Shown here piece by piece: positions 1-64,000 of a stretch of 64,000 nt of DNA. The position numbers were made by a program, and so were the translations under genes. Numbering within the stretch: the stretch's first letter is position 1; every line of letters starts with the position of its first letter. The DNA lies in contig NC_091285.1 in the NCBI RefSeq assembly GCF_032444005.1, positions 413,788,001 to 413,852,000 on the forward strand. Direction: 5' to 3'. This DNA is from Ranitomeya imitator (Eukaryota). Below the pieces are notes generated by a model that was not told the DNA's origin, did no database searches, and saw nothing but the letters and a program-made list of their open reading frames with translations.

Positions 1-205
1 GTTAAATGCCGCTGTCAGCGTTTAACAGCAGTATTTAACTAGTTAATAGCGGCGGGTGAATCACGATTTCACCCGCCACTATCGCGGGCACATGTCAGCT
101 GTACAAAAAGGCTGACATGTCCCGGCTTTGAGGTGGGCTCAGCGCCGGAGCCCACATCAAAGCAGGGGATCCGACCTCCGCCGTACGGCGGAGGTCGGTA
201 AGGGG
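1..205. mobile_element. Right end of a non-autonomous piggyBac-like (TTAA) element, cut by the window start
   Basis: Ends ...GTAAGGGG followed by TTAA (206-209). Closely similar to the right end of the TTAA-flanked element at 15311-16547. Confidence 0.65.
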
Positions 206-249
206 TTAAATGTACTCAATGCTATTACTCCATTTGTAAGATCATTTAA

Positions 250-3097
250 CCCCTTCAGCTCCCAAGCCTGTTTTCACCTTCATCACCAGGCCAAATTTTA
301 CAATTCTCACCAGTGTCGCTTTGAGGTTATAACTCTGGAACGCTTCAACAGATCCCTCTGATTCTGAGGCTGTTTTTTTGTGACATATTGTACTTCATGA
401 TAATGGTAAAATTTCTTCAATATGACTTGAGTAAATGCAAATTTGGCGAAAATTTTGCAATTTTCAAAGTTGATTTTTATGCCCTTAAATCAGTTATGTC
501 ACACGAAATAGTTCATAAATAACATTTCCCACATGTCTACTTATCAGCACAATTTTTAAAGCATAATTTTTTTGTTGTTGGCAAGTTATAAGGGTTAAAA
601 GTTGAAAAGCGATTTCTCATTTTTTGTTCAACGAAAATTACAAAACAATTTTTTTTTATAGACCACATTACATTTAAAGTCACTTTGTGGTATTTTCTGT
701 CATATAGATCCTTCAAAGTGACACCATTCTAAAAACTGCACCCCTCAAGGTGCTCGAAACCACATTCAAAAAGTTTATTAACCCATCAGGTGCTTCACAT
801 GAATTTTTGAAATGTGGAAGAAAAAAATTAACATTTAGCTTTTTTTTTTTCTTCCACAAATTTTAATTTGGATCCAAATTTCTTTATTTTCACAAGGGTA
901 ACAGGAATAAATGGACCCCAAAATCTATTGTGCAATTTCCTGAGCAGTCTGATACGGTGAGAAAACCAGTGTTTGGGCGCATGGCAGGCCTCATAAGGGA
1001 AGGAGCGCCATTTGACTTTTTGAATGCAAAATTTGCTGAAATAATTAGCGGATGCCATGTCGCGTTGGGAGAGCCCCTGCTATGCATAAACAATGGAAAG
1101 CCCCACAAATGACCCCATTTTGGAAACTAGACCACTCGGCAAACTTATCTGGATGTGTATTGAGCACCTTGAACCCCCAGGTGCTTTACAGAAGTTTAAC
1201 ATTGAGCCATGAAAATAAGAAATTTCCCCCAAAAATGTATTTTAGCCCCAAAGTGTAACAGAGTACGCAGATACTCCATATGTGGTGAAAAACTACTCTT
1301 CGGGCGCATTGCAGGGCTCAGAAGGGAAGTTGTTTGGAATGCAGGTTTTGGTGGAATGGTCTGCAGATGTCATGTTGCGTTTAGAGAGCCCCACATGTGG
1401 GGAGTTTCTACTGTTTTGGCACAAGTGACACCATTTTGTAAACTAGACCCCTCAAGGAATCTATCTAGATGTGTCGTGAGCACCTGGAACCCATTGGTGC
1501 TTCACAGAATTTTACAACGTTGATCTGTGAAAATTAAGAAATATTTTTAGCTCCAATTTTTTATTTTTTTTTCACAAGGATAGCAGGAGAAAATGGAGCC
1601 GAAAATTTGTTGTGCAATTTCTCATGAGTACACTAAAAGCCCATATGTGGTCGAAAAACAGTTTTGAGGCACAGTGCACAGCTCAGAAGGAAAATAGCAC
1701 CAAACTGGAGTTCAGATTTTGCTGGACCGGTTTGAGAGGGCCATGTCAGTGCCAGAACAGCAACCCCCCCCCCCCCCCCCTCCATCATAAGAGACATCAT
1801 TTTACAAACTACAAATCTCAGTGAATCAATCTAGGGGTGCAGTGATCATGTTGACTCCACAGCTGGGTCACAGAATTTTATACCATTGGGCTGTGAAGAA
1901 AATAATTACATTTTTACCACCAAAATTTTACTTTAGCCCAAGATTTTACATTTTCAAACTGGGAAATGGGTAAAAATGACGTCAAAATTTGTCCCACAAT
2001 TTCTGCTGCATGTGGAAATACCTCATATATGGATGTGTACAGTACTGCTCAGCCACACTGCAAGAATCTGGAGGGATGGAGCTCTATTTGCCTACCATTT
2101 TTGGGCACATTACGTTTTTTGACCACTTTCTATTCTATTTTTGGGAGGCAGAATGAACAAAAATCAGCAATTCAAGATGTTTTTTATGCTGTTTCGCATG
2201 TGGTAAAATTAATAAGCCTGATTTATTCTTCGGGTCTGTACAATTAAAGCGATACCACATTTATATTTATGTTTTGGCGCTTTTACACAAACTATTTCAT
2301 AGAATAAATAATTTTGCATCATTTTATTCTGAGCTATAACTTTTTTATTTTTCCACTGATTGGGCTCTATGGCAGCATTTTTTTTTTTTGCGGGACAAGA
2401 TGTTTTCAGCTAAACCATTTTTATTTACATTCGTCTTTTTGATAGCATTTTATTCCCCTTTTTGTTCCGTATGCTAAAGCATAATTTTTGGCCTTATGTA
2501 TATATTTTTTATGCTGTTTACAGAAGGGGGTTAACTAGTGGGACAGTCTTATAGGTCGGGTCGTTCCGGACGCAGCTATATCAAATATATATTTTTTCCG
2601 TAAAAATATTTATTTATGGGTACAATATGTATATATTTTTTTTCCTTATTCCCACTATGGGACATTCACTATTCTGCAGTCTGATCTCAGTTATAAGGTA
2701 TAGCAATGCAGGAGCATTGCTATACCTTGTAGCCTGTCAGCCCTGCAGACACAAATTTAGATTGTACACTGCATATGATCTAACTAACTTGGTAGTGCGT
2801 GGTAACCCGGATTGTAGTAATGATGCCATCAGGTCACCATGGCAACGTTCTGGCCCCCCATGATCACTACGATCCAAGGGTAGAGTAGCTTTCTTCCCTC
2901 TGCCTGCTTGCTAAATGCTGCAATTGCAGCATTTAGGGGGTTAAAGTGCCAGGCGCAGTGTGGGCTTCAGCTGTCTGAATCAGCTGACACCCAGCGCTCG
3001 CAAAATCGCCTGGTTGGATACATACGTCCAAGGTCGGTAAGTATCTCCAAGTACCTAGCAACCTAGACGTATGGATACGTCCAATGTCGGGAAGGGT
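250..3097. mobile_element. Non-autonomous piggyBac-like element, about 2.85 kb, in an IRF5 intron
   Basis: TTAA at 246-249 and 3098-3101. Starts CCCCTTC and ends GAAGGGT. No transposase ORF; degenerate internal repeats. Confidence 0.65.
720..2100 (+). repeat. Four degenerate 320-390 bp internal repeat units of the piggyBac-like element
   Basis: Units start with GAC(A/C)(C/T)CATT..AAACT at 720, 1111, 1427 and 1793, each with similar downstream sequence. Confidence 0.55.
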
Positions 3098-3101
3098 TTA
3101 A

Positions 3102-3345
3102 AGGGAACATGGAATTGGCTTCATACTACCTGAACAACAGGTATCGTGACTCAGAACATAACTACGGCGTTTCAGAGAAACCAGTCTGAAAACCCGGGCA
3201 CTGTATACATACATGAGGGGAGCGGTCAATGAACTTGAAGAAGGCTGCATTTCAGAGAAAACCATACATGGCTGCAGTCGTGCACCCAGGCTCTGATTCA
3301 TGCTGCTCATGCTTTGGGCAGCATGAATCTAATGACAGGCTCTCG
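3102..3345. mobile_element. Degenerate T2/Kolobok-like MITE
   Basis: Begins AGGGAAC right after TTAA and ends near TGACAGGCTCTC, resembling the TGACAGGTTCCCT terminus. Confidence 0.3.
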
Positions 3346-3433
3346 GTCTTTGCTGTAGTAAAAGGTTTATTTTTAGGCCTAGAATACATGTTGATATTTA
3401 GTGATTTAATTTATTTTTTCTTTATGTCCACAG

Positions 3434-3552
3434 AGCTTATTGCATGCCAGAAAGGACAGACTAATGTACTGCCCCCATATGAGATATTTTTCTGCTTCGG
3501 GGAGGAATGGCCAGATCGAAAACCCAAGGAGAAAAAGTTAATCACTGTACAG
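3434..3552 (+). CDS. IRF5: Interferon regulatory factor 5, penultimate coding exon (119 nt)
   Basis: CAG acceptor 3431-3433 and GT donor 3553. Encodes (E)[39 protein letters not shown], which matches the IRF5 IAD C-terminal region as I recall it. Confidence 0.95.
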
Positions 3553-3753
3553 GTACTAGACTTGTTAGATTATACTTGGCAGCTCATGAAACTCTGTATT
3601 TCCTCACTTCATGGCTATTAAAGGGGTTGTCCCTTCTCAGCCAGAAACTGTGGAAATCTGCTGATTTTGATCGAAGATTCAGCCAGCGATACCTTTTTTC
3701 CTTGCTGTCACCACTACAGAAGAAACATATGACAAGTAAATGGTTGAAAATAA

Positions 3754-5160
3754 ACAGGAGTGTTCAAAATACTAGCAGTCCAATATGACTGACCAGATTA
3801 GTCACTGTTTTGGTATAAATTATATTACCACATGTCAAACAATTTACCAGTTGGTGCAGTAGATCCTAAGAAAACCAACAGCCTCCGCATTCATGATCTG
3901 CAGATTCCGGAGTCTGTGTATTAGGATAATTAATTGAAAGGTGTGTTCAAACTAATAGCAATGTGGAGATCAATTAGTGAGGTCAATTATTCTGTGAAGA
4001 AACAGTTGTGAATCAGGTGGACCTTATATAAGGGTGAAGCCAGGACATGTTGTTCATGCGTTTCTCCTTGAAAGCCTGAGAAATATTGGTCTTTCGAGAC
4101 ATTGTTCAGAAAAACAGCGTACTTTGATTAAAAGGTTTACCCTCTCCAAGCAACTGTTTAAAGTGCAGCCAATGATGGGGTGTTCAACTAGAATGATCTC
4201 CAATGCTTTAAAATGGAAAGCCAAACCAGAGACCTGGAAGAAAACGGAAGGCTACCATTGGAATGGATGGAAGGATAGCCAGAATGGCAAGGGCTCAGCC
4301 AATGATCAGCTTCATTATGATCAGACAGTCTCAAGTTACCTGTGAGTACTGTGAGAGTTAAGACGCCTGTCTGAAACTAATCTCTTAGCAAGAAGTCCCC
4401 ACAAAGTCCCACTGTAAAAAAGAAAAATGAACTGAAGCGCATACAATTTGCCAAAGAACACATCAACTGGCCTAAAGAGAAGTGGAGAAACATTTTGTGG
4501 ACGGAGGAAAGTAAAATTGATCTTTTTGTGTCCAAGGACCGCAGACAGTTCATCAGACGATCCCAAACTCTACATTCAAGCCACAGTACACTCTGAAGAC
4601 AGAAGCATGGTGGTGCAAGCATCATGATATGGGCATGTTTCTCTCGCTATGGTGCCGGACCTATTCCTATTTACCGCATACCAGGGATCATGGACAAGTT
4701 TGTGCGTATATTAAAATAATTGAAGTGGTCATGTTACCTTACGCTTATGAGGATGTGGCCTTGAAATGGGTGTTTCAACAAGACAGTGACCCTAAAAACA
4801 CCAGGAAACAAGCAAAATCTTGGTTACAGTCCAACAAAATTGAGGTTCTGGAGTACCCAGCCCAATTCCCGGACCTTAACCTGAAAGAACACTTGTGGGG
4901 TGACATAAAAAATGCTGTTTCTGAAGCGAAGCCAACAAATGCCAAAAAATTGTGGGATGTAGTCCAAGCATCCTGGGCTGGAATAGCAGCTGACAGGTGC
5001 CAGAAGTTTGTTGACTCTATGCAACACAGATATGAAGCAGTTCTAAAAAACTGTGAGTATATAACTAAATATTAGGATAGTGATTCACAAGAATGCTTAA
5101 CCCCCCCAAAAAAGTACATAGTGAGTGTGTAACGATTAATGCAGACACTATTTTTTTTTT
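3754..5160 (+). pseudogene. Decayed Tc1/mariner transposon with frameshifted DD34E transposase
   Basis: Fragments [22 protein letters not shown] and WVFQQDSDPKN...PAQFPDLNLKEHLW...RCQKFVDSM spread across frames. Boundaries are approximate. Confidence 0.85.
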
Positions 5161-5166
5161 CTTTAA

Positions 5167-5977
5167 AGGGAACCTGTCACCCCGTTTTTTGAGATTGAGC
5201 TATAAATACTGTTAAATAGGGCCTGCGCTGTGTGTTCCTATAGTGTATGTAGTGTACCCCGATTCCCCATGTATGCTGAGAAATAACTTACCAAAGTCGC
5301 CGTTTTCGCCTGTCAATCAGGCTGGTCAGGTCGGGAGGGCGTGGTGACATCGCTGGTTCTTCCTCAGCTTTACGTTGGTGGCGTAGTGGCGTAGTGGTGA
5401 AGACACAGCGCGCGATCTGCGCTGTCATCCCTTTCGTCGGTGGGGGCGGCCATCTTCCTGGGGCCGCGCGTGCGCAGATCGAGTGCTCTGCTGCACGAGG
5501 CTTCAGGAAAATGGCCGCGGGATGCCGCGCGTGCGCATTAGAGATCGCGGCGGCCATTTTCCCAAAGCCGAGTTTGCATCTCGGCTTTGGGAAAATGGCC
5601 GCCGCGATCTCTAATGCGCACGCGCGGCATCCCGCGGCCATTTTCCTGAAGCCCCGTGCAGCAGAGCACTCGATCTGCGCACGCGCGGCCCCAGGAAGAT
5701 GGCCGCCCCCACCGACGAAAGGGATGACAGCGCAGATCGCGCGCTGTGTCTTCACCACTACGCCACCAACGTAAAGCTGAGGAAGAACCAGCGATGTCAC
5801 CACGCCCTCCCGACCTGACCAGCCTGATTGACAGGCGAAAACGGCGACTTTGGTAAGTTATTTCTCAGCATACATGGGGAATCGGGGTACACTACATACA
5901 CTATAGGAACACACAGCGCAGGCCCTATTTAACAGTATTTATAGCTCAATCTCAAAAAACGGGGTGACAGGTTCCCT
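5167..5977. mobile_element. T2/Kolobok-like MITE, near-perfect 811 bp palindrome, in the last IRF5 intron
   Basis: TTAA at 5163-5166 and 5978-5981. Termini AGGGAACCTGTCA / TGACAGGTTCCCT. Arms are complementary up to a short loop near 5572-5578; the left arm has one 8-bp duplication. Confidence 0.85.
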
Positions 5978-6278
5978 TTAAACAACCCAATGTTCATTTT
6001 TGGTTTTCTATAAGGAAGTTATATACATTCCTTGTCATGTGTATAAAGATTTTGTGATTAATTCATGTTTTTGAATACTACTGTATATTGGCAGCCCAAG
6101 CCCAAACAGAATGAGATCTGCTTGGGCTCATAAGGAGGGTTTTAACCAAAGCACTCTCTGACAACTTATGCCTTAACATGGTATTATCGGGTTGTCCTGG
6201 TGGGCGAGTCCATTTTTAAATAAATGTTGATTACTAACTATTTTACTTCATTTCATGATGTTTTCATTCATCTTGTAG

Positions 6279-6524
6279 GTTATTCCTGTAGCTGCACGCT
6301 TACTATCTGAAATCTTCACTGGGGAAATCTCCTGGTCTGCAGATAGTATAAAGCTTCAAATCTCACATCCCGACCTAAAGGATAAGATGGTGGAGCAATT
6401 TAAAGAACTTCATCAGTTGTGGCAAAGTCAGCAGGCCCAAGCTATGGTCCCAGATGGAGGAGCAAGTGCCGCTGTAAATGTAGACTCTGGCCCATGGCCT
6501 ATGCATACAGGAAACATGCAGTAA
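6279..6524 (+). CDS. IRF5: Interferon regulatory factor 5, last coding exon (81 aa + TAA)
   Basis: TAG acceptor 6276-6278. Encodes VIPVAARLLSEIFTGEISWSADSIKLQISHPDLKDKMVEQFKELHQLWQSQQ...GPWPMHTGNMQ*, including the serine-rich activation segment (SWSADSIKLQIS). Confidence 0.95.
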   Translation, partial: VIPVAARLLSEIFTGEISWSADSIKLQISHPDLKDKMVEQFKELHQLWQSQQAQAMVPDGGASAAVNVDSGPWPMHTGNMQ

Positions 6525-6760
6525 CAGGACTGCTGTGATGGAGACGAATGTGGTTCATGAAACTATATGGGCTTGACAATGAATGACGTCAAACCGCAGA
6601 AGTTTAGGGAAATTGTCATCTACTGGAGAGGAAGAGGTTTAGGTTCTCAAGTCACATGTTTGTCCAGAATAATACTTTATTGCTTCAACAGTAGGAAACC
6701 TCAGGGATAAGGTCTCACACTCTTCTGTAGGGGAAAGAATGAAATCCAGAAACTCTTGGG

Positions 6761-7055
6761 TAGTGATGAGCGAATATACTCGTTACTTGAGATTTCCTGA
6801 GCATGCTCGGGTGTCCTCTGAGTATTTTTTTTTAGTGCTCAGATTGTTTTTTTTTTTCGCCGCAGCTGAATGATTTACATCTCTTAGCCAGCTTGATTAC
6901 ATGTGGGGATTCCCTAGCAACCAGGCAACCCCCACATGTACATGGCCTGGCCAATAGCTGTAAACTATTCAGCTGTGGTGATGAAAACTAAAACTCTGAG
7001 GACACCTGCGCGTGCTCGGGAAATCTCAAATAACTAGTATATTCGCTCATCACTA
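6761..7055. mobile_element. hAT-like MITE
   Basis: TIR TAGTGATGAGCGAATATACT / AGTATATTCGCTCATCACTA. Same family as 55871-56133, which has an 8-bp TSD. Confidence 0.7.
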
Positions 7056-7175
7056 ATCTTGACCAATATAACTGTGTTTGATGTTTAGGGTGTCCATCCT
7101 CCAAGACAAAAACCATGACATTAATCTATGTTCTAATGGTGAAATCCTGTATTTCTGTAATATAGCTGGTCATAA

Positions 7176-7181
7176 AATAAA
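7176..7181 (+). promoter_or_regulatory. Candidate IRF5 polyadenylation signal (alternative at 8132-8137)
   Basis: AATAAA hexamer downstream of the stop codon; motif only. Confidence 0.3.
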
Positions 7182-7367
7182 CATGTAGAGCATAGAAGGG
7201 GAATGGAATACGGAGATAGATTCCGGTTCTACTTCTTCATTGTAAATTTGTTGCCTTCCGCTGAGGATGTTTTTATACATCTAAAGAAAATGTTACAATG
7301 CGTGAAGGTTAACAAGGAGCGGTGTTGTTTTTTTTTCTCTTTAACGTAAGATTCCATGCTGCTTTTA

Positions 7368-7645
7368 GGGTATGTGCACACGTATTCTGGAGGACTGCGG
7401 ATTTTTCTGCAGCGGATTTGGAAAAACCGCAGTACAAAACCGCTGCGGTTTTTCCTGCAGATTTATCGCGGATTTTCCTGCGGATTCCACTGCGGCTTTA
7501 CACCTGCAGTTTTCAATTGGAGCAGGTGTAAAACCGCAGCAGAATCCGCACAAAGAATGGACATGCTGCGCAATGTAAACCGCTGCGTTTCTGCGCATTT
7601 CAAAAATGGGAAACCGCTGCGGATCCGCAGCGTGTGCACATACCC
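7368..7645. mobile_element. PIF/Harbinger-like MITE
   Basis: TIR GGGTATGTGCACACG / CGTGTGCACATACCC flanked by TTA and TAA. Confidence 0.75.
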
Positions 7646-7649
7646 TAAA

Positions 7650-8079
7650 AGGGAAAGTGTCAACAGGATTTCACAGACCAAACTGTGTACATGTAGCTTT
7701 CTCAAAGACAAGTCCAGCAATATTTTTCCATAGCCAAACCACACCTTCACTACTGAGAAATCAGCCTTTGAGTTGATGTGTAAATGAAGCTAAAGAACTA
7801 CTTGTAGATTTTAAAGCCTTTGTGACTCCAGCTCTACGCTTTTCCTGCTTGCCCAACAGCCTCATTGCTGTGTGATTTCAGGCAAAAAGAGCGATCAGTC
7901 AACTGTAAGGAAGGAAAGCTGGGCTGGGAATAGAGCTGGAGGGACAGAGGCATCAAATCTACAGACTCATTTGCATATCCATTAAAAAACTGATTTTTAT
8001 AATGGAGAAAATGACTGCCCATGCCTTTGAAAAAGCTACAGCCATAGTTTGTGGGTGAATTCCTGCTGACAAATTCCCT
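7650..8079. mobile_element. T2/Kolobok-like MITE
   Basis: Imperfect TIR AGGGAAAGTGTCAACAGGA / TCCTGCTGACAAATTCCCT, with TTAA at 8080-8083. Confidence 0.6.
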
Positions 8080-9345
8080 TTAAGACGGAATAATAACCGA
8101 TTTGTTTTACAGAGCAGTGGGGTGTAGGCTAAATAAATGGGATTTTTGGAAAGTGTTTATTTGGTATTGCAGCTTTATTCCAGTCACTTAAGCTTTAGTA
8201 AGAAGAGGTCCAGCACTTATACAAAGGGAAAACTAGTATGAAAGTGACTTTCAGGTGAACTGTTGTATATAAATATTAACTTTTCATGTGTTTTTTTTTT
8301 ACAGCATTATGATTTGTATTACAAAAATCTACACAAGAACGTCTATTTTGTTTTGTAGATGATTAACCATATAACCGGCCTGCACTGAGAATAACCGCAC
8401 TTACTGATTACACAGCCTTACACACTGTCAATTTGCACATATAGATGAATAACTGAAAGAAAACAGATGTCATACCTACACAAAATATAAAAACAGGAAC
8501 AAATGACTTCCATTACCAGTGTCTGGCAGTACTGTCTGCTTCTTAAACTGCACAGACTTTAAACAGTCTTTAAGAGTGTCCAATTTATCAGAGGCTGATG
8601 AGGTTTTAAGGCTGGCTATCCTATGTTGGCACCTCCTAGGACTTGGCTGGCTTGTTCCAGAGAAGTGAGGCACAATTTTGTTACTTTTTGTTGCCTGTCA
8701 AGTCATGTCCCTTTACAAGACAAGTGTCTAAACCACATATGGTGCAAGCCATAAGTTTGTTTTTCCCGTCTCCCATGACAGCACACCTGAGAGAGTGATC
8801 CGCCCAGTCAGGACAGGAAACCTACTGAAATAAAAGGGCGGTACCTCTCCCTCGCTTCAGTTGGGTTTCCTGTCCTGAACCCTTGTGCTGAAATCACGGC
8901 AGTATTGATTGAAGATCCACTTACCCACTCCTGTCCCGGCACTGGAAGCGCAGGCAGAGCGCCTGTATGTCGGCCTTCAGGAGATGATAGTGCGGTTCGC
9001 AGATCGTGCGGGCGTCGGTCCAGCACAGTCCGGACTCTTGAGGCCATTCTGTGTCTGCCACTCCGCTCTCTCCCCTCTGCTGGGCGACTTCTGGGCGCGC
9101 GGCTGACGTTGCGCGCAAGGCACGCTGGGAATGGGCGTGCCTGCGTGACGTCAGAGCGGCGCGCCGGATCCAAGATGGCGGCGCCCATGGAATGAACGCC
9201 GGAGGCATTACAGGCTTCCCAGCGGTGTACAGGAGGGGGAGAGGAGCGCAACGGATACCGGAAGAGGTGGGGAGCACTGAGGATGACCCTTTATTAAGGG
9301 TGAAGCTGCACAGAACGTCGCTCATTTCCATACAGCTTTCCAGAG

Positions 9346-10726
9346 ATGGAGGATCGTATGGAGCAGCAGCAAGAGCCCTTATCAGGTGATTCACCGGCTC
9401 ACCAACGTGCTAAGAATAGCCGCTCGAGTGGAAGGAGCGGCAATCGTCCTAGCCCGGACGTCACAGGACTCTTCAGCCTCCAGGAGGAATGTTCCCCGTG
9501 CTCCTAGTCCGCCTTGGAATCCGGCACCCTTTATGGTCAGCGGGCGGTGAGTGATCTACGTGAATGTCACTCTGGTGGTAATGGGCTACATTTTCTGTTA
9601 ACTTGGCAGGCGCCGAGGAAGGCTAGCTCCAAGTCTAAGAATAAGGAATGTGCCCTCTGTAGAGTTCCGTTGGCAGTCCAGTGGCAGAAGAGTCTTTGTA
9701 TAGATTGCATCCAAAAAACTATCCAGGAAGAGACCCCTGACATTGTCTCCCTGCTCCTCCTCCTCTAGGTCCTCTGGCTCCTCTTCAGATAGCGATGTTG
9801 GGGGCCGTCCGTGCTTTCTAACCGAGAACACGGACAAGCTAGTAAAAGCCGTCAGAGCTTCAATGGGCCTAAAATATGAAAAAGCGGCCAAATCCCTGGA
9901 GGACATTATGTTTGGGGGTCTAGAGGAAAAGAGAAAGCGTACCTTTCCAGTTAACCCCAAAGTAAAAGGCCTTATAGAAAAGGAATGGAGGAAGCCGGAG
10001 AAATCGGATAATCTACCCTTGGCTTCTAAAAGACGTTACCCCTTTGAGGAGAAAGATTCGGAGACTTGGGATAAGGTTCCAAAAATCGATGGTGCGGTAG
10101 CTATATCATCTAAAAAGTTATCCCTTCCCTTAGACTCTGGCGTGTTAAGGGATCCCTTAGACAAGAAAGCGGATGGATTCCTAAGACACACCTGGGAAGC
10201 GACCGCAGGGGGTTTAAAACTGGCAATCGCAGGGACCTGTGTCGTGCGTTCCCTTATTGTCTGGCTACAGCAGATAGAGGAGCAATTGAAATCTAAAGCT
10301 CCAAAGGATGAAATTTTAACTAATGTAACTATGGCTAAAGGAGCAGCAGCCTTTATAGCAGATTCTTCGGCAGACTCCGTAAGGCTGGCAGCTAGGGCAG
10401 CAAGTTTATCCAATGCGGCTAGACGTGCTCTCTGGTTGAAGAGGTGCCCGAGTGACTTACCTTCAAAGAATAGACTTTGTTCTATACCGTGTGATGGCCA
10501 TTTCCTCTTTGGTGAAAAATTATAAGACATTTTGGAGAAAGCAGGAGATAGGAAAAAGGGTTTTCCTCTCTTTCCAGTGGACTTTAGAAGACCTTATTTT
10601 CGGAGGGGCAAATTTAGTAGGGGCCGCACCCCGGGAGATAGAAGGAATTGGGACTCCAGAGACAGAAAGGGATCTGGATATATGTTTAAAGGTTCCTCGA
10701 CATCAGCGAAAAAGCCCTCCCAATGA
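9346..10726 (+). pseudogene. DIRS A gag (predicted exon 1 plus C2C2-finger exon), frameshifted
   Basis: CALCRVPLAVQWQKSLCIDC, then KLVKAVRASMG...RRALWLK...CSIPCDG. Internal TAA at 10523; natural stop TGA 10724-10726. Confidence 0.8.
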
Positions 10727-10732
10727 CGCCAG

Positions 10733-12626
10733 GCCAGAGGTGGGGGGAAGGCTTTCATCTTTTTTCCCAGCCTGGGTAAACATCTCCCCCAGTCATTGGA
10801 CTCTGAAGATTGTCAAAGACGGCCTAAAAATAGATTTTGTTTATCCACCGCGACAGACTTTTGTTTTAACACCCCAAAGAAAAACCCCGGAAGAGCAGCT
10901 AGCCTTGGAAGCAGAGGTATTGGAGCTGGTATCAAAACTAGTTCTGGTAGAAGTCCCGGGGGAAGAGCAGGGAAAAGGTTTTTATTCCCCTTTTTTTTTT
11001 TTTTTATATATACGAAAACCGGACTGGTCACTAAGAACCATTGTCAATTTAAGAAATCTCAACCAGTCGGTAGTAAACTGCTCCTTCAAGATGGAGTCTG
11101 TGAATACAGCGATAAAACTCTTGTTCCTACATTGCTTCATGGCAGCTATAGACTTAAAGGACGCCTACTACCATGTCCCAATCCATCGGGACTACCAGAA
11201 ATTTCTAAGAGTAGCAGTTTGTCCAAGGCTTTCTCAGGCACTATCAATACGCTGCCCTCCCATTCGGCCTGTCTATAGCGCCAAGAATATTTACCAAGCT
11301 AATGTCAGAGGTCATGTCCTTCCTCCGCTCTCGGAACGTGGTTATAGTCCCGTATCTAGACGACTTCCTTATAATAGGGAATTTAGCGGCACACTGCCTG
11401 GCACAAATAAAAAGTCACGGCAATGCTAGAGGTGTTGGGGTGGAAAATAAATCTCACCAAATCAAGGTTGACGCCGGAGCTAGTTCAGTCCTTTCTGGGC
11501 TTAGTTCTGGACTCCAGGAGTCAGCTTTGTCTCCTACTAGAAAACAAGCTGGTCAAGATTCAAAATCTTGTGGAATCTGCGATTCAACACCCCGTAATGA
11601 CATTGAGAAAGGCAATGTCCCTGTTGGGTTCTCTGATGTCCTGTATACCCGCAGTAAGATGGGCACAGTTCCATCTAAGACAGTTACAGTGGGAGGTCCT
11701 ATCAGCACAAAAGTGGTTAAAAGGGCATTTAGAGGGGAAGCTACGCCTTTCATTGGAGGTAAAAGATTCCCTAAAATGGTGGGCTGTAAGAGATCATTTG
11801 GCATCGGGGGTTCAGTGGATAACTCCGATAGAGCAGATCATCACCACAGACGCAAGTGGTACAGGATGGGGGGCTCATTTAGGGACTCTCTCAGTTCAGG
11901 GATCCTGGTCCCAACTAGAATCACAGCAGGCGTCAAATTTAAGAGAGTTATGGGCTGTAGAGAGAGCTGTAAAACATTTCCTTCCCATCCTTCAGGGTCA
12001 CCATACCAGAGTCATGTCAGACAATCATGCAGTGGTTGCGTATATCAACCACCAAGGGGGGACGAGATCCCCTTCCTGATGAAGTCAGCGTCTGTCCTCC
12101 TACAACTAGCAGAGCGCCACCTACTATCCCTCTCTGCTCTACACATAAAGGGAGTCGAGAATACGAAAGCGGACTACCTAAGTCGCAAGACACTGAGGCA
12201 GGGAGAGTGGTCATTGAATCCCGGGTGTTTCAACAGATAGTGCAAGCTTGGGGCTTACCTGTAATAGATTTATTTGACACTCTAAACAACAGGAAAGTAG
12301 AGCGTTTCTGTTCGTTAAACCCGAGAGAGAAACCTTTCGCGGTAGATGCTCTTCAAATTCAATGGAAATTCAGTCTCGCTTATGTGTTTCCACGGATAGC
12401 GATTATTCCGGCAGTGGTAAGAAAGATCAGAATGGAGCAGGCAAGAGTAATTTTGATTGCTCCATTTTGGCCAAAAAGACCTTGGTTTTCTCTCCTAATA
12501 CAGATGTCAGTAACCGATCCATGGATTCTGCCAGAAATTCCAGACCTGCTTACCCAGGGTCCAATATGCCACTCTCAAGTGAAGGGCTTCCATCTGGCAG
12601 CCTGGAATTTGAGAGGGCATTACTGA
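10733..12626 (+). pseudogene. DIRS A RT / RNase H / methyltransferase-like ORF, frameshifted
   Basis: VGGRL, FYSP, IDLKDAYYH, PYLDD, TTDAS, ELWAV, DN and IDLF...YVFP motifs across ORFs 10452, 11302, 11423 and 12027. Confidence 0.88.
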
Positions 12627-13626
12627 GTAGGCAGGGGTTTTCACCAGGGTTAGTCCTCCACCTTGTTAAAAAGTAGAAAACCAGTCACATCAAGAATATA
12701 TGGTAGAACATGGAAAAAGTTTCTGGATTTTTCGGGGCAACCTTTGGGGGACAAGGCTCCTGTAGGTACTATTTTAGAGTTTCTACAAGCGGGTTTACAA
12801 CTAGGGTTGGCAACTAATATGCTCAAAGTACAGGTGTCTGCATTAGGAGCCTTGTATAATTGTAATCTGGCCTCCGATAGGTGGGTGTTCCGTTTTATTA
12901 AATCTTGTAGTGGGTCTAGAACAGTGGTAATTCAAAGGGTTCCTCTGTGGGATTTGAATCTGGTGTTAGAAGCTCTAACTAGGGGTCCATTTGAACCTTT
13001 GCAGGAATCATCGATAAAAATACTCTTAAAACAGTGCTTCTGGTAGCGTTGACATCAGCCCCTAGGATGAGTGACTTGCAAGCTCTGTCCATCTCCCCTC
13101 CTTACACGCAAATATTTGATGACAAAGTAGTACTCAGACCAGATCCGGCATATCTGCCGAAGGTAGTACTTAAGTTCCATAGAAGTCAAGAAATTGTGTT
13201 ACCCTCTTTTTGTGATAATCCCAAGAACCCAGGGGAAGAGAAATTTCATACACTGGATGTAAGAAGAGCTATTTTGCAGTACATATCTTTGACTAGTCAG
13301 TGGAGGAAGGCTCAGTCCCTATTTGTAGCTTTCCAGGGTAGCAGGAAGGGATATGGGGTATCCAAGGGTACTATGGCTAGGTGGATTAGGGAGGCCATTT
13401 CCTTATCCTATGCTTCTCGTGGTGCCCCGATCCCTGAAGGCATCAAGGCTCACTCCACCAGAGCTGTGGCTACTTCCTGGGCGGAAAAAGCAGAGGTATC
13501 GATTGATCAAAGGCCGCTACCTGGTCCTCACCGTCTACCTTCTTTAGACACTACCGACTAGATCTATCCTCTTCAACTGACCTTACCTTTGGTAGAAGGG
13601 TGCTACAAGCGGTGGTCCCTCCCTAA
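12552..13626 (+). pseudogene. DIRS A tyrosine recombinase, disrupted
   Basis: ALTSAPRMSDLQAL, HTLDVRR and KAHSTRAVATSWA motifs; C-terminal VVPP*. Confidence 0.88.
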
Positions 13627-14326
13627 GGTGTTTCTTTCTCCAAAAAGCTCTCAGGTGTGCTGTCATGGGAGACAGGAAAACACCAAGGTTACTTACTGGT
13701 AGCCGGTTTTTCCGGAGCCCATGACAGCACCTGTATATTCCCTCCCTTCTTTTTTTAACCCTTTGGTGCACACTTTTAGCTGGGTGTTTTTTGTTATTAT
13801 TATGATGTGGTGGTAGATTGCCATGTATACTAACCAAGGGGGCCTCTCATGCTCTGAAAACCAACTGAAGCGAGGGAGAGGTACCGTCCTTTTATTTCAG
13901 TAGGTTTCCTGTCCCAACTGGGTGGATCTTTCTCAGGTGTGCTGTCGTGGTGGGTTACTAGAAACCGAATTAACGGTAAGAATAATTCTATTTTTTTGCC
14001 ACATTTAGTTTTATAAATATGCCTCAATGCTCTGTGGTATTATAGTGTCTATTCCATCGAGAGAAAGCGGCCATATTTTGTTTTTCCGTTAACAGACCAA
14101 CACTTAATTTTGTATGGAAACAGCTGGTTTGCTCAAAACAATGCAATATCCACATGGGTCTGAAGGTAACAGCGCCCTTTCTTCTACAAAATCACATTCA
14201 CCAACAATTAGCTACTGCATTTGCCGCCATTCCATGAGGCCTCATCCAAGGCATATTGTAGAATTCCTAGACATTTGACACATACGGTGCATGTACCACA
14301 CACAAGATATACAGCCATAATATTAA

Positions 14327-14442
14327 AGGGAACCTGTCACCCCCAAAATCGAAGGTGAGCTAAGCCCACCGGCATCAGGGGCTTATCTACAGCATTCTGG
14401 AATGCTGTAGATAAGCCCCCGATGTATCCTGAAAGATGAGAA
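14327..14442. mobile_element. Left part of a T2/Kolobok-like MITE split by DIRS B
   Basis: TTAA 14323-14326, then AGGGAACCTGTCA. The sequence is complementary to 31880-32007 and is interrupted at GATGAGAA. Confidence 0.85.
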
Positions 14443-14814
14443 TATCGTAGTTACTTACCGATAACGGTATTTCTCTGATCCCATGACTGCACCACGGAGA
14501 GAGAGGGATCCGCCCTCAGGGACAGGAAACCTACAGGTGAAAAAGGCGGTACCTCTCTCCCACATTAGTTGGTTTACAGAGCCTTAACAGAACTTCAGCT
14601 GTAACTTAAATGTTATCAAACAAAACTTTAATTTTAACTTATCAGAGGCACCGCGTGACTAAGTATCAAGACTAACACTAGTGTTCACACTCACACGTGA
14701 AGGGAGGGAATGTACGGGTGCCGTCAAGGGATCAGAGAAATACAGTTATCGGTAAGTAACTACGATATTCTCACCCCCATGACGGCACCACGGAGATAAT
14801 GTCATAGATGTATA

Positions 14815-17060
14815 TTAGGGAGGGACCACTGCCTCTAGAACCCTTCTGCCAAAGGTGAGGTCTGAAGAGGAAGTCAGGTCTAGTTGGTAGTGTTTAAAGA
14901 ATGTGGACGGAGACGACCAAGTGGCTGCCCTACATATCTGTTCAATTGATGCTCCTGCTCTCTCTGCCCAGGAGGTCGCCACCGATCTGGTTGAATGAGC
15001 TCTGACTTCCTCTGGAATGGCTTCATTACTTGACGGATACGAGAGGATGATGGCGTCCCTTATCCATCTTGCAAGTGTGGCTTTCGATGCTTTATGCCCT
15101 TTGTTTGGACCCTGAAAACACACAGAGACCTATCCTTCCTATAGTCCCTTATGGCCGCAAGATATTGGACTAAACATCTTTTAACATCTAGTGTGTGTAG
15201 ATGCTCCTCTTTCCTATTTCTGGGATTTGGACAGAAAGAGGGTAACGAGAGCTCCTGCGATCTATGGAAACGTGATGCCACTTTAGGAAGGTAGGATGGA
15301 TCAGTTTTAACCCCTTCAAGTCGCGGCCCTTTTTCGTTTTTGCGTTATCATTTTTCACTTCCCAGAGCCATAACTTTTTTATTTTTCCGTCAATATGGTC
15401 ATGTGAGGGCTTATTTTTTGCGGGACGAGTTGAACTTTTGAACGACACCATTGGTTTTACCATGTCTTTTACTAGAAAACGGGAAAAAAATTCCAAGTGC
15501 GGTGAAATTGCAAAAAAAAGTGCAATCCCACACTTGTTTTTTGTCTGGCTTTTTTGCTAGGTTCATTAAATGCTAAAACTAACCTGCCACTCTGATTCTC
15601 TAGGTCATTACGAGTTCATAGACATCTAACATGTCTAGGTTATTTTTTATCCAAGTGTTGAAAAAAAATTCAAAACTTTGCTTAAAAAAAAAAAAAAAAA
15701 AAGTGCCATTTTCCGAAACCCGAAGCGTCTCCATTTTTCATGATCTGGGGTCGGGTGAGGGCTTATTTTTTGCGTGCCGAGCTGACGTTTTTAATGATAC
15801 CATTTCGGTGCAGATACGTTCTTTTGATCGCCCGTTATTGCATTTTAATGCAATGTCACGGCGACCAAAAAAACGTAATTCTGGCGTTTCGGATTTTTTT
15901 TCTCGCTACGCTGTTTAGCGATCAGGTTAATGCTTTTTTTTTATTGATAGATCGGGCGATTCTGAACGCGGCGATACCAAATACGTGTAGGCTTTTTTTT
16001 TTTATTTAGGATGGGGCGAAACTTTTATATTTTTTTTCATATTTTTAAAAACATTTTTTTTTTTTTACTTGTGCCATGCTTCAATAGCCTTGATGGGAGG
16101 CTAGAAGCTGGCATTGCCTGATCGGCTCTGCTACATAGCAGCGATCATCAGATCGCTGCTATGTAGCTGAAATGCAGGTGTGCTGTGAGCGCCGACCACA
16201 GGGGGCGCTCACAGCAGGCCGGCATTAGTAACCATAGAGGTCTCAAGGACCTCTATGGTTACCTTCCTGATGTATTGCTGACCCCCGATCATGTGACGGG
16301 GGTCAGCGATGACATCATTTCCGGCCGCAAGCGCCGGTTAAATGTCGCTGTCTGAGTTTGACAGCGGCATTTAACAGGTTAATAGCGGCGGGTGGATAGC
16401 GATTTCACCCGCCGCTATTGCGCGCACATGTCAGCTGTACAAAACAGCTGCCATGTCGCGACTTTGATGTGGGCTCACCGCCGGAGCCCACATCAAAGGG
16501 GGTGACACGGCATGCGCAGTAATAGTACGGCGCATGTTGTGAAAGGGTTAAGGATTACTCTGTCATCTAGTATGCGTGTCAGCGGTGGATATGCTGATAG
16601 GGCCTGCATGTCACTAATACTCCGTGCTGACGTTAGTGCCGCAAGAAGGGAGGTTTTGAGCAATATTATTTTTTTAAGAGGCTTGGGACAGTGGCTCAAA
16701 AGGTGGTTTGGTTAGTGCGGAGAGAACTAGATTTAGGTCCCAGGGAGGTGTAGTATGGTGTACCACTGGTCTAGATCTGGTCAAGGCCTTAATGAATCTC
16801 TTTACCCAGCGGTTCCCCGCCAAGTCACAGTTGTAAAGGGCCCCCAGCGCTGCTGGACTTTAAGCGTGCTCGTTGCTAAGCCTTTTTCTAGTACCTTCTG
16901 AATTGGGATTTCCTCAGATAAACTGGCACCTGATACTGATAAAAATCTCTGCCAAACCTTTCCATACGCCCTAGTAGTCACTGGTTTTCTACTTAGCAGA
17001 AGAGTGGAGACTAGATTTGAAGAGAACCCTCTCTTGATTAGAAGCTTCCTTTCAAATTCC
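14815..17060 (-). pseudogene. DIRS B tyrosine recombinase, split by the TTAA insertion
   Basis: ILDDRVILKTDPSYLPKVA is restored across the insert; RAHSTRSVATSWA, TFFKHY, VVPP*. Confidence 0.85.
15311..16547. mobile_element. Non-autonomous piggyBac-like element inserted in the DIRS B YR gene
   Basis: TTAA duplicated at 15307-15310 and 16548-16551; CCC...GGG ends. Removing it restores the YR frame. Confidence 0.85.
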
Positions 17061-18443
17061 AAGCCGTCATATGCAAGTTCTTTACTTGCGGGTGATTTAC
17101 CGGCCCCTGATATAGCAGGTTCGGAATCTCTGGAAGGACCCAAGGGTATGTTAAAGACGTTATCCTTAGCCATGGAAACCATGCTCTCTTTTGCCAAAAA
17201 GGAGCTATCATGATGACTCTCGCTCCATCCTCCCTGATCTTTCTCAACACTAAAGGAATTGGAGGAAACACATAGGCTAGGTGAAATTCCATGGAATTGA
17301 AAAGGCATCTAGGGTCACTGGGTTCCCGCACGGGTATGTTGAACAAAAGGCCTGAGTCTTTCGGTTTTGGTTGTTCACAAATAAATCTATTTCTGGGAGA
17401 CCCCACAATTGTACTATGTTGTTGAAGACTGCCTGATTCAATTCCCACTCTCCCTGTTTGAGTTGTGTTCGGCTTAGAACATTTGCAGTATGATTTTCCG
17501 ACCCCTTGATGTGAAGGGCTGATAGTGACGACAGATTGGTCTCTGCTAATAATAGAATGGATTTTGTCACTTCCATCAGTGTACGAGATCTCGTGCCCCC
17601 CTGGTGATTTAAATAGGCTACCACCACCCTGTTGTCCGATAATATCCTCACGTGATGGGAGTGTAGGAAGTGGATGAGTGCATATTTTACTGCTAGGAGT
17701 TCTTTCATGTTTGAGGAACCCAGTTTTTCTTCCTCCGACCATGGCCCTTGAGCAATTTGTCTACATGAGCCCCCAAGGACTCGCGTCCGCAGTTAGGGTA
17801 CCGTCACACAGTAGCATTTTGATCGCTACGACGGCACGATCCGTGACGCTCCAGCATCGTAACAATATCGCTCCAGCGTCGTAGACTGCTGTCACACTTT
17901 GCAATGTACGACGCTGGAGCGATAATTTCATGACGTATGTGCGATGTAGAAGCCGTTGGTTACTATGCGCACATCGTATACAATATCGTGCACACCTTTG
18001 TTACACCATGCCACCACAGCGGGACACTAGACGACGAAAGAAAGTTTCAAACGATCTGCTACGACGTACGATTCTCAGCGGGATCCCTGATCGCAGGAGC
18101 GTGTCAGACACAGCGAGATCGCTGGAACGTCACGGATATATCGCTGGAACGTCACGGATCGTGCCGTCGTAGCGATCAAAATGCCACTGTGTGACGGTAC
18201 CATTAGGGTTATAGATGTTGGCCATACCCATGGAACACCCCAGGTTAGATTGTGTGCATCCACCCACCAAGCTAGGGAATGTATTGTTTGCAAGGAGATT
18301 AAGTGCTTTTCTAAATCCCCTTTTAGCATAGAATCTGCTTCTAAGATCTCCCACTGGAGGTCGCTGGTGTGACTCTGGGCCCATTGGACCACTGGAAGAC
18401 AGGCTGTCATCGATCCCAGTATGGACATCGCTTTTCGTAGAGT
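17038..18443 (-). pseudogene. DIRS B RNase H / MT region (RT core deleted)
   Basis: TLRKAMSILGS, LTADASPWG (restored across the MITE), ELLAV, SDN, IDLF, YVFPP. Confidence 0.8.
17796..18202. mobile_element. PIF/Harbinger-like MITE in DIRS B RNase H
   Basis: TIR of about 55 bp starting GGTACCGTCACACAGT. TTA duplicated at 17793-17795 and 18203-18205. Confidence 0.9.
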
Positions 18444-19020
18444 AGCCTTTTCCCTTAAATTTTTTATCGTCCCATCCTTTCTGATTTTTTGGGGGGCCTT
18501 CTACGCATGAATTTTCTGTTCCGAAAGGACAGTTTATATAATTGGGAACCCCAGAAAGGCTTTTTTCTTGTCCCCCGCTTTCTCCAGGATATCATGTAAG
18601 GTAGGGCTAAATAGAAACTCCCCGTTGCAGGGTATGGAACATAATTTGGCTTTCGTTTGTAGGTCCCCGGCTAGCATTTGAGCCATAAAGCCTGCCTTGC
18701 TGCATTTGAAAAGGAAGCAGCTCTTGCCGCCAGTCTCACAGAGTCTATAGATGCGTCTGCTAGGAACCCAGGTGCTCCTTTCATTATTAAGATTGAATCT
18801 AATACCGATTCTCTCAGAGATCTATCTTTTAGTTGTGATCGTAAATGATCTAACTACACCATTAATGCTCTGGCGGTACATGTGGCGGCCATAGCTGCCT
18901 TTAGTTCCCACACCCCCCCCCCCCCCCCCTCAGCAGCATCCCAACAACCTTTTAGAAATACTTCAGCCTTCTTATTCATAGGGTCCTTTAGGGTCCCCAT
19001 ATCTTCAAAAGGTAAAGAAA
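18444..19020 (-). pseudogene. DIRS B gag, 3' part (5' part at 29805-30437)
   Basis: DVATAKASKKFSLPFEDMG reads continuously when DIRS C is removed. Confidence 0.8.
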
Positions 19021-19400
19021 CACCGGATTACGTACCGGTAATGCTCTTTTATAGAGCCAGGACAGCACCCACTTGAGAGAGGGGATCCGCCCCTAGGAAC
19101 AGGAAATCCTATGGAGAGAATAAAAGGGGCGGTCCCCCTCGCTCCCACAGTTGGGTTACAGAGATTGCGAGGAACCGCCCACCAGATTTTAGTAGGTCAT
19201 TCAATATTATCATTTATTAGTTAACTTAAGTATGGCTAACTACAAGAACCAAACACCCTTAACCGTGCTCCTAAATAAAAAACCTATAAGGGTGGGAAGT
19301 GAAGGTGCTGTCGTGGCTCTATAAAAGAGCATTACCGGTACGTAATCCGGTGTTTTCTCTTCGCCACGACAGCACCCACTTGAGAGACTTTCAGAGATAG

Positions 19401-20430
19401 TCATTTGGGAGGGATCACCGTGTTAAGAACTGATCTACCGAAGGACAAGTCAGATGAGGAAGACAAGTCAAATCTATAGTGATTATAGAAGGTAGTAGGA
19501 GAAGACCAGGTTGCGGCCTTACATATCAGTTCTTTTGGAACCTCCGCTCGTTCAGCCCAGGATGATGCTATCGCCCGGGTGGAATGTGCTTTTACGGTCT
19601 CAGGCGGATTCTCCCTTTTGGACGAATAGGCCAGACATATTGCATCTCGAATCCACCGAGATAAAGTACCCTTCGTGATTCCAGCTCCTTTTCTATGACC
19701 CTGGAAGGAAACAAAGAGAGCCCTGCTCTTCCTCCAGGCACTAGTCCTATCTAAATAGGCTATTATGGCTCTCCTCACATCTAATGTGTGGTATTTTTGT
19801 TCTTCCTGATTTGTAGGGTTATCATAGAAGGAAGGAAAATTTCTTGCGATCTGTGAAATTTAGTGCATGCTTTGGGTAAGTATGAAGGGTCTGTCTTTAG
19901 GACAACTATCTGGGAATATTGACATAAAGGGAGGATCTATCGATAGGTCCTGTATGTCACTTACTCTTTTCGCTGATACTAAGGCGACAAGAAGAGCTGT
20001 CTTGAGGGAGACATGTTTTATGTGAGCTGAATGTAGTGGCTCAAAAGGATGGTCTGTTAGAGCTTCAAGTACTAAATTAACATCCCAAGGTGGTACGTGG
20101 GGAATTTGAACTGTCTCTGACCTCTGGCATGCTGCAACAAACCTGGCTACCCATTTGTTACCTGCAATATCGTGACCATATAAAGCACCAAGCGCAGAAA
20201 TGTGTACTTTTAAGGTACTGACCGCCAGACCTAAATCGCGCCCTTTTTGAAGAAATTCTAAAACCATAGGAATATGAATTTCATTTGACAGGGCCGTCGG
20301 GTAGAGGTTTAGAAATTTTTTCCACACTCTTACATAGATGGAGGTAGTGGATTTCTTTCTACTTAACAGCAGAGTGTCAATCACTTTGTTTGAAAAACCT
20401 CTCATCTTTAGCAGCTGCCTCTCAAATTCC
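19401..20430 (-). pseudogene. DIRS C tyrosine recombinase, frameshifted
   Basis: SAKRVSDIQDL, KAHSTRAIASSWA, TWSSPTTFYNHY, VIPPK*. Confidence 0.88.
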
Positions 20431-22544
20431 AGGCTGTTAACCGTAGACCCTTCACATGAGGGTGGTTGAAGGGGCCCTGGAAAAGAAGATCCTGATCCTC
20501 CGGGAGGATCCATGGGTCCGAGATTGACATGGCTCTGAGCCAGAAAAACCATGGCCTCTTGGGCCAGAACGGAGCTATTAAGATCACGTTTGCTCTGTCC
20601 TCCCTTATCTTCCTGATAACTGTTGGAAGTAGTATCAACGGGGGAAAGGCATAAGCTTTCTGGAATACCCATGGCACTTGTAGGACGTCGAAGATATCTG
20701 GATTGTCGGATCGGAACAATGAAGCGAACGTTTTGACTTGCCTGTTGTGTCTTGTTGCAAAAAGGTCTATCTCGGGAGTGCCCCATTTTTTTACTATCAT
20801 GAAAAAGATACGACGACTTACAACCCATTCTCCTTGGTGGAGGGTGTGGCGACTGAGGAAATCTGCCTTCGAATTGTCGATTCCTCTCACATGCAGTGCT
20901 GATAGGGATAGAAGGTGCTCCTCTGCTATGGCTAGAATGTTGTCGGCTATAGACATGAGAGCTTCTGATCTTGTTCCCCCTTGGTGGTTTATATATGCAA
21001 CTGCTGTCATGTTGTCTGAAAGGATTCTTGTATGCGTTCCGTGTAGCTGCAGAAGGAATTTAGATAAGGCATGATAGATAGCTTTCAGCTCTTTTTTATT
21101 AGAAGAATCATCCGATTCCCTAAGAGACCTCAGACCTTGCACTATTTGATCTCCTAAGTGTGCTCCCCAACCACTAGGACTGGCATCAGTGAAAATAGTT
21201 TTTGAAGGTTTAACCACCCAGGGAACCCCACTGGTAAAATTATTCGGATCTAACCACCAGGTGAGAGATTGTAACACGTCTGTTGGTAAAGAAACAAGAC
21301 TATCTAACCAGCCCTGTAATCTTTCTTCCTCCTGAAGTATTGTATACTGTAATTTTCTACTATAGAATTGGGCCCACGGAACAGCTGGAATACATGATGT
21401 GAAGGAACCAAGAGGAGACATACCTTCTCTTAGGGAAATTAGGGGGTTGTTAATCATCGATTGTACCTTGTTTATAATTGCTATTTGTTTAGACTTGGGA
21501 AGAATGCACCTTTGATTTATAGAATCAAGAATAAGTCCTAGAAATTTTTGATGGGTTGTGGGGGACAATCTAGATTTTTCCCAGTTTACTAACCACCCTA
21601 ATTCCTGTAGGGACGAAATTGAATCAAATGAACGTTGATGACATTGAGAAAGGGAGTTCCCCACTATCAAAAAGTCATCTAAATATGGTATTATGAGGGT
21701 GTCTTAACCTCAAATATAACATTACCTCTGACATTAGTTTTGTGAAGACTCTAGGGGCTATTGATAGTCCAAAGGGCATTGCTGTATATTGATAATGCCG
21801 TATTTGACCTTTCATCATAACTGCCACCCGTAGATATTGTTGATGCTCAATGAAGATTGGAAGATGGTAATATGCATCTTTAAGGTCAAGAACTGCCATG
21901 AAGCAATGGGGAAACAGAAGCTTAGTAGTTGACCGAATAGATTCCATTTTAAAAGTTTGGTTCTCTAAGAAGACGTTTAGTCTCCTAAGGTTAATTATTG
22001 TTCTAAATGATCCGTCTGGTTTCGAAATCAAAAATAAAGGGGAATAAAAACCCCTTCCTTTTTTACGAAAAGGGACTTCCACTAATACTCCTTTGGACAG
22101 GAGAGTTATTATTTCCTGCTGTAAGGCCTCTTGTTGTGATTGAGACCTTAAGTAAGTCAATAAAAATGAGTCTGGAGGGACTTGGGTAAATTTTAATTTC
22201 AGACCCGTAGTTATAAGGCTAGTTGCCCATGGATTAGAAGTTGACAGCCATTGTGTAGAGAAGGACAACCTACCACTAACGGGTAGATCTGTCCTAACGG
22301 GGTTTATCCTCAGGTTTGAAAGGGCGTTTTCCGAAAAAAGCTCCTTTTTGTTTAAAGTCTTTATTAGCCCAACGGTCCTGGTTTTTATAGTCTCGTCTTC
22401 TGTTAAACATGGGCTTTCGGAACGCTCTCCTATAGGATGGAAGATAAGTGTTATTGGGGAACCCCTTCTTCCTCTCACCCGCTTTGGTAACAATTTCATC
22501 CAACTTAGTACCAAATAGGTACTCACCCTGGCATGGCAGACCAC
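20408..22544 (-). pseudogene. DIRS C RT / RNase H / MT, one frameshift near 21675
   Basis: ORFs 21675-22544 (FYSPLF, LDLKDAYYH, PFGLSIAPRVF) and 20408-21670 (FTDAS, ELKA, SDN, IDLFA, YAFPP). Confidence 0.9.
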
Positions 22545-23073
22545 ATAACTTAGACTTCGTTTGGGGATCTCCTTTCCACCCCTTTAGCCACAGGGCGCGG
22601 CGAGCCGCATTGGTCAGACCTGCTGATTTGGCTGCTAATCGTATAGAATCAGCTGAAGAATCCGCTAAAAAGGCAGTAGCTCCTCTAATCAATGGTATGG
22701 AAGACATGAGTTTATTCCGGGAAAGGCCACCTTTCAATCCTTCTTCTAAATCATTCAACCAGACTAGCATGGACCTAGCAGTGCATGTAGCCGAAATAGC
22801 CGGTCTGAAAGCTCCTGTACAGGACTCCCATGCTCTTTTTAGAAGGGAATCAGCTTTCCGGTCAAGCGGGTCTTGCAAAGATCCCGACTTCTACAGGCAG
22901 TAAAGATTTCCTAGAAGTGGATGCCACTGCCGCATCTACCTTCGGGGCTTTTGACCATTTGGAGAAATCCTAGTCATCAAAGGGATAGTGTCTTTTTGAC
23001 GAAGACTGCAACCCTCTTTGTCCCTGGCTTTCCCACTCTTTTTTGACTAAATCCTTTATTGCTGGAATAACAG
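22294..23073 (-). pseudogene. DIRS C gag, 3' part (5' part at 28530-29214)
   Basis: DPLDRKAD...RRALWLKGWKGD...CGLPCQG. RKRPSFPVIP is restored when D is removed. Confidence 0.85.
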
Positions 23074-23467
23074 GAAAAAGTGTAGTTACTCACCGATAAC
23101 GGTGTTTCTCAGAGCCCATGACCGCACTACCAGAGAGAGGGGATCCGCCCTTCAGGGACAGGAAACCTACAGGATAAAAGGGCGGTACCTCTCCCCTGCA
23201 TCAGTTTTGTTTACAGAGCATCGGAGGTCCTCCAGGTTAGTCACAACAACACAAAAAATGTGCAATTTATTCATAATGCTTAACAGTGAACACCGTGTCT
23301 ATATGTAAAAACCACTTCACACAATAATGTGCTCACCGCACACGTGATGAGGGGGGGAATAAGCAGGTGCTGTCATGGGCTCTGAGAAACACCGTTATCG
23401 GTGAGTAACTACACTTTTCTCAGTCGCCCATGACAGCACTACCAGAGAGAATTACAGAGATCATTGC

Positions 23468-26368
23468 TTAGGGAGGGACCACAGCCTGCAGAACCCTTCT
23501 CCCGAAGGTTAGGTCAGACGAAGAGGCTAGGTCTAAGCGGTAGTGTCTGAAGAAGGTTGAAGGTGATGACCAGGTGGCCGCCTTACAGATCTGATCTAAT
23601 GGTACCTCTGACCTTTCGGCCCAGGAGGTCGCCATAGCCCTTGTAGAATGTGTCTTCAGTCCTTGCGGAATGGCGTTCCCGGAGGATGAGTACGCCAAAG
23701 CTATTGCGTCTGTGACCCATCGAGCTATAGTGCCCTTAGAGGCTTTGAGTCCTTTCCTGGGTCCCTGGAAGCAGATAAAAAGAGACCCTTCCTTCCTATA
23801 CTGCTGGGTGATTTTTATGTATTGGACCAGGCACCTTTTAACGTCTAGTGTATTGAATTTCTCTTCCTTCTTATTTTTAGGGTTTTGACAGAAAGAAGGA
23901 AGGATTATCTCTTGGGATCTATGGAATGTTGACGCAACTTTCGGTAGATAGGAAGGGTCTGTTTTTAATATAACTTTATCATCCAGAATTTGTGTAAATG
24001 GAGGGTTAACGGACAGGGCTTGGAGGTCACTTATCCTACGGGCCGAAGTCAGGGCTATTAGGAGGGCCGTTTTAAGAGAAAGAATTTTAAGGGGTACCGA
24101 TTCTATGGACTCAAACGGGGAGTCTGTTAAGGCTGACAGAACTAAGTTCAGATCCCAGGTTGGTAATCTACTTATAGTTAGCGGTTTAGACCTTGCGGCT
24201 GCTCTGATAAACCGTATAACCCAAGGGTTGGCTGCTATGTTCTCACAGTATAAAGCTCCTAGAGCTGCTATCTGTACCTTTAAGGTACTTACCGAAAGGC
24301 CTAAGTCCTTCTGTAGAAATTCTAGTATTTCAGATACTGGAACACCATCTTGCAATTTTACCCCAGAGGAGGACAAAATTTTTTTCCATGTTTTGCCGTA
24401 TATTTTTGTGGTCACAGGTTTTCTACTTTTCATTAGTGTAGACACTAGCTTGTCAGAAAACCCTCTTTCCCTCAATAGTGACCTCTCAAAAGCCACGCTG
24501 TCAGATGGAGATTTTCTGATTGAGGGTGGAACACCGGTCCCTGAGACAAGAGGTCCGGAAGATCCGGAAGCACCCAAGGATCGGTGATTGATAACATCCT
24601 CAGCCATGAAAACCAGGCTCTCTTGGGCCAGAAGGGGGCTATCAAGATGAGTCTGGATTTGTCCTGTCTGATCTTTCTCAGAACTGCTGGAATGAGAATA
24701 GTAGGGGGAAATGCATACATTAGGGTCTGTGTCCAGGGTATTGTGAATGCATCCACAGCCTGAGGATTCCCCCTGGGATCTAGGGAACAGAAAGTTTCCA
24801 CTTTCTTGTTGTGCATATTGGCAAAGAGGTCTATTACAGGGATCCCCCATAGATCTGTGATTTTGTTGAATATGCCCTGATTTAGAGACCACTCCCCCTG
24901 CTTTAGTAGGGTACGACTCAGAAAGTCCGCTTTTTGGTTTTCCACCCCCTTTATATGTAGGGCTGATAGGGACAGGAAGTTGTTTTGTACCAGGCTGAAA
25001 ATTTCGGAGGTAGTTTCCATTAGTGATTGAGACCTGGTTCCCCCCTGGTGGTTTAAGTAAGCTACTACTACTTTGTTGTCCGAGAATACTCGGACATGAT
25101 GGCCTTGTAGTTGGTCTAGGAAGTACAGTAGTGCATGATTCACGGCTCTCAACTCTTTTTGATTTGAGGAAGATCTGAGCTCCTGATTTGTCCATATCCC
25201 CTGAGTGACTCTGTCGTCTAGGTGAGCCCCCCACCCTGTGGGACTTGCGTCTGTGGTAACTATCTGAGACCCCTCTATTACCCAGGGAATCCCTTTTGAT
25301 AAGTTGTTGGGATTCAGCCACCAGCCTAGGGAATGAATAGTGGGTAAACTTAGAGTCATTCGACTTTCTAACCGTCCTCCCAGTATTTTTTGGTTGCTTA
25401 AAATATCCCACTGAAGTGTCCTTGTGTGGAGCTGTGCCCACTGAACGGCTGGGAGACAGGCAGAGAGGGACCCCAGTAATGACATTGCCTTTCTTAGAGT
25501 CATGGTAGGGTTTGCACGCGCTTGTGACACTAGGCGGATTATGTTTTGTTTTTTCTTGTCTGGTAGGTAACAAACCTGAGAACTTGAGTCCAAGGTGAGA
25601 CCCAAGAATTCTTGAACCTTGGTTGGTTCCAGTTTTGATTTTTTGAGGTTCACCAGCCATCCCAATTTTGTTAGGGTGTCTATGACTCTGTCGCATTGTT
25701 GACGGCAGAGTTCGGCCGAGTTGCTCACAATCAGAAAATCGTCTAGATATGGAATAATCAAGACGTCTTCCTCTCTCAGATGTGCCATCATCTCCGCTAT
25801 CAACTTTGTGAAGATGCGGGGAGCAATTGATATGCCAAAGGGAAGAGCCCTGTATTGGTATTCCCTGGTCTGTCCTTTTATGACTACTGCCAGTCTGAGG
25901 AATTTCTGAGAGGTCTTGTGGATGGGGACGTGATAATATGCGTCGCTGAGATCTAGAACTATCATAAAACAGTTGGGAAACAGATTTTTTATCGTTGATT
26001 TTATTGACTCCATTTTGAATCTGTAGTTTTTTACATAGGTATTCAACTTCCGTAAGTTTATTATAGTTCGGAAGGTTCCGTCCGGTTTGGGAACCAGGAA
26101 CAATGGAGAGTAGAATCCCTTCCCTCTTTCCAGAGGGGGGACTTCTTGGATGACAGACTTGTTTACTAGTTTTACAATTTCTAGTTCCAGAGCTTCTTGT
26201 TGATGAGGAGATGATCTCAGCGGTGTTATCACATAATTCCGTGGGGGTAGGGATAGAAATTCTATGCGAAGCCCTTCTCCTATTAATTTCAATATCCAAG
26301 GGCTGGTCGAAATTTTCTCCCAGGCCGGGAGGAATTGAGTCAATCTCCCTCCCACCCTGGGGAAGACG
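23468..26368 (-). CDS. DIRS D long ORF with C-terminal tyrosine recombinase; N-terminal about 630 codons overlap RT
   Basis: Open from the TGA at 26371-26369 to 23468. SARRISDL, KTHSTRAMATSWA and TWSSPSTFFRHY give an R/HxxR/W/Y catalytic set. Confidence 0.9.
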   Translation of the reverse strand, partial: RLPQGGREIDSIPPGLGENFDQPLDIEINRRRASHRISIPTPTELCDNTAEIISSSTRSSGTRNCKTSKQVCHPRSPPSGKREGILLSIVPGSQTGRNLPNYNKLTEVEYLCKKLQIQNGVNKINDKKSVSQLFYDSSRSQRRILSRPHPQDLSEIPQTGSSHKRTDQGIPIQGSSLWHINCSPHLHKVDSGDDGTSERGRRLDYSISRRFSDCEQLGRTLPSTMRQSHRHPNKIGMAGEPQKIKTGTNQGSRILGSHLGLKFSGLLPTRQEKTKHNPPSVTSACKPYHDSKKGNVITGVPLCLSPSRSVGTAPHKDTSVGYFKQPKNTGRTVRKSNDSKFTHYSFPRLVAESQQLIKRDSLGNRGVSDSYHRRKSHRVGGSPRRQSHSGDMDKSGAQIFLKSKRVESRESCTTVLPRPTTRPSCPSILGQQSSSSLLKPPGGNQVSITNGNYLRNFQPGTKQLPVPISPTYKGGGKPKSGLSESYPTKAGGVVSKSGHIQQNHRSMGDPCNRPLCQYAQQESGNFLFPRSQGESSGCGCIHNTLDTDPNVCISPYYSHSSSSEKDQTGQIQTHLDSPLLAQESLVFMAEDVINHRSLGASGSSGPLVSGTGVPPSIRKSPSDSVAFERSLLRERGFSDKLVSTLMKSRKPVTTKIYGKTWKKILSSSGVKLQDGVPVSEILEFLQKDLGLSVSTLKVQIAALGALYCENIAANPWVIRFIRAAARSKPLTISRLPTWDLNLVLSALTDSPFESIESVPLKILSLKTALLIALTSARRISDLQALSVNPPFTQILDDKVILKTDPSYLPKVASTFHRSQEIILPSFCQNPKNKKEEKFNTLDVKRCLVQYIKITQQYRKEGSLFICFQGPRKGLKASKGTIARWVTDAIALAYSSSGNAIPQGLKTHSTRAMATSWAERSEVPLDQICKAATWSSPSTFFRHYRLDLASSSDLTFGRRVLQAVVPP
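24472..26355 (-). CDS. DIRS D RT / RNase H / methyltransferase-like polyprotein (627 aa, no ATG before the RT core)
   Basis: Uninterrupted ORF with LDLSDAYYH, PFG, YLDD, TTDAS, ELRA, SDN, IDLFA, YAFPP. Confidence 0.93.
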   Translation of the reverse strand: MGGRLTQFLPAWEKISTSPWILKLIGEGLRIEFLSLPPRNYVITPLRSSPHQQEALELEIVKLVNKSVIQEVPPLERGKGFYSPLFLVPKPDGTFRTIINLRKLNTYVKNYRFKMESIKSTIKNLFPNCFMIVLDLSDAYYHVPIHKTSQKFLRLAVVIKGQTREYQYRALPFGISIAPRIFTKLIAEMMAHLREEDVLIIPYLDDFLIVSNSAELCRQQCDRVIDTLTKLGWLVNLKKSKLEPTKVQEFLGLTLDSSSQVCYLPDKKKQNIIRLVSQARANPTMTLRKAMSLLGSLSACLPAVQWAQLHTRTLQWDILSNQKILGGRLESRMTLSLPTIHSLGWWLNPNNLSKGIPWVIEGSQIVTTDASPTGWGAHLDDRVTQGIWTNQELRSSSNQKELRAVNHALLYFLDQLQGHHVRVFSDNKVVVAYLNHQGGTRSQSLMETTSEIFSLVQNNFLSLSALHIKGVENQKADFLSRTLLKQGEWSLNQGIFNKITDLWGIPVIDLFANMHNKKVETFCSLDPRGNPQAVDAFTIPWTQTLMYAFPPTILIPAVLRKIRQDKSRLILIAPFWPKRAWFSWLRMLSITDPWVLPDLPDLLSQGPVFHPQSENLHLTAWLLRGHY

Positions 26369-27614
26369 TCACTTGGGGGGGGGGGGGGGGGGTTCTATCT
26401 CGAGGGGAGTTACCAAAAAGGAAACCTCTGTCTTTCCTTCTCCCGTCATCCCATCGGTTTTGCTCCCTCGGTGGTCTCCTTCTAAAAAATTTTCTGTTCC
26501 GAAAGGGCCGTTTATTATATGTTGGGGCCAGGATGGGAAAACCTTTCTTTTTATCACCTGCTTTTTGCAGGATATCGTCCAAAGTCTCTCCAAAGAGGAA
26601 TTTACCTTCACAGGGGATAGAACACAGTTTGTGTTTAGTTTGTAAATCCCCCGGCCAGCTTTTTAACCATAGGGTTCTACGTGCCGCATTTGAGAGAGCT
26701 GCCGATTTAGATGTTAATTTAATGGAGTCGGCCGAAGAGTCTGCCAAGAATGCTGCGGCTCCTCTAATCATAGGGATGGAGTCTAAAATTTTATTCCTAG
26801 GGACCCCATCTCTAATCTGTTTCTCTAAGTTGTCGACCCAAATCATTAAGGAACGCGACGTACATGCCGCTGCTATAGTTGGCCTTAAGCATCCTCCGGC
26901 TGACTCCCAGGCCCCTTTAAGAAAGGTATCTGCTCTTTTGTCAAGGGGGTCTTTCAAGGTTCCCATATCCTCGAATGGTAATGCGAACTTTTTCGAGGCC
27001 TTAGCTACCGCAACATCGAGTTTGGGGGCTTTATCCCACGAAACCGAAGCTTCTTCTTCAAAGGGGTATTTCCTTTTAATAGAGGGAACCGATGCATTTT
27101 TTCTCTCAGGTTTCTCCCACTCCTTCTTAATTAACGTTTGAATATTTTCATTAAGAGGAAATACCTTACGCTTTTTTTGGGAAAGACCACCAAACATAAT
27201 GTCTTGTACCGTTTTATCAGGACGAGGATCTAACACCCCCATCGTCGATCTTACAGCCTTTACAAGGCCGTCAACCTCATCTAGGGGGAAGCAATGACGA
27301 CCCCCACTTTCACTGTCTGAAGAGGAGGGGGATGAATCTTGCGTATCCGAATTTTTACTCTCGGAGCTAGAAGAGTCGGAATTTCTATCAGGAGCTGATT
27401 TCTTAGTAGATCTCCTGTCGCTTTTAAGGGAGTTAAACACCGTCTCAACCTCCGCTTTAATTACAGAGCGTAACTCAGAGGCGAAGTTCGGGGTCTCCTC
27501 ACAGAGGACTCGCTCAATACAGGAGTCGCATAATTTCTTCTCCCAGGACTGTGGTAATGCTTTCTCACATAAGGGGCATGTTCTATTTTTCATCTTCCCC
27601 GTTCTCTTCCTTGC
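26340..27614 (-). CDS. DIRS D gag main exon (C2C2 zinc finger at N-terminus)
   Basis: 417-aa ORF with CPLC-x12-CDSC. Preceded by a TAG acceptor (AG at 27616-27615). An 18-G run at 26375-26392 shifts the last codons. Confidence 0.85.
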   Translation of the reverse strand, partial: ARKRTGKMKNRTCPLCEKALPQSWEKKLCDSCIERVLCEETPNFASELRSVIKAEVETVFNSLKSDRRSTKKSAPDRNSDSSSSESKNSDTQDSSPSSSDSESGGRHCFPLDEVDGLVKAVRSTMGVLDPRPDKTVQDIMFGGLSQKKRKVFPLNENIQTLIKKEWEKPERKNASVPSIKRKYPFEEEASVSWDKAPKLDVAVAKASKKFALPFEDMGTLKDPLDKRADTFLKGAWESAGGCLRPTIAAACTSRSLMIWVDNLEKQIRDGVPRNKILDSIPMIRGAAAFLADSSADSIKLTSKSAALSNAARRTLWLKSWPGDLQTKHKLCSIPCEGKFLFGETLDDILQKAGDKKKGFPILAPTYNKRPFRNRKFFRRRPPREQNRWDDGRRKDRGFLFGNSPRDRTPPPPPQVTSSPGWEGD

Positions 27615-27699
27615 CTAAGATAAGGGAGAAGGGGAACCCCAATTACAAAAAATGAGCTTTCACGAAGATCACTCACCAATCTGACGCAGCCACAGGTAC

Positions 27700-27912
27700 C
27701 GGTTCTGGAGGAGGGGTAGGATCCTGAGGCGTATGATCCGTGGCCGGCCGCAGGTTTACCGCACTGGAACTACATGGTGTGGAATGGCTACTGGATCGGG
27801 AACTTCGGTTGCTTGCAGAAGTTCTCTTCCCCTGGGCATCCGGTTTCTGGCGCTGACGATGGCGCTGCTGCTGCTGCGGTGGCGGCTGGAGCTGCTGATC
27901 GCTGTCTTCCAT
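27700..27912 (-). CDS. Predicted DIRS D gag exon 1 (MEDSDQQ...PPPEP, 71 aa)
   Basis: ATG-initiated Ser/Pro/Arg-rich ORF. The phase-0 donor CCG|GTACCT joins in frame to the main exon; similar exons exist in A and C. Confidence 0.55.
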
Positions 27913-30900
27913 CTTGGAACAGCATGCAGCAAGGGTCTGTCAAGTGCACCTTCTTTTTAAAGGGTGGCGCTTGGTCCCCTCCCCCTGTGGCTGCACTGTT
28001 TGGGGGAAGCGTTTTTTTTTTTTCCTTCCCTAGCCACTGCGCATGCGCGCGCAGCCAGACAACCCGGAAATGAAGGATTCCGGTTCCGGGGCAGCGCCAT
28101 CTTGGTGTAGCCATTTACCTCACTGCCCCCGAACCGGAAGTTCCTCCACTACTTCCGATGCGGCGCCATCTTGGATCCTGGCGTCCTGCGGCAGTGTGCT
28201 GGAGCGCTCCAACTCCTATCGGAGTGGCGGCGGCGCTTCCCCCCGCTCACGCTTCCGGACCCCTCGGTCGAAGTTGTGGCGGCCTCGGATACCGGACCAG
28301 CCGTGGCAGGGGCCTCCCCGCCGCCAGAACTCGGACTGGCCGGTTCCGGATCTTCGCCAGGTTAGTCTTCTGGTCGTCCATGCCAGGTACCGTCCGAGAA
28401 GGTTCCCCGTCAGGGACAGGAAACCAAACTGATGCAGGGGAGAGGTACCGCCCTATTATCCTGTAGGTTTCCTGTCCCTGAAGGGCGGATCCCCTCTCTC
28501 TGGTAGTGCTGTCATGGGCGACTGAGAAAGAAGGTCTTTTTCTTTCAGACAGGCCAGCAAACATAACGTCCTGTGGCGTTTTAAGGGTTTTTGCATCTTC
28601 AATACCCATGGTGTTACATACTGATTTGACTAAATTGTCAATACTGTCTGTAGGAAAGCATGTATCCTGCTCACCCTCTGAGGATATAAACTCTTGGGAA
28701 CCGTCCGAATCTTTATCCTCAACATCCGAAGATTGTTCAGACCTAGGAGAATTATATCTTTTCCTACTCTCTGGAATTTTATCCGAGCTTCGAAAGGCTC
28801 GTAATTCTTCCCTAATCATACTTCTTATATCTTCCGACCTTACTGAAGACTCCTCACGTAAGGTGGATTCGATGTATGACTGGCACAGCTTCTTTAAATA
28901 AGTATCCGGGAGCGGCTGAGAGCATAAAGCACATTGCTTATGTTTGGATTTCCCTGTTCTTTTTTCCTAGGGAATTAGATAAAGAGGGAAGTATAATCAG
29001 CCTAATAGGGTAGACAGACACTCACCCCAGTGAAGCTGTTGTCACAGTACCGGCTGAAGAGGAGGAGACGGAGGCACAGATGGAGGAGCCGACCGGTCCG
29101 ACCTCTTTTCCCTGGCACTCTTAGAAGAAGACCTGCGGCTGCTGCTTTTCCGGCTACCAGGCGTTATAGCGGTGACTTCAGATGAAGGCAACACTGTGTC
29201 CTGGGGAGATGCCATGATGGACGCCTGGTATCAGCGCCGGCGTCCTTTTGTAATGGGGGCCGCCATCTTCTTCCTGCCGCACCCGGAAGTGACCACTACA
29301 TCCGGGTTGCGGCTCTGCTGTACGCGCCTGCGCCTCCATCCAGCGTTCACGCAGGCGCCGTCCTCCTCCTGTATCACCCTGGAAGTTGTGGTAATACTTC
29401 CGGGGGACAAATACCGGGCCACACGCTGCCTGTACGCCACCGAAGATGGCATCACAGGTTCTCTTACCCCAGTGATCTGGTCCCTGCAGGTCGGCTGGAT
29501 GGACATCCGTGAGCCAGGCGACTCCCCGACCCTGGCCTCACGGTACCTGCCAGCAGAGGGGGGAAAGCTGTCACAGGACCCCCGACGCTGCTTCCAGCTC
29601 TGGAGCCCTTGCCGTCCCTATACAGGTAAACTGCGCAAGCGGCATCCAGGCTGGGCATCCTCTTCTCTCCAGGTGTCTCCCGTAGGAACAGGAAACCAAC
29701 TGTGGGAGCGAGGGGGACCGCCCCTTTTATTCTCTCCATAGGGTTTCCTGTTCCTAGGGGCGGATCCCCTCTCTCAAGTGGGTGCTGTCGTGGTGAAGAG
29801 AAAAATTTTTTTGACGCTTTTGCAGTGGCGACATCCAGTATTGGTGCCTTACTCCAGGAAGAACAGGATGGTCGTCAAAAGGATATTTCCTTTTCGGGGT
29901 TAAGAAGACTTTTTTGTCTGGTCTCTTCCATTCTTTTTTTTTTTTTTATTAGGGCATGTATTTTATCATTTACTGGAAATGCTCTTCGTTTCCTTTGTAC
30001 TAGACCGCTAAACAAAGTCTTGCGCGTTTATTTGGATTTGGTCTCTACTAGTCCCATGGTTGTTCTTACCGCTTTTACTAAAGTGTCTGTCTCATGAATG
30101 GGAAAGCAATTGCAGGCCCCCCTCCGTGGAAGAAGAGGACGATAGAGAGGAGAGCGAACTGTCTGAATTAGAGGTATCGCTATCTTCTTCGCTGGAACTT
30201 GGCACCGGGGATCTATGTTTGGACCTATGTTTCCTTTTTAAACCTTTGGCACTTTTTAACGCATCTTCTACCTGGGATTTAATTAACTGTTTTAAGTCAG
30301 ATGCGAATCTTGGGGACTCTTCAGAAATGGTATTTTCTATGCATATGGCACAGAGTTTTTTTTACCCATGTAGCGGGCAGTTCTACGGAGCAGATCGGAC
30401 ATACTCTGTGCCTGGTTTTCGTTGTACATTTCTTCCCCCAAGAAAAACACAATAAAACCCCTTTTTAGGAAATGAGCATTCACGATCACTTAGCCTCCTA
30501 TTTTAAGGGGGATACCGGTTCTGGCGTAGGAGTAGCTTCCTCGACTTGAACCGTTACTGGTCTTCCGGATCCACCCGAGCCTCTGCTACATTGAGATCCT
30601 GAACTGCGATGCTGGGAAGGAGTATCATGCTGTCGTCGCTGCGGTTGGCGCTTTTTCGGCGGGGACTGCAGAATTTCTTCTGCCGGTTGCTCCTTCTCGG
30701 GCCGGGATCACACGCGAGATACGGCCGAGTCTCGCAGGTGAAAACCCAGCTCTGGCACCGGCACTTGGGAGCAGAGCGTGCAGCCGCACAGCAATACATG
30801 GAGCCGCACACTCCACTCTGGAGTGCAGGCACCAGAGCTTGGTTTTCACCTGCAAGACTCTGCCGTATCTCGCGTATGTGTGATCCCAGCCTCACTCATG

Positions 30901-31588
30901 GTGAGCCTTTTCCCAGAGCACCAGCCACTCTGTTTTCTGCTTTCTTTTATGCATAAGCGGGACGGCACACCGCTGGATCCATTACCCAGAGATGCCGTGC
31001 GCCGCCCCTGAAGTGACCCCTGCGACAAGCATTCTGGGACTACCAGAATGCTTTGCAGTCGGTACGCGTGTGCGCTCATTCTCCGGCGTCCTCGCTTCCT
31101 GAAGGGAGCATGGCCATCACCCGCCTCCAGACCACGCCGAAGGAGACCACCACCGCACCCGACCAGCCTCAGCCCTGGGTTTACAGGCGCACAGCGGAGG
31201 AAGCGCCGCTCCATGACGCCCAGCAGGAGAACCGACGATAAGACACCAGGTGACCGCCATCACCTATTACCGGCTACTAGCTTTTTTTTATAGGGAGAAG
31301 CAGACTGGATCTTTCTTCTCTGCTTCTCCCCCGCTCACACACAAGGCCCACGACCCTGGGATCGTGGCCTTTGGGGAGGGATATCCACCGTGTCCAAAGC
31401 AGGGCCCCCCACTGCCAGTAATCGCACCGATGGACCCCCGGCATCCCACGACGAATATGCTGCAGGTTCCCAGTCAGGGACAGGAAACCGAACTGATGTG
31501 GGAGAGAGGTACCGCCTTTTTCACCTGTAGGTGTCTTGTCCCTGAGGGAGGATCACTCTCTCTCTCCATGGTGCCGTCATGGGGGTAA

Positions 31589-32007
31589 GAGAAAAAGAGG
31601 TTAGATTATACTCACCTAGGGGCGGTCCCGTTCGATGGGCGTCCTCTTCTTGCCTTCATGCTCCGGCAGAGCAAAGTACTGAAGTGCACAGGCGCCGGAA
31701 AAGGTCAGAGGCCTGACGCCTGCACACTGCAGTACTTTGCTCTGCCCTCAACAGGGCACACAAAGTACGCCTGCGCAGGAGCCGTGGCAGGAAGACAAGA
31801 ATAGCACATCATCCTATGAATATGGGAGGCCCTGACTGCGACGCCCATTGGACTGCACCGCCCTCCCATGTGAGTATAATCTAACCTCTTTTTCTCATCT
31901 TTCAGGATACATCGGGGGCTTATCTACAGCATTACAGAATGCTGTAGATAAGCCCCTGATGCCGGTGGGCTTAGCTCGCCTTCGATTTTGGGGATGACAG
32001 GTTCCCT
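31589..32007. mobile_element. Remainder of the T2/Kolobok-like MITE split by DIRS B
   Basis: Resumes GAGAAAAAGAGGTTAG and ends TGACAGGTTCCCT. Confidence 0.85.
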
Positions 32008-32714
32008 ATATAAACTTCGGTCCGGTGCACACCTGGTCACCAGAGCTTGTGTATAATTGGCAACAAGAGAATGGTCAGTTCTGGAAAATGATGCAACTAA
32101 ACAAGGGCCAACTACCATGTATACTTCCTTATATTCACAACATTACTCAAGATTAGGGGTTGTGTTCCTACTCTGTGCCCCCCAACTCCACTTCTAAGTT
32201 TTGTAGTTATGTTTCCTTTGTCTTGAGAGATAATAGGGGCAACCGCTGGCAGCATCACTTATAGAGGAAGAGCGGACACTGTCACGCAAAGTGTATGAGA
32301 ATACTAAATGTAATGGGGACAGGGATAAATGGCTTGCAGCATGTGCCCACCTGGGTTATCACTCTGCATGGGGGGGGCTGCTGTAGATATTTTACCTAGT
32401 AAACCATACGACTGACTCACAAACTTGGGTGGTATAACAGAGACAGCTTGGTCTTCTGGTTGTGTCTGTATGCAAATCGCAGGTAAATGTAATGGAGGGC
32501 TGCCTTTACTTTCCTGCTCCAATCCCATTATTGGAGGAAAAAAGAAAACTTGTCCATGTATGCCTCACCCTGGCCATAATACACTCGGACTGCACTTACA
32601 TGCGGGAATTAACTTGCCCTCTATACCACAGCACCATTATGTCCATGGCTCTAGTAGCATTTGCATACGAGAAAACAGTTCACAAAACGCCATGAAGCAC
32701 ATATTTTGTCACAC

Positions 32715-33384
32715 AAGGTAAAATTCATTTTTGTAAGTTTTATTTGCACTTTTTCTTTTCACAGAAAGTTTAGCTGCATATTTTTTTTGCATTCACGCAA
32801 ATTTTTATTTCTGCCAACTGATGATCTCATCTGACGGCTTGCTTCTTTTTTTTTTTGTTTTTTTCTTATCCATTACAATTTTTTTAAAGTATTTTCTTGT
32901 ATTTTATTTTTTTTAAAACAAGTCCATCAAGGAAAGCTCTACACCCTCCTAACCCCACCGTCTTCTCCCCTCCCCAATCTCTCCCATAATGCATATGTAG
33001 CACTTGGGCACACAGCATTGCCTGGAGAACCCCTTCACCCCCGAATATTAGGACAATGTGGCACTGTGGGGGATTGGGATATCAGTACACTTCTGGCACG
33101 GTTTGATCACCGAGGTTCTTACTACTGTGGAAACCACAGCTCTACAGGGAACATTTTCCTCTGACCAGAAGTGAAGGGGTTTAACTTTTATGATTTTTCC
33201 CAGTTCTTTACATTATCTTCAGCACACGTTACATGGGGACGCCATCCACAAAGCTTTCTGGTCTGTGTTTGCCCTTGCTTTGCGTCCCCCATTTGGCATC
33301 ACACACTATGGGGTATAGAAGCCAATCCACAATGGTTCTCTGTTCGGAAGGTGCCGTCTTAGTGGCCTGGGTAACCTGACTTCA
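32715..33384 (-). other. TNPO3: Probable TNPO3 non-coding terminal (3' UTR) exon; 3' end uncertain
   Basis: Strong polypyrimidine tract and CAG acceptor (33387-33385); AATAAA on the - strand at 32744-32739. Confidence 0.55.
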
Positions 33385-33784
33385 CTGAGAGGAACAAGAA
33401 AAGAAAATCATTATACATATGGAGACTGCTTACATGTACCAGAATCAAAATTCTGCCTAAAAAAATGCAAGATATTTTACAACAGTTACAGGAATGGAGG
33501 GGTGATGGAACCGTTTTTGAAATGGTCAATGGAAAAAAAAACAAGGTGACGCTTGGTCCTGGGCTTCAATACTCTACGATTGTAAATTTACAGAGCAGGA
33601 TTAAAGATCCTGCAATCTATTAAGACAGCCCAAGACACCAGCAAGAAAACAAAAGCAGTTTATCGCTTTTGTCATGGAAACAGGTTCCCTTCAAAGGGTA
33701 AGGGCTGTCACTATGAACCAGAGCTTGGCAGCAGGGCGTATATTTTCCTGAAACACACCAGCGTTTCAAAGAAAGCATACTTTA

Positions 33785-34010
33785 ACCCCCTTCACACATG
33801 ATGTACATTTATGTTACAGGTCATGTCCCTGCCTTTGATGTGGCTCGCATGCTGAGCCCGCACCTTTCTCCACACATGATGGCTGGTTTAATCAGCCATC
33901 ATGTGCCTTTATCAGGTTATAGGCAGAGCTCCACCCGCGGCTATTAACCTGTTAAATTCTGCTGTCAATCTCTTAACAGCAGCATTTAATACCACCGGCA
34001 GGGGGGAGGG
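33785..34010. mobile_element. Fragment of a piggyBac-like MITE end
   Basis: TTAACCCC start; resembles the reverse complement of the 1-205 and 16340-16547 ends. Confidence 0.45.
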
Positions 34011-34519
34011 CGCCAGGGGTATGCTGATGAATTCAAATAAAAGTTTTATTGAAACTTCTCTCATAAAACTGTCTTATCGCTCCTGCTCTACAACATCCTG
34101 CCTGCAGTTCAGATTTCATTTAAGAGACCAAAGCACTTTTTTTTAGGCTAGAGTCCTCACTAAAAAAATGAACTCTGCTATGCACAAATTAAGTGGCAAA
34201 TATAACGGCACACTTACAATGGTGCCGCCATGTGCATAGATGGAATGAAAAAGCCTGGTATGGCTTCTGTTCTCAGGAGAAGCTCCTGAGATGCACATTG
34301 TAATAAGTCTTGAAAATACATTCTGCAAAATGATGGCAATTAAGGAAATCCATGTACAGTGTGTAGCTTCAGATGGGTATGTGTCAAATAGGAGCTACAG
34401 TTTCGAGCAGGCGGTTGTACCAGGTATGAATCACCTGTTCCCACCAGCAGTAAAAACCAACCTGGGATCCAAAGCAAACAACTCACCGTGGCAGACAGGC
34501 TGGTGACGTAGGAGCACTG

Positions 34520-34580
34520 CTATCGGAATAACCTGGTGAAATCTCTCAGAGCCCAACACACCTGTTTACATTCCTCCGCA
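34520..34580 (-). CDS. TNPO3: Transportin-3 final coding exon (exon continues to the donor at 34486)
   Basis: (S)AEECKQVCWALRDFTRLFR* matches the known TNPO3 C-terminus; CAG acceptor. Confidence 0.95.
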
Positions 34581-34826
34581 CTGGAACACACAAAGGAAAG
34601 TCAGTAGTTACCAGGCACAAGGGTGTGGGTCACAGAATCACCCAAACACAGGCCAGAAAGGTAGAAGATTCTAAAAGTGTGATGTGGAAATAACATGACA
34701 ACGCACACGTATCTCAGGTGATGGCCCCTTGGTCTATCGGGTCGTCCGATTGACATCAGACCTGATCTTTGTGCGATACTGTTGCACATCTTGTCTAATG
34801 CGTGGTCACCCAGTAATCTGTCTCAC

Positions 34827-34939
34827 CTTGTGACTTGCTTATGGAAATCTGTTAATTGTTTATGTGTCACTGTTATAGCACCCCCTGATATCTCCTTTGG
34901 TAAACTCTTCAACGATGTTTCCAGCCACCTACAAAATGT
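34827..34939 (-). CDS. TNPO3: Transportin-3 exon (113 nt)
   Basis: [37 protein letters not shown]; AG/GT ends, phases consistent. Confidence 0.95.
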
Positions 34940-35417
34940 CTGAAAGGAGAAATTAAAAAGGGTTCACTCGCATAAACTCGGATTCTGAATATGCAAGTTA
35001 CAAACCAAGAATTTCGGGAAGAAACTTGCCCAGTTAGGGTATGTTTACACGTCGCATTTTTGCACCAAAGGAATGCAGCATTTTAATGTCCCACCTAAGT
35101 GAATGTGATTTCTGAAATCTCATACACATGTTGCTTATTTTTCCCATACAGATTTAAAGCCGTTTCAAATCTGCATTATGTCAATTCTTTCAGTGTTTTT
35201 CACCCATAGGGGAAGACACACAAAAAAAGCGAAGCATCAATAAACACATACAAAAAATACATGGCACAAACATGCGTTTTTGCATGTATGCATTTTTCCA
35301 GCATATGAGAGTCCACCAAAATTGACTTCCAATGAATTACTGCACTAGCAAAAGTCATTCATTTCAAGGCTATCAGCCAATATGAGCAAAGAGATCCACA
35401 GAGAACGTTTTCCTTAC

Positions 35418-35585
35418 CGGCCTGTCGCACATCATGATCTCCCAGATGACTTCAGCCACATCAGGCAAGGTATAAGGTGGGAGGCAGAAACAGCACGAAT
35501 GTAGAAGCTGATTAATCAGTTGTTGCCCAAACTGGCCCAGCACCTGTTGGATCAGGTCTTTCCGTACCTCAAAGTTTTCTTCATG
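35418..35585 (-). CDS. TNPO3: Transportin-3 exon (168 nt)
   Basis: [14 protein letters not shown]...[16 protein letters not shown]; AG/GT ends. Confidence 0.95.
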
Positions 35586-36885
35586 CTTGAAATTCAGACA
35601 GAGGAAACAAGACGTGAAAAGCTTCTCTGACGGGATCAAATACCAATCCTTGTTACAAAACATCTCATTTTCACACGAAAGAAGATTTCCTATCTTAAGT
35701 CATTATATATAGAAAAATAGTATTTACAGTCCCTAAAAGATTATTCCCAAAATGTTCGCTTTTATCCACAAGATGGTAACTAGTGATCGGTGGGGGTTTG
35801 TTATCCCCACTGATCCCGCGAACAGGGCTCTGAGATGCCCCATTGGAATAAAGCAGTAGCCACACATGTGAACCTCCACATTATTAAATCTCTCTGGGAC
35901 TACAGGACATTATTCAGTACAGCACTCAGTTTTCACCAGTGTCACAAAGAATGAATGGAGCACTGGCTCGAAAAAGCAGTGAACAGAATTTTCTTGTTTA
36001 GGATACCTTTCTTAGGCAGGTTTCAGACATGACAGTCATGTTCCGAGAACGGACCGTGATATCCAGAGAAACAAGGAGCCTTCTGATCCAAACTTGGCCG
36101 TAATCACATATTTCAAGCTGCAACCTTTCCTAGTCATGTGTAAGGATGGCTGGCTGCCTATGAAAACACTGCTCGAGACATGTTTCAACAGTCAGAGAAG
36201 CGTAAAACAAAACTTCTTGACTGATTGCAATGTTTTGCTTTTTTTTTAAATTTTCTATAGCTTCATCCTCCTCCATTCAGTCTTTGTGTCCAGCTCTAAA
36301 ACTGTCACTGATTCAGCAAAACAGGTTTACAAATGGACTCGGAGCAGTATGAGGCTGGAGGAAAAAAAAAAAAAATTTTGAGCTCAGTGAGCCGAGAAGC
36401 TTTTATTTCTCCAATCACAGCCCTACTCCAAGGCTGACTGAAGAGATCAGTCATGCTTGCTCATGATGCGGATCCTCTGATACTCTTAAGCAGAGTTTCT
36501 TCAGGCTGCAACCCATCCAGACAAGATCGTGCTGCAGTTTCATATATGTGATGGCGGCCATTTTTTATCATATTCCTGGAGAATCTCTTTAACAGCCTCA
36601 TACAAGCCTATGACACTGTTGAGTTCAGGTCGTGAGACCTGCAGCCGATCAAACAGCAATCATGTGAAACCATCCTTAGACTTGAACTACATTATATTTA
36701 TATTATCTCATGTGTACTAGGTACACTTCTTGTTGTCTAATTACTTAAAAATTAGTTACAAATTATTTTTCTTTTCAAAATGTCATCACCTCAACTACAG
36801 GAGACCTAAATTATCTTCATGAGCAATGAATTGACTCCCAAGCTCCTCCACCTACAGCAACCATTCAGCACAGAGTAAGACTTAC

Positions 36886-37042
36886 ATCATTGGACACCCC
36901 AGTGTGGATAAGATCACGGAGAAACTTCATGACACTACAGTTGGCATCTCGATGGTCTAGTGTTGTAGCAGCGATGGCCCACTGCAGAACATGCCCCAGG
37001 ACCTGGCTGCGCAGCAGGACAACAGGACAACGCTGGATGAAC
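36886..37042 (-). CDS. TNPO3: Transportin-3 exon (157 nt)
   Basis: [13 protein letters not shown]...[24 protein letters not shown]; AG/GT ends. Confidence 0.95.
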
Positions 37043-37421
37043 CTATGGGAGCACATACACAAGGTGACATGATGAATGCAAAGAACTGGAAAGAGGATAT
37101 TGCGAATACAAAATTAAATAAGCCTAATACCCAGAAGTGATGGACATTACACACTAATTTACAATCAGGAAGCAATTGATAACTGGCAAAACAGAACAGA
37201 ATGGTCCTCATTCCTCCTGTACCAGTTATGACTTGTATTGTTTAAGATTATTGTACTTGTATTTATTATGTATACCCCTCCTCACATGTAAAGCGCCATG
37301 GAATAAATGGCGCTATAACAATAAATAATAATAATGGGGTAAAATGATAAAAATGGTTGGACAGTATGTGGCATAAGTGCACTCAATCAGTTCATAATAA
37401 GAGGATTCCTACATACATTAC

Positions 37422-37516
37422 CTTGTTAAGAGCCGGAACATGTCATCTACTGTATCTGGGTGATTACGGAGCCCATTTGGATGCTCAAGTAGTTGAAAGG
37501 TGGGAACACACAGAGC
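37422..37516 (-). CDS. TNPO3: Transportin-3 exon (95 nt)
   Basis: [31 protein letters not shown]; AG/GT ends. Confidence 0.95.
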
Positions 37517-37636
37517 CTGGTATTAAACATAAGGAAAATGTCAGGTAATTTCACATTACAAGGCGACAATGCTTACATGGAAATAGGCTGCTGCAGAAGG
37601 AAAGCAGAGCTTTCTATCCTCTGGGAAGAAACGTAC

Positions 37637-37753
37637 CTGCAGCATATCAAGCAAACCTTGCTGACAACCTTCCTCCATTCCATACTCATCCACCAGAATG
37701 CTGCCTAGGTAGAGGAAGCATGAGTGTTGGTGCATCTGGTACACGTCTACCAT
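37637..37753 (-). CDS. TNPO3: Transportin-3 exon (117 nt)
   Basis: [39 protein letters not shown]; AG/GT ends. Confidence 0.95.
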
Positions 37754-38295
37754 CTAGTGAGGAAACACAGAGTTAATGCATGGAGGGATAAATGGAATTG
37801 TAGACACAATAACACATGTACAGTTTACAATGCTGAAGTTCAGTAGATTTGAGAAAAATAAAATAAGTATTGGAACATTATAGCGACACATACGAGCACC
37901 ATTGTATGGATACAGGGTCTCCAGAAACCCAAAATGTGTGCACTGGTGATCAGTGCTGTAATCTTCTAGTTAGAACCTTCTTTTCATTGGTCATATGGAC
38001 AGAATCAGTAGAAGATCAATAGTGTAGACCATCCACTGGCCTCCAAAGGCCAGATACCCCCCTGTGCTCTTCTGAACACGGTCAGCTTTGAGCTAATGTT
38101 GGAGAAGCTGGCACGCAAGAAAAAAAGCACTTTAATCCACAGTCCTAGCGTTTTCTTGGCGATATAGGAGAAGCACATAACAAAAGCACCTGAGGCCTTT
38201 CATTGCACAGATCGGTGGGGGGGGGTCTACTCTTGCATATAAATCAGTGGATATAATCCACTATTCCAATATGGCTGCTGTATATTGTGAAATAC

Positions 38296-38436
38296 CTGAG
38301 TTACAAGAGGCTGTAAGAGAGCAGCCGATCCCTTCCCGACACACCGAACAGCAAAGCGGAGACATCGACAACACCGCTCCACAATACGATTGTCCGCCCG
38401 GTGCTTATTTAAGGTTTCTGACATCACAGGCCATAT
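38296..38436 (-). CDS. TNPO3: Transportin-3 exon (141 nt)
   Basis: [47 protein letters not shown]; AG/GT ends. Confidence 0.95.
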
Positions 38437-38871
38437 CTGAGAATAGAGGACATTAACTGTGTAGTAGGCACCACCCGAATAAAGAGATGCAGTGCCACAC
38501 ACCCAAAATACAAACACGATGGAAAAAACTGGGACTAGCCCCCATAATACTGTATGTCAAACAGCCAAAATGTACAAAAAAAAAAGACGCCTTTTCTATT
38601 AAATAGCGTAATGTCCTTCTCCTTGTATACACCATGCTTCTTTGGTCTTATTTGGAATGGGTATTAATTGATCCTAGTTCATTCGCTGATCTGTGGGTAA
38701 TTATTTCTGATCTATGGCTTATGTATATGTGATTTATAGGTTTTGGATCTATCCGGGGAGAAGGTTTCGGTCTTCACATGTATTATTATGTGGAGACGAA
38801 GAGGGTGATTTTACACTTTGAGAAGCAATTAAAATCTGCAACAATGAATGATGCTCATTTTGGATAATTAG

Positions 38872-39140
38872 TAGGGTTGAGCGAATAGCTTCAGATAAGT
38901 GCTTATCCGAATAGCTGCCTCGGTAACCCGGATACCTGGAGCGCTCCTGATAATCAGCTGCCTGTGTCATGGCTGTGTGACAGTCACAACACATGCATGG
39001 AGAGCCTGTGTGTTGGGCTCTCAGCCGCGACACATGCAGATACGGCGCCGAACACCTGATTATCAGGAGCGCTCCAGGTTACCGAGGCAGCTATTCGGGA
39101 AGCACTGTAGCACTTATCCAAAGCTATTCACGCATCCCTA
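38872..39140. mobile_element. hAT-like MITE
   Basis: TIR TAGGGTTGAGCGAATAGC / GCTATTCACGCATCCCTA; 8-bp TSD ATAATTAG / ATAATTTG. Confidence 0.75.
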
Positions 39141-39331
39141 ATAATTTGTAAAGAAATTACGGTATATATTTTCGTACATTTTAGCTGCTTAACTTGCTAT
39201 AGTAGAGTGGCTAGTGCCTTTTTTTTTTTTTTTACTTACACACTGCTGTGTCCCAGTTACAACATGAACATGCTGTGTCACCAGAAAAATTCTTTAGATG
39301 GGTTGACAACAGCCCCACTTTTGGTACTTAC

Positions 39332-39392
39332 TTCTTGAATGACTCTTTGACATGGATGTGTCTGCCCATTTTCCACAGTGGGCGCAGTATGC
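39332..39392 (-). CDS. TNPO3: Transportin-3 exon (61 nt)
   Basis: [20 protein letters not shown]; AG/GT ends. Confidence 0.93.
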
Positions 39393-39512
39393 CTTAAAAA
39401 AAACAAAACAGGTTTTAGCATCAGTTTCAGTATAATCCTCTACTTTATTTTTTATATTCTCTAACATCAAAATATTACCATGAGATAACTAAATGTCTTA
39501 TGACAAACTTAC

Positions 39513-39589
39513 CTAAAGATGACCGCCAGTCTATCCAGAAACAGTGTAGGGTCAGACGATATACCATTATTAGGATCCTGTGAGAGAAG
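39513..39589 (-). CDS. TNPO3: Transportin-3 exon (77 nt)
   Basis: [25 protein letters not shown]; AG/GT ends. Confidence 0.95.
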
Positions 39590-39639
39590 CTGAGTAAAAT
39601 GAGCAGAAAATCAGAAAATGCACTCTATATTCACACACC

Positions 39640-40263
39640 CAACAGACGCTCCCCCAAACAGACTCTCCCACAATTTTCCAACAGGCGCTCCCCCAAACAG
39701 ACGCTCCCACAATTTTCCAACAGACGCTCCCCCAAACAGACTCTCCCACAATTTTCCAACAGACGCTCCCCCAAACAGACGCTCCCACAATTTTCCAACA
39801 GACGCTCCCCCAAACAGACGCTCCCACAATTTTCCAACAGACGCTCCCAGCAGACGCTCCCCCCAAATCTCCAACAGACGCTCCCCCCAACTCTCCAACA
39901 GACGCTCCCCCCAACTCTCCAACAGACGCTCCCCCCAACTCTCCAACAGATGCTCCCCCAACTCTCCAACAAACGCTCCCCCCAACTCTCCAACAGACGC
40001 TCCCCCAACTCTCCAACAGACGCTCCCCCCAACTCTCCAACAGACGCTCCCCCAACTCTCCAACAGACGCTCCCCCCAACTCTCCAACAGACGCTCCCCC
40101 AATTCTCCAAGACGCTCCCCCAACTCTCCAACAGACGCTCCCCACAACAGACGCTCCCCACAACAGACGCTCCCCACAACAGACGCTCCCCACAACAGAC
40201 GCTCCCCACAACAGACGCTCCCCACAACTCTCCAACAGACGCTCCCCCCAACAGACGCTCCCA
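39640..40263 (+). repeat. Compound minisatellite with core CAACAGACGCTCCCC
   Basis: Blocks of about 39-bp, 24-26-bp and 16-bp units, all built on the same core. Confidence 0.95.
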
Positions 40264-40590
40264 CTTTCCTTAAAACCATAAGCAAACAATCACAATATAG
40301 CCAATGATCAGAACTGACAGCGGATTTTGTGTCAGGGGTCTTGAATGTTTTGTACTGGTGAGACAGGATGCCAATACCCCTTTAAGACTACACCCAAAAT
40401 ATTTCTGTGCAGATGCTCTTGACCATGAAAATTACTTTTTTCCTTTGATATCACACTTTTGACCTCTACATAGAACACTCTGAATATTAGTAAAAAGTTT
40501 GCTAGTTGCATACAAATCATTCAATCATTTCATCTGAATTACATATGAGAAAGCAAGCCAATCATAAATATATAGGACAGAATTTCTCAC

Positions 40591-40682
40591 CTTTTTAAGT
40601 GATTCAACCTGGACAGAACACAGCTCGCTCAAGCACTCCGAGATCTTATCCAGAGGCAGACGTGTCAGGACTAATGCTGTGC
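40591..40682 (-). CDS. TNPO3: Transportin-3 exon (92 nt)
   Basis: [30 protein letters not shown]; AG/GT ends. Confidence 0.95.
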
Positions 40683-40873
40683 CTACAGTGGGGTAGTGAG
40701 ATGGAAATGGGTGTGAGAGTGGAAATACTTTTATGCCCTGCCATAAATAACGTGAAATACATAGCATCCATAATTTCATTGAGGTCTTGCATTGTTTCTA
40801 CTATATATTACAATACAGTCTATTAATATCAGACCTGTGAGCGTCAGACTCCTGGCACTGATCAACTGACTAA

Positions 40874-41572
40874 GGGTGCGTGTCCTCGGTCCTTAACATC
40901 CGGAATTTCTGCACCCCATACATAGGGCCCTGTGATTTACCTTGCGGCGATGGAGTGTTGCCGCAAGGTAAATAGACATGCTGCGTTCTAAAAAGACGCG
41001 CCGCATGTCCGTAACCGCAGGGTGCGTGCTCGCATGCATACTGGAGACGGGAAAAAAATTCCCTCCACTATGCGGTAACATCTGGACACTGCGGGTTGAA
41101 CGCTGCGGCTCTACGCAGCGTCCAATCCACAGCTAAGGCTACTCTCACACTAGCGTCGTTTTCAATACGTCGCAATGCGTCATTTAGGGGAAAAAACGCA
41201 TCCTGCAAAGTTGTTTGCAGGATGCGTTTTTGCCCCAAAGAGTAACATTACCGACGAATTGACACACGTCGCAACAGTTGTGCGACGGTTGCGCCGGACC
41301 ACCGGGAACAAAAAACGTTAAATGTAACGTTTTTTGCTGCCGACGGACCGCTTTTTCCGACCGCGCATGCGCGGCCGGATCTCCGCCCCCACCTCCCCGC
41401 ACCTCACAATGGGGCAGCGGATGCGCCGGAGAAATGCATCCGCTGCACCCGTTGTGCGGCGCAACAAACGCTAGCGTCGGAATCTCGGCCCGACGCAATG
41501 CGACGGGCCGAATCCGACGCTAGTGTGAAAGTAGCCTAATCCGGATGTAATCTTGAACGTGAACACATACTC
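40874..41572. mobile_element. PIF/Harbinger-like MITE carrying a nested MITE
   Basis: TAA at 40871-40873 and 41573-41575; imperfect TIR GGGTGCGTGT / ACACATACTC. Confidence 0.55.
41137..41536. mobile_element. PIF/Harbinger-like MITE
   Basis: TIR GGCTACTCTCACACTAGCGTCG / CGACGCTAGTGTGAAAGTAGCC; TAA TSD. Confidence 0.85.
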
Positions 41573-42309
41573 TAATGGTCCTATGGCACTGCAGCGGCAT
41601 CTACGATTTCTTCACTTTTTACCAAGCACTGCTCTGTAGATTTTGAGCTGTAATATCAGGCACAGACACCACAAAATTAAGTGTTGTGCTTGGTGAAAGG
41701 GGAAAAACTCAGACCTCGCTGAAGTGACAACCTGACGCAGAACTCCAGTGGCCGATCAATCAGCCGAATAGTGGGGTTGCCAGAAGTAGGATCCCAGAGA
41801 TCCAATGTCAATGGCATCCATAGAACAGGACATCAATATCAAGTCCAAGAAATAGGGATTTTTGTGTGTACTCACCGTAAAATCCTTTTCTCCGAGCCAC
41901 TCATTGGGGGACACAGGACCATGGGTTATGCTGCTGTCACTAGGAGGCTGACACTAAGCTGAGACAAAAAAGGGTTAGCTCCTCCCCTGCAGTATACACC
42001 CTCATGCTGGCATGCAGAGACCCAGTTAAGTGCAAAAGCAGTAGGATAATGAGAACAATATATCAAAAAACATTGGAACATAACATGTCAAACAACAGTC
42101 AAAGACTAAAAAAGATAACTAGCCGTAAGGCTACCAGGGTGGGTGCTGTGTCCCCCAATGAGTGGCTCGGAGAAAAGGATTTTACGGTGAGTACACACAA
42201 AAATCCCTATTTCTCCTTCGCCTCATTGGGGGACACAGGACCATGGGACGTCCCAAAGCAGTCCCTGGGAGGGAAACAATACAACCACGTAACTTCATGT
42301 ACCATCTGA

Positions 42310-45234
42310 CTACCAATGCGCAACGGCCGCCTGCAGGATACGCCTGCCAAGGGCCGCGTCCGCAGAGGATTGGATATGCACATTGTAATGCTTTGTGAAG
42401 GTATGCAGGCTGGACCACGTTGCGGCCTTGCAAACCTGCTCCGCTGATGCCTGGTGCCGGATGGCCCAGGAAGCACCCATCGACCGAGTGGAGTGAGCTC
42501 TAATCCCCGCCGGGATAGGACTGCCCCTGACCCGATAGGATTCCTGGATAGCAGATCGGATCCATCTAGCTATCGTGGATTTAGACGCCGCCAAACCCTT
42601 TCTGTGACCCTCCAGGAGCACGAAAAGGGCGTCCGATTTTCTGAAGTGTGCCGTCCTGGAAATGTACCTCCTGAGAGCCCGTACCACGTCCAGAGTATGG
42701 AGAGCCTTCTCGACCCTATGTTTAGGCTGCGGACAAAAGGAGGGAAGGATGATGTCCTCGTTAAGGTGGAAAGAGGAGACCACCTTTGGAAGAAACGCGG
42801 GAGAAGGACGTAGGACTACCTTGTCCTGATGAAAGGCAAGGAAAGGTGCCCGACAGGATAGAGCGGCGAGCTCTGAAACCCTTCTGATGGACGTCACCGC
42901 TACCAGGAAGGCAACCTTCCAAGAGAGAACAGAGAGCGGAACGTCTTGAAGGGGTTCGAACGGCGGTTCCTGGAGAGCCCCCAGGACCAAATTGAGATCC
43001 CAGGTCTCCAAAGGCATCCTGTAAGGAGGAACAACATGGGAGACTCCCTGAATGAAAGTCTTGACCTGAAGGTTGGTGGCGATCCTACGCTGGAACAGCA
43101 CGGATAAGGCTGAGATCTGACCTTTAAGAGAGCTCAGGGCCAAACCGGAATCCAGACCGGACTGAAGGAAATTCAGGATACAAGGGATGGAGAAGCTGAG
43201 CGGAGGGAGCCCTCGGAGCCTGCACCAAGAAAAGAAGGTCTTCCAGACGCGGTGGTAGATAGAGGCAGAGGACGCCTTGCGAGCACTTAGCATGGTAGGA
43301 ATGACCTGCTGAGAGAAACCAGCACGAGCTAGAATCCAGGTTTCAACAGCCACGCCGTCAAACGTAGGGCCCCTGAGCTCTGATGGTAGATCGGTCCTTG
43401 GCGAAGTAGGTCTGGGCGGTCTGGCAACCGCAAGGGGACGTCGGCTACGAGCTGAACGAGCTCCGCGTACCAAGCGCGACGAGGCCAGTCTGGGGCGACC
43501 AGAATGACCGGTCCTCCCTCCGTCCTGATCTTTCGGATGACCTTCGGCAGTAAGGGAAGAGGAGGAAACACGTATGGGAGTTGAAAATGATGCCACGGAG
43601 AAATTAGCGCGTCCACTCCAATGGCCTGGGGATCCCGAGATCGAGCGATGAAGTTGTGGACCTTGGCGTTCCATCTGGATGCCATCAGATCCACGTCCGG
43701 GGTCCCCCAGCGAAGACAGATCTGGTGAAAAACTTCTGGGTGAAGTTCCCATTCCCCCGAGGCAAGGCCCTGGCGGCTCAGGGAGTCCGCTGCCCAGTTC
43801 TCGACTCCCGGAATGTGCACCGCCGAGATGATGGAGTGGTTGGTCTCGGCCCAACGAAGGATGAGAGAGACTTCCCTCATCGCCGCCCTGCTGCGGGTAC
43901 CCCCCTGGTGGTTGATGTAAGCCACCGCCGTGACGTTGTCCGATTGGACTCTTATTGGGTGACCCGCAAGCAGAGCGTGGAAGTGAATCAGAGCAAGTCT
44001 GATAGCACGAATCTCCAGAATGTTGATGGGGAGGCTGGATTCCCGAGCAGTCCAACGACCCTGGGCCGAGTGGTGAAGAAACACCGCCCCCCAGCCAAGA
44101 AGACTGGCGTCGGTGGTTACCACTAACCAGCGGAACGGGAGGAAGGACTTCCCCTGGAGAAGAGATGGTCCCAGGGTCCACCAAATGAGAGAATGTCTGA
44201 CCCGAGGAGACAGGGGACAAGGGAGGTCGAGAGAAAAGAGACTCCTGTCCCAGTTGTCCAGCAGAGCCTGTTGTAAGGGGCGGAGATGGAGTTGAGCGAA
44301 GGGAACAGCTTCGATTGCCGCAACCATCTTTCCCAGGATCTTCATGGCGAACCGAATGGTTCGCGGGCGAGGATGGCAGAGTGTACGGACTCCCTGCTGG
44401 AGCGCTTGGACCTTGGACCGAGGAAGCAAAACCAGCCCCCTTGAAGTGTCCAGGATCATTCCCAGAAAGGAGATCCGACGGGAAGGAACGGGAGATGACT
44501 TGTCTAAGTTGATCAGCCAGCCCAGGCGAGAAAGCGAATCCAGGGAAATGTGGACGCTTGACTCGCAGGCCTGAAACGACGGGCCCTTTATGAGGAGATC
44601 GTCTAAGTAAGGTAATACGACGACTCCTCGAGAGTGAAGAATGGCCATGACAGCCGCCATGACCTTGGTGAACACCCTGGGCGCCGTGGCGAGACCGAAG
44701 GGCAAGGCTGTGAACTGAAAATGGTCCTCTCGAATGGCAAAGCGAAGGAACCTCTGATGAGGCGGGAAGATCGGGATGTGAAGATAGGCATCCTTGATGT
44801 CTATCGAGGCCAAAAATTCCCCTCTTTCCATGGAGGAGATGACTGATCTGAGCGATTCCATCCTGAAGTGCCGGACTCTCACGCACCTGTTCAGAAGCTT
44901 CAGATCCAAAATGGGACGAACGGTCCCGTCCTTCTTTGGCACGACGAAGAGGTTTGAGTAGAAGCCTCTGAACCTCTCGTGTTCCGGGACCGGCACGATG
45001 ACCCCGCTCTGGCGGAGGGAGTGGATGGCGCAAAGAAGGGCGCGAGACTGAGCTCCCGAACTGGGAAGACGAGAGGGGAAGAACCGAGTGGGAGGGGGAG
45101 AGGAGAACTCTATCTTGTAGCCAGACGATACCAGATCTCTGACCCATTCGTCGTGAACGACGGAGAGCCAGGCTTGTTGAAAAAGGAGTAGACGACCGCC
45201 TACTCTTCTGGGATCGACTGGCGCTGTTCCCGAG
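42310..45234 (-). CDS. DIRS E long ORF with C-terminal tyrosine recombinase (first ATG 45147)
   Basis: Open from the gag TGA; SIRRVSELAAL, RAHSTRSMGASWA, TWSSLHTFTKHY. Confidence 0.92.
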   Translation of the reverse strand, partial: LGNSASRSQKSRRSSTPFSTSLALRRSRRMGQRSGIVWLQDRVLLSPSHSVLPLSSSQFGSSVSRPSLRHPLPPPERGHRAGPGTREVQRLLLKPLRRAKEGRDRSSHFGSEASEQVRESPALQDGIAQISHLLHGKRGIFGLDRHQGCLSSHPDLPASSEVPSLCHSRGPFSVHSLALRSRHGAQGVHQGHGGCHGHSSLSRSRRITLLRRSPHKGPVVSGLRVKRPHFPGFAFSPGLADQLRQVISRSFPSDLLSGNDPGHFKGAGFASSVQGPSAPAGSPYTLPSSPANHSVRHEDPGKDGCGNRSCSLRSTPSPPLTTGSAGQLGQESLFSRPPLSPVSSGQTFSHLVDPGTISSPGEVLPPVPLVSGNHRRQSSWLGGGVSSPLGPGSLDCSGIQPPHQHSGDSCYQTCSDSLPRSACGSPNKSPIGQRHGGGLHQPPGGYPQQGGDEGSLSHPSLGRDQPLHHLGGAHSGSRELGSGLPEPPGPCLGGMGTSPRSFSPDLSSLGDPGRGSDGIQMERQGPQLHRSISGSPGHWSGRANFSVASFSTPIRVSSSSLTAEGHPKDQDGGRTGHSGRPRLASSRLVRGARSARSRRPLAVARPPRPTSPRTDLPSELRGPTFDGVAVETWILARAGFSQQVIPTMLSARKASSASIYHRVWKTFFSWCRLRGLPPLSFSIPCILNFLQSGLDSGLALSSLKGQISALSVLFQRRIATNLQVKTFIQGVSHVVPPYRMPLETWDLNLVLGALQEPPFEPLQDVPLSVLSWKVAFLVAVTSIRRVSELAALSCRAPFLAFHQDKVVLRPSPAFLPKVVSSFHLNEDIILPSFCPQPKHRVEKALHTLDVVRALRRYISRTAHFRKSDALFVLLEGHRKGLAASKSTIARWIRSAIQESYRVRGSPIPAGIRAHSTRSMGASWAIRHQASAEQVCKAATWSSLHTFTKHYNVHIQSSADAALGRRILQAAVAHW

Positions 45235-45551
45235 TCATTGAGAAGGGAATCTGGGAGGTCTGGAACCTCTGGTTCGGGGCTGCCTCGGTTTCCCGCGCCA
45301 GGAGGGATTAGGTCTGAAGGATGGACGAACGTCTCTGTCTGCGCGGGCGGAGCGGTCCGATCTGGGAAGGCCAGAGGGATTGGACCAGGCAGAGTTGGTA
45401 CGAAAAGGCCGAAAACGAAAGTAAGGCTGGCGCTGGAAAGCCGCCTTGGGCCTCTGTTGGGGAAGAAACTTGCTCTTTCCCCCTGTGGCGTCGGAAATAA
45501 GCTGGTCAAGCTTTTCGCCGAAAAGACGCCCGCTTTGAAAAGGGAGAGAAA
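43329..45551 (-). CDS. DIRS E RT / RNase H / MT frame (translation start uncertain)
   Basis: Uninterrupted; IDIKDAYLH, PFG, YLDD, TTDAS, EIRA, SDN, VDLMAS, YVFPP. Confidence 0.92.
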   Translation of the reverse strand, partial: FLSLFKAGVFSAKSLTSLFPTPQGERASFFPNRGPRRLSSASLTFVFGLFVPTLPGPIPLAFPDRTAPPAQTETFVHPSDLIPPGAGNRGSPEPEVPDLPDSLLNDSGTAPVDPRRVGGRLLLFQQAWLSVVHDEWVRDLVSSGYKIEFSSPPPTRFFPSRLPSSGAQSRALLCAIHSLRQSGVIVPVPEHERFRGFYSNLFVVPKKDGTVRPILDLKLLNRCVRVRHFRMESLRSVISSMERGEFLASIDIKDAYLHIPIFPPHQRFLRFAIREDHFQFTALPFGLATAPRVFTKVMAAVMAILHSRGVVVLPYLDDLLIKGPSFQACESSVHISLDSLSRLGWLINLDKSSPVPSRRISFLGMILDTSRGLVLLPRSKVQALQQGVRTLCHPRPRTIRFAMKILGKMVAAIEAVPFAQLHLRPLQQALLDNWDRSLFSLDLPCPLSPRVRHSLIWWTLGPSLLQGKSFLPFRWLVVTTDASLLGWGAVFLHHSAQGRWTARESSLPINILEIRAIRLALIHFHALLAGHPIRVQSDNVTAVAYINHQGGTRSRAAMREVSLILRWAETNHSIISAVHIPGVENWAADSLSRQGLASGEWELHPEVFHQICLRWGTPDVDLMASRWNAKVHNFIARSRDPQAIGVDALISPWHHFQLPYVFPPLPLLPKVIRKIRTEGGPVILVAPDWPRRAWYAELVQLVADVPLRLPDRPDLLRQGPIYHQSSGALRLTAWLLKPGF

Positions 45552-46713
45552 TCAGGGATTTTTTAGAGGAAGAGTCTGCGCGCCAATCTCTGAGCCAAAG
45601 GGCCCTTCTAATAGCGATGGCGTTGGAAGCCGCCGAAGCAGCGCAATTTGCCGCGTCGAGAGATGCGAACATAACATAATCGCTGGCCATGGCTAGCTGC
45701 TTAGCCAGGTCCGCCATCTCCGAGGGGAGGTCCTGCTCATTAATGGATTTCGCTAGGGCATCCGCCCAGGAAACCATAGCCTTGGACACCCAGGCCGCGG
45801 CGAAGGAGGGAGACAGGGACGAGCCAGAGGCTTCGTACACCGAGCGAGCTAGAGAGTCTATCTGGCGTTCGGTGGGACTCTTAATTGAAGCGCCCTCCGG
45901 GACTGAAAGAAGAGTCTTAGAAGCCAGGCGCGAGACCGGCGGATCTACCGTGGGGGGATCCGTCCAGTCTTTCACGAGATCAGCTGAGAAGGGATACTTG
46001 GAAACCAAGACCTTCTTACCCGTGAAGCGCTTGTCTGGGTGTTCCCTGTGACGCCTGACTATGTCCAGGAAGGCTGGATGAGAGGCAAAAGCTTTGTGAG
46101 AACGCTTGGTTCTGGAAAAGGAGACCGCATGTTCCGGAGCGGAATTAGAATCGTCATCCACCTTTAGTGCGTGATTGACTGCTACGATGAGGGAGTCAAC
46201 CGTGGCTCTGAACTCCGGAGCCTCCGGATCCAAAGAAATTTCAGACTCATGTTCAGAGTCCTGAACGCTTCGAGCCCCCAAAGAGGGTGAGCGAGAGGTG
46301 GAGCTGCCAGAGTCTGAGTGACGAGGAGAACGCTCCGGAGAGGTAGTACGGGTCCGTTTTCTGGACGACCGTGCCTCTTTAAGAGGCGAGCGGCCCCTGC
46401 TGGCCGACGATTCCCCTGCTATGGAGGGATCCCTTAGCACCTGTAGCGGATTGCCCCGTTCCCCGGGAGGATTTTGAATGGACTTGATGGCGTTAGCTAA
46501 AAAATCCACGGACTGAGAAAGCGAGGCGACCCACGGGGGGGGGCTAGGTACTCCAGGGTCGGCGGCGGTGGAGGGCTCCTGGGCACACGGGGCATCGCAG
46601 GCAGAGCAGAGGGGAGAGCTTTGAGGCCTGGGAAGAGGGGCCTGGCAGGTGGTACACGCAGAAAAGAAGGTTGTATGCACCTTAGAAGATTTTTTAGACC
46701 TTGACTGCGACAT
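45235..46713 (-). CDS. DIRS E gag (492 aa)
   Basis: ATG start; CTTC-x12-CSAC finger; RRALWLRDW motif shared with the other gags. Confidence 0.9.
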   Translation of the reverse strand: MSQSRSKKSSKVHTTFFSACTTCQAPLPRPQSSPLCSACDAPCAQEPSTAADPGVPSPPPWVASLSQSVDFLANAIKSIQNPPGERGNPLQVLRDPSIAGESSASRGRSPLKEARSSRKRTRTTSPERSPRHSDSGSSTSRSPSLGARSVQDSEHESEISLDPEAPEFRATVDSLIVAVNHALKVDDDSNSAPEHAVSFSRTKRSHKAFASHPAFLDIVRRHREHPDKRFTGKKVLVSKYPFSADLVKDWTDPPTVDPPVSRLASKTLLSVPEGASIKSPTERQIDSLARSVYEASGSSLSPSFAAAWVSKAMVSWADALAKSINEQDLPSEMADLAKQLAMASDYVMFASLDAANCAASAASNAIAIRRALWLRDWRADSSSKKSLISLPFQSGRLFGEKLDQLISDATGGKSKFLPQQRPKAAFQRQPYFRFRPFRTNSAWSNPSGLPRSDRSARADRDVRPSFRPNPSWRGKPRQPRTRGSRPPRFPSQ

Positions 46714-48553
46714 GATGCTAATGCAGACAAAATTACAGGGTCTATATAGAGGTGACCAGTGACTGAGAGGGCGCTGCAGAGGGGAGCTAACGATGTCTCC
46801 TTACCCCGGTCCTGTGTCCCGCTATCCAGGAGAGACGAACTGCTGGGGTGTTCACTCTGAGAGGAGGAAGCCGGCTGCACGTGGGCCACTGACGCGCCAG
46901 AGATGCGACAGGCAGGAGCTGCGGCGCTGAGGAGAGGGACCAAGATGGCCGCCGAGATCAGGAAGAGAAATCTCGGCGGCTGTGAGAAGCGCCAGGAGCG
47001 GGGGGCGGCGCCACAGACACTGGCTGGAGTGGGCGGAGCTTAGCGGCGGCGACCAGCGGCTAGGCCGAAGCCGGGGACTAAATTTGCGGCCTCGGCCCGG
47101 CGCGCGGTCGCGAGCGCCGGAAAGGGACAGGGACCGCCCAAAAAGCCTGCAGATGGAGCCCAGGGATGAGGAGCCCTCCTGACCGCCGGCGACACCCCCC
47201 CCCCAGTCCCCCCACCGGGCACTTACCCTGAAGATGGAGGTGAGAGGGAACCATGGTGCCATATATAGGAACGGTGCAGGGGTTGGGAAGCCTTCTATCC
47301 ACCTACCCCACATGGGGGGTGGAGAGGAACCGTCCACCACCTGAGTCACAAGTCACATTGGTGATGCAGTGTGGTCTGCACGGACGCCACTGGGATAAAG
47401 CCACTGTACAGCCGAGGGTAGAACCTGGTGGACAGGGCAGATGTCCGGCAATAAAAAGGCCTGGCTGCAGAGGAGGATACTGGAGGTAGGAACACCAGTG
47501 CTCGTCTGTATAAGGGGAGATCGGGGCCCATTAGGGGAGAAACCGTCGCCCAAAAAAAGGACAGCTCAGGCAGTGGCTCCCACGTCGCAGGAGAGGATAC
47601 GGTGAGGTGAAACTCCCGTGCTCGCCTGTTGTTGGTTCGGGGGAGATCGGACCTTAGAAGAATCCGTCGCCCCCTTCGACCGGAATAGATGAAAAAAGAG
47701 AGAAAAAATCAGTGTGCCTCCTACGGACACTAAGCTTAAACTGGGTCTCTGCATGCCAGCATGAGGGTGTATACTGCAGGGGAGGAGCTAACCCTTTTTT
47801 GTCTCAGCTTAGTGTCAGCCTCCTAGTGACAGCAGCATAACCCATGGTCCTGTGTCCCCCAATGAGGCGAAGGAGAAAGTCCCTTTAAAGGATTTAACTA
47901 CTTTGGGATCTCACACTTTGACTTATAAGTGGACCCACTGGCCTACGAAAAGCCAGGCCAAACGTTTGTTTTGTGGGATCCTGGCATGCAAAGTGGGATC
48001 CTATTAAATGTTGCTTTATGCACTAAGTCAGCGGTTAAATAAATGGTCAGCCCCAGTCTAGTGATAGGTACTGTTTAAATCTCTAAAATAAATGTTAAAA
48101 AAATAATTGGCGAACAACTGGACTTAAATGGAGTCACATGAAAAAAAAGTTATGTTAAATCTAACCGTTACAATTTGCTCAGCATAATGTGTTGTTTAGT
48201 GGTGCTTATTAGTCGTCAGGATGCAAAATGGATAGTACACGGACCATTGGTCAGTGTATTTAAAAAATTAAAAATACTAGCCGTATTAGTTTTTGGAATT
48301 AGACTTTTTAATAAAATTCAACAAGTGTGTTACCAAAATAACTATATTATGCAGATATTATCTGTGTGGCAACCATTGTTTTTACAGGCACATTGCTATT
48401 ATTAACATACATAACTACATTTTGGACTTTTATTATATTTTGAATCCTTGATATATAAAGCAGATGACAAACAGACGACATACAGATGGCAAGATGGATG
48501 AAAAATGGACGATTTTTTTTTTTTTATACACTCGTGAACTTATATCACCTCAC

Positions 48554-48745
48554 CTTTTAGAAGTCCTACAGAAGCCTCAGGTGGTAGAGTGAAGGAGTCC
48601 AAAGATTTCGCAATCCCTAGTAGTCCGCTAAAGTGCTGTGCCATGTGGTCTCTACACACAGAACAAATATTCTGGATGGCTTTGGCAGAGGGGGAAGCCA
48701 AGGAAGGCTGACATAAGCCTTTCATTAGGTAAGTTAGCACAGGAT
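48554..48745 (-). CDS. TNPO3: Transportin-3 exon (192 nt)
   Basis: [38 protein letters not shown]...VGLLK; AG/GT ends. Confidence 0.95.
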
Positions 48746-48826
48746 CTAGAACAAGAAAGGTTTCAGACACGGTTACTATTAGTATGTTGAAAACTGATGC
48801 TACAATAAAAGCAGGGAGAAGATAAA

Positions 48827-49370
<544 letters not shown>

Positions 49371-49484
49371 TCATTCCTGAGAACGGCTATGGGTCCCAGT
49401 TATTCCCATGTTGCTCCACACAGCATTAATATACTTTAGCCAGTTTGTTTCTGTATTTTTGGCCAGTCGTCTTGGGATACTTAC

Positions 49485-49576
49485 GGGTCTATACTTTTGG
49501 CAATGGAAGCCATGATGAACAACACGGCCTCCGTGACTTCCCATGGCGGATTACTGTCTTTCAAGGTAGAATACAG
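49485..49576 (-). CDS. TNPO3: Transportin-3 exon (92 nt)
   Basis: [30 protein letters not shown]; AG/GT ends. Confidence 0.95.
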
Positions 49577-51171
49577 CTAGAGATAGAAAAAAAATATGGA
49601 AAAAAATCTATTAAATTAACAGCACGTTCATCCAGAAAGCACAAACCCATAGGCCTCCAACAACGCATGACAGGAGGTACCACATGTAAACATGGCTACT
49701 AACAATAGCCTGGCTTTTCTAATCCTAGGGGCACTTCGTGGTTCTCTCAAGGTGAATAGATCCATAAACAAGAGACAGGTAAAACCAGTCATCTCCTCTA
49801 ACCCTCAGATAAAGCCTGGTCACTGGGTAGACAAAATTTAGATCTAATGAAGTCTGCCAGTCGTAAAAGCATCCATCTGCTCCATGATAGACTTAACCCC
49901 TTAATGACCGCTAATATGCCTTTTTACAGAAGTCATTAGAAGTCTGAGATATAAGGATGTTGTGCTCAATCTGCAGAATTGCAGTGGGTGTCAGATGTAT
50001 ATGCGTGCTGCATTGGCCACAATTTGTGCTAACCCCCTAGATACTGCGGTCAACAGAAATAGCAGCAAGTAAGGATTTACAGCGGAAGGCAGCTCCATCT
50101 TACTGGCCTCTTAGACCCTGCTAGAAGCAATATCCCAAGTGTCAGGGTAACAATGATGGGTGTGATGAACTGCAGTAAAAAAGTATTATAATGCATCAGA
50201 TCAGTGCATGAAATGTTCAAGTCTTATGGGGGGACTAAGTAGAAGAAGAACAGAGAAATAAACCCTGGTTCAATAAAAGTTGAAGAAATATTTGTTAATT
50301 CTGCCTCCCAAAACACAGTGCAAGATTTGGTTTTCATGTATCCTGTACCCTACACTAAGCACTTACATCGGAGTTTCCGTCAGAATCCCCAAATAACAGG
50401 ATTTAGATGAAACCCGCGATGGAACCATTCATGATGAGGCATATGGAGTCACAGGAGGTGTTCGTCTTTATGCACACCTTGGGACAACGCCAAACTGAGT
50501 CCAAAGAAACTACCCTTGCCTCATTATAGTGAATGGTTCCATCAGGGGTTTTGTCTATAGCATCCAATTTATAGTTACAAATCTCCGGAAGCACGAGCCT
50601 CGCCCAAGGCAATGGCACTAAAGTAGCATATTTGCAGCTTGCACTTTGCCACATCCACTCCATGCCTTGGTCTAGAAAAAAAAAAAAGTTTGAGGCCAAA
50701 ATAATTGCACTCAAAGATTCACTGACAAGTGTAGTTTCCAAAATGGCATCACTGGATGGCTTTTCTGCTGTCCTGACATCTTATGGCTCTGGAAAACAGG
50801 ATTGGGGACGAGGGGTGTAAAAGTTTTCCCCACAAACAAAAGTTGATTTAAATCAAAGGATCTTGGAATAATAATTTCCACCATTGGATGTGTTTTAGAA
50901 AAATGTTCCTGTGCCGAGATAATCCTATAAATGTGCCCCTACTGTGCGCTGTGTAATGGCTGTGTCTGACGGTACAGGAACATGGTCTGATCATACCACA
51001 TTTCCTGGGCAGGGGAGGAAGCAAAAGAGTATACAGACAGGACAGCACGAGATCACAGCTGATGCTTTTTTGCGAATAAAACATTTCCCTGCCTTTTTTT
51101 CTAAACAAGGTTTCACCTTGAAGAAAGAATCGGCTGTGATCCAATGCTGCCCTGTCTCCCCGGCCCAGCTG

Positions 51172-51980
51172 AAATCTATCAGTAATTAAAAAGCAATCCT
51201 GACACCTAAAGGTACCGTCACACTAGACGATATCGCTAGCGATCCGTGACATTGCAGCGTCCTCGCTAGCGATATCGTCCAGTGTGACAGGCAGCAGTGA
51301 TCAGGCCCCTGCTGTGCTGTCGCTGGTCGGGGAAGAAAGTCCAGAACTTTATTTGGTCGCTGGACTCCCCGCAGACATCGCTGAATCGGCGTGTGTGACA
51401 CCGATTCAGCGATGTCTTCACTGGTAACCAGGGTAAACATCGGGTAACTAAGCGCAGGGCCGCGCTTAGTAACCCGATGTTTACCCTGGTTACCATCCTA
51501 AAAGTAAAAAAAAACAAACACTACATACTTACCTACCGCTGTCTGTCCTCCAGCGCTGTGCTCTGCACTCCTCCTGCTCTGGCTGTGAGCGTCGGTCAGC
51601 CGGAAAGCAGAGCGGTGACGTCACTGCTCTGCTTTCCGGCCGCTGTGCTCACAGCCAGAGCAGGAGGAGTGCAGAGCACAGCGCTGGAGGACAGACGGCT
51701 GTAGGTAAGTATGTAGTGTTTGTTTTTTTTTACTTTTAGGATGGTAACCAGGGTAAACATCGGGTTACTAAGCGCGGCCCTGCGCTTAGTTACCCGATGT
51801 TTACCCTGGTTACCAGCATCATTGGTCGCTGGAGAGCTGTCTGTGTGACAGCTCTCCAGCGACCAAACAGCGACGCTGCAGCGATCCGGATCGTTGTCGG
51901 TATCGCTGCAGCGTCGCTAAGTGTGACGGTACCTTAAGAGAAAAATATCAGTTCAACTGATAGCCTATAAAAAGAGGTCT
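51172..51980 (+). mobile_element. Short Tc1 fragment split by a MITE
   Basis: CAGCTGAAATCTATCAGTAATTAAAAAGCAATCCTGACACCTAA|GAGAAAAATATC matches 59221-59305 once the MITE is removed. Confidence 0.65.
51210..51934. mobile_element. PIF/Harbinger-like MITE with a 400 bp internal palindrome
   Basis: TIR AGGTACCGTCACAC / GTGTGACGGTACCT; TAA TSD; inverted arms across 51421-51815. Confidence 0.9.
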
Positions 51981-52476
51981 GTACAGGCCCTACCTGAGGA
52001 GTCTCAACCTAATGCCCCCAGAGGGGGATTAGGGAGGGTGCTGCTATGACCTTCAGGGGGCTTCATCCTCGCTTCGACCTCAAACCAGAAACCAAAAGGA
52101 ATTGGGGAAGGAGGGGGGTTCTCGACTTCGAACCAGCACCCGAGGGACTGGGGAAGGAGCGACATAGGGAATAGCCATCTCTACTTCAACTGGGCACCCC
52201 ATAATAGGGGCCGAGGAAGGAGCCATGCCGGGAGTCTCACAGGAGACCCACTTTTCTTCATCTATAATCCGTCGGGAAAAAACGGAGTAAAAAATCTTTG
52301 GTGTGCCTCCTATGCGACACTAAGCAAAAACTGGAGAAGGCTGACGCCGTCCAGGGGTGTATACTGCAGAGGAGGAGCCACAGTTAATCTTTTTCAGATT
52401 ATGCATAGTGTCGCCTCCTAGTGGACAGCAGCATAACACCCATGGTCCTGTGTCCCCCAATGAGGCGACAGAGTAA
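51981..52476 (-). mobile_element. DIRS G: isolated left ITR and leader fragment, E-related family
   Basis: CCATGGTCCTGTGTCCCCCAATGAGGCG and the neighbouring ITR sequence are shared with the left end of E; no ORFs, ICR or right end. Confidence 0.7.
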
Positions 52477-54085
52477 GCACAATATTGGTGAGTGGATGAG
52501 ACATAGGCGCTAAATATTCAAAAACCAGGTCAAAATATATAATGATTTATGGAAAGAATCTAGAGGAACAGATAGCTAATACTCCGTTTCCCTACCTGGC
52601 AGCAGAGGTTGGCATCCTAGGGGGATGACCCCAAAAAAGGAAATCCCTCACCAAGCCGTCACCAACACCCATAAAGTGCTTTATGATAATGAACCTGACA
52701 ACTAGATGTATTATGTAGGTGACAATGCTGGACATAAACAGGATTTGTATTGTATTATGCTCACTATTTCAGAGTATGATGGATGGTAAACAGAATGTGT
52801 CTGTATTGATTGGCTGTAGTATCTTGATAGACGGCTGTATATTTTATACATGCAATAGATTTCCAATACATCAAAAACCTCCAATCCAAAACCTCTGAAG
52901 AGAATACAAATGACACCCCAGATCAGGTATTAAACCATAGATGTCTCCAAGGCAGATATACAGATATATGTGTAACATCAAATAATTGGCTAAGATTCTC
53001 CAATAGAGGATACCCAGCACGAGTCATCAATGCTGGCTACAAGCATGCACTAGGTAGTAACCGCACAGGCCTGCTTACCCCAGTCACCAGAAATACATTG
53101 GGTGATATTACGCGCTTGATTGGGACTTTTGATGATCGTAACAAAAAAAAATCTTGTCAACCTTGCAAAGACACTGGGACATTTTGCTGGCAGACCCAGA
53201 TATTTCGGATCAGATTACATTAAGACCATCAAATCACCAATAGGAGAGGCAGGTCCGTGTGGGACTACGTGGCCCATAGCCACGTACAGGACATAAATGC
53301 GGTGCAGCTGTAGCTGCACTCTTGAAAACAGAGATATATATATGTAAGAGAATTAGAGCACAAAGAAAGAGTCCGGGTGCAGAGGCCCCCCAGGCAAATA
53401 CCAAACCTCAATATATATATATGCTGAGCACAGTGGCGATCAGGTGCAGGTATCAGCTCTATGTGAGACAGCAATGCAAACGATCGGTGCTAGTACTGAT
53501 GGCATCTGCCATGTATAGTGAGGGCTCGGTTTCTTAGCCCACACCATACATCTGCCGAGCCCATATGACTTAATTTTACATTGGGTGGTCACAGAAGGGT
53601 TAAGCCATATTTCTAATATGCCATAAACCATCAGTCAACAAACCCCCAGCCAGTCCAGCACAGCTGATGAAAATAATGATGTCTTCAATTTCTCAAGTGT
53701 GCTTGAGACAACACCCGATTTGTAAATGTGTGTTCTTATAAGGGATTGTGTCCGGAAGGATTGAATAAGGTCGGATCCAGACGGCCGTATTTCAGTCCAT
53801 ATATGTATCGCAATGCATGAACTGACCTCGGGTCTCCCAACTTGAACTTACGGCCTCATAAATAGATATTAATGCGGCTGTAATTTTGTGTCAGGAGACC
53901 CGAAGTCAGTCCGCACGTTGCGATCCAGATATGGACGGTGACATACCACCTGAAGATTGTTTAATTCATACACAGCAGAAGTCCAAAAAAGTGGAAGTTT
54001 TTGCAAAATTTGTTGAAACTCTTTGTTATATTTACTGTACTGTCCTATTTTCACTCTTTCAGTTGAATTATTGCTTATTTGCAAA

Positions 54086-55075
54086 TAGAGATGGGCGAAT
54101 CCACATAGCAAAGTTCGGCGTCCGTACCAAACACCATACACAGCCTTCACCAGAAAGTCTGTGTTAGGCTATGTGCACACGGTCATCATTTTTAGCGTTT
54201 TTTTCGGCCGTTTTCCGCCAAAAAAAATAAAAAAGGCTTACATAAGCATCCCATCATTTTAATGCATTCCGCATTTTTTGTGCACATGCTGCATTTTTTT
54301 TCCGCGGCGGAATCGCACTCCGGAAAAAAACACAGCATGTTCATTCTTTGTGCGGAATCGCGGCGATTCTGTACACCTAGGAATGCATTGATCCGTTTAC
54401 TTTTCAGATGGGGCTATGCCCACCATGCGGGAAGTAAGTGGATCATGTGCGGTTGGTACCCAGAATGGAGGAGAGGAGACTCTCCTCCAGGCCCTGGGAA
54501 CCATACACTTGTATAAGAAAAAAAAAAAAAAAAGAATTAAAATAAAAAATCGTGATATTCTCACCTTCCGACGGCCCCCGCAGCCTTCTCGCTCCTCGCT
54601 ATGCTCTCGTTCCCAGTAATGCCTCGCGACAATGACCTGTGATGAAGTAGTGGTCTCGCGAGACCGATACGTCATCTGGGGTCATTGCCTCAAGGGAGCT
54701 GCCGGGAGCATCGCAAGGAGCGGGAAGGCTGCGGGGGCCGCCGGAAGGTGAGAATATCACGATATTTTAAATTATTTTTCACATTATATCTTTTTACTAT
54801 TGATGCTGCATAGGCTGATGGGACTACGCCTCCGATCACAGCTGTTTGATAGCGTGGGAACCGCACTGTATGACCGGCGGTGATTATTTTACCGCAGATC
54901 AGAAATGGTGCTTGTCGCGCTGTCATACACATGACAGCATGGCAAACACTGGATGGTCGGGCGCCCATTCAAGTTAATGGGGTGCGAGTTTGGGTACTGT
55001 TCTGGTACCCAAACGTTTTGTAACTGTCCTGCAAAACCCGCCCTACCCGAACATCCTGGTGTTCACTCATCTCTA
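54086..55075. mobile_element. hAT-like MITE containing a partial Harbinger-like MITE from about 54167
   Basis: TIR TAGAGATGGGCGAA / TTCACTCATCTCTA; 8-bp TSD TTTGCAAA / TTTGTAAA. Confidence 0.75.
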
Positions 55076-55144
55076 TTTGTAAATTTTCCTAATAAACCTA
55101 ATTTGGTGGCTGAATAATTTTGACTGTAGCGTTAGCTAACACTA

Positions 55145-55369
<225 letters not shown>

Positions 55370-55870
55370 CTAGCACTTGCCTTGAACTTAGATCAAGTGT
55401 TCTATTACCTGTGCCTTTAAGGCAACAAAAGGCTGAACTCTTGCTACCCATTAGAATACTTTTTTACAGTATTGTTAAGGTCACTTATTTATCTTGTGTC
55501 ACAGTGGAAACAAGCAATTCCTAAAATAAAATGGGCTGTCAGCATCAAGTGTAGCACATTTCTCCTCCAGTCACCACCTAGTAAGGTATATGGACAGGGA
55601 GGAAACCTCAAGCCAATTGTAGAGTACAGAGGGGCCAAAATCTGACATAGGGGCCTTCCTCTGCAGTCACCTTCCTCTGCAGTCACCTAATGCAGATATA
55701 GAAGAATAGAGCCTAAAGCCTTTTCCGTATTTTCGACCCTACAACGTATTTGCAGTTTTTCCATTTCTACTCTGTTGCCAAATTCACATGCAGTTCTCTA
55801 GAAAACCTGTAGGGAACAGCAAGCATAAATATGCCCAAAAGGTTTCTACCCGTGGGTACGAATTGTCTAC

Positions 55871-56133
55871 TAGTGATGAGTGAGTATTTGTTAGTTCTCG
55901 GAGATTTCGTTTTTGTCAACGCAGCTGCATGATTTACAGACACTAGACAGCCTGAATACATGTGAGGATTCCCTAGCAACCAGGCAACCCCCACATGTAC
56001 TCAGGCTGGCTAGCAGCTGTAATTCATGCAGCTGCGTCAACAAAAAATAAATCTCCGAGCAGTTACAAATACTTGGAGACCACCCGAACATGCTCAGGAA
56101 AACCCGAGCAAAAAGTACACTCGCTTATCACTA
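55871..56133. mobile_element. hAT-like MITE
   Basis: TIR TAGTGATGAGTGAG / CTCGCTTATCACTA; TSD TTGTCTAC / ATGTCTAC. Confidence 0.75.
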
Positions 56134-56220
56134 ATGTCTACACATTCCTACAAGTATTAGATGCCTTCCACAATGGCAATCCATCTTCTGATAATTACAT
56201 TACCTAACAATGTTACTTAC

Positions 56221-56367
56221 ATGATCTGGATCGAGCTGACAGTGTCGGGCTAAAGCATGCAGGAGCCTCTGGATGTAAGGCTTAAAGATGCTGTGCAGAA
56301 CAGCGTCATTTATTTTGTAAAGATGTTCTCCAAGTCTATACCAAAAGTTAAATGAGATTTCGACTAC
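56221..56367 (-). CDS. TNPO3: Transportin-3, most 5' exon in the window (147 nt)
   Basis: [49 protein letters not shown]; AG/GT ends. The 15 exons splice in frame to 586 aa + stop. Confidence 0.95.
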
Positions 56368-56944
56368 CTGCAGGAGAAAAAATAGCAATATCAAAACAGA
56401 GTTTCTGCGCTTTTATATATAGATGGATTGTAATTATAAAAAAAAGATATATAATTTCGATTTATGTTCTTGAAAATAACTAAGGACACCCTCTTTGAAT
56501 TTTGTTGCTTTACATAACAGGACATAATAAAAAAAAAACAACATCTGGTCCTAAGAAAGGATTGAGATTGGGTAAATACAACCTCAGAAGACAAACAACA
56601 CTTGACAAATTACAGTGTCATTTCCAGAAAGTAGGTCAACTTGCAGAAGCAATGCGTGAATAACTAAGTACGTCCCATGATTCAGTAGCTTGTAGAACCA
56701 ATTACAGCTGCAATAACTGAAGTAATCAATTTCTGTATGACTTATCAGCCTAGTACATCATTCCAGAGGAATTTAGGCCCACTCTTCTTTACAAGGGTTG
56801 TCAGGACAAAAAAAAAATCTCTGGTGACTGGGTATGTTAAAAAACAAGTAATGCTCACTCATGTGGAATAGGCTGCCACGAGAGGTGGTGAGTTCTCCTT
56901 CAATGGAAGTCTTCAGACAGAGGCTGGTCAGACATCTGTCTTAA

Positions 56945-57275
56945 TGCTGAGTTCACACTGCGTTGCAGGCGTCCGTTAGACGGACTACGTTACACCGCGG
57001 CATAACGCGGTGTAACGCAGTCTGTTAACGCCGCCATTGAGTCTAATGTCGGACGCATCGCTAGCGCACGCCCACAATGGGCGTGCGCTAGCGATGTGCC
57101 GTCATTGAGTGATGGAGCCTGGGACGCGGGCTGCAGCGTTTCCGGGTCCATCACTGCTAGCGCAGATAGAGCTAGCAGATGCTCTATCTGCGCTAGCATG
57201 TCGGCACTAGTGTTAACAGCAGCCCGTTAACGCATGTGTTGAACGGGCTGCTGTTAACACAATGTGAACCTAGCC
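56945..57275. mobile_element. PIF/Harbinger-like MITE
   Basis: Imperfect TIR GCTGAGTTCACA / TGTGAACCTAGC; TAA on both sides; internal hairpins. Confidence 0.7.
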
Positions 57276-57278
57276 TAA

Positions 57279-57363
57279 GATGGTTTAGCGAATCCTGCTT
57301 TAAGCAGGGGGTTGGACATGATGACCCTGGAGGTCCCTTCCAACTCTTAACCTTCTATGATTC
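57279..57363 (+). mobile_element. 3' tail of a CR1-type LINE (or CR1-tailed SINE)
   Basis: GGGTTGGAC..GATGACCC.GGAGGTCCCTTCCAAC followed by TTCTATGATT, which resembles the CR1 3' UTR and tail as I recall it. Confidence 0.7.
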
Positions 57364-58992
57364 ATTTCCGGGCATTTATCAGGATCCAGGGAAGTCGCTC
57401 TGTGGTCTTCGTTCACTGCAGCAGAAAGTCGTCAATGTTCAAGTCTAGACAGGAGCGTTGGCACCTATGATTGGCTACCATGGTCAGGCGACTTCCACAG
57501 CCCGTCATTCACCATTGACGCAATGCAGAAGTCATCTGACTGCGACAGTCAATCACAGGTTCTGCTGCGAATTTAAATAGTCACAAACTCCTTCCTGGCA
57601 AACCATGGTGCAACCTACACGGAATCCTGGGAAGTACTGGTATGTGACTACAGTTTCCTTTGTTGTTTGTCATCATATCAAGCCACTGGGGAAACTTCAT
57701 TTTGTATGAACAACCCCATTAAACTCATTTGTGGGCTTTTGTTTATGCCGAGCTTACCTAAGGTCCCGTCACAGCATATGGCGTGAGGTCTGGACTGTGA
57801 CTGGGCCATTGCAACAACTCGATTCTTTCTTTTTCAGCCATTCTTACATAGATTTGCAGTTGTGTATGGGATCATTGTCCTGTTGCAGGATTCCGTTTCG
57901 GCCAAGCTTTCACTTGTGGATTGATGGCCTCACATTTTACTCTACAAAATGTTGGCACACTGAGGAGTTCATGGCCTAATAAATCACTGCAAAGTACCTA
58001 GGGCTTGTGGCTACAAAATAAGCCCAAATCAACCCTATCCACCATACAGTTGGTACGAGGTGTTTGTGCTGATATGGTGTGATTGGTTCTTCCCAAATTT
58101 GCACCAGGCATTATGGCCAAATATCTCCATTCTGGTCTCATCTGTCCAAGAGACATAGCAGGAGATTCAGCAACTTGAAAGAAATCTGGTGTAAAACACT
58201 TTGAAGAGTTGCAAATTGCTTACACAAACATTTTGCGACTTTTGGCGTTTTCCACAATGGTCTCAAGCAGCAACACCAAAATGGGTGGAGAAGCGGAAGA
58301 GACAGTGTGTTACCACATCCGTCTGTCAAATTGAAAATGGCGAAATACATTACCAGTTCATGACTGGAGTAACATTTTTTTGCGAGGTACAAGTCACCAA
58401 TAAGATACGCCAAATTCATTAAGTGGCATGCACCTGTTAATAAATTTGGCACAACTTATTCTTGCATGCCCCTCATTAGCATTAAATGCCAGTCATAATG
58501 AATTGGGGTCATTGTTCCAGAAGCCTTATGGTTTGTTCACATACAACATCACAAACTTTAGATGTACTGCCATATAATTATCAGAAAGAAGAGACTTTCT
58601 CTTTGCAATCCACCCAGGGAAGCCATACTTGTGCACTCGTTTTATAATTGAACTGTGACCAGCTTGAACATTTAACATGTTGAGGTTGAGCTGGGTTCTG
58701 AGATTTTTACAATTTCTCTGAGCATTGCAAAGTTTCATCTTGGGTTTAATTTTCAGGGACTTCCACTCTTGGGAAGATTGTCCACCATCTTGAATGTTTT
58801 TGAGAGATTGATAGACAGCAACAATTGCTTCTTTCAGATCATTACTGATGTTTCTCCTTGGCATTGTGTTGAACACATGTCTGAATGTTCCAGGCCAGCA
58901 AACTGCCACAGCTTATGCTTTTATAGAGGCGGCCACACTTGCTGATGAACAATTAATCAAGGGCATTTCATTAGCAGCATGTGACTGCTACT

Positions 58993-59395
58993 TACAGGAG
59001 GTGAAATAAGTATCGCACACATAACCAATTTTCTAAGTAAATGTATTTCTAAATATGCTATTGACATGAAATTCTTATCAGATGTCGGTAACATCCCATC
59101 CAATACACACAGGCAAAGAAATCAAACCATAGATGTCCATAAATTAAGTAGTGTAATAATGAGCACTGACAAGGAAAAGGTATTGAACACAAGAAAGAAA
59201 GGTGCAAAAAGTCATAACACCAGCTGAAATCGATCAGTAATTAAAAAGCAATCCTGACACCTAAGAGAAAAATATCGGTTCAACTTATAGCCTATAAAAA
59301 GATGTCTCATTACCAAGGTGCCACACAAGAAACATCTCATGATAAGTAAAACTAGTGAGCTGTCTCAAGACCTTCGCAATCTTATAGTTGCAAAA
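58993..59395 (+). mobile_element. Tc1 5' end fragment
   Basis: TA-CAGGAGGTGAAATAAGTAT terminus and a decayed transposase start (KTSELSQDLRNLIVAK). Confidence 0.7.
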
Positions 59396-59745
59396 TGTAA
59401 TTTTCATGCAATTCCTACATTTTAGCCTAGCTTTTATTGCATAAGTAATGACGTGTAATATCATCTGTTGTTGTTCATAAGACCTTGTATTTACTCAATC
59501 TGGACTAGACATATTTTACTAGCTTACATAGAGCCGTTAATTTAAACAGCACCTAATAGACAGACATTTTAATATAAATATTTTAATACATACTAACATT
59601 ATTGGTTCCTCACTGGTAACAGTCATAGGGATATTGTAAAATTGCTTTACTCTGTCACAGAACTGCATAACTTTAAGATACATGTTGCAAGAACCAAAAG
59701 TCAACAGAACCTATAATAGATACTGTACCAGTACAGTAACAATAA

Positions 59746-60092
59746 AGGGGTATTCCCATCTTCAAGATCATATCCCAGTATATGTATCTGCTGTAATAAT
59801 ATTAGCAAATACCTCCAATTAGAAATGTAGTATAGTTTTTCTGATTAGCTATATCTCTTTCCTCATGTGCAGGACCTTAGGTATCCATGATTACGACCAC
59901 TGATATAGTGACAGTTAGTTAGCTAGTTACTAGTGGTCATAACCATGGATAGCTAAGGTCCTGCAATGCCGGCAAATGAGGAAAGAGACAGTGAACCAGA
60001 AGAACTATACTACATTTCTAATTGGAGGTGTTTGCTAATATTATTACATCTGCTAAACATTGAGCTAGGATCTTGGAGATGTGAATACCCCT
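59746..60092. mobile_element. T2-like palindromic MITE
   Basis: AGGGGTATTCCCATCT / AGATGTGAATACCCCT; TTAA at 60093-60096. Confidence 0.75.
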
Positions 60093-60103
60093 TTAAGTAT
60101 TAA

Positions 60104-60483
60104 GGCCTCTTTCACACTTGCGTCGGTACGGGTCCGTCACTATGCGTCGGGCCGACACAGGTTGTGAAATTTGTGCACGACGTGGGCAGCAGATGCAGTT
60201 TTTCAACGCGTCAACTGCCTATTCTGAAGTCCGGGGAGGAGGGTGCGGAGTTTCGGCCGCACATGCGCAGTAGAAAATGGCGGACGCGACGGACAAAAAA
60301 ACGTTACATTGAACTTTTTTTGTGATGACGGTCTGCCAAAACACGACGGATCCGTCACACGACGGACGCGACGTGTAGCCATCCGTTGCTAATACAAGTC
60401 TATGGGGAAAAAAACGCATCCTGCGGACACATTTACAGGATCGGATACGGATTGCGATGGATGCCAAACGACGCAAGTGTAAA
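60104..60483. mobile_element. Harbinger-like MITE whose right TIR is interrupted by DIRS F
   Basis: Left TIR GGCCTCTTTCACACTTGCGTCG. The right TIR reads CGACGCAAGTGT-AAA and then switches to DIRS sequence. Confidence 0.75.
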
Positions 60484-63400
60484 ACAGGATTTTTGGTTGC
60501 TTACCGTAAACTCGGTTTCTCGGAGCCTTCATTGGGGGACACAGAAACCATGGGTGTATGCTGCTGCCACTAGGAGGCTGACACTATGCAAATAAAAAAG
60601 TTAGCTCCTCCTCTGCAGTGTACACCCTACCGACAGGAAGTAGGATATTCAGTTAGTGAGAAAGCAGTAGGAGAAGCAACATGTAAAAGAGAAAGAATAA
60701 TAATAACATAATAAACTTTATCCACATAGCGCCAACAAATTCCACGGCGCTCCATAGATTAACAGTTTCAAGCACTCAAAGAGTATTCAAAGAACTCAAA
60801 CGTATACAGTAAGCTGAGCTGTTCAACTTGGGAGGGAGCTGTGTCCCCCAATGAAGGCTCCGAGAAACAGATTTTACGGTAAGCAACCAAAAATCCTGTT
60901 TTCTCTATCGCCTTTCATTGGGGGACACAGAAACCATGGGACGTCCCAAAGCAGTCCCTGGGGTGGGAAAAACAGACTTCCATCAAGTACGAGAACTCCC
61001 CACTGCCGCCTGCAGGATCCTTCTGCCCAGGCTGGAGTCCGCCGTAGTCCGGCGAAACGTGTGGATGGAAGACCAGGTTGCCGCTTTGCAAAGCCGTCGG
61101 CGAAAGCCCCTGTGACGTACCGCACTGGAGGCGCCGACTGCCCGGGTAGAGTGAGCCTTTATCTCAGGAGGGGGCACTCTGTTCTTGACCCGGTAAGCTT
61201 CCAAAATTGCCGTTCTGATCGAGCGAGCAATAGTCGCCTTGGAAGCCGGCAGGTCTCTACGCACGCCATCAGGGATGACGAAAAGAGAATCCATCTTTCG
61301 GAAAGCGGCCGAGCTAGCCAGGGAGATCCTCACTGCCCTGACGGGGTCCAGCCTGTACAACGATCGCTCCAGAGGAGGAGTCGGAGCTGGACAAAAGGAA
61401 GGTAGAACGATGACCTCGTTGAGGTGGAAAGATGAAAACCACCTAGTGGAAGGAAGGAAGGCGGAGGCCTGGGACCGCCTTGTCCTGGTGGAAAAACAAG
61501 AAAGGAGGTCGGCAAGAAATGGCCGCCAACTCAAAAACGCGGCGGATCGAAGAGATGGACTTGAGAAAAGCCACCTTCCGAGATAGAACTGACAGGGAAA
61601 AACTCCCTCAGAGGCTCAAAAGGGGGGAACCCCTAAGAACAACCAGCACAACCTTTAAATCCCATGAATCCACAGAGGCCCAGAACAGAGGGACAGCGTG
61701 GGCTACTCCTTGAAGGAAGGTCTTAACCTGTGACTGAGAAGATAACGTCTTCTTAAAGGGAAGAAGAGCGCAGGAACCAGGCCCTTTATGGAATTGAGAG
61801 CGAAGCCCGAATCCAGTCCTGCCTGAAGGAAAACCAAATGGAAGGCAGGGAAAGGACATAGGTGAAAAGCGGTTGGACTCGCATTAACGAAAGTAAGCCT
61901 TCCAGGTACGATAATAGATCCTGGAAGAAGACGAAGGCTTCCTAGCCTGGATTATAGCGTGACCCGTCCGGGCCGAAAGACCGGACGCTCTTAGAACTGT
62001 GGAGTCCACAGCCACGCCGTTAAACTGAGCGACCGATAATTCGGGTGGCAGATCGGACCCTGAGACAGCAGATCGGGTCTGTTTGGAAGGCCCCAGGGGT
62101 GTCCGCGAGAAGATTGATGATGTCCGCAAACCAAGACCTCCTGGGCCAATCCGGGACGATCAGAATGACCGACACCCATCCCGCCTTGATCTTCTCGACA
62201 GCTTAGAAAGCAAGGGAAAGGGGTGGGAACCGATAGGGGAGCGCGAACTGCAACCAAGGAATGGCCAGAGTGTCAACACCACTGTGAGAGGATCGCGGGA
62301 CCTTGGGCCGACCCAAGGGACCTTCCTATTCAATCGGGACGCCATGAGGTCCACATCTGGAGTCCCCCAGTCGAAGAGCAATCCGATAGGAAACCTCCAG
62401 AAGTACCAGTCCCCTGCCACAAGGCCCTCGCGGCCGAGGAAGTCGGCGGCCTAAATGTCCACGCTGGGGACAAGCACTGCGGAGCTCACCAGGACCGTTG
62501 CCTCTGTCCAAAGGAGGATCCTGGAATCTCGGCCGAGGCCAGAGACCGCCGAGTCCACCCCTGGTGGTAGACATATGCCACTGCTGTGTCATTGTCTGTC
62601 TAGGCTGCTGAGAATCCTTACCCAGTGAAGGAAAGACAGAAAGATGATCCGGAACTCGAGGACATTGATCGGCAAGGAGGACTCCTGCATCGACCAACAA
62701 CCCTGAAAAGAACAGGTGACAAAGCCCCGCGCCTCCGCCGAGCGGGCAGACGTCCGTCGTCACCACCTGCCAGGGAACTGAAAGTAAGGATATGCTGTGA
62801 AGGATCTACTCTGGGATAAGAGAAGTGACCTCGGCCACCAGTCGAGGAACCGTTTGACCCGGGAGAAAGCCGGATCGGACGATGCCGGGAGCAGACCTGT
62901 CCCCCTGTGATAGAATAGCCTGCTGAAGAAGTCTTGAATGAAACGGGCGAAGGGAAAATTGCTCCCGATGTTGCAACCAACCTCCTTAGGACCTTTAAGG
63001 CCCATCGGAAAGGAGGGGAGCCGAAAACCCTGGAGCAAGCAAACTTCCTGACAAAGGAGGGATATCCTGTCTTCGGGAAGGAAGACTCTGGTCCGACAAG
63101 CGTCGAAGAACATGCCCGGAGATACGAGGCGCTGAACAAGACGGAACTTCTTCCTGTTGACGAGCCACCCGCAACGGCTAGAGTGTCGGGAAGATGGATA
63201 GACTTTCGGGAGCCTGAAACCGAAATTCCTGAGCCTCCATGGAAGCGATTACTGAACGAGGGGATATCATCCTGAAGTGTCTCCGACGAAACCTCCTGTT
63301 CAGCAAATTGAGATCCGGACTGGGACGAACCTTGTCGTCCTCTGATTTGAAGAGAAGCCTGTGAACCGTTAAACCATTCCTGTTCTGGGACGGGAACGAT

Positions 63401-64000
63401 TACCCCGGATCTAAGGAGGGAAACAATGGCTGTAAAGAAACCCGGGACTAGAGCGGGGTCTCTTGGAGGTTGGGATTCGAAGAAAACGATCCCAGGGCCG
63501 TGAAATGAAGATTTTGTATCTAGAAGATACAAGTGCCCTGGCCCATGCGTCCTCTACTGAGGAAACCCAGACGTCCCTGAGGAACAGGAGAAACGGGCTA
63601 GAGTCTAGTCGTGGGTCATGCCTAGGTGGAACTTCCAGTCCTGGACCTGGAGAATCCACCTTAGGAGTAGCGGGAACGCCAGGAAGGAGTGAATCGAAGA
63701 ATACCTTCTCTTCTTAACGTGCCTGTGGCCTCTGTTGCGAAAAGGAATCTGATGCCGCGAAACGACGCAAAAAAAGGCAGAAAAGGACCGAAGTTGCCGC
63801 CTAAGAGAACTGGTGCCGCCAGTGGTGTCCTTAATAATTTGGTCCAGCTTGGAACCGAAAAGCCGTGATCCTTGAAAAAGCCAGGCTCGTAAGGGACTTC
63901 TTTGATGACTCTTGAGCCAAACAGAACGACGGCTGGCAACAACATTACCGGGTGTCTGAGCGGCAGAAGACGCGACGTCCAGAGAACAAATTATTCCCCG
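60481..64000 (-). mobile_element. DIRS1-like retrotransposon F (decayed, continues past the window end)
   Basis: Right end and ITR about 60485-60655, ICR about 60840-60945. YR remnants 60983-61990 (KAHSTRAVGAS), RT/RH remnants to about 63600, gag 3' end beyond. Confidence 0.9.

What the first reader, a model, noticed from the sequence alone, without database searches (positions are those of the whole stretch)
9346..9680. Conserved spliceosomal-type intron at the gag N-terminus in five diverged DIRS families
Seen: a pyrimidine tract and AG lie just upstream of the C2C2 finger in A (AG 9608-9609), C (intron end 28967), D (27615) and E (46718); the site is decayed to GG in B (30438). A, B and C have no ATG between that acceptor and the finger. 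A phase-0 donor after CCG (D GTACCT 27699, C GTACTG 29050, B GTATCC 30515, A GCACCC 9524) gives 78-86 nt introns joining a Ser/Pro/Arg-rich exon in frame; this is clean in C and D, while the exon is frameshifted or decayed in A and B. E has an 87-nt GTAAGG...TAG intron (46804-46718) ending 4 nt before its ATG. Established: retroelements lose introns unless unspliced RNA is the replication template. Inference: these DIRS use retrovirus-like regulated splicing, with spliced mRNA for Gag and unspliced RNA as genome.
Basis: partly seen in the sequence, partly recalled or inferred. Interest (0 to 1): 0.8.

Follow-up and report, generated by a model that had tools for sequence, protein, structure and literature searches.

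The report
Frog retrotransposons keep a real intron
Frog DIRS jumping genes carry a short intron in their gag gene that is cleanly missing from rare genomic copies, so splicing likely makes the protein message while the unspliced RNA likely serves as the template for most new copies.

Summary
The intron is real for A, C and D, very likely for B, and unproven for E. All coordinates check out. The genome holds 16 copies from 8 DIRS1-like families (A 6, C 1, D 1, five further families 8) that lack exactly the predicted intron (CCG/ACG|GTA...AG, phase 0) and join exon 1 to gag in frame. They are rare with identical anchors (A 4 of 115, D 1 of 75) and sit as scattered tips among intron-bearing relatives. 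Spliced RNA therefore exists, but intron-bearing masters carry the lineages. Best reading: spliced RNA is the message, unspliced RNA the template, with a cis signal in the intron. This reverses retroviruses, where unspliced RNA makes Gag. RNA contigs gave no spliced joint. Putative DIRS introns were reported in 2004 (recalled), RefSeq already splices these loci as unnamed genes, and the scan noted spliced DIRS/Ngaro elements in other genomes.

The parts
9346..9523 (+). Element A gag exon 1 (Gln/Ser/Arg/Pro-rich); frameshifted in this copy
   Evidence: open and a multiple of 3 in 43 of 50 family copies
9524..9609 (+). Element A gag intron, 86 nt, phase 0; donor reads GC here and GT in the family
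   Evidence: 6 genomic copies lack exactly it; 111 keep it; RefSeq model P0031 splits at these sites on intron-bearing L155
9547..9566 (+). Inner donor D2 (GTGAGT) plus conserved motif GA.CT.CGTGAA.G
   Evidence: no genomic copy spliced from it
9610..9712 (+). Start of A gag exon 2: basic patch and C2C2 finger, no in-frame ATG
27700..27912 (-). Element D gag exon 1, 71 codons, open
   Evidence: length varies in steps of 3 among copies
27615..27699 (-). Element D gag intron, 85 nt, with inner donor D2 at 27676
   Evidence: 1 precise intronless full-length copy L132 vs 74 with intron; unspliced contigs span it in 4 of 4 runs
26340..27614 (-). Element D gag exon 2 (C2C2 finger, LAP2alpha domain)
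   Evidence: PF11560, E 5e-14
24472..26394 (-). Element D RT/RNase H ORF, first Met 127 codons in
23468..26368 (-). Element D long third ORF (recombinase-type), 966 codons
   Evidence: no Pfam hit for D, weak Phage_integrase hit for the E equivalent
23077..28533 (-). Whole element D with inverted termini (28421-28529 vs 23105-23212) and internal complementary region (23367-23450); inserted in element C
29051..29215 (-). Element C gag exon 1, 55 codons, open
28967..29050 (-). Element C gag intron, 84 nt, inner donor D2 at 29025
   Evidence: 1 precise intronless copy L192
30438..30515 (-). Element B gag intron, 78 nt; acceptor and D2 decayed in this copy
   Evidence: family copies keep AG and GTAAGT; no intronless B copy found, three in the B-like family J
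46718..46804 (-). Element E candidate 5'-UTR intron, 87 nt; unproven
   Evidence: sequence only; 0 of 51 intronless; relative L252 lacks the AG

Best explanation
These frog DIRS1-like retrotransposons have a two-exon gag whose 74-110-nt intron is precisely absent from rare genomic copies; splicing likely makes the protein message, while unspliced RNA is likely the preferred template for new copies because the intron likely carries a signal needed in cis. Shown: donor and acceptor positions, the in-frame join, repeated independent loss, the early stop in the unspliced frame, the inner donor D2 and the strong conservation of the intron. Inferred: the weak donor D1 and the stronger, unproductive D2 keep splicing incomplete; the spliced RNA gives Gag and, by readthrough or frameshift at the gag stop, the enzymes; these act in trans on unspliced RNA, recognised through the intron (a packaging- or priming-type signal); copies made from spliced RNA lose the signal and rarely found lineages.
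For: 16 of 16 intronless copies in 8 families join at D1 (A; D 20; C 54; I and J 64; K and K' 74; M 76). Eight were compared at length with an intron-bearing relative: six differ by the intron alone apart from gaps of about 30 nt or less, L221 has further deletions, L132 further insertions and one gap; the four A copies keep the DIRS termini. With close relatives included the 6 A copies need 6 changes on the tree (at least 4 forced); J 3 of 3 and K 2 of 2 are also unclustered but weakly supported. Intron kept in 111 of 115 (A) and 74 of 75 (D). Variants shared by 4 or more copies: 15 in 330 intron columns vs 59 in 260 exon-1 third positions and 51 in 520 first and second positions (A-D pooled); in A, 0 of 86, while private changes hit intron and exon 1 alike (41/86 vs 73/198). 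D2 present in 15 of 15 representatives, even where it lies 90 nt from the AG (K'); no D2-derived copy. RefSeq models split intron-bearing loci at D1 exactly (P0031/L155, P0010/L193). DIRS-1 RT acts in trans, and a reporter intron near its 5' end stays partly unspliced in cDNA (PMC7192593, passages).
Against: No spliced joint among the 15 joints shown for 4 runs (255 hidden; RNA status a guess), while unspliced contigs span D's intron in all 4. The rarity of intronless copies could simply mirror a low spliced fraction. Few copies ever become masters, so scattered tips are expected even without a defect. No shared RNA structure among 9 introns, only an invariant stem in 3 C/K introns without double-sided changes. 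D has an in-frame ATG 7 codons into exon 2 and H one inside the intron, so unspliced RNA might give shortened Gag there. The column counts treat related copies as independent, so the P values are too small. E and H gave no intronless copy (0 of 51; none contiguous among 97 scored).
Confidence: 0.6

Rival explanations
1. The intron is real but only a throttle: it is spliced in a few percent of transcripts, limiting Gag, and new copies passively mirror the RNA pool. Its conservation reflects splice-repressing sequence, not a replication signal.
For: Weak D1 (5-6 of 9 matches to the donor consensus vs 7-8 for D2); unspliced contigs in 4 of 4 runs; intronless full-length copies show spliced RNA can complete replication.
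Against: At 1-3.5% loss per round a neutral intron survives 100 rounds with probability 0.03-0.26, yet all 15 representatives keep it; RefSeq splices many loci in three dendrobatid species, though its RNA support was not visible to me.
Confidence: 0.25
2. D2 is a working donor that splices exon 1 to downstream acceptors to make the RT or recombinase message, so the intron is kept because intronless copies cannot express their enzymes.
For: D2 is the better donor and is conserved; RT and third ORFs lack early ATGs; in A and D a CAG just after the gag stop fits D1 for the third ORF and D2 for RT; scan notes describe such plans in other genomes (unchecked).
Against: B, C and J have a stop between D1 and D2; the downstream CAG lacks a pyrimidine tract in B and C; no genomic copy joins D1 or D2 to it or D2 to anything in A; the third ORF follows the gag stop in frame, which fits readthrough.
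Confidence: 0.1
3. Most copies arise by a DNA route (recombinase-mediated movement or duplication), which keeps introns as in Cryptons; only the intronless few came through RNA.
For: Explains intron retention without regulated splicing.
Against: Intact RT ORFs, inverted termini and internal complementary regions; DIRS-1 amplifies through cDNA (PMC7192593, passages); it does not explain D2 or the intron's conservation.
Confidence: 0.04
4. There is no intron; the intronless copies are DNA deletions at a G/G microhomology.
For: The junction is ambiguous by one base on each side; no RNA junction was seen.
Against: 16 events in 8 families with different sequences all end at GT...AG and restore the frame; the patterns allowed 0-30 nt of slack and returned no other junction.
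Confidence: 0.01

Closest known systems
Vertebrate DIRS1-like retrotransposons (Xenopus families; PMC9210276, passages; PMC3266345, passages)
   Same: Three overlapping ORFs, gag with LAP2alpha domain, RT/RNase H, inverted termini and internal complementary region.
   Different: Neither paper's main text contains 'intron' or 'splic'; here gag has two exons. Supplements were not read and Repbase/Dfam could not be checked.
Putative spliceosomal introns in some DIRS-like and Ngaro-like elements (Goodwin and Poulter 2004; recalled, not held)
   Same: By recall, its abstract reports apparent introns in this order.
   Different: I could not see which elements or positions; I recall no test by precise loss, no inner donor and no lineage analysis.
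BARE1 copia element (PMC3735527, passages)
   Same: [quoted passage not shown]
   Different: BARE1 splicing truncates a single ORF to give Gag only and unspliced RNA is translatable; here splicing creates the gag ORF.
Ogre and CRR Gypsy elements, Drosophila copia (as summarised in PMC3735527); Penelope introns (PMC3846280, listing only)
   Same: Retroelements that keep an intron although they copy through RNA.
   Different: Other orders, other intron positions, integrase or endonuclease rather than tyrosine recombinase.
Retroviral major splice donor with downstream packaging signal, and decoy donors such as the RSV negative regulator of splicing (recalled)
   Same: A signal inside an intron would mark unspliced RNA as genome.
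   Different: Retroviral unspliced RNA is also the Gag-Pol message; here its gag frame is closed. The signal's function is untested here.
Mammalian LAP2alpha exons of TMPO and ZNF451 (PMC4495291, parts 1-2 of 3 read)
   Same: Derived from DIRS gag; the authors inferred that the colonising sequence carried a splice acceptor.
   Different: A native gag acceptor is shown here in frogs; whether the mammalian exons start at its homologue was not tested.

Membership tests
DIRS1-like retrotransposon | Inverted terminal repeats | tested here: met
   A 8773-8869 vs 13950-13856 (91%); D 23105-23212 vs 28529-28421 (95%)
DIRS1-like retrotransposon | Internal complementary region matching both ends | tested here: met
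   D 23367-23450 matches both termini; same in A copies
DIRS1-like retrotransposon | gag-like ORF1 (LAP2alpha domain in vertebrates) | tested here: met
   PF11560 in D and E above cut-off
DIRS1-like retrotransposon | RT and RNase H ORF | tested here: met
   RVT_1 above cut-off in D and E; RNase H-type hits, above cut-off in D only
DIRS1-like retrotransposon | Tyrosine recombinase ORF | tested here: inconclusive
   Phage_integrase E 2.8e-5, below cut-off, in E; none in D; long ORF in the expected place
DIRS1-like retrotransposon | Methyltransferase domain | tested here: inconclusive
   No Pfam hit at E 0.001; no dedicated profile used
U2-type spliceosomal intron (A-D type) | GT donor, pyrimidine tract, AG acceptor | tested here: met
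   15 representatives, selected by these ends; unselected counts: GT in 23 of 25 A loci
U2-type spliceosomal intron (A-D type) | Precise removal restoring the frame | tested here: met
   16 genomic copies
U2-type spliceosomal intron (A-D type) | Junction in RNA reads | tested here: inconclusive
   Not among 15 joints shown, 255 hidden, contigs only
U2-type spliceosomal intron (E) | Precise removal or conserved acceptor | tested here: inconclusive
   0 of 51 (chance of zero 0.16-0.50 at A/D rates); L252 lacks AG
Retrovirus-type splicing plan | Unspliced RNA encodes Gag | tested here: not met
   Stop 3-10 codons into the intron in 15 of 15
Retrovirus-type splicing plan | Packaging signal inside the intron | not testable with these tools
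   Conservation only

The most novel reading that the evidence does not exclude
Anuran DIRS elements split message and genome with an 80-nt switch: a weak donor and a built-in decoy donor set the spliced fraction, spliced RNA makes all proteins, and a motif inside the intron licenses only unspliced RNA for reverse transcription in trans, the reverse of the retroviral plan. The same native acceptor traps host exons and is the one that created mammalian LAP2alpha and ZNF451-L2a.
Probability: 0.3. Interest if true: 0.8.

Novelty: new variant of a known kind. Interest (0 to 1): 0.62.

Why it matters
How DIRS elements express their ORFs and choose and prime their RNA template is open (PMC7192593 states that no primer is known). 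An 80-nt intron conserved like coding sequence gives a small, testable target. The repeated precise losses are a natural experiment on intron loss through cDNA, at about 1-3.5% of copies. The native acceptor fits the prediction of PMC4495291 that the DIRS source of LAP2alpha brought an acceptor, and it explains host-gag chimeric gene models in frog annotation.

Tried and rejected
RNA runs: no holder on record as RNA; laying 20 kb swamped the joint table, so this says nothing for or against splicing. The first A tree showed the four intronless copies as one clade; this vanished once close intron-bearing relatives were added (6 loci with long branches or insertions left out, L161 had no exon 2). 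The first C pattern used a window-specific base and was redone. Three candidates that looked contiguous kept the intron (L228, L256, L257). Two-donor by two-acceptor model: no copy found, stops in B, C, J. D2-derived copies in A: 3 hits, all point mutants. Shared hairpin: none. Pairing of the motif with this genome's U1 snRNA: no better than shuffles in 12 of 12. Metagenome scan for other hosts: 115 pattern hits, none confirmed, so breadth beyond frogs is untested. Papers not held: PMC2596294, 10.1093/molbev/msh072. Literature searches and term look-ups in PMC9210276, PMC3266345, PMC3783388, PMC6681497, PMC4157794, PMC12477816, PMC9341512, PMC5890265, PMC13465315 (passages only) showed no description of a native DIRS gag intron; subscription journals, supplements, Repbase and Dfam were not seen.

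Full report
Setting. The window lies in a 6-Gb genome. The nearest protein records are labelled Ranitomeya and other frogs. A to E are DIRS1-like elements with inverted termini, internal complementary regions, a LAP2alpha-domain gag and RT. Their families have hundreds of first-look candidates.

Observation. The GC donor of A and the GG acceptor of B are copy-level changes. Exon 1 behaves as coding: open and a multiple of 3 in 43 of 50 A copies; phase 0 in 24 of the 27 D copies where the acceptor motif was found, of 30, with lengths stepping by 3 while the intron varies from 83 to 85 nt; shared variants favour third positions.

The decisive test. If the segment is spliced, reverse transcription should sometimes put spliced RNA back into the genome. 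Protein searches for other families added I 1, J 3, K 2, K' 1 and M 1. All 16 use the same donor. B, E (0 of 51) and H (none among 97 scored) gave none. In natural intronless copies exon 1 reads through into the C2C2 finger. Eight were compared at length: the A copies keep DIRS termini, and no second shared gap appears, so the spliced RNA was near full length and went through DIRS replication. RefSeq models P0031 and P0010 match intron-bearing loci exon by exon and split at the same sites; whether reads support them I could not see.

Direction and fate. A tree without close relatives grouped four A copies. With 23 close intron-bearing relatives added, the six are scattered (6 changes, at least 4 forced). 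J and K agree with weak support. The losses are recurrent and recent; intron-bearing masters carry the lineages.

A better donor, G|GTRAGT, lies 20-25 nt into the intron in 15 of 15 representatives, 53-67 nt from the AG in 14 and 90 nt in K'. It is out of frame with gag in A-D, unused in the 16 junctions, and no A copy splices from it. In A, B, D, H, I, J and M it is followed by a motif GA.CT.CGTGAA.G without shared structure or U1 pairing. The intron is conserved like first and second codon positions or better (15 shared variants in 330 columns vs 59 in 260 third positions). The unspliced frame stops within 3-10 codons.

Mechanism. Shown: intron ends, frame, loss pattern, D2, conservation. 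Inferred: incomplete splicing set by weak D1 and decoy D2; spliced RNA translated; unspliced RNA selected in trans through an intronic signal. DIRS-1 RT works in trans and a 5' reporter intron resists splicing (PMC7192593, passages). A passive throttle is the main rival. Protection from HUSH-type silencing by introns (PMC8770142, passages) could add a benefit but would not by itself explain unspliced templates. A downstream use of D2, prompted by scan notes, was tested in DNA only and not supported.

RNA. Four runs, contigs only, RNA by guess: unspliced contigs cross D's intron in each; no spliced joint among the 15 shown, 255 hidden; E and B were outside the stretch. This is inconclusive.

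Known and new. Intron-keeping retroelements are known (BARE1, Ogre, copia). Putative DIRS/Ngaro introns were reported in 2004 (recalled; paper not held). Eight searches and nine term look-ups found no account of this gag intron; supplements, Repbase and Dfam were not seen. The scan has noted spliced DIRS or Ngaro elements in other genomes and none in this one. New here are the proof by recurrent precise loss, the inner donor and motif, and the fit to the acceptor inferred for LAP2alpha.

Verdict. Real intron in A, C, D: about 0.95; B about 0.9; E about 0.5. Full mechanism 0.6. New variant of a known kind; interest 0.62.

Noticed in passing
window 45232-45234 (E); L172, L174, L175, L177, L180: The gag stop reads TGA-C in A, D and E; the 967-974-codon third ORF follows in the same frame and RT starts in the +1 frame, neither with a start near its beginning in A and D. 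Suggests readthrough for the recombinase and a +1 shift for RT. B has TGA-A and C TAG-G.
   Followed up: partly
P0003, P0123, P0176: Gene models join host domains (RING finger, alpha-2-macroglobulin, a methyltransferase) to gag exactly at the family A or C acceptor. Predictions only; they resemble the LAP2alpha exon capture.
   Followed up: partly
window 16800-31600: Nested DIRS: D sits in the gag of C, and C appears to sit in the gag of B; L132 likewise lies inside another DIRS gag.
   Followed up: partly
window 42200-47800: Family E is very young: 38 of 40 scored hits are 99-100% identical over 421 nt, with three intact ORFs in this copy.
   Followed up: no
L057, L238, L258: C/K-type introns lack the CGTGAA motif but share a predicted stem that encloses D2 and overlaps a branch-point-like CTGA; no double-sided changes.
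   Followed up: partly
P0039, P0072: RefSeq models from two other dendrobatid species read through the pyrimidine tract into exon 2 while their cluster mates are spliced, which points to the same intron there.
   Followed up: partly
window 46718-46804: A TATATA lies inside the E candidate intron about 45 nt before the ATG; a promoter reading is not excluded.
   Followed up: no
window 39570-40300: Tandem array with 24-, 39- and 16-nt units giving long low-complexity ORFs.
   Followed up: no
L263: U1 snRNA genes form a tandem array with about 977-nt spacing on C1.
   Followed up: no

Follow-up and report, generated by a model that had tools for sequence, protein, structure and literature searches.

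Structure of the nested elements

The window, by which we mean the whole stretch of 64,000 nucleotides analysed, contains DIRS1-like tyrosine-recombinase retrotransposons nested within one another and comes from a genome of 6 Gb. Four DIRS1-like copies are considered here, three of which (A, D and E) belong to class I and one (C) to class III of the junction classes described below. ITRs and an ICR were both found in A, D and E, in agreement with a DIRS1-like identity, and each of the three codes for a gag of the LAP2alpha type, for RT/RNase H and for a recombinase. Copy A (8761 to 13934, forward strand; ITR arms 8791-8869 and 13856-13934, ICR 13648-13730) is decayed, with a LAP2alpha match for gag, a weak RVT_1 match and broken ORFs. 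Copy E (41848 to 47878, reverse strand) is young and intact, with 100% identical ITRs, an ICR, many identical copies in the genome and Pfam matches to LAP2alpha, RVT_1, RT_RNaseH and Phage_integrase. Copy D (23076 to 28529, reverse strand) is also young, carries the ITRs and ICR and has near-identical genomic copies; its ORF3 gives no Pfam match at an E of 0.01, yet the same motifs are visible in it. D was inserted into copy C, a decayed class III element (19057 to 29793, reverse strand; ITR pair 19057-19157 and 29693-29793, 97% identical) that it splits, and the gag of C runs on across D, with its 5' part at 28530-29215 and the remainder below 23076. The translations past RNase H contain DLFA and YAFPP motifs, in a region without a Pfam match for a methyltransferase; these may be methyltransferase (MT) motifs.

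Several other features were noted in the window. A 119-nt inverted pair (97% identical; 14324-14442 and 31892-32010) encloses the whole DIRS nest at 14447-31594, and it resembles a MITE into which several DIRS would have inserted one within another. Positions 39570-40300 are a simple tandem repeat with a strong negative GC skew. The window copy of D has a C-run indel directly before its gag stop, and C-runs at this place (26375-26392 in D; also L183 and L184) differ in length between copies and often align the gag and RT frames; this variation could be mutation or long-read error.

Three classes of gag-RT junction

A pattern for the start of RT matched 9,585 sites genome-wide, against 26 with the reversed control. 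From this list we sampled the first 30 sites and 60 of the next 70 (10 apparent duplicates being passed over), together with 90 family-selected loci, 20 further loci and 25 relatives of A, with locus labels from L001 upward. An intact tail was present at 120 of 180 anchors, which fell into 32 families at 85% identity. Positions are given as W+n, where n is counted in codons from the Trp (W) of the WLK that is conserved in gag.

Class I comprises 17 families, including those of A, D and E, in which RT is read in +1 and the frame of gag extends into an ORF3 that is almost stop-free across pol. In class II (five families, none in the window) RT is in frame behind a gag stop that reads CAA UGA CU(A/G)G in all five, and ORF3 is closed. 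In class III (10 families, including that of C) RT is in the +1 frame, the gag stop is UAA or UAG in nine families and ORF3 is closed; in these labels three decayed class I copies and one class II row are counted in their own classes and not in class III, despite the stop-density threshold. The +1 position of RT relative to gag that was given in the preliminary description is thus correct in the sequence. In an RT tree (FastTree, midpoint root) class I is basal and paraphyletic and classes II and III each form one nested clade, and therefore each loss of a signal counts as one event.

The 5' gag intron

Donor 27699 of D, formerly proposed as the donor of a spliced pol, is the phase-0 donor of an intron of about 80 nt that joins a short ATG exon to gag. 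This intron lies at 27615 to 27699 on the reverse strand (donors 27699 and 27676, acceptor AG 27616-27615, exon 1 ATG 27912-27910), and the gene models P0024, P0040 and P0068 of related families use the same type of join. By homology, the corresponding intron of A would occupy 9524 to 9609 on the forward strand (GC donor D1 at 9524, strong donor D2 at 9547, acceptor AG 9608-9609), and the consensus places one at 46718 to 46804 on the reverse strand in E, ahead of the gag ATG (46713-46711). A second and stronger donor, D2 (G/GTRAGT), is found 18-26 nt past the in-frame gag donor in all classes (27676 in D, 9547 in A and 29025 in C in the window); the gag acceptor follows it at a distance of only 53-70 nt, or 43 nt in one copy, and the phase of D2 varies between 0, 1 and 2. 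No intron-less genomic copy was found among 200 loci.

Contigs from four runs, whose RNA origin was assumed or unspecified, were compared with E and with the class III copy L135. Among the joints listed (15 of 26 for E, four of four for L135) there was no splice, the 5' gag intron that served as a control included. Contigs in three runs cross 45532 unspliced, in the same set that showed no splice of the control intron. One contig stops at 46717 and another begins at L135:2528; each position is a predicted branch point, and the coincidence may be due to chance. In the recombinase region L135:4608-5600 the contig depth is 10-100 times that of the remainder, and three runs contain a joint leading back by 126 nt (4813 to 4688); the excess is possibly a recombinase-derived tandem repeat, a non-autonomous element or a circle.

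A conserved UUU_CGN in the gag tail of class I

All 17 class I families contain an in-frame UUU_CGN in the gag tail (16/16 when the indel-shifted L105 is left out), which lies between W+51 and W+64 in 15 of them and only at W+86 in L173. The motif is kept beyond what the amino acids would need: 24 of 35 Phe-Arg dicodons in class I are spelled UUU_CGN (6.9 expected), against none of 16 in class III (2.7 expected), where Phe-Arg itself is retained, and the TTTCG of the tail is in frame 0 in 24 of 25 cases. Class II families lack it at W+51 to W+64, and three of them have one at W+88/89. In the nine intact class I copies no +1 stop is found beyond W+48 and the first UUU_CGN follows at W+54 to W+59, so that the +1 ORF begins with a UUU_CGN in the zero frame, as at the PA-X shift site.

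In the window, the predicted shift sites are UAU_UUU_CGG at W+55 in A (10598 to 10603, forward strand; same motif in 11/11 tail-intact copies of the family), CCC_UUU_CGG at W+55 in D (26499 to 26504, reverse strand; 13/13 tail-intact copies) and a region with three in-frame UUU_CGN at W+59, W+61 and W+64 in E (45400 to 45420, reverse strand; motif in 31/31 copies). The codon before the motif, which would occupy the E site, is UCC in several families and CCC, CCU, UAU or UUU in others. The RT/RNase H/MT frame of E (43329 to 45551, reverse strand) has no ATG until 44861; the late first ATG of the RT frame, already remarked on in the preliminary description, is placed 111-117 codons past the VGGRL start, and no conserved RT ATG was found among the classes examined. 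A +1 frameshift, which that description had named as the alternative to splicing, is strongly supported, with UUU_CGN at W+54 to W+64 as the predicted site.

Another splice, from D2 to an acceptor near W+52 or before VGGRL, or internal initiation, could instead supply the RT of class I, UUU_CGN being kept for some other purpose. The conservation of D2 in all classes, for a use that is unexplained, speaks for such a splice, as do in-phase acceptors in L132/L169/L170 and L134/L138; six of 18 class I representatives have an acceptor scoring at least 3.8 between W+48 and the RT start, and in L132/L169 the phase of the second 5' donor matches that of the tail acceptor. However, in representatives of the D and E families no acceptor of this interval, whatever its phase, exceeds a score of 0, D2 occurs in all three phases, there is no conserved ATG, and the young D-sister copies L195/L196 have no AG before VGGRL, which makes this explanation unlikely. 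An acceptor directly before VGGRL with a UGAC branch point was considered and rejected, its AG being missing in several families and its phases mixed.

The gag stop and ORF3

ORF3 begins at the gag stop, without a conserved ATG. Behind the UGA of the nine intact class I copies the ORF has 968-974 codons (849 in one) and overlaps pol over about 640 codons. The gag stop of class I is UGA in 16 of 17 families and UGA-C in 14, compared with UGA-C in none of the 10 class III families and, as a control, UGA in 6 of 34 recombinase stops; a gag UGA goes together with an open frame behind it, and where that frame is closed the stop is mostly another codon. A UGA-C with a long in-frame ORF downstream is the arrangement of type II readthrough. 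The predicted readthrough sites of the window are CAA UGA C in A (10721 to 10727, forward strand), with ORF3 in frame behind, UGA-C in D (26368 to 26371, reverse strand) and CAA UGA C in E (45234 to 45240, reverse strand). ORF3 has 966 codons in D (23468 to 26368, reverse strand), with the recombinase at its C-terminus and the first Met about 230 codons in, and 974 codons in E (42310 to 45234, reverse strand), with the phage-integrase domain at residues 779-951. RNA structure 3' of the gag stop gave mean z values of -1.15 in class I, -1.08 in class II and -0.07 in class III, with -1.10 in a class I control window. The AUG within CAAUGAC, considered as a reinitiation codon, was rejected because it is in the wrong frame and absent in D.

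From these motifs and frames, class I elements of the A/D/E type probably use a double recoding, a +1 shift at UUU_CGN together with readthrough of the gag UGA. One mRNA would yield Gag, Gag-Pol by the predicted +1 frameshift about 40-60 codons before the gag stop, and Gag-ORF3-recombinase by the predicted readthrough. Both events would take place at low rates (about 1% for PA-X). What is observed is that the motifs and frames exist, that they are conserved and that two derived clades have lost them. The long overlap of pol and ORF3 would be explained because readthrough would need a stop-free bridge to the recombinase. In class II a UGA-CUAG/CUGG is followed by RT in the gag frame and the shift motif is gone from the position where it usually stands. 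Class III has lost both signals, its Gag-Pol being likely made by removal of a gag-tail intron of 94-106 nt and 3n+1 length.

It is distinctly less likely that all classes obtain the recombinase by splicing or from an internal start and that the 5' part of ORF3 is open for another reason. An acceptor in RNase H is indeed found in class I L109, L193 and L196, and the last 200 codons or so of the ORF3/pol overlap are open in all classes; but intact class I copies have no stop in about 600 codons from the UGA onward, against 10-35 in classes II and III, and D, E and several other class I elements have no AG at the RNase H position.

Distant DIRS elements

Among 80 metagenome loci with 34-41% RT identity, 59 have RT in +1 behind a long upstream ORF, and 48 remained after dereplication. 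Their gag stops are UGA in 35, UAG in 12 and UAA in one; UGA-C is found at 25 of the 48, against one of 27 recombinase stops. In 46 of 48 the gag stop is directly followed by ORF3, which in 29 reaches the recombinase after 960-1,027 codons. A codon of the type NUU or NCC precedes the gag stop in 20 of 48, against a background of 13%. In the 28 elements with ordinary stops, UUU_CGN is present in the open RT frame in 15 (1.35 expected) and absent in 13, compared with one of the 20 that have NUU/NCC before the stop (Fisher p 5e-4), this "shifty stop" group having been defined after the data were seen. UUU_CGN and the shifty stop are nearly mutually exclusive and therefore fit two alternative sites of +1 frameshifting. 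Three further distant elements (L215, L229 and L252) have RT in the -1 frame, with slippery heptamers instead, and in L212, L221 and L228 gag and RT share one frame.

A +1 shift at the gag stop itself, of the antizyme type, probably applies to the distant shifty-stop group. That it also serves class I, UGA-C acting in the shift and not in readthrough, is very doubtful: UGA-C is conserved and NUU/NCC is enriched at distant stops as described, but the frog class I stops follow codons of the CAA/CAG/AAG type, unable to re-pair in +1, UUU_CGN lies upstream, and an in-frame ORF3 of 970 codons would be left without explanation. Extending the double recoding beyond frogs, we consider it reasonably likely that DIRS1-like elements across eukaryotes would make three proteins from one gag start by two recodings (a +1 shift, placed either at UUU_CGN or at a shifty stop, plus readthrough from gag into the recombinase ORF), and that this scheme was rewired twice in frogs: in one case a one-base change directed readthrough to RT, and in the other a 3n+1 intron arose where the shift site had been.

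The open +1 frame over the gag tail

In A, the +1 frame is stop-free over the gag tail from 10440 to 10726 (forward strand). The RT-frame start sites of the preliminary description are correct for A (10440), C (22583) and E (45551), and so are the positions of the motifs that it had read as acceptors and donors (in E a branch-like A at 45552 and AAG at 45534-45533, in D AAG at 26607-26606, in C CAG at 22529-22528; donors 46804 and 27699). The open frame of about 100 codons also exists, and it mostly reflects amino-acid make-up and not an acceptor signal. The tail is rich in Arg, Lys and Pro and offers only 1-5 codon pairs per family able to form a +1 stop (a few more in one decayed copy), and few +1 stops occur there because of this. 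The codon-shuffle comparison that had been suggested was run on the 32 families and gave a divided answer: 307 +1 stops were seen in the gag body against 292-298 expected, and 10 from W+34 to the gag stop against 12.8-14.3, which is no clear deficit; a modest one appears from W+20 (28 seen, 40-44 expected, P 0.03-0.008) and from W+49 (two seen, 8-9 expected, P 0.017-0.006, with a boundary picked after viewing the data).

In 20 of 32 families the commonest pattern within the family has +1 stops (W+29, W+33 or W+46-48) downstream of the proposed acceptor at about W+20. The same holds for seven of the nine fully intact class I copies, and 16 of the 17 other parsed copies of the A family (18 of 25 loci could be parsed, one being A itself) have a +1 stop at W+29 or W+33. 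The length of the open frame in A is thus an accident of this copy, which has a premature gag TAA (10523 to 10525, forward strand) at the codon pair where its relatives have the +1 stop. The proposed AGs score 2.5 in E, 0.8 in D and -1.7 in C, whereas the scores of 37 acceptors of gag introns run from 2.2 to 13.8 with a median of 8.6; the phases of the proposed AGs differ, and the CAG 22529-22528 of C is the exon side of a conserved donor. These named acceptors are not functional signals. A foamy-style Pol, made in A, D and E from an mRNA in which the 5' donor is spliced to an acceptor some 20 codons past WLK, would agree with the AGs and the pyrimidine run in E and D, the phase agreement of the AAG of D with donor 27699 and the modest +1 stop deficit, but with +1 stops behind the acceptor in intact relatives, weak scores, mixed phases, donor 27699 belonging to the short gag intron and no such join in the class I gene models inspected, it is highly improbable.

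The predicted gag-tail intron of class III

All 10 class III families have a donor GG/GTGAGT at W+21, followed by a branch point, a pyrimidine tract and a YAG at about W+52. The donor is present in 52 of 54 class III copies and in none of 109 class I copies, an in-phase acceptor in 49 of 54, and the predicted intron is of 3n+1 length (94, 97, 100 or 106 nt) in 47 of 52. Its removal would shift gag into the RT frame, and the stops at W+29/33 lie inside it. In C, the predicted intron of 97 nt (3n+1) occupies 22430 to 22526 on the reverse strand, ahead of a gag stop UAG (22294 to 22296, reverse strand) behind which the in-frame ORF is closed, and the same junction is found in P0027, a gene model of the family of C.

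A protein search made after the junction had been derived gave 59 matches, among which 17 gene models, from three frog species and all with a class III RT, have the exact junction (16 found by pattern and one by eye), and the annotated proteins nearest to the elements carry poison-frog labels; these gene models are automated and may include Ranitomeya imitator itself. Class I gene models start inside RT or read gag and RT as one frame. Given the conserved intron and the gene-model junctions, spliced pol is likely in the clade of C, which would make Gag-Pol by excising the gag-tail intron. The earlier idea of a spliced pol with an acceptor within gag thus survives for this clade, at other sites than those proposed, with a donor that itself lies in gag, an acceptor roughly 32 codons downstream of the proposed one and a predicted product in which Pol is fused to Gag and not made separately. 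Host-like exons are joined to the class III tail acceptor or to the gag acceptor in P0073, P0046, P0057, P0059 and P0071, which suggests that these acceptors capture host transcripts.

The recombinase of classes II and III is probably reached by a splice to an acceptor in RNase H. A pyrimidine-CAG in the phase of the recombinase is present there in all 12 class II rows and in most class III rows, but not in the L153/L165 family; the candidate in C lies at 21047 to 21058 on the reverse strand, and class II has a phase-1 G/GTA donor in the gag tail in 12 of 16 copies. This splice is less secure than that of the gag tail because its scores are moderate and the acceptor also occurs in the class I families noted above.

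Comparison with known systems

The question addressed here is how DIRS elements make an RT and a recombinase that have no start of their own, and why a double reading frame of 2 kb persists. If the proposed scheme is true, a PA-X-type shift would be present in thousands of copies within the nuclear genome of a vertebrate, extending this motif from viruses to chromosomal mobile elements; a frameshift would have been replaced naturally by a frame-changing intron; and frameshifting, readthrough and splicing would substitute for one another within one family. No DIRS double-recoding design was found in the literature searched, with Goodwin and Poulter 2001 and Poulter and Butler 2015 (both of which may discuss frameshifting), supplements and Repbase outside this search; the word "DIRS" is absent from the first 300,000 of the 449,034 characters of the Atkins 2016 review.

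The published systems are compared here from excerpts of their descriptions. The elements of the window share ITRs, ICR, LAP2alpha-type gag, RT/RH/MT and recombinase with described DIRS1-like elements, about half of which have the long pol/recombinase overlap (PMC3266345; Xenopus families, 10.1101/2021.08.05.455354). The excerpts of these two papers give no mechanism for the expression of RT and recombinase, whereas we propose three alternative schemes here and link the overlap to a gag stop of the leaky type.

In influenza PA-X, UCC_UUU_CGU gives a +1 shift of about 1% (PMC3498833), and UUU_CGN was proposed as the +1 shift motif of amalgaviruses (PMC5052127). Class I shares with both a UUU_CGN that lies in the zero frame where the +1 ORF begins and is more conserved than the amino acids alone would require, and, as in amalgaviruses, the predicted shift would make a polymerase fusion (PMC5052127). 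It differs from PA-X (PMC3498833) in that the host of the motif is a cellular retrotransposon, the E-site codon is often CCC, CCU or UAU and not UCC, and the shift is predicted from sequence. Known readthrough contexts include UGA-C (type II, UGA-CUA/CGG) and UAG-G (type III), and the UGA-C or UAG-G stop followed by a long in-frame ORF is shared with them, but the predicted readthrough ORF of class I is a recombinase that is reached across the whole pol overlap (PMC3159437).

Foamy viruses make Pol as a separate precursor from a spliced mRNA (PMC3196705). In A, D and E we did not find a conserved gag acceptor with a stop-free pol frame, nor did the classes examined show a separate Pol with its own start, there being no conserved RT ATG and the class III junction giving Gag-Pol. 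Class III resembles foamy viruses (PMC3196705) in that its pol is likely reached through an acceptor within gag, with the difference that its donor also lies inside gag and that its predicted product is Gag-Pol.

Follow-up and report, generated by a model that had tools for sequence, protein, structure and literature searches.

A probably leaky gag stop codon as the likely way into the tyrosine recombinase frame of long-overlap DIRS1-like retrotransposons

The gag stop codon of DIRS1-like retrotransposons with a long pol/YR overlap is likely a programmed leaky stop, behind which the tyrosine recombinase (YR) frame continues in the gag register. The analysis started from element E in a 64,000-nucleotide stretch of the Ranitomeya imitator genome (the window; NC_091285.1, positions 413,788,001 to 413,852,000, forward strand) and was extended to its relatives. 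In the proposed scheme, most ribosomes would end at the leaky stop and yield Gag, which has 492 aa in E. A minority would continue into the frame behind it, producing a Gag-linker-recombinase fusion, and another minority would produce Gag-RT through a +1 shift in the gag tail. The sole reason for the overlap of about 630 codons to stay open would be that it lies on the ribosomes' path to the YR. Judged on sequence comparison, this whole scheme of a programmed leaky gag stop, readthrough to YR and a +1 shift to RT is on balance probable.

Element E is a young DIRS1-like retrotransposon (Table 1). Its ITR arms (47739-47866 and 41900-42027, 128 nt each) are 100% complementary, an ICR near the 3′ end (42142-42214) pairs with 41848-41920, and 40/40 scored matches are 98-100% identical. 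The gag, RT-RNase H and tyrosine recombinase ORFs are all present, with pol and YR overlapping, and carry the Pfam domains PF11560, PF00078, PF17917 and PF00589, of which PF17917 and PF00589 score below their curated cut-offs. The gag frame measures 521 codons from stop to stop (46800-45235, minus strand). ORF3 consists of some 627 S/G/P/R-rich codons overlapping RT, followed by the recombinase from 43353 with its catalytic motifs (R at 42885, HSTR at 42495, KHY at 42393). The first Met of the RT ORF is residue 231, already within the RT domain. The Pfam scan gave no methyltransferase match after RNase H in E, though FPP and PDW motifs are visible there and PF05869 is present in its relatives P0074 and P0120; nor did it find an aspartic protease or a DDE integrase in the three ORFs at E 0.01.

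Table 1. Features of element E and gag-stop junctions of the other DIRS1-like elements in the window
Feature	Position	Strand	Description
DIRS1-like element E	41848..47866	-	ITR and ICR pairing; young multi-copy family
E gag ORF	45235..46713	-	492 aa from first ATG (46713); LAP2alpha-like domain, basic tail; PF11560, E 4.8e-15
E ORF3	42310..45234	-	974 codons, gag frame; PF00589, E 2.8e-5, below curated cut-off; catalytic motifs
E RT-RNase H(-MT) ORF	43329..45551	-	+1 to gag; VGGRL at 45203
E junction CAA TGA C	45234..45240	-	gag stop in leaky context, candidate readthrough site; TGAC in 30/30 E-family loci
Candidate +1 frameshift sites into RT	45400..45420	-	three gag-frame UUU_CGN (45420, 45414, 45405); RT frame already open
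Possible hairpins 3′ of E stop	45135..45231	-	weak: z -1.55, 16/200 shuffles as good
Element A junction CAA TGA C	10721..10727	+	decayed copy of open-overlap family
Element D junction AAG TGA C	26368..26374	-	ORF3 open 966 codons
Element F junction GCA TGA C	63615..63621	-	decayed family
Element C junction CGT TAG G	22293..22299	-	closed-overlap type

A first-pass annotation of the window had read the E gag as ending in TGA-C in frame with the YR ORF, and this was confirmed: gag ends (TCT) CAA TGA CTC and the same frame stays open for 974 codons (45234-42310), so that readthrough would give 492+1+974 = 1467 aa. Downstream of the TGA (45237) no stop interrupts the gag frame across RT, against a mean of 22.2 expected from synonymous shuffling of the E RT codons (1000 shuffles, minimum 9). 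The context TGA CTC, rather than CTA, counts against the scheme. The same arrangement had been claimed for A, D and F. In A, CAA TGA CGC at 10724 does share its frame with the YR, in a decayed copy whose nearest family (L113, 71% RT identity) has a frame open for 968 codons. In D, TGA CGT at 26371 holds after correction of a 1-nt run; a C run puts the gag of this copy out of register, while in sister copies (e.g. L048, L052, L056) 412-413 gag codons lead uninterrupted into the TGAC site, which is TGAC in 29/30 D-family loci. In F, TGA CCC at 63618 is indeed the homologous site, but says little as support, because the family is decayed and the RT frame is short and broken in the same way in all 12 loci looked at (F and 11 relatives). 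Element C had been set apart as lacking the pattern, and it does: its gag stop is TAG G, 14 stops fall within 180 codons of the overlap frame, and it is nearest to a clade with a closed overlap (62-70% identity).

The survey comprised 58 RT clusters, drawn from the Ranitomeya imitator genome together with 80 metagenome loci. Gag, stop and YR are in frame in 43 clusters, gag, stop and RT in 5, and neither in 3, with 7 broken copies. A long in-frame ORF thus stands directly behind one stop in 48 of the 51 typed clusters. Frequent other stops or an out-of-frame YR among relatives would have spoken against readthrough; gag-stop-YR is kept in 43/51. The sample is biased toward elements with the long overlap, which is missing from about half of the 28 DIRS1-like elements in an excerpt of PMC3266345; Supplement 3 of that paper gives no gag or YR ORF ends. 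The sample leaves out 15 loci fetched by a PF00589 search, none of which anchored on the RT query and which came from a search returning mostly other YR elements, as well as 3 distant RT matches in viral contigs. The overlap frame contains 0 stops in each of the 43 gag-stop-YR clusters, against 11-37 expected per element, and the pattern is far beyond chance.

The identity of the stop in these 43 clusters supports the Gag-YR readthrough reading as far as sequence can: TGA 35, TAG 8 and TAA 0, with TGA-C in 22. The other 21, which weigh against the scheme, are divided among TGA-G (7), TAG-G (6), TGA-T (4), TGA-A (2) and TAG-C (2). TGA-C is found at only 2/40 RT ends (p 2e-6), 0/31 YR ends (p 3e-7) and 160/1941 third-frame stops. 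With one element per 50%-identity cluster the counts are TGA 21, TAG 6 and TAA 0, and TGA-C 14/27. The last gag codon is CAA in 8/43 clusters, where 0.8 are expected. No start codon of RT or ORF3 is conserved across the 43 clusters. The first ORF3 ATG lies at least 100 codons past the gag stop in 14/43, up to 17 stops being expected before such an ATG, and ORF3 entry in these is therefore upstream rather than at an ATG. Since the YR has no start of its own and sits in the gag frame behind one weak stop, ribosomes likely read through; readthrough at the gag stop is the part of the scheme that we consider likely in its own right. Folding of the region 3′ of the stop, which the first-pass annotation had proposed to examine for a stem or pseudoknot, gave possible hairpins with weak support and showed no pseudoknot. 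Across clusters the mean folding z is -1.1 directly after the gag stop vs -1.0 directly before, and the alignment of the 3′ region has 5 consensus pairs, 1 of them compensatory.

Some lineages depart from this layout in ways that go beyond the first-pass account. In one frog clade (support 99) the overlap frame contains 20-33 stops, and gag ends in TGA-T, TAG-G, TAA-C or TAA-TAG/TAA. Open overlap and TGA-C context were lost together here, which counts as one event because it is seen in one clade. The clade keeps RT at +1, but its Phe-Arg is mostly coded TTC AGG, so that a shift at UUU_CGN would not account for its RT. In other lineages the in-frame partner of the stop switches to RT. Two frog families, 61-62% identical, have TGA CTA G in the RT frame over a closed overlap, and three metagenome loci of one lineage have TGA CAA CTA, CAA TCA or CAG CTA. 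These three groups, in which the stop shares the RT frame and the overlap is closed, carry TGA-CTAG or TGA-CARYYA; UGA_CUAG and CARYYA are tested readthrough motifs (excerpt of PMC4132726). No -1 slippery heptamer was conserved as a YR entry in the closed-overlap families.

RT, which is +1 to gag and has no ATG in E, requires a separate means of entry, a point absent from the first-pass account; it is likely made by a +1 frameshift, as far as sequence patterns indicate. A gag-frame UUU_CGN, the motif used in PA-X and amalgaviruses (excerpt of PMC5052127), occurs inside the open RT overlap in 20/43 clusters and is enriched in gag tails over synonymous codings (frog 8/8 vs 3.6 expected; metagenome 12/35 vs 5.6 expected). 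Phe-Arg pairs are coded UUU_CGN in 23/36 cases in the overlap vs 50/148 elsewhere (p 0.001); in frogs alone this contrast is 11/17 vs 8/21 and not significant (p 0.19). UUU_CGN is absent from the elements whose gag ends in TCC, CCC or TTT (0/11) and present in 20/32 others, leaving 12/43 with neither pattern; both this motif and the P-site pattern were found post hoc, after inspection of the data. L290, a family fetched later, shows TGA-C together with an open overlap and CCC TTT CGG. One family with the stop in the RT frame is a counter-case, keeping TTT CGC at -39, a place where shifting would serve no purpose. Past the gag stop, 717 linker codons contain no RT-frame stop (9.6 expected) but 27 stops in the third frame. 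Upstream, the RT frame is not open unusually far (median 90 vs 84 codons from gag composition, p 0.13). We give about even chances to such a shift, with UUU_CGN as its site or, in other lineages, a stop preceded by TCC, CCC or TTT.

An unlikely alternative is that YR, and perhaps RT too, comes from spliced messages that skip the gag stop, with TGAC a branch point or part of a splice signal. By rough splice matrices, an acceptor-like site is present +1239 to +1251 from VGGRL in the closed-overlap families of Ranitomeya imitator; in four C-type families and the L119 group it lies behind the last overlap stop in a phase matching a phase-1 gag donor. E-clade elements have a strong acceptor-like site at +1050. 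In the L247 family, though, the +1251 site runs straight into stops, and a splice removing most of pol would not require the first 350-400 overlap codons to be open, yet they are. By the same kind of matrices, no donor-like site within 200 nt of the E stop exceeds 3.1 bits, and the 3.1-bit one lies past the stop. The branch-point explanation of TGAC, which the first-pass annotation had offered itself, is weak, since an acceptor-like AG just past the gag stop occurs in 21/43 clusters vs 14.7 in control stretches and in mixed phases (14/8/8); its other suggestion, an Asp codon in the RT frame, fails because the distance between stop and VGGRL varies from 13 to 295 nt and because elements with the stop in the RT frame retain TGA-C. 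Contigs from public runs, only guessed to be RNA, span the E junction unspliced (44934-45436, 0 differences), and among the 15 joints listed, of 24 in all, none lies at the junction; the four such contig sets covering E are too weak to settle splicing.

There are two further rival explanations. The weak stop might be kept mainly for a stop-dependent, antizyme-like +1 shift into RT, while ribosomes enter ORF3 just downstream, whether at an ATG close to the stop, by reinitiating or by shifting -1 out of the RT frame. Gag and ORF3 being in one register, entry anywhere shortly past the stop would give the same open frame. In reporters UGA_C boosts readthrough and +1 shifting alike (excerpt of PMC9841425), the last gag codons are TCC in 6/6 Ser and CCC in 4/4 Pro, the RT frame is open from the gag stop onward, and an ORF3 ATG lies within 100 codons in 29/43, mostly at +32 or +56. 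Those ATGs derive from RT Trp codons, however, and persist in closed-overlap families where stops follow; 14/43 have no early ORF3 ATG; the clade without overlap lost TGA-C yet keeps RT at +1; and families with the stop in the RT frame, where no shift is needed, keep or sharpen the stop context. All told, this is quite unlikely. Reinitiation at the ATG within CAATGA was rejected, as that ATG is in the closed third frame. Very improbable, finally, is an internal promoter in the gag tail giving a shorter RNA, with translation of RT and ORF3 beginning at non-AUG codons or at AUGs that vary, and with a stop bias due to inheritance or composition. A minor promoter exists at the Tca2 junction (excerpt of PMC2194720), and some RT-frame ATG stands upstream of or near VGGRL in 28/43; against this, such ATGs sit at unconserved positions (-447 to +18) and are absent in 15/43 and in E, and the stop bias persists at 50% clustering and is not seen at the remaining stops of these elements.

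Readthrough combined with a +1 shift is the reading we prefer. In its fullest form, which we put forward tentatively, three proteins would come from one unspliced RNA, with both recoding events falling within the final 250 nt of gag: Gag-YR via a 630-codon double-coded bridge that serves as a ribosome path only, and Gag-RT via the +1 shift. A register change would place RT behind the leaky stop instead and leave YR to splicing, apparently in at least three lineages. It is conceivable though somewhat doubtful that the fusions escape cleavage, in keeping with the lack of a protease domain, and so carry both enzymes into the Gag-RNA complex; the first-pass annotation had suggested such a tether of YR to Gag particles. 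DIRS elements abound in amphibians, fish and a wide range of other eukaryotes, and excerpts of PMC9210276 and PMC3266345 describe their overlapping, start-less frames of 2 kb without giving a mechanism. A leaky stop in the recombinase frame would explain the open overlap, predict the sizes of all three proteins and pinpoint a few bases. If true, these elements would supply a large natural collection of signals for readthrough and +1 frameshifting, and a case in which the readthrough partner switched between two enzymes during evolution.

Structurally, element E adds nothing to what is known. In excerpts of the same two reports, DIRS1-like retrotransposons such as the Xenopus DIRS-like families share its ITRs, ICR, LAP2alpha gag, RT-RH and long pol/YR overlap, the catalytic YR domain likewise lying in the 3′ part beyond the overlap. 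What is new is a proposed account of how the start-less RT and YR frames are reached; a literature search, for the most part of listings, turned up no paper on gag readthrough or frameshifting in DIRS, though older DIRS descriptions may mention the in-frame stop. Gammaretroviral gag-UAG-pol and Candida Tca2 gag-UGA-pol (excerpt of PMC2194720) likewise place one stop before an in-frame enzyme ORF; the gammaretroviral likeness extends to the TAG-G stops here, and the families with the stop in the RT frame have the same layout. The Tca2 junction gave no readthrough in a yeast reporter (same excerpt). Unlike in these systems, the partner in the main layout is a recombinase, lying beyond some 630 codons that encode RT in another frame as well, with no pseudoknot shown and no protease. 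The UGA_CUAG and CARYYA signals (PMC4132726, in part) recur exactly at the gag stop of families with the stop in the RT frame, whereas main-layout elements have TGA CTA T/C, CTC, CTG or CGC and cannot use TGA CTA G because it puts a stop in the RT frame. For the candidate shift, the UUU_CGN of PA-X and amalgaviruses (PMC5052127, in part) also lies in the ORF1 frame within an ORF1/ORF2 overlap, with a +1 ORF2 coding the polymerase, and the antizyme UCC_UGA (PMC9841425, in part) is the same sequence as at five gag stops here; unlike in PA-X and amalgaviruses, the shift would operate in a retrotransposon, beside a second recoding event and in 20/43 clusters only.

Element E is an ordinary DIRS1-like retrotransposon with intact ITRs and ICR, and its ORFs specify a LAP2alpha-domain gag, an RT-RNase H and a tyrosine recombinase (YR; Pfam search). 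It is young, all 40 scored matches in the 6.0-Gb genome being 98–100% identical; its nearest named RT relatives (94% identity) come from dendrobatid frogs. The gag ends TCT CAA TGA CTC and, as the first-pass annotation had read it, the same frame (ORF3) continues 974 codons to the YR stop; its remarks on elements A, C, D and F of the window were likewise borne out on re-examination. RT is +1 relative to gag, and the first Met of its frame, at residue 231, falls within the RT domain. Across the overlap with RT, ORF3 contains no stops, against a mean of 22 and a minimum of 9 in 1000 shuffles of synonymous RT codons. On sequence grounds, the junction is a conserved, putatively leaky stop. Gag-YR would probably arise through readthrough of this stop; whether Gag-RT would arise through a +1 shift we judge evenly balanced.

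Positions of the features described (window coordinates unless a locus is named)
Feature	Position	Strand	Description
Element E	41848..47866	-	DIRS1-like element
Gag stop of E	45237		TGA
UUU_CGN in E	45420, 45414, 45405		three sites
DIRS cluster	8791-31565, 41848-64000		at least six elements of different families in 64 kb
Element F	60481-64000		short broken RT frame
Tandem array	39600-40280		16-39-nt units based on CAACAGACGCTCCC
Inverted repeats	5159-5985, 51421-51816, 55883-56073		near-perfect, long, MITE-like foldbacks
Fused locus	L200:1446-6323		gag + ORF3 in a single 1626-codon ORF without a stop
Phage-integrase match	G000:C111:31716-32207		139 bits, small contig

Six DIRS1-like elements lie within the window, B, C and D among those abutting, and the cluster is a possible insertion hot spot. 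Element F and 11 relatives (L131-L145) share their broken RT frame at 97–98% identity and probably represent a non-autonomous family whose spread followed its decay.

Loci for comparison were collected from the frog's own genome through DNA, protein and Pfam searches, and from metagenome contigs as the best 80 of 494 RT matches, of which 8 were left out as having no VGGRL anchor (an RT motif) or no upstream stop. The 213 anchored loci (141 own genome, 72 metagenome) were filtered for an open RT of 600–720 codons and a long upstream ORF, leaving 87 loci, which at an 80% RT identity threshold fell into 58 clusters, 17 from the frog and 41 from metagenomes. Representatives were hand-picked and types defined without reference to stop identity; E, analysed separately, stands in the set through L266 (95% identical). 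In type A (43/58 clusters; 8 frog, 35 metagenome) gag is followed by one stop and ORF3 is open across the whole RT. The gag stop lies within the RT frame in type B (2/58), with a closed overlap, and in type B2 (3/58, single-copy indels possible), with an overlap open from upstream; in type C (3/58) gag is -1 to RT and the overlap is closed. Seven clusters of broken copies were left untyped. Because the metagenome loci were retrieved with RT relatives of E, they are skewed to long-overlap elements; in the accessible text of PMC3266345, half of 28 elements have long overlaps.

The type A gag stop differs from a random stop. Tabulating stop identity and +4 base, as had been proposed, placed the gag stop in frame with YR in 43/58 clusters, with TGA in 35 of these, TAG in 8, TAA in none and TGA-C in 22/43. 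TGA-C accounted for 2/40 RT ends (TAA 7) and 0/31 YR ends (TAA 11) of type A elements, and 160/1941 third-frame stops. One element per 50%-identity cluster gave TGA 21, TAG 6, TAA 0 and TGA-C 14/27, and contexts were scattered across a quick tree (SH-aLRT only). The preceding codon was CAA in 8/43 (0.8 expected) and TCC in 6 (1.5 expected). Every type A overlap frame contained 0 stops (11–37 expected), and in 14/43 clusters ORF3 had no ATG for at least 100 codons, so ribosome entry must lie upstream and be independent of an ATG. Evidence against a leaky stop comprises the 21/43 type A clusters with stops other than TGA-C, and the context of E itself, TGA CTC rather than the stronger CTA. The fused locus L200 is either a Gag-YR fusion of natural origin or an indel-bearing copy. 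L198/L199, L205 and L239, whose gag stop is in frame with RT and whose ORF3 opens 12–72 codons upstream of it, may have a mirror arrangement, in which readthrough would give RT and a -1 shift YR, or may be copies with indels.

The first-pass annotation had also suggested that TGAC is kept by an Asp codon in the RT frame. This fails in families whose stop itself belongs to the RT frame, and cannot explain type B contexts, because their bases are free of second-frame constraint. Frog type B, with 27–33 overlap stops, shows CAA TGA CTA G in two families 61–62% identical (L247, L248; L119, L285-L289), L246 having CTG G; a 631-codon RT frame, as this layout gives, was counted by eye in 46 of the 150 matches listed. 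An unrelated metagenome lineage has TGA CAA CTA (L180), CAA TCA (L217) or CAG CTA (L170). UGA_CUAG and CARYYA are experimentally tested readthrough motifs in the available part of PMC4132726. From such textbook contexts at a DIRS gag stop where RT depends on it, we infer support for readthrough where YR does. The two frog families (L246-L248; L119, L285-L289), young and multi-copy, with gag-TGA-CTAG-RT in one frame and the YR overlap closed, are a clean candidate for Gag-Pol readthrough in a vertebrate transposon; in L170, L180 and L217, gag-TGA-CARYYA-RT is in frame and ORF3 is open for the last 800 codons only. Type C (L116, L117, L118 and the 403-codon-gag family) forms a single clade (SH-aLRT support 99), to which window element C is nearest. 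It has 20–33 overlap stops, and gag ends TGA-T, TAG-G, TAA-C or with a double stop TAA-TAG/TAA; the clade has lost the open overlap and TGA-C jointly, and counts as one event.

Splicing would offer another route to YR. In types B and C, ORF3 is open after about +1330 from VGGRL (0–1 stops, 6–12 expected), and a scan with rough matrices found an acceptor-like site in the right phase at +1239 to +1251, behind the last overlap stop except in the L247 family. The site, a pyrimidine tract plus CAG at the point within RNase H from which the YR frame is open, lies at +1239 to +1248 in L116, L117, L118 and L096/L284 and at +1251 in type B; YR in these types may be a spliced Gag fusion. In type A, an acceptor-like AG followed the stop in 21/43 clusters versus 14.7 in controls, in mixed phases. 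The same rough scan found no good donor near the E stop, and public contigs, a weak indication, run across the E junction unspliced. Folding showed a shallow dip only (mean z -1.1 after the stop and -1.0 ahead of it, compared with about -0.3 deep within RT; E, -1.55), and 12 frog sequences gave 5 consensus pairs with 1 compensatory change; no 3' structural stimulator is established from these z scores and pairs.

In type A, no ATG is conserved for RT (15/43 lack one as far as VGGRL+10 codons), and the RT frame contains 0 stops in 717 codons behind the gag stop (9.6 expected); its further opening, 23–157 codons upstream, is accounted for by gag composition. UUU_CGN, a +1 shift motif in influenza PA-X and amalgaviruses in the accessible text of PMC5052127, occurs in the gag frame within this open overlap in 8/8 frog clusters (3.6 expected) and 12/35 metagenome clusters (5.6 expected). 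Phe-Arg pairs are coded UUU_CGN in 23/36 cases in the overlap versus 50/148 elsewhere (p 0.001; frogs alone, p 0.19). The motif occurs in 0/11 elements with last codon TCC, CCC or TTT versus 20/32 others (p 0.0003, in part owing to one clade); the former may instead reach RT by another route, an antizyme-like shift at the stop codon. Both patterns are post hoc, found on inspecting gag tails; L290, a family fetched later, agrees with the frameshift prediction. The model leaves unexplained one type B family that retains TTT CGC at -39, and type C, which codes the same Phe-Arg mostly as TTC AGG, yet still has RT in +1. Known recoding signals include those of antizyme, gammaretroviruses and prfB type.

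In the available parts of the sources, UGA_C increases readthrough as well as +1 shifting in reporter assays (PMC9841425), and Tca2 illustrates that a junction of this kind can fail in them (PMC2194720). The accessible text of PMC7192593, PMC9210276, PMC3266345, PMC6681497, PMC3783388 and PMC5633606 describes the overlap without a translation mechanism; our literature searches listed none for DIRS, and older DIRS work may mention an in-frame stop. Elsewhere in the assembly, the phage-integrase match, far above other matches, is probably bacterial DNA. Other YR elements (L146-L160) carry YR ORFs of 320–340 codons and then a 200-codon ORF, with single stops between in some (L151, L155); these resemble Ngaro by layout.
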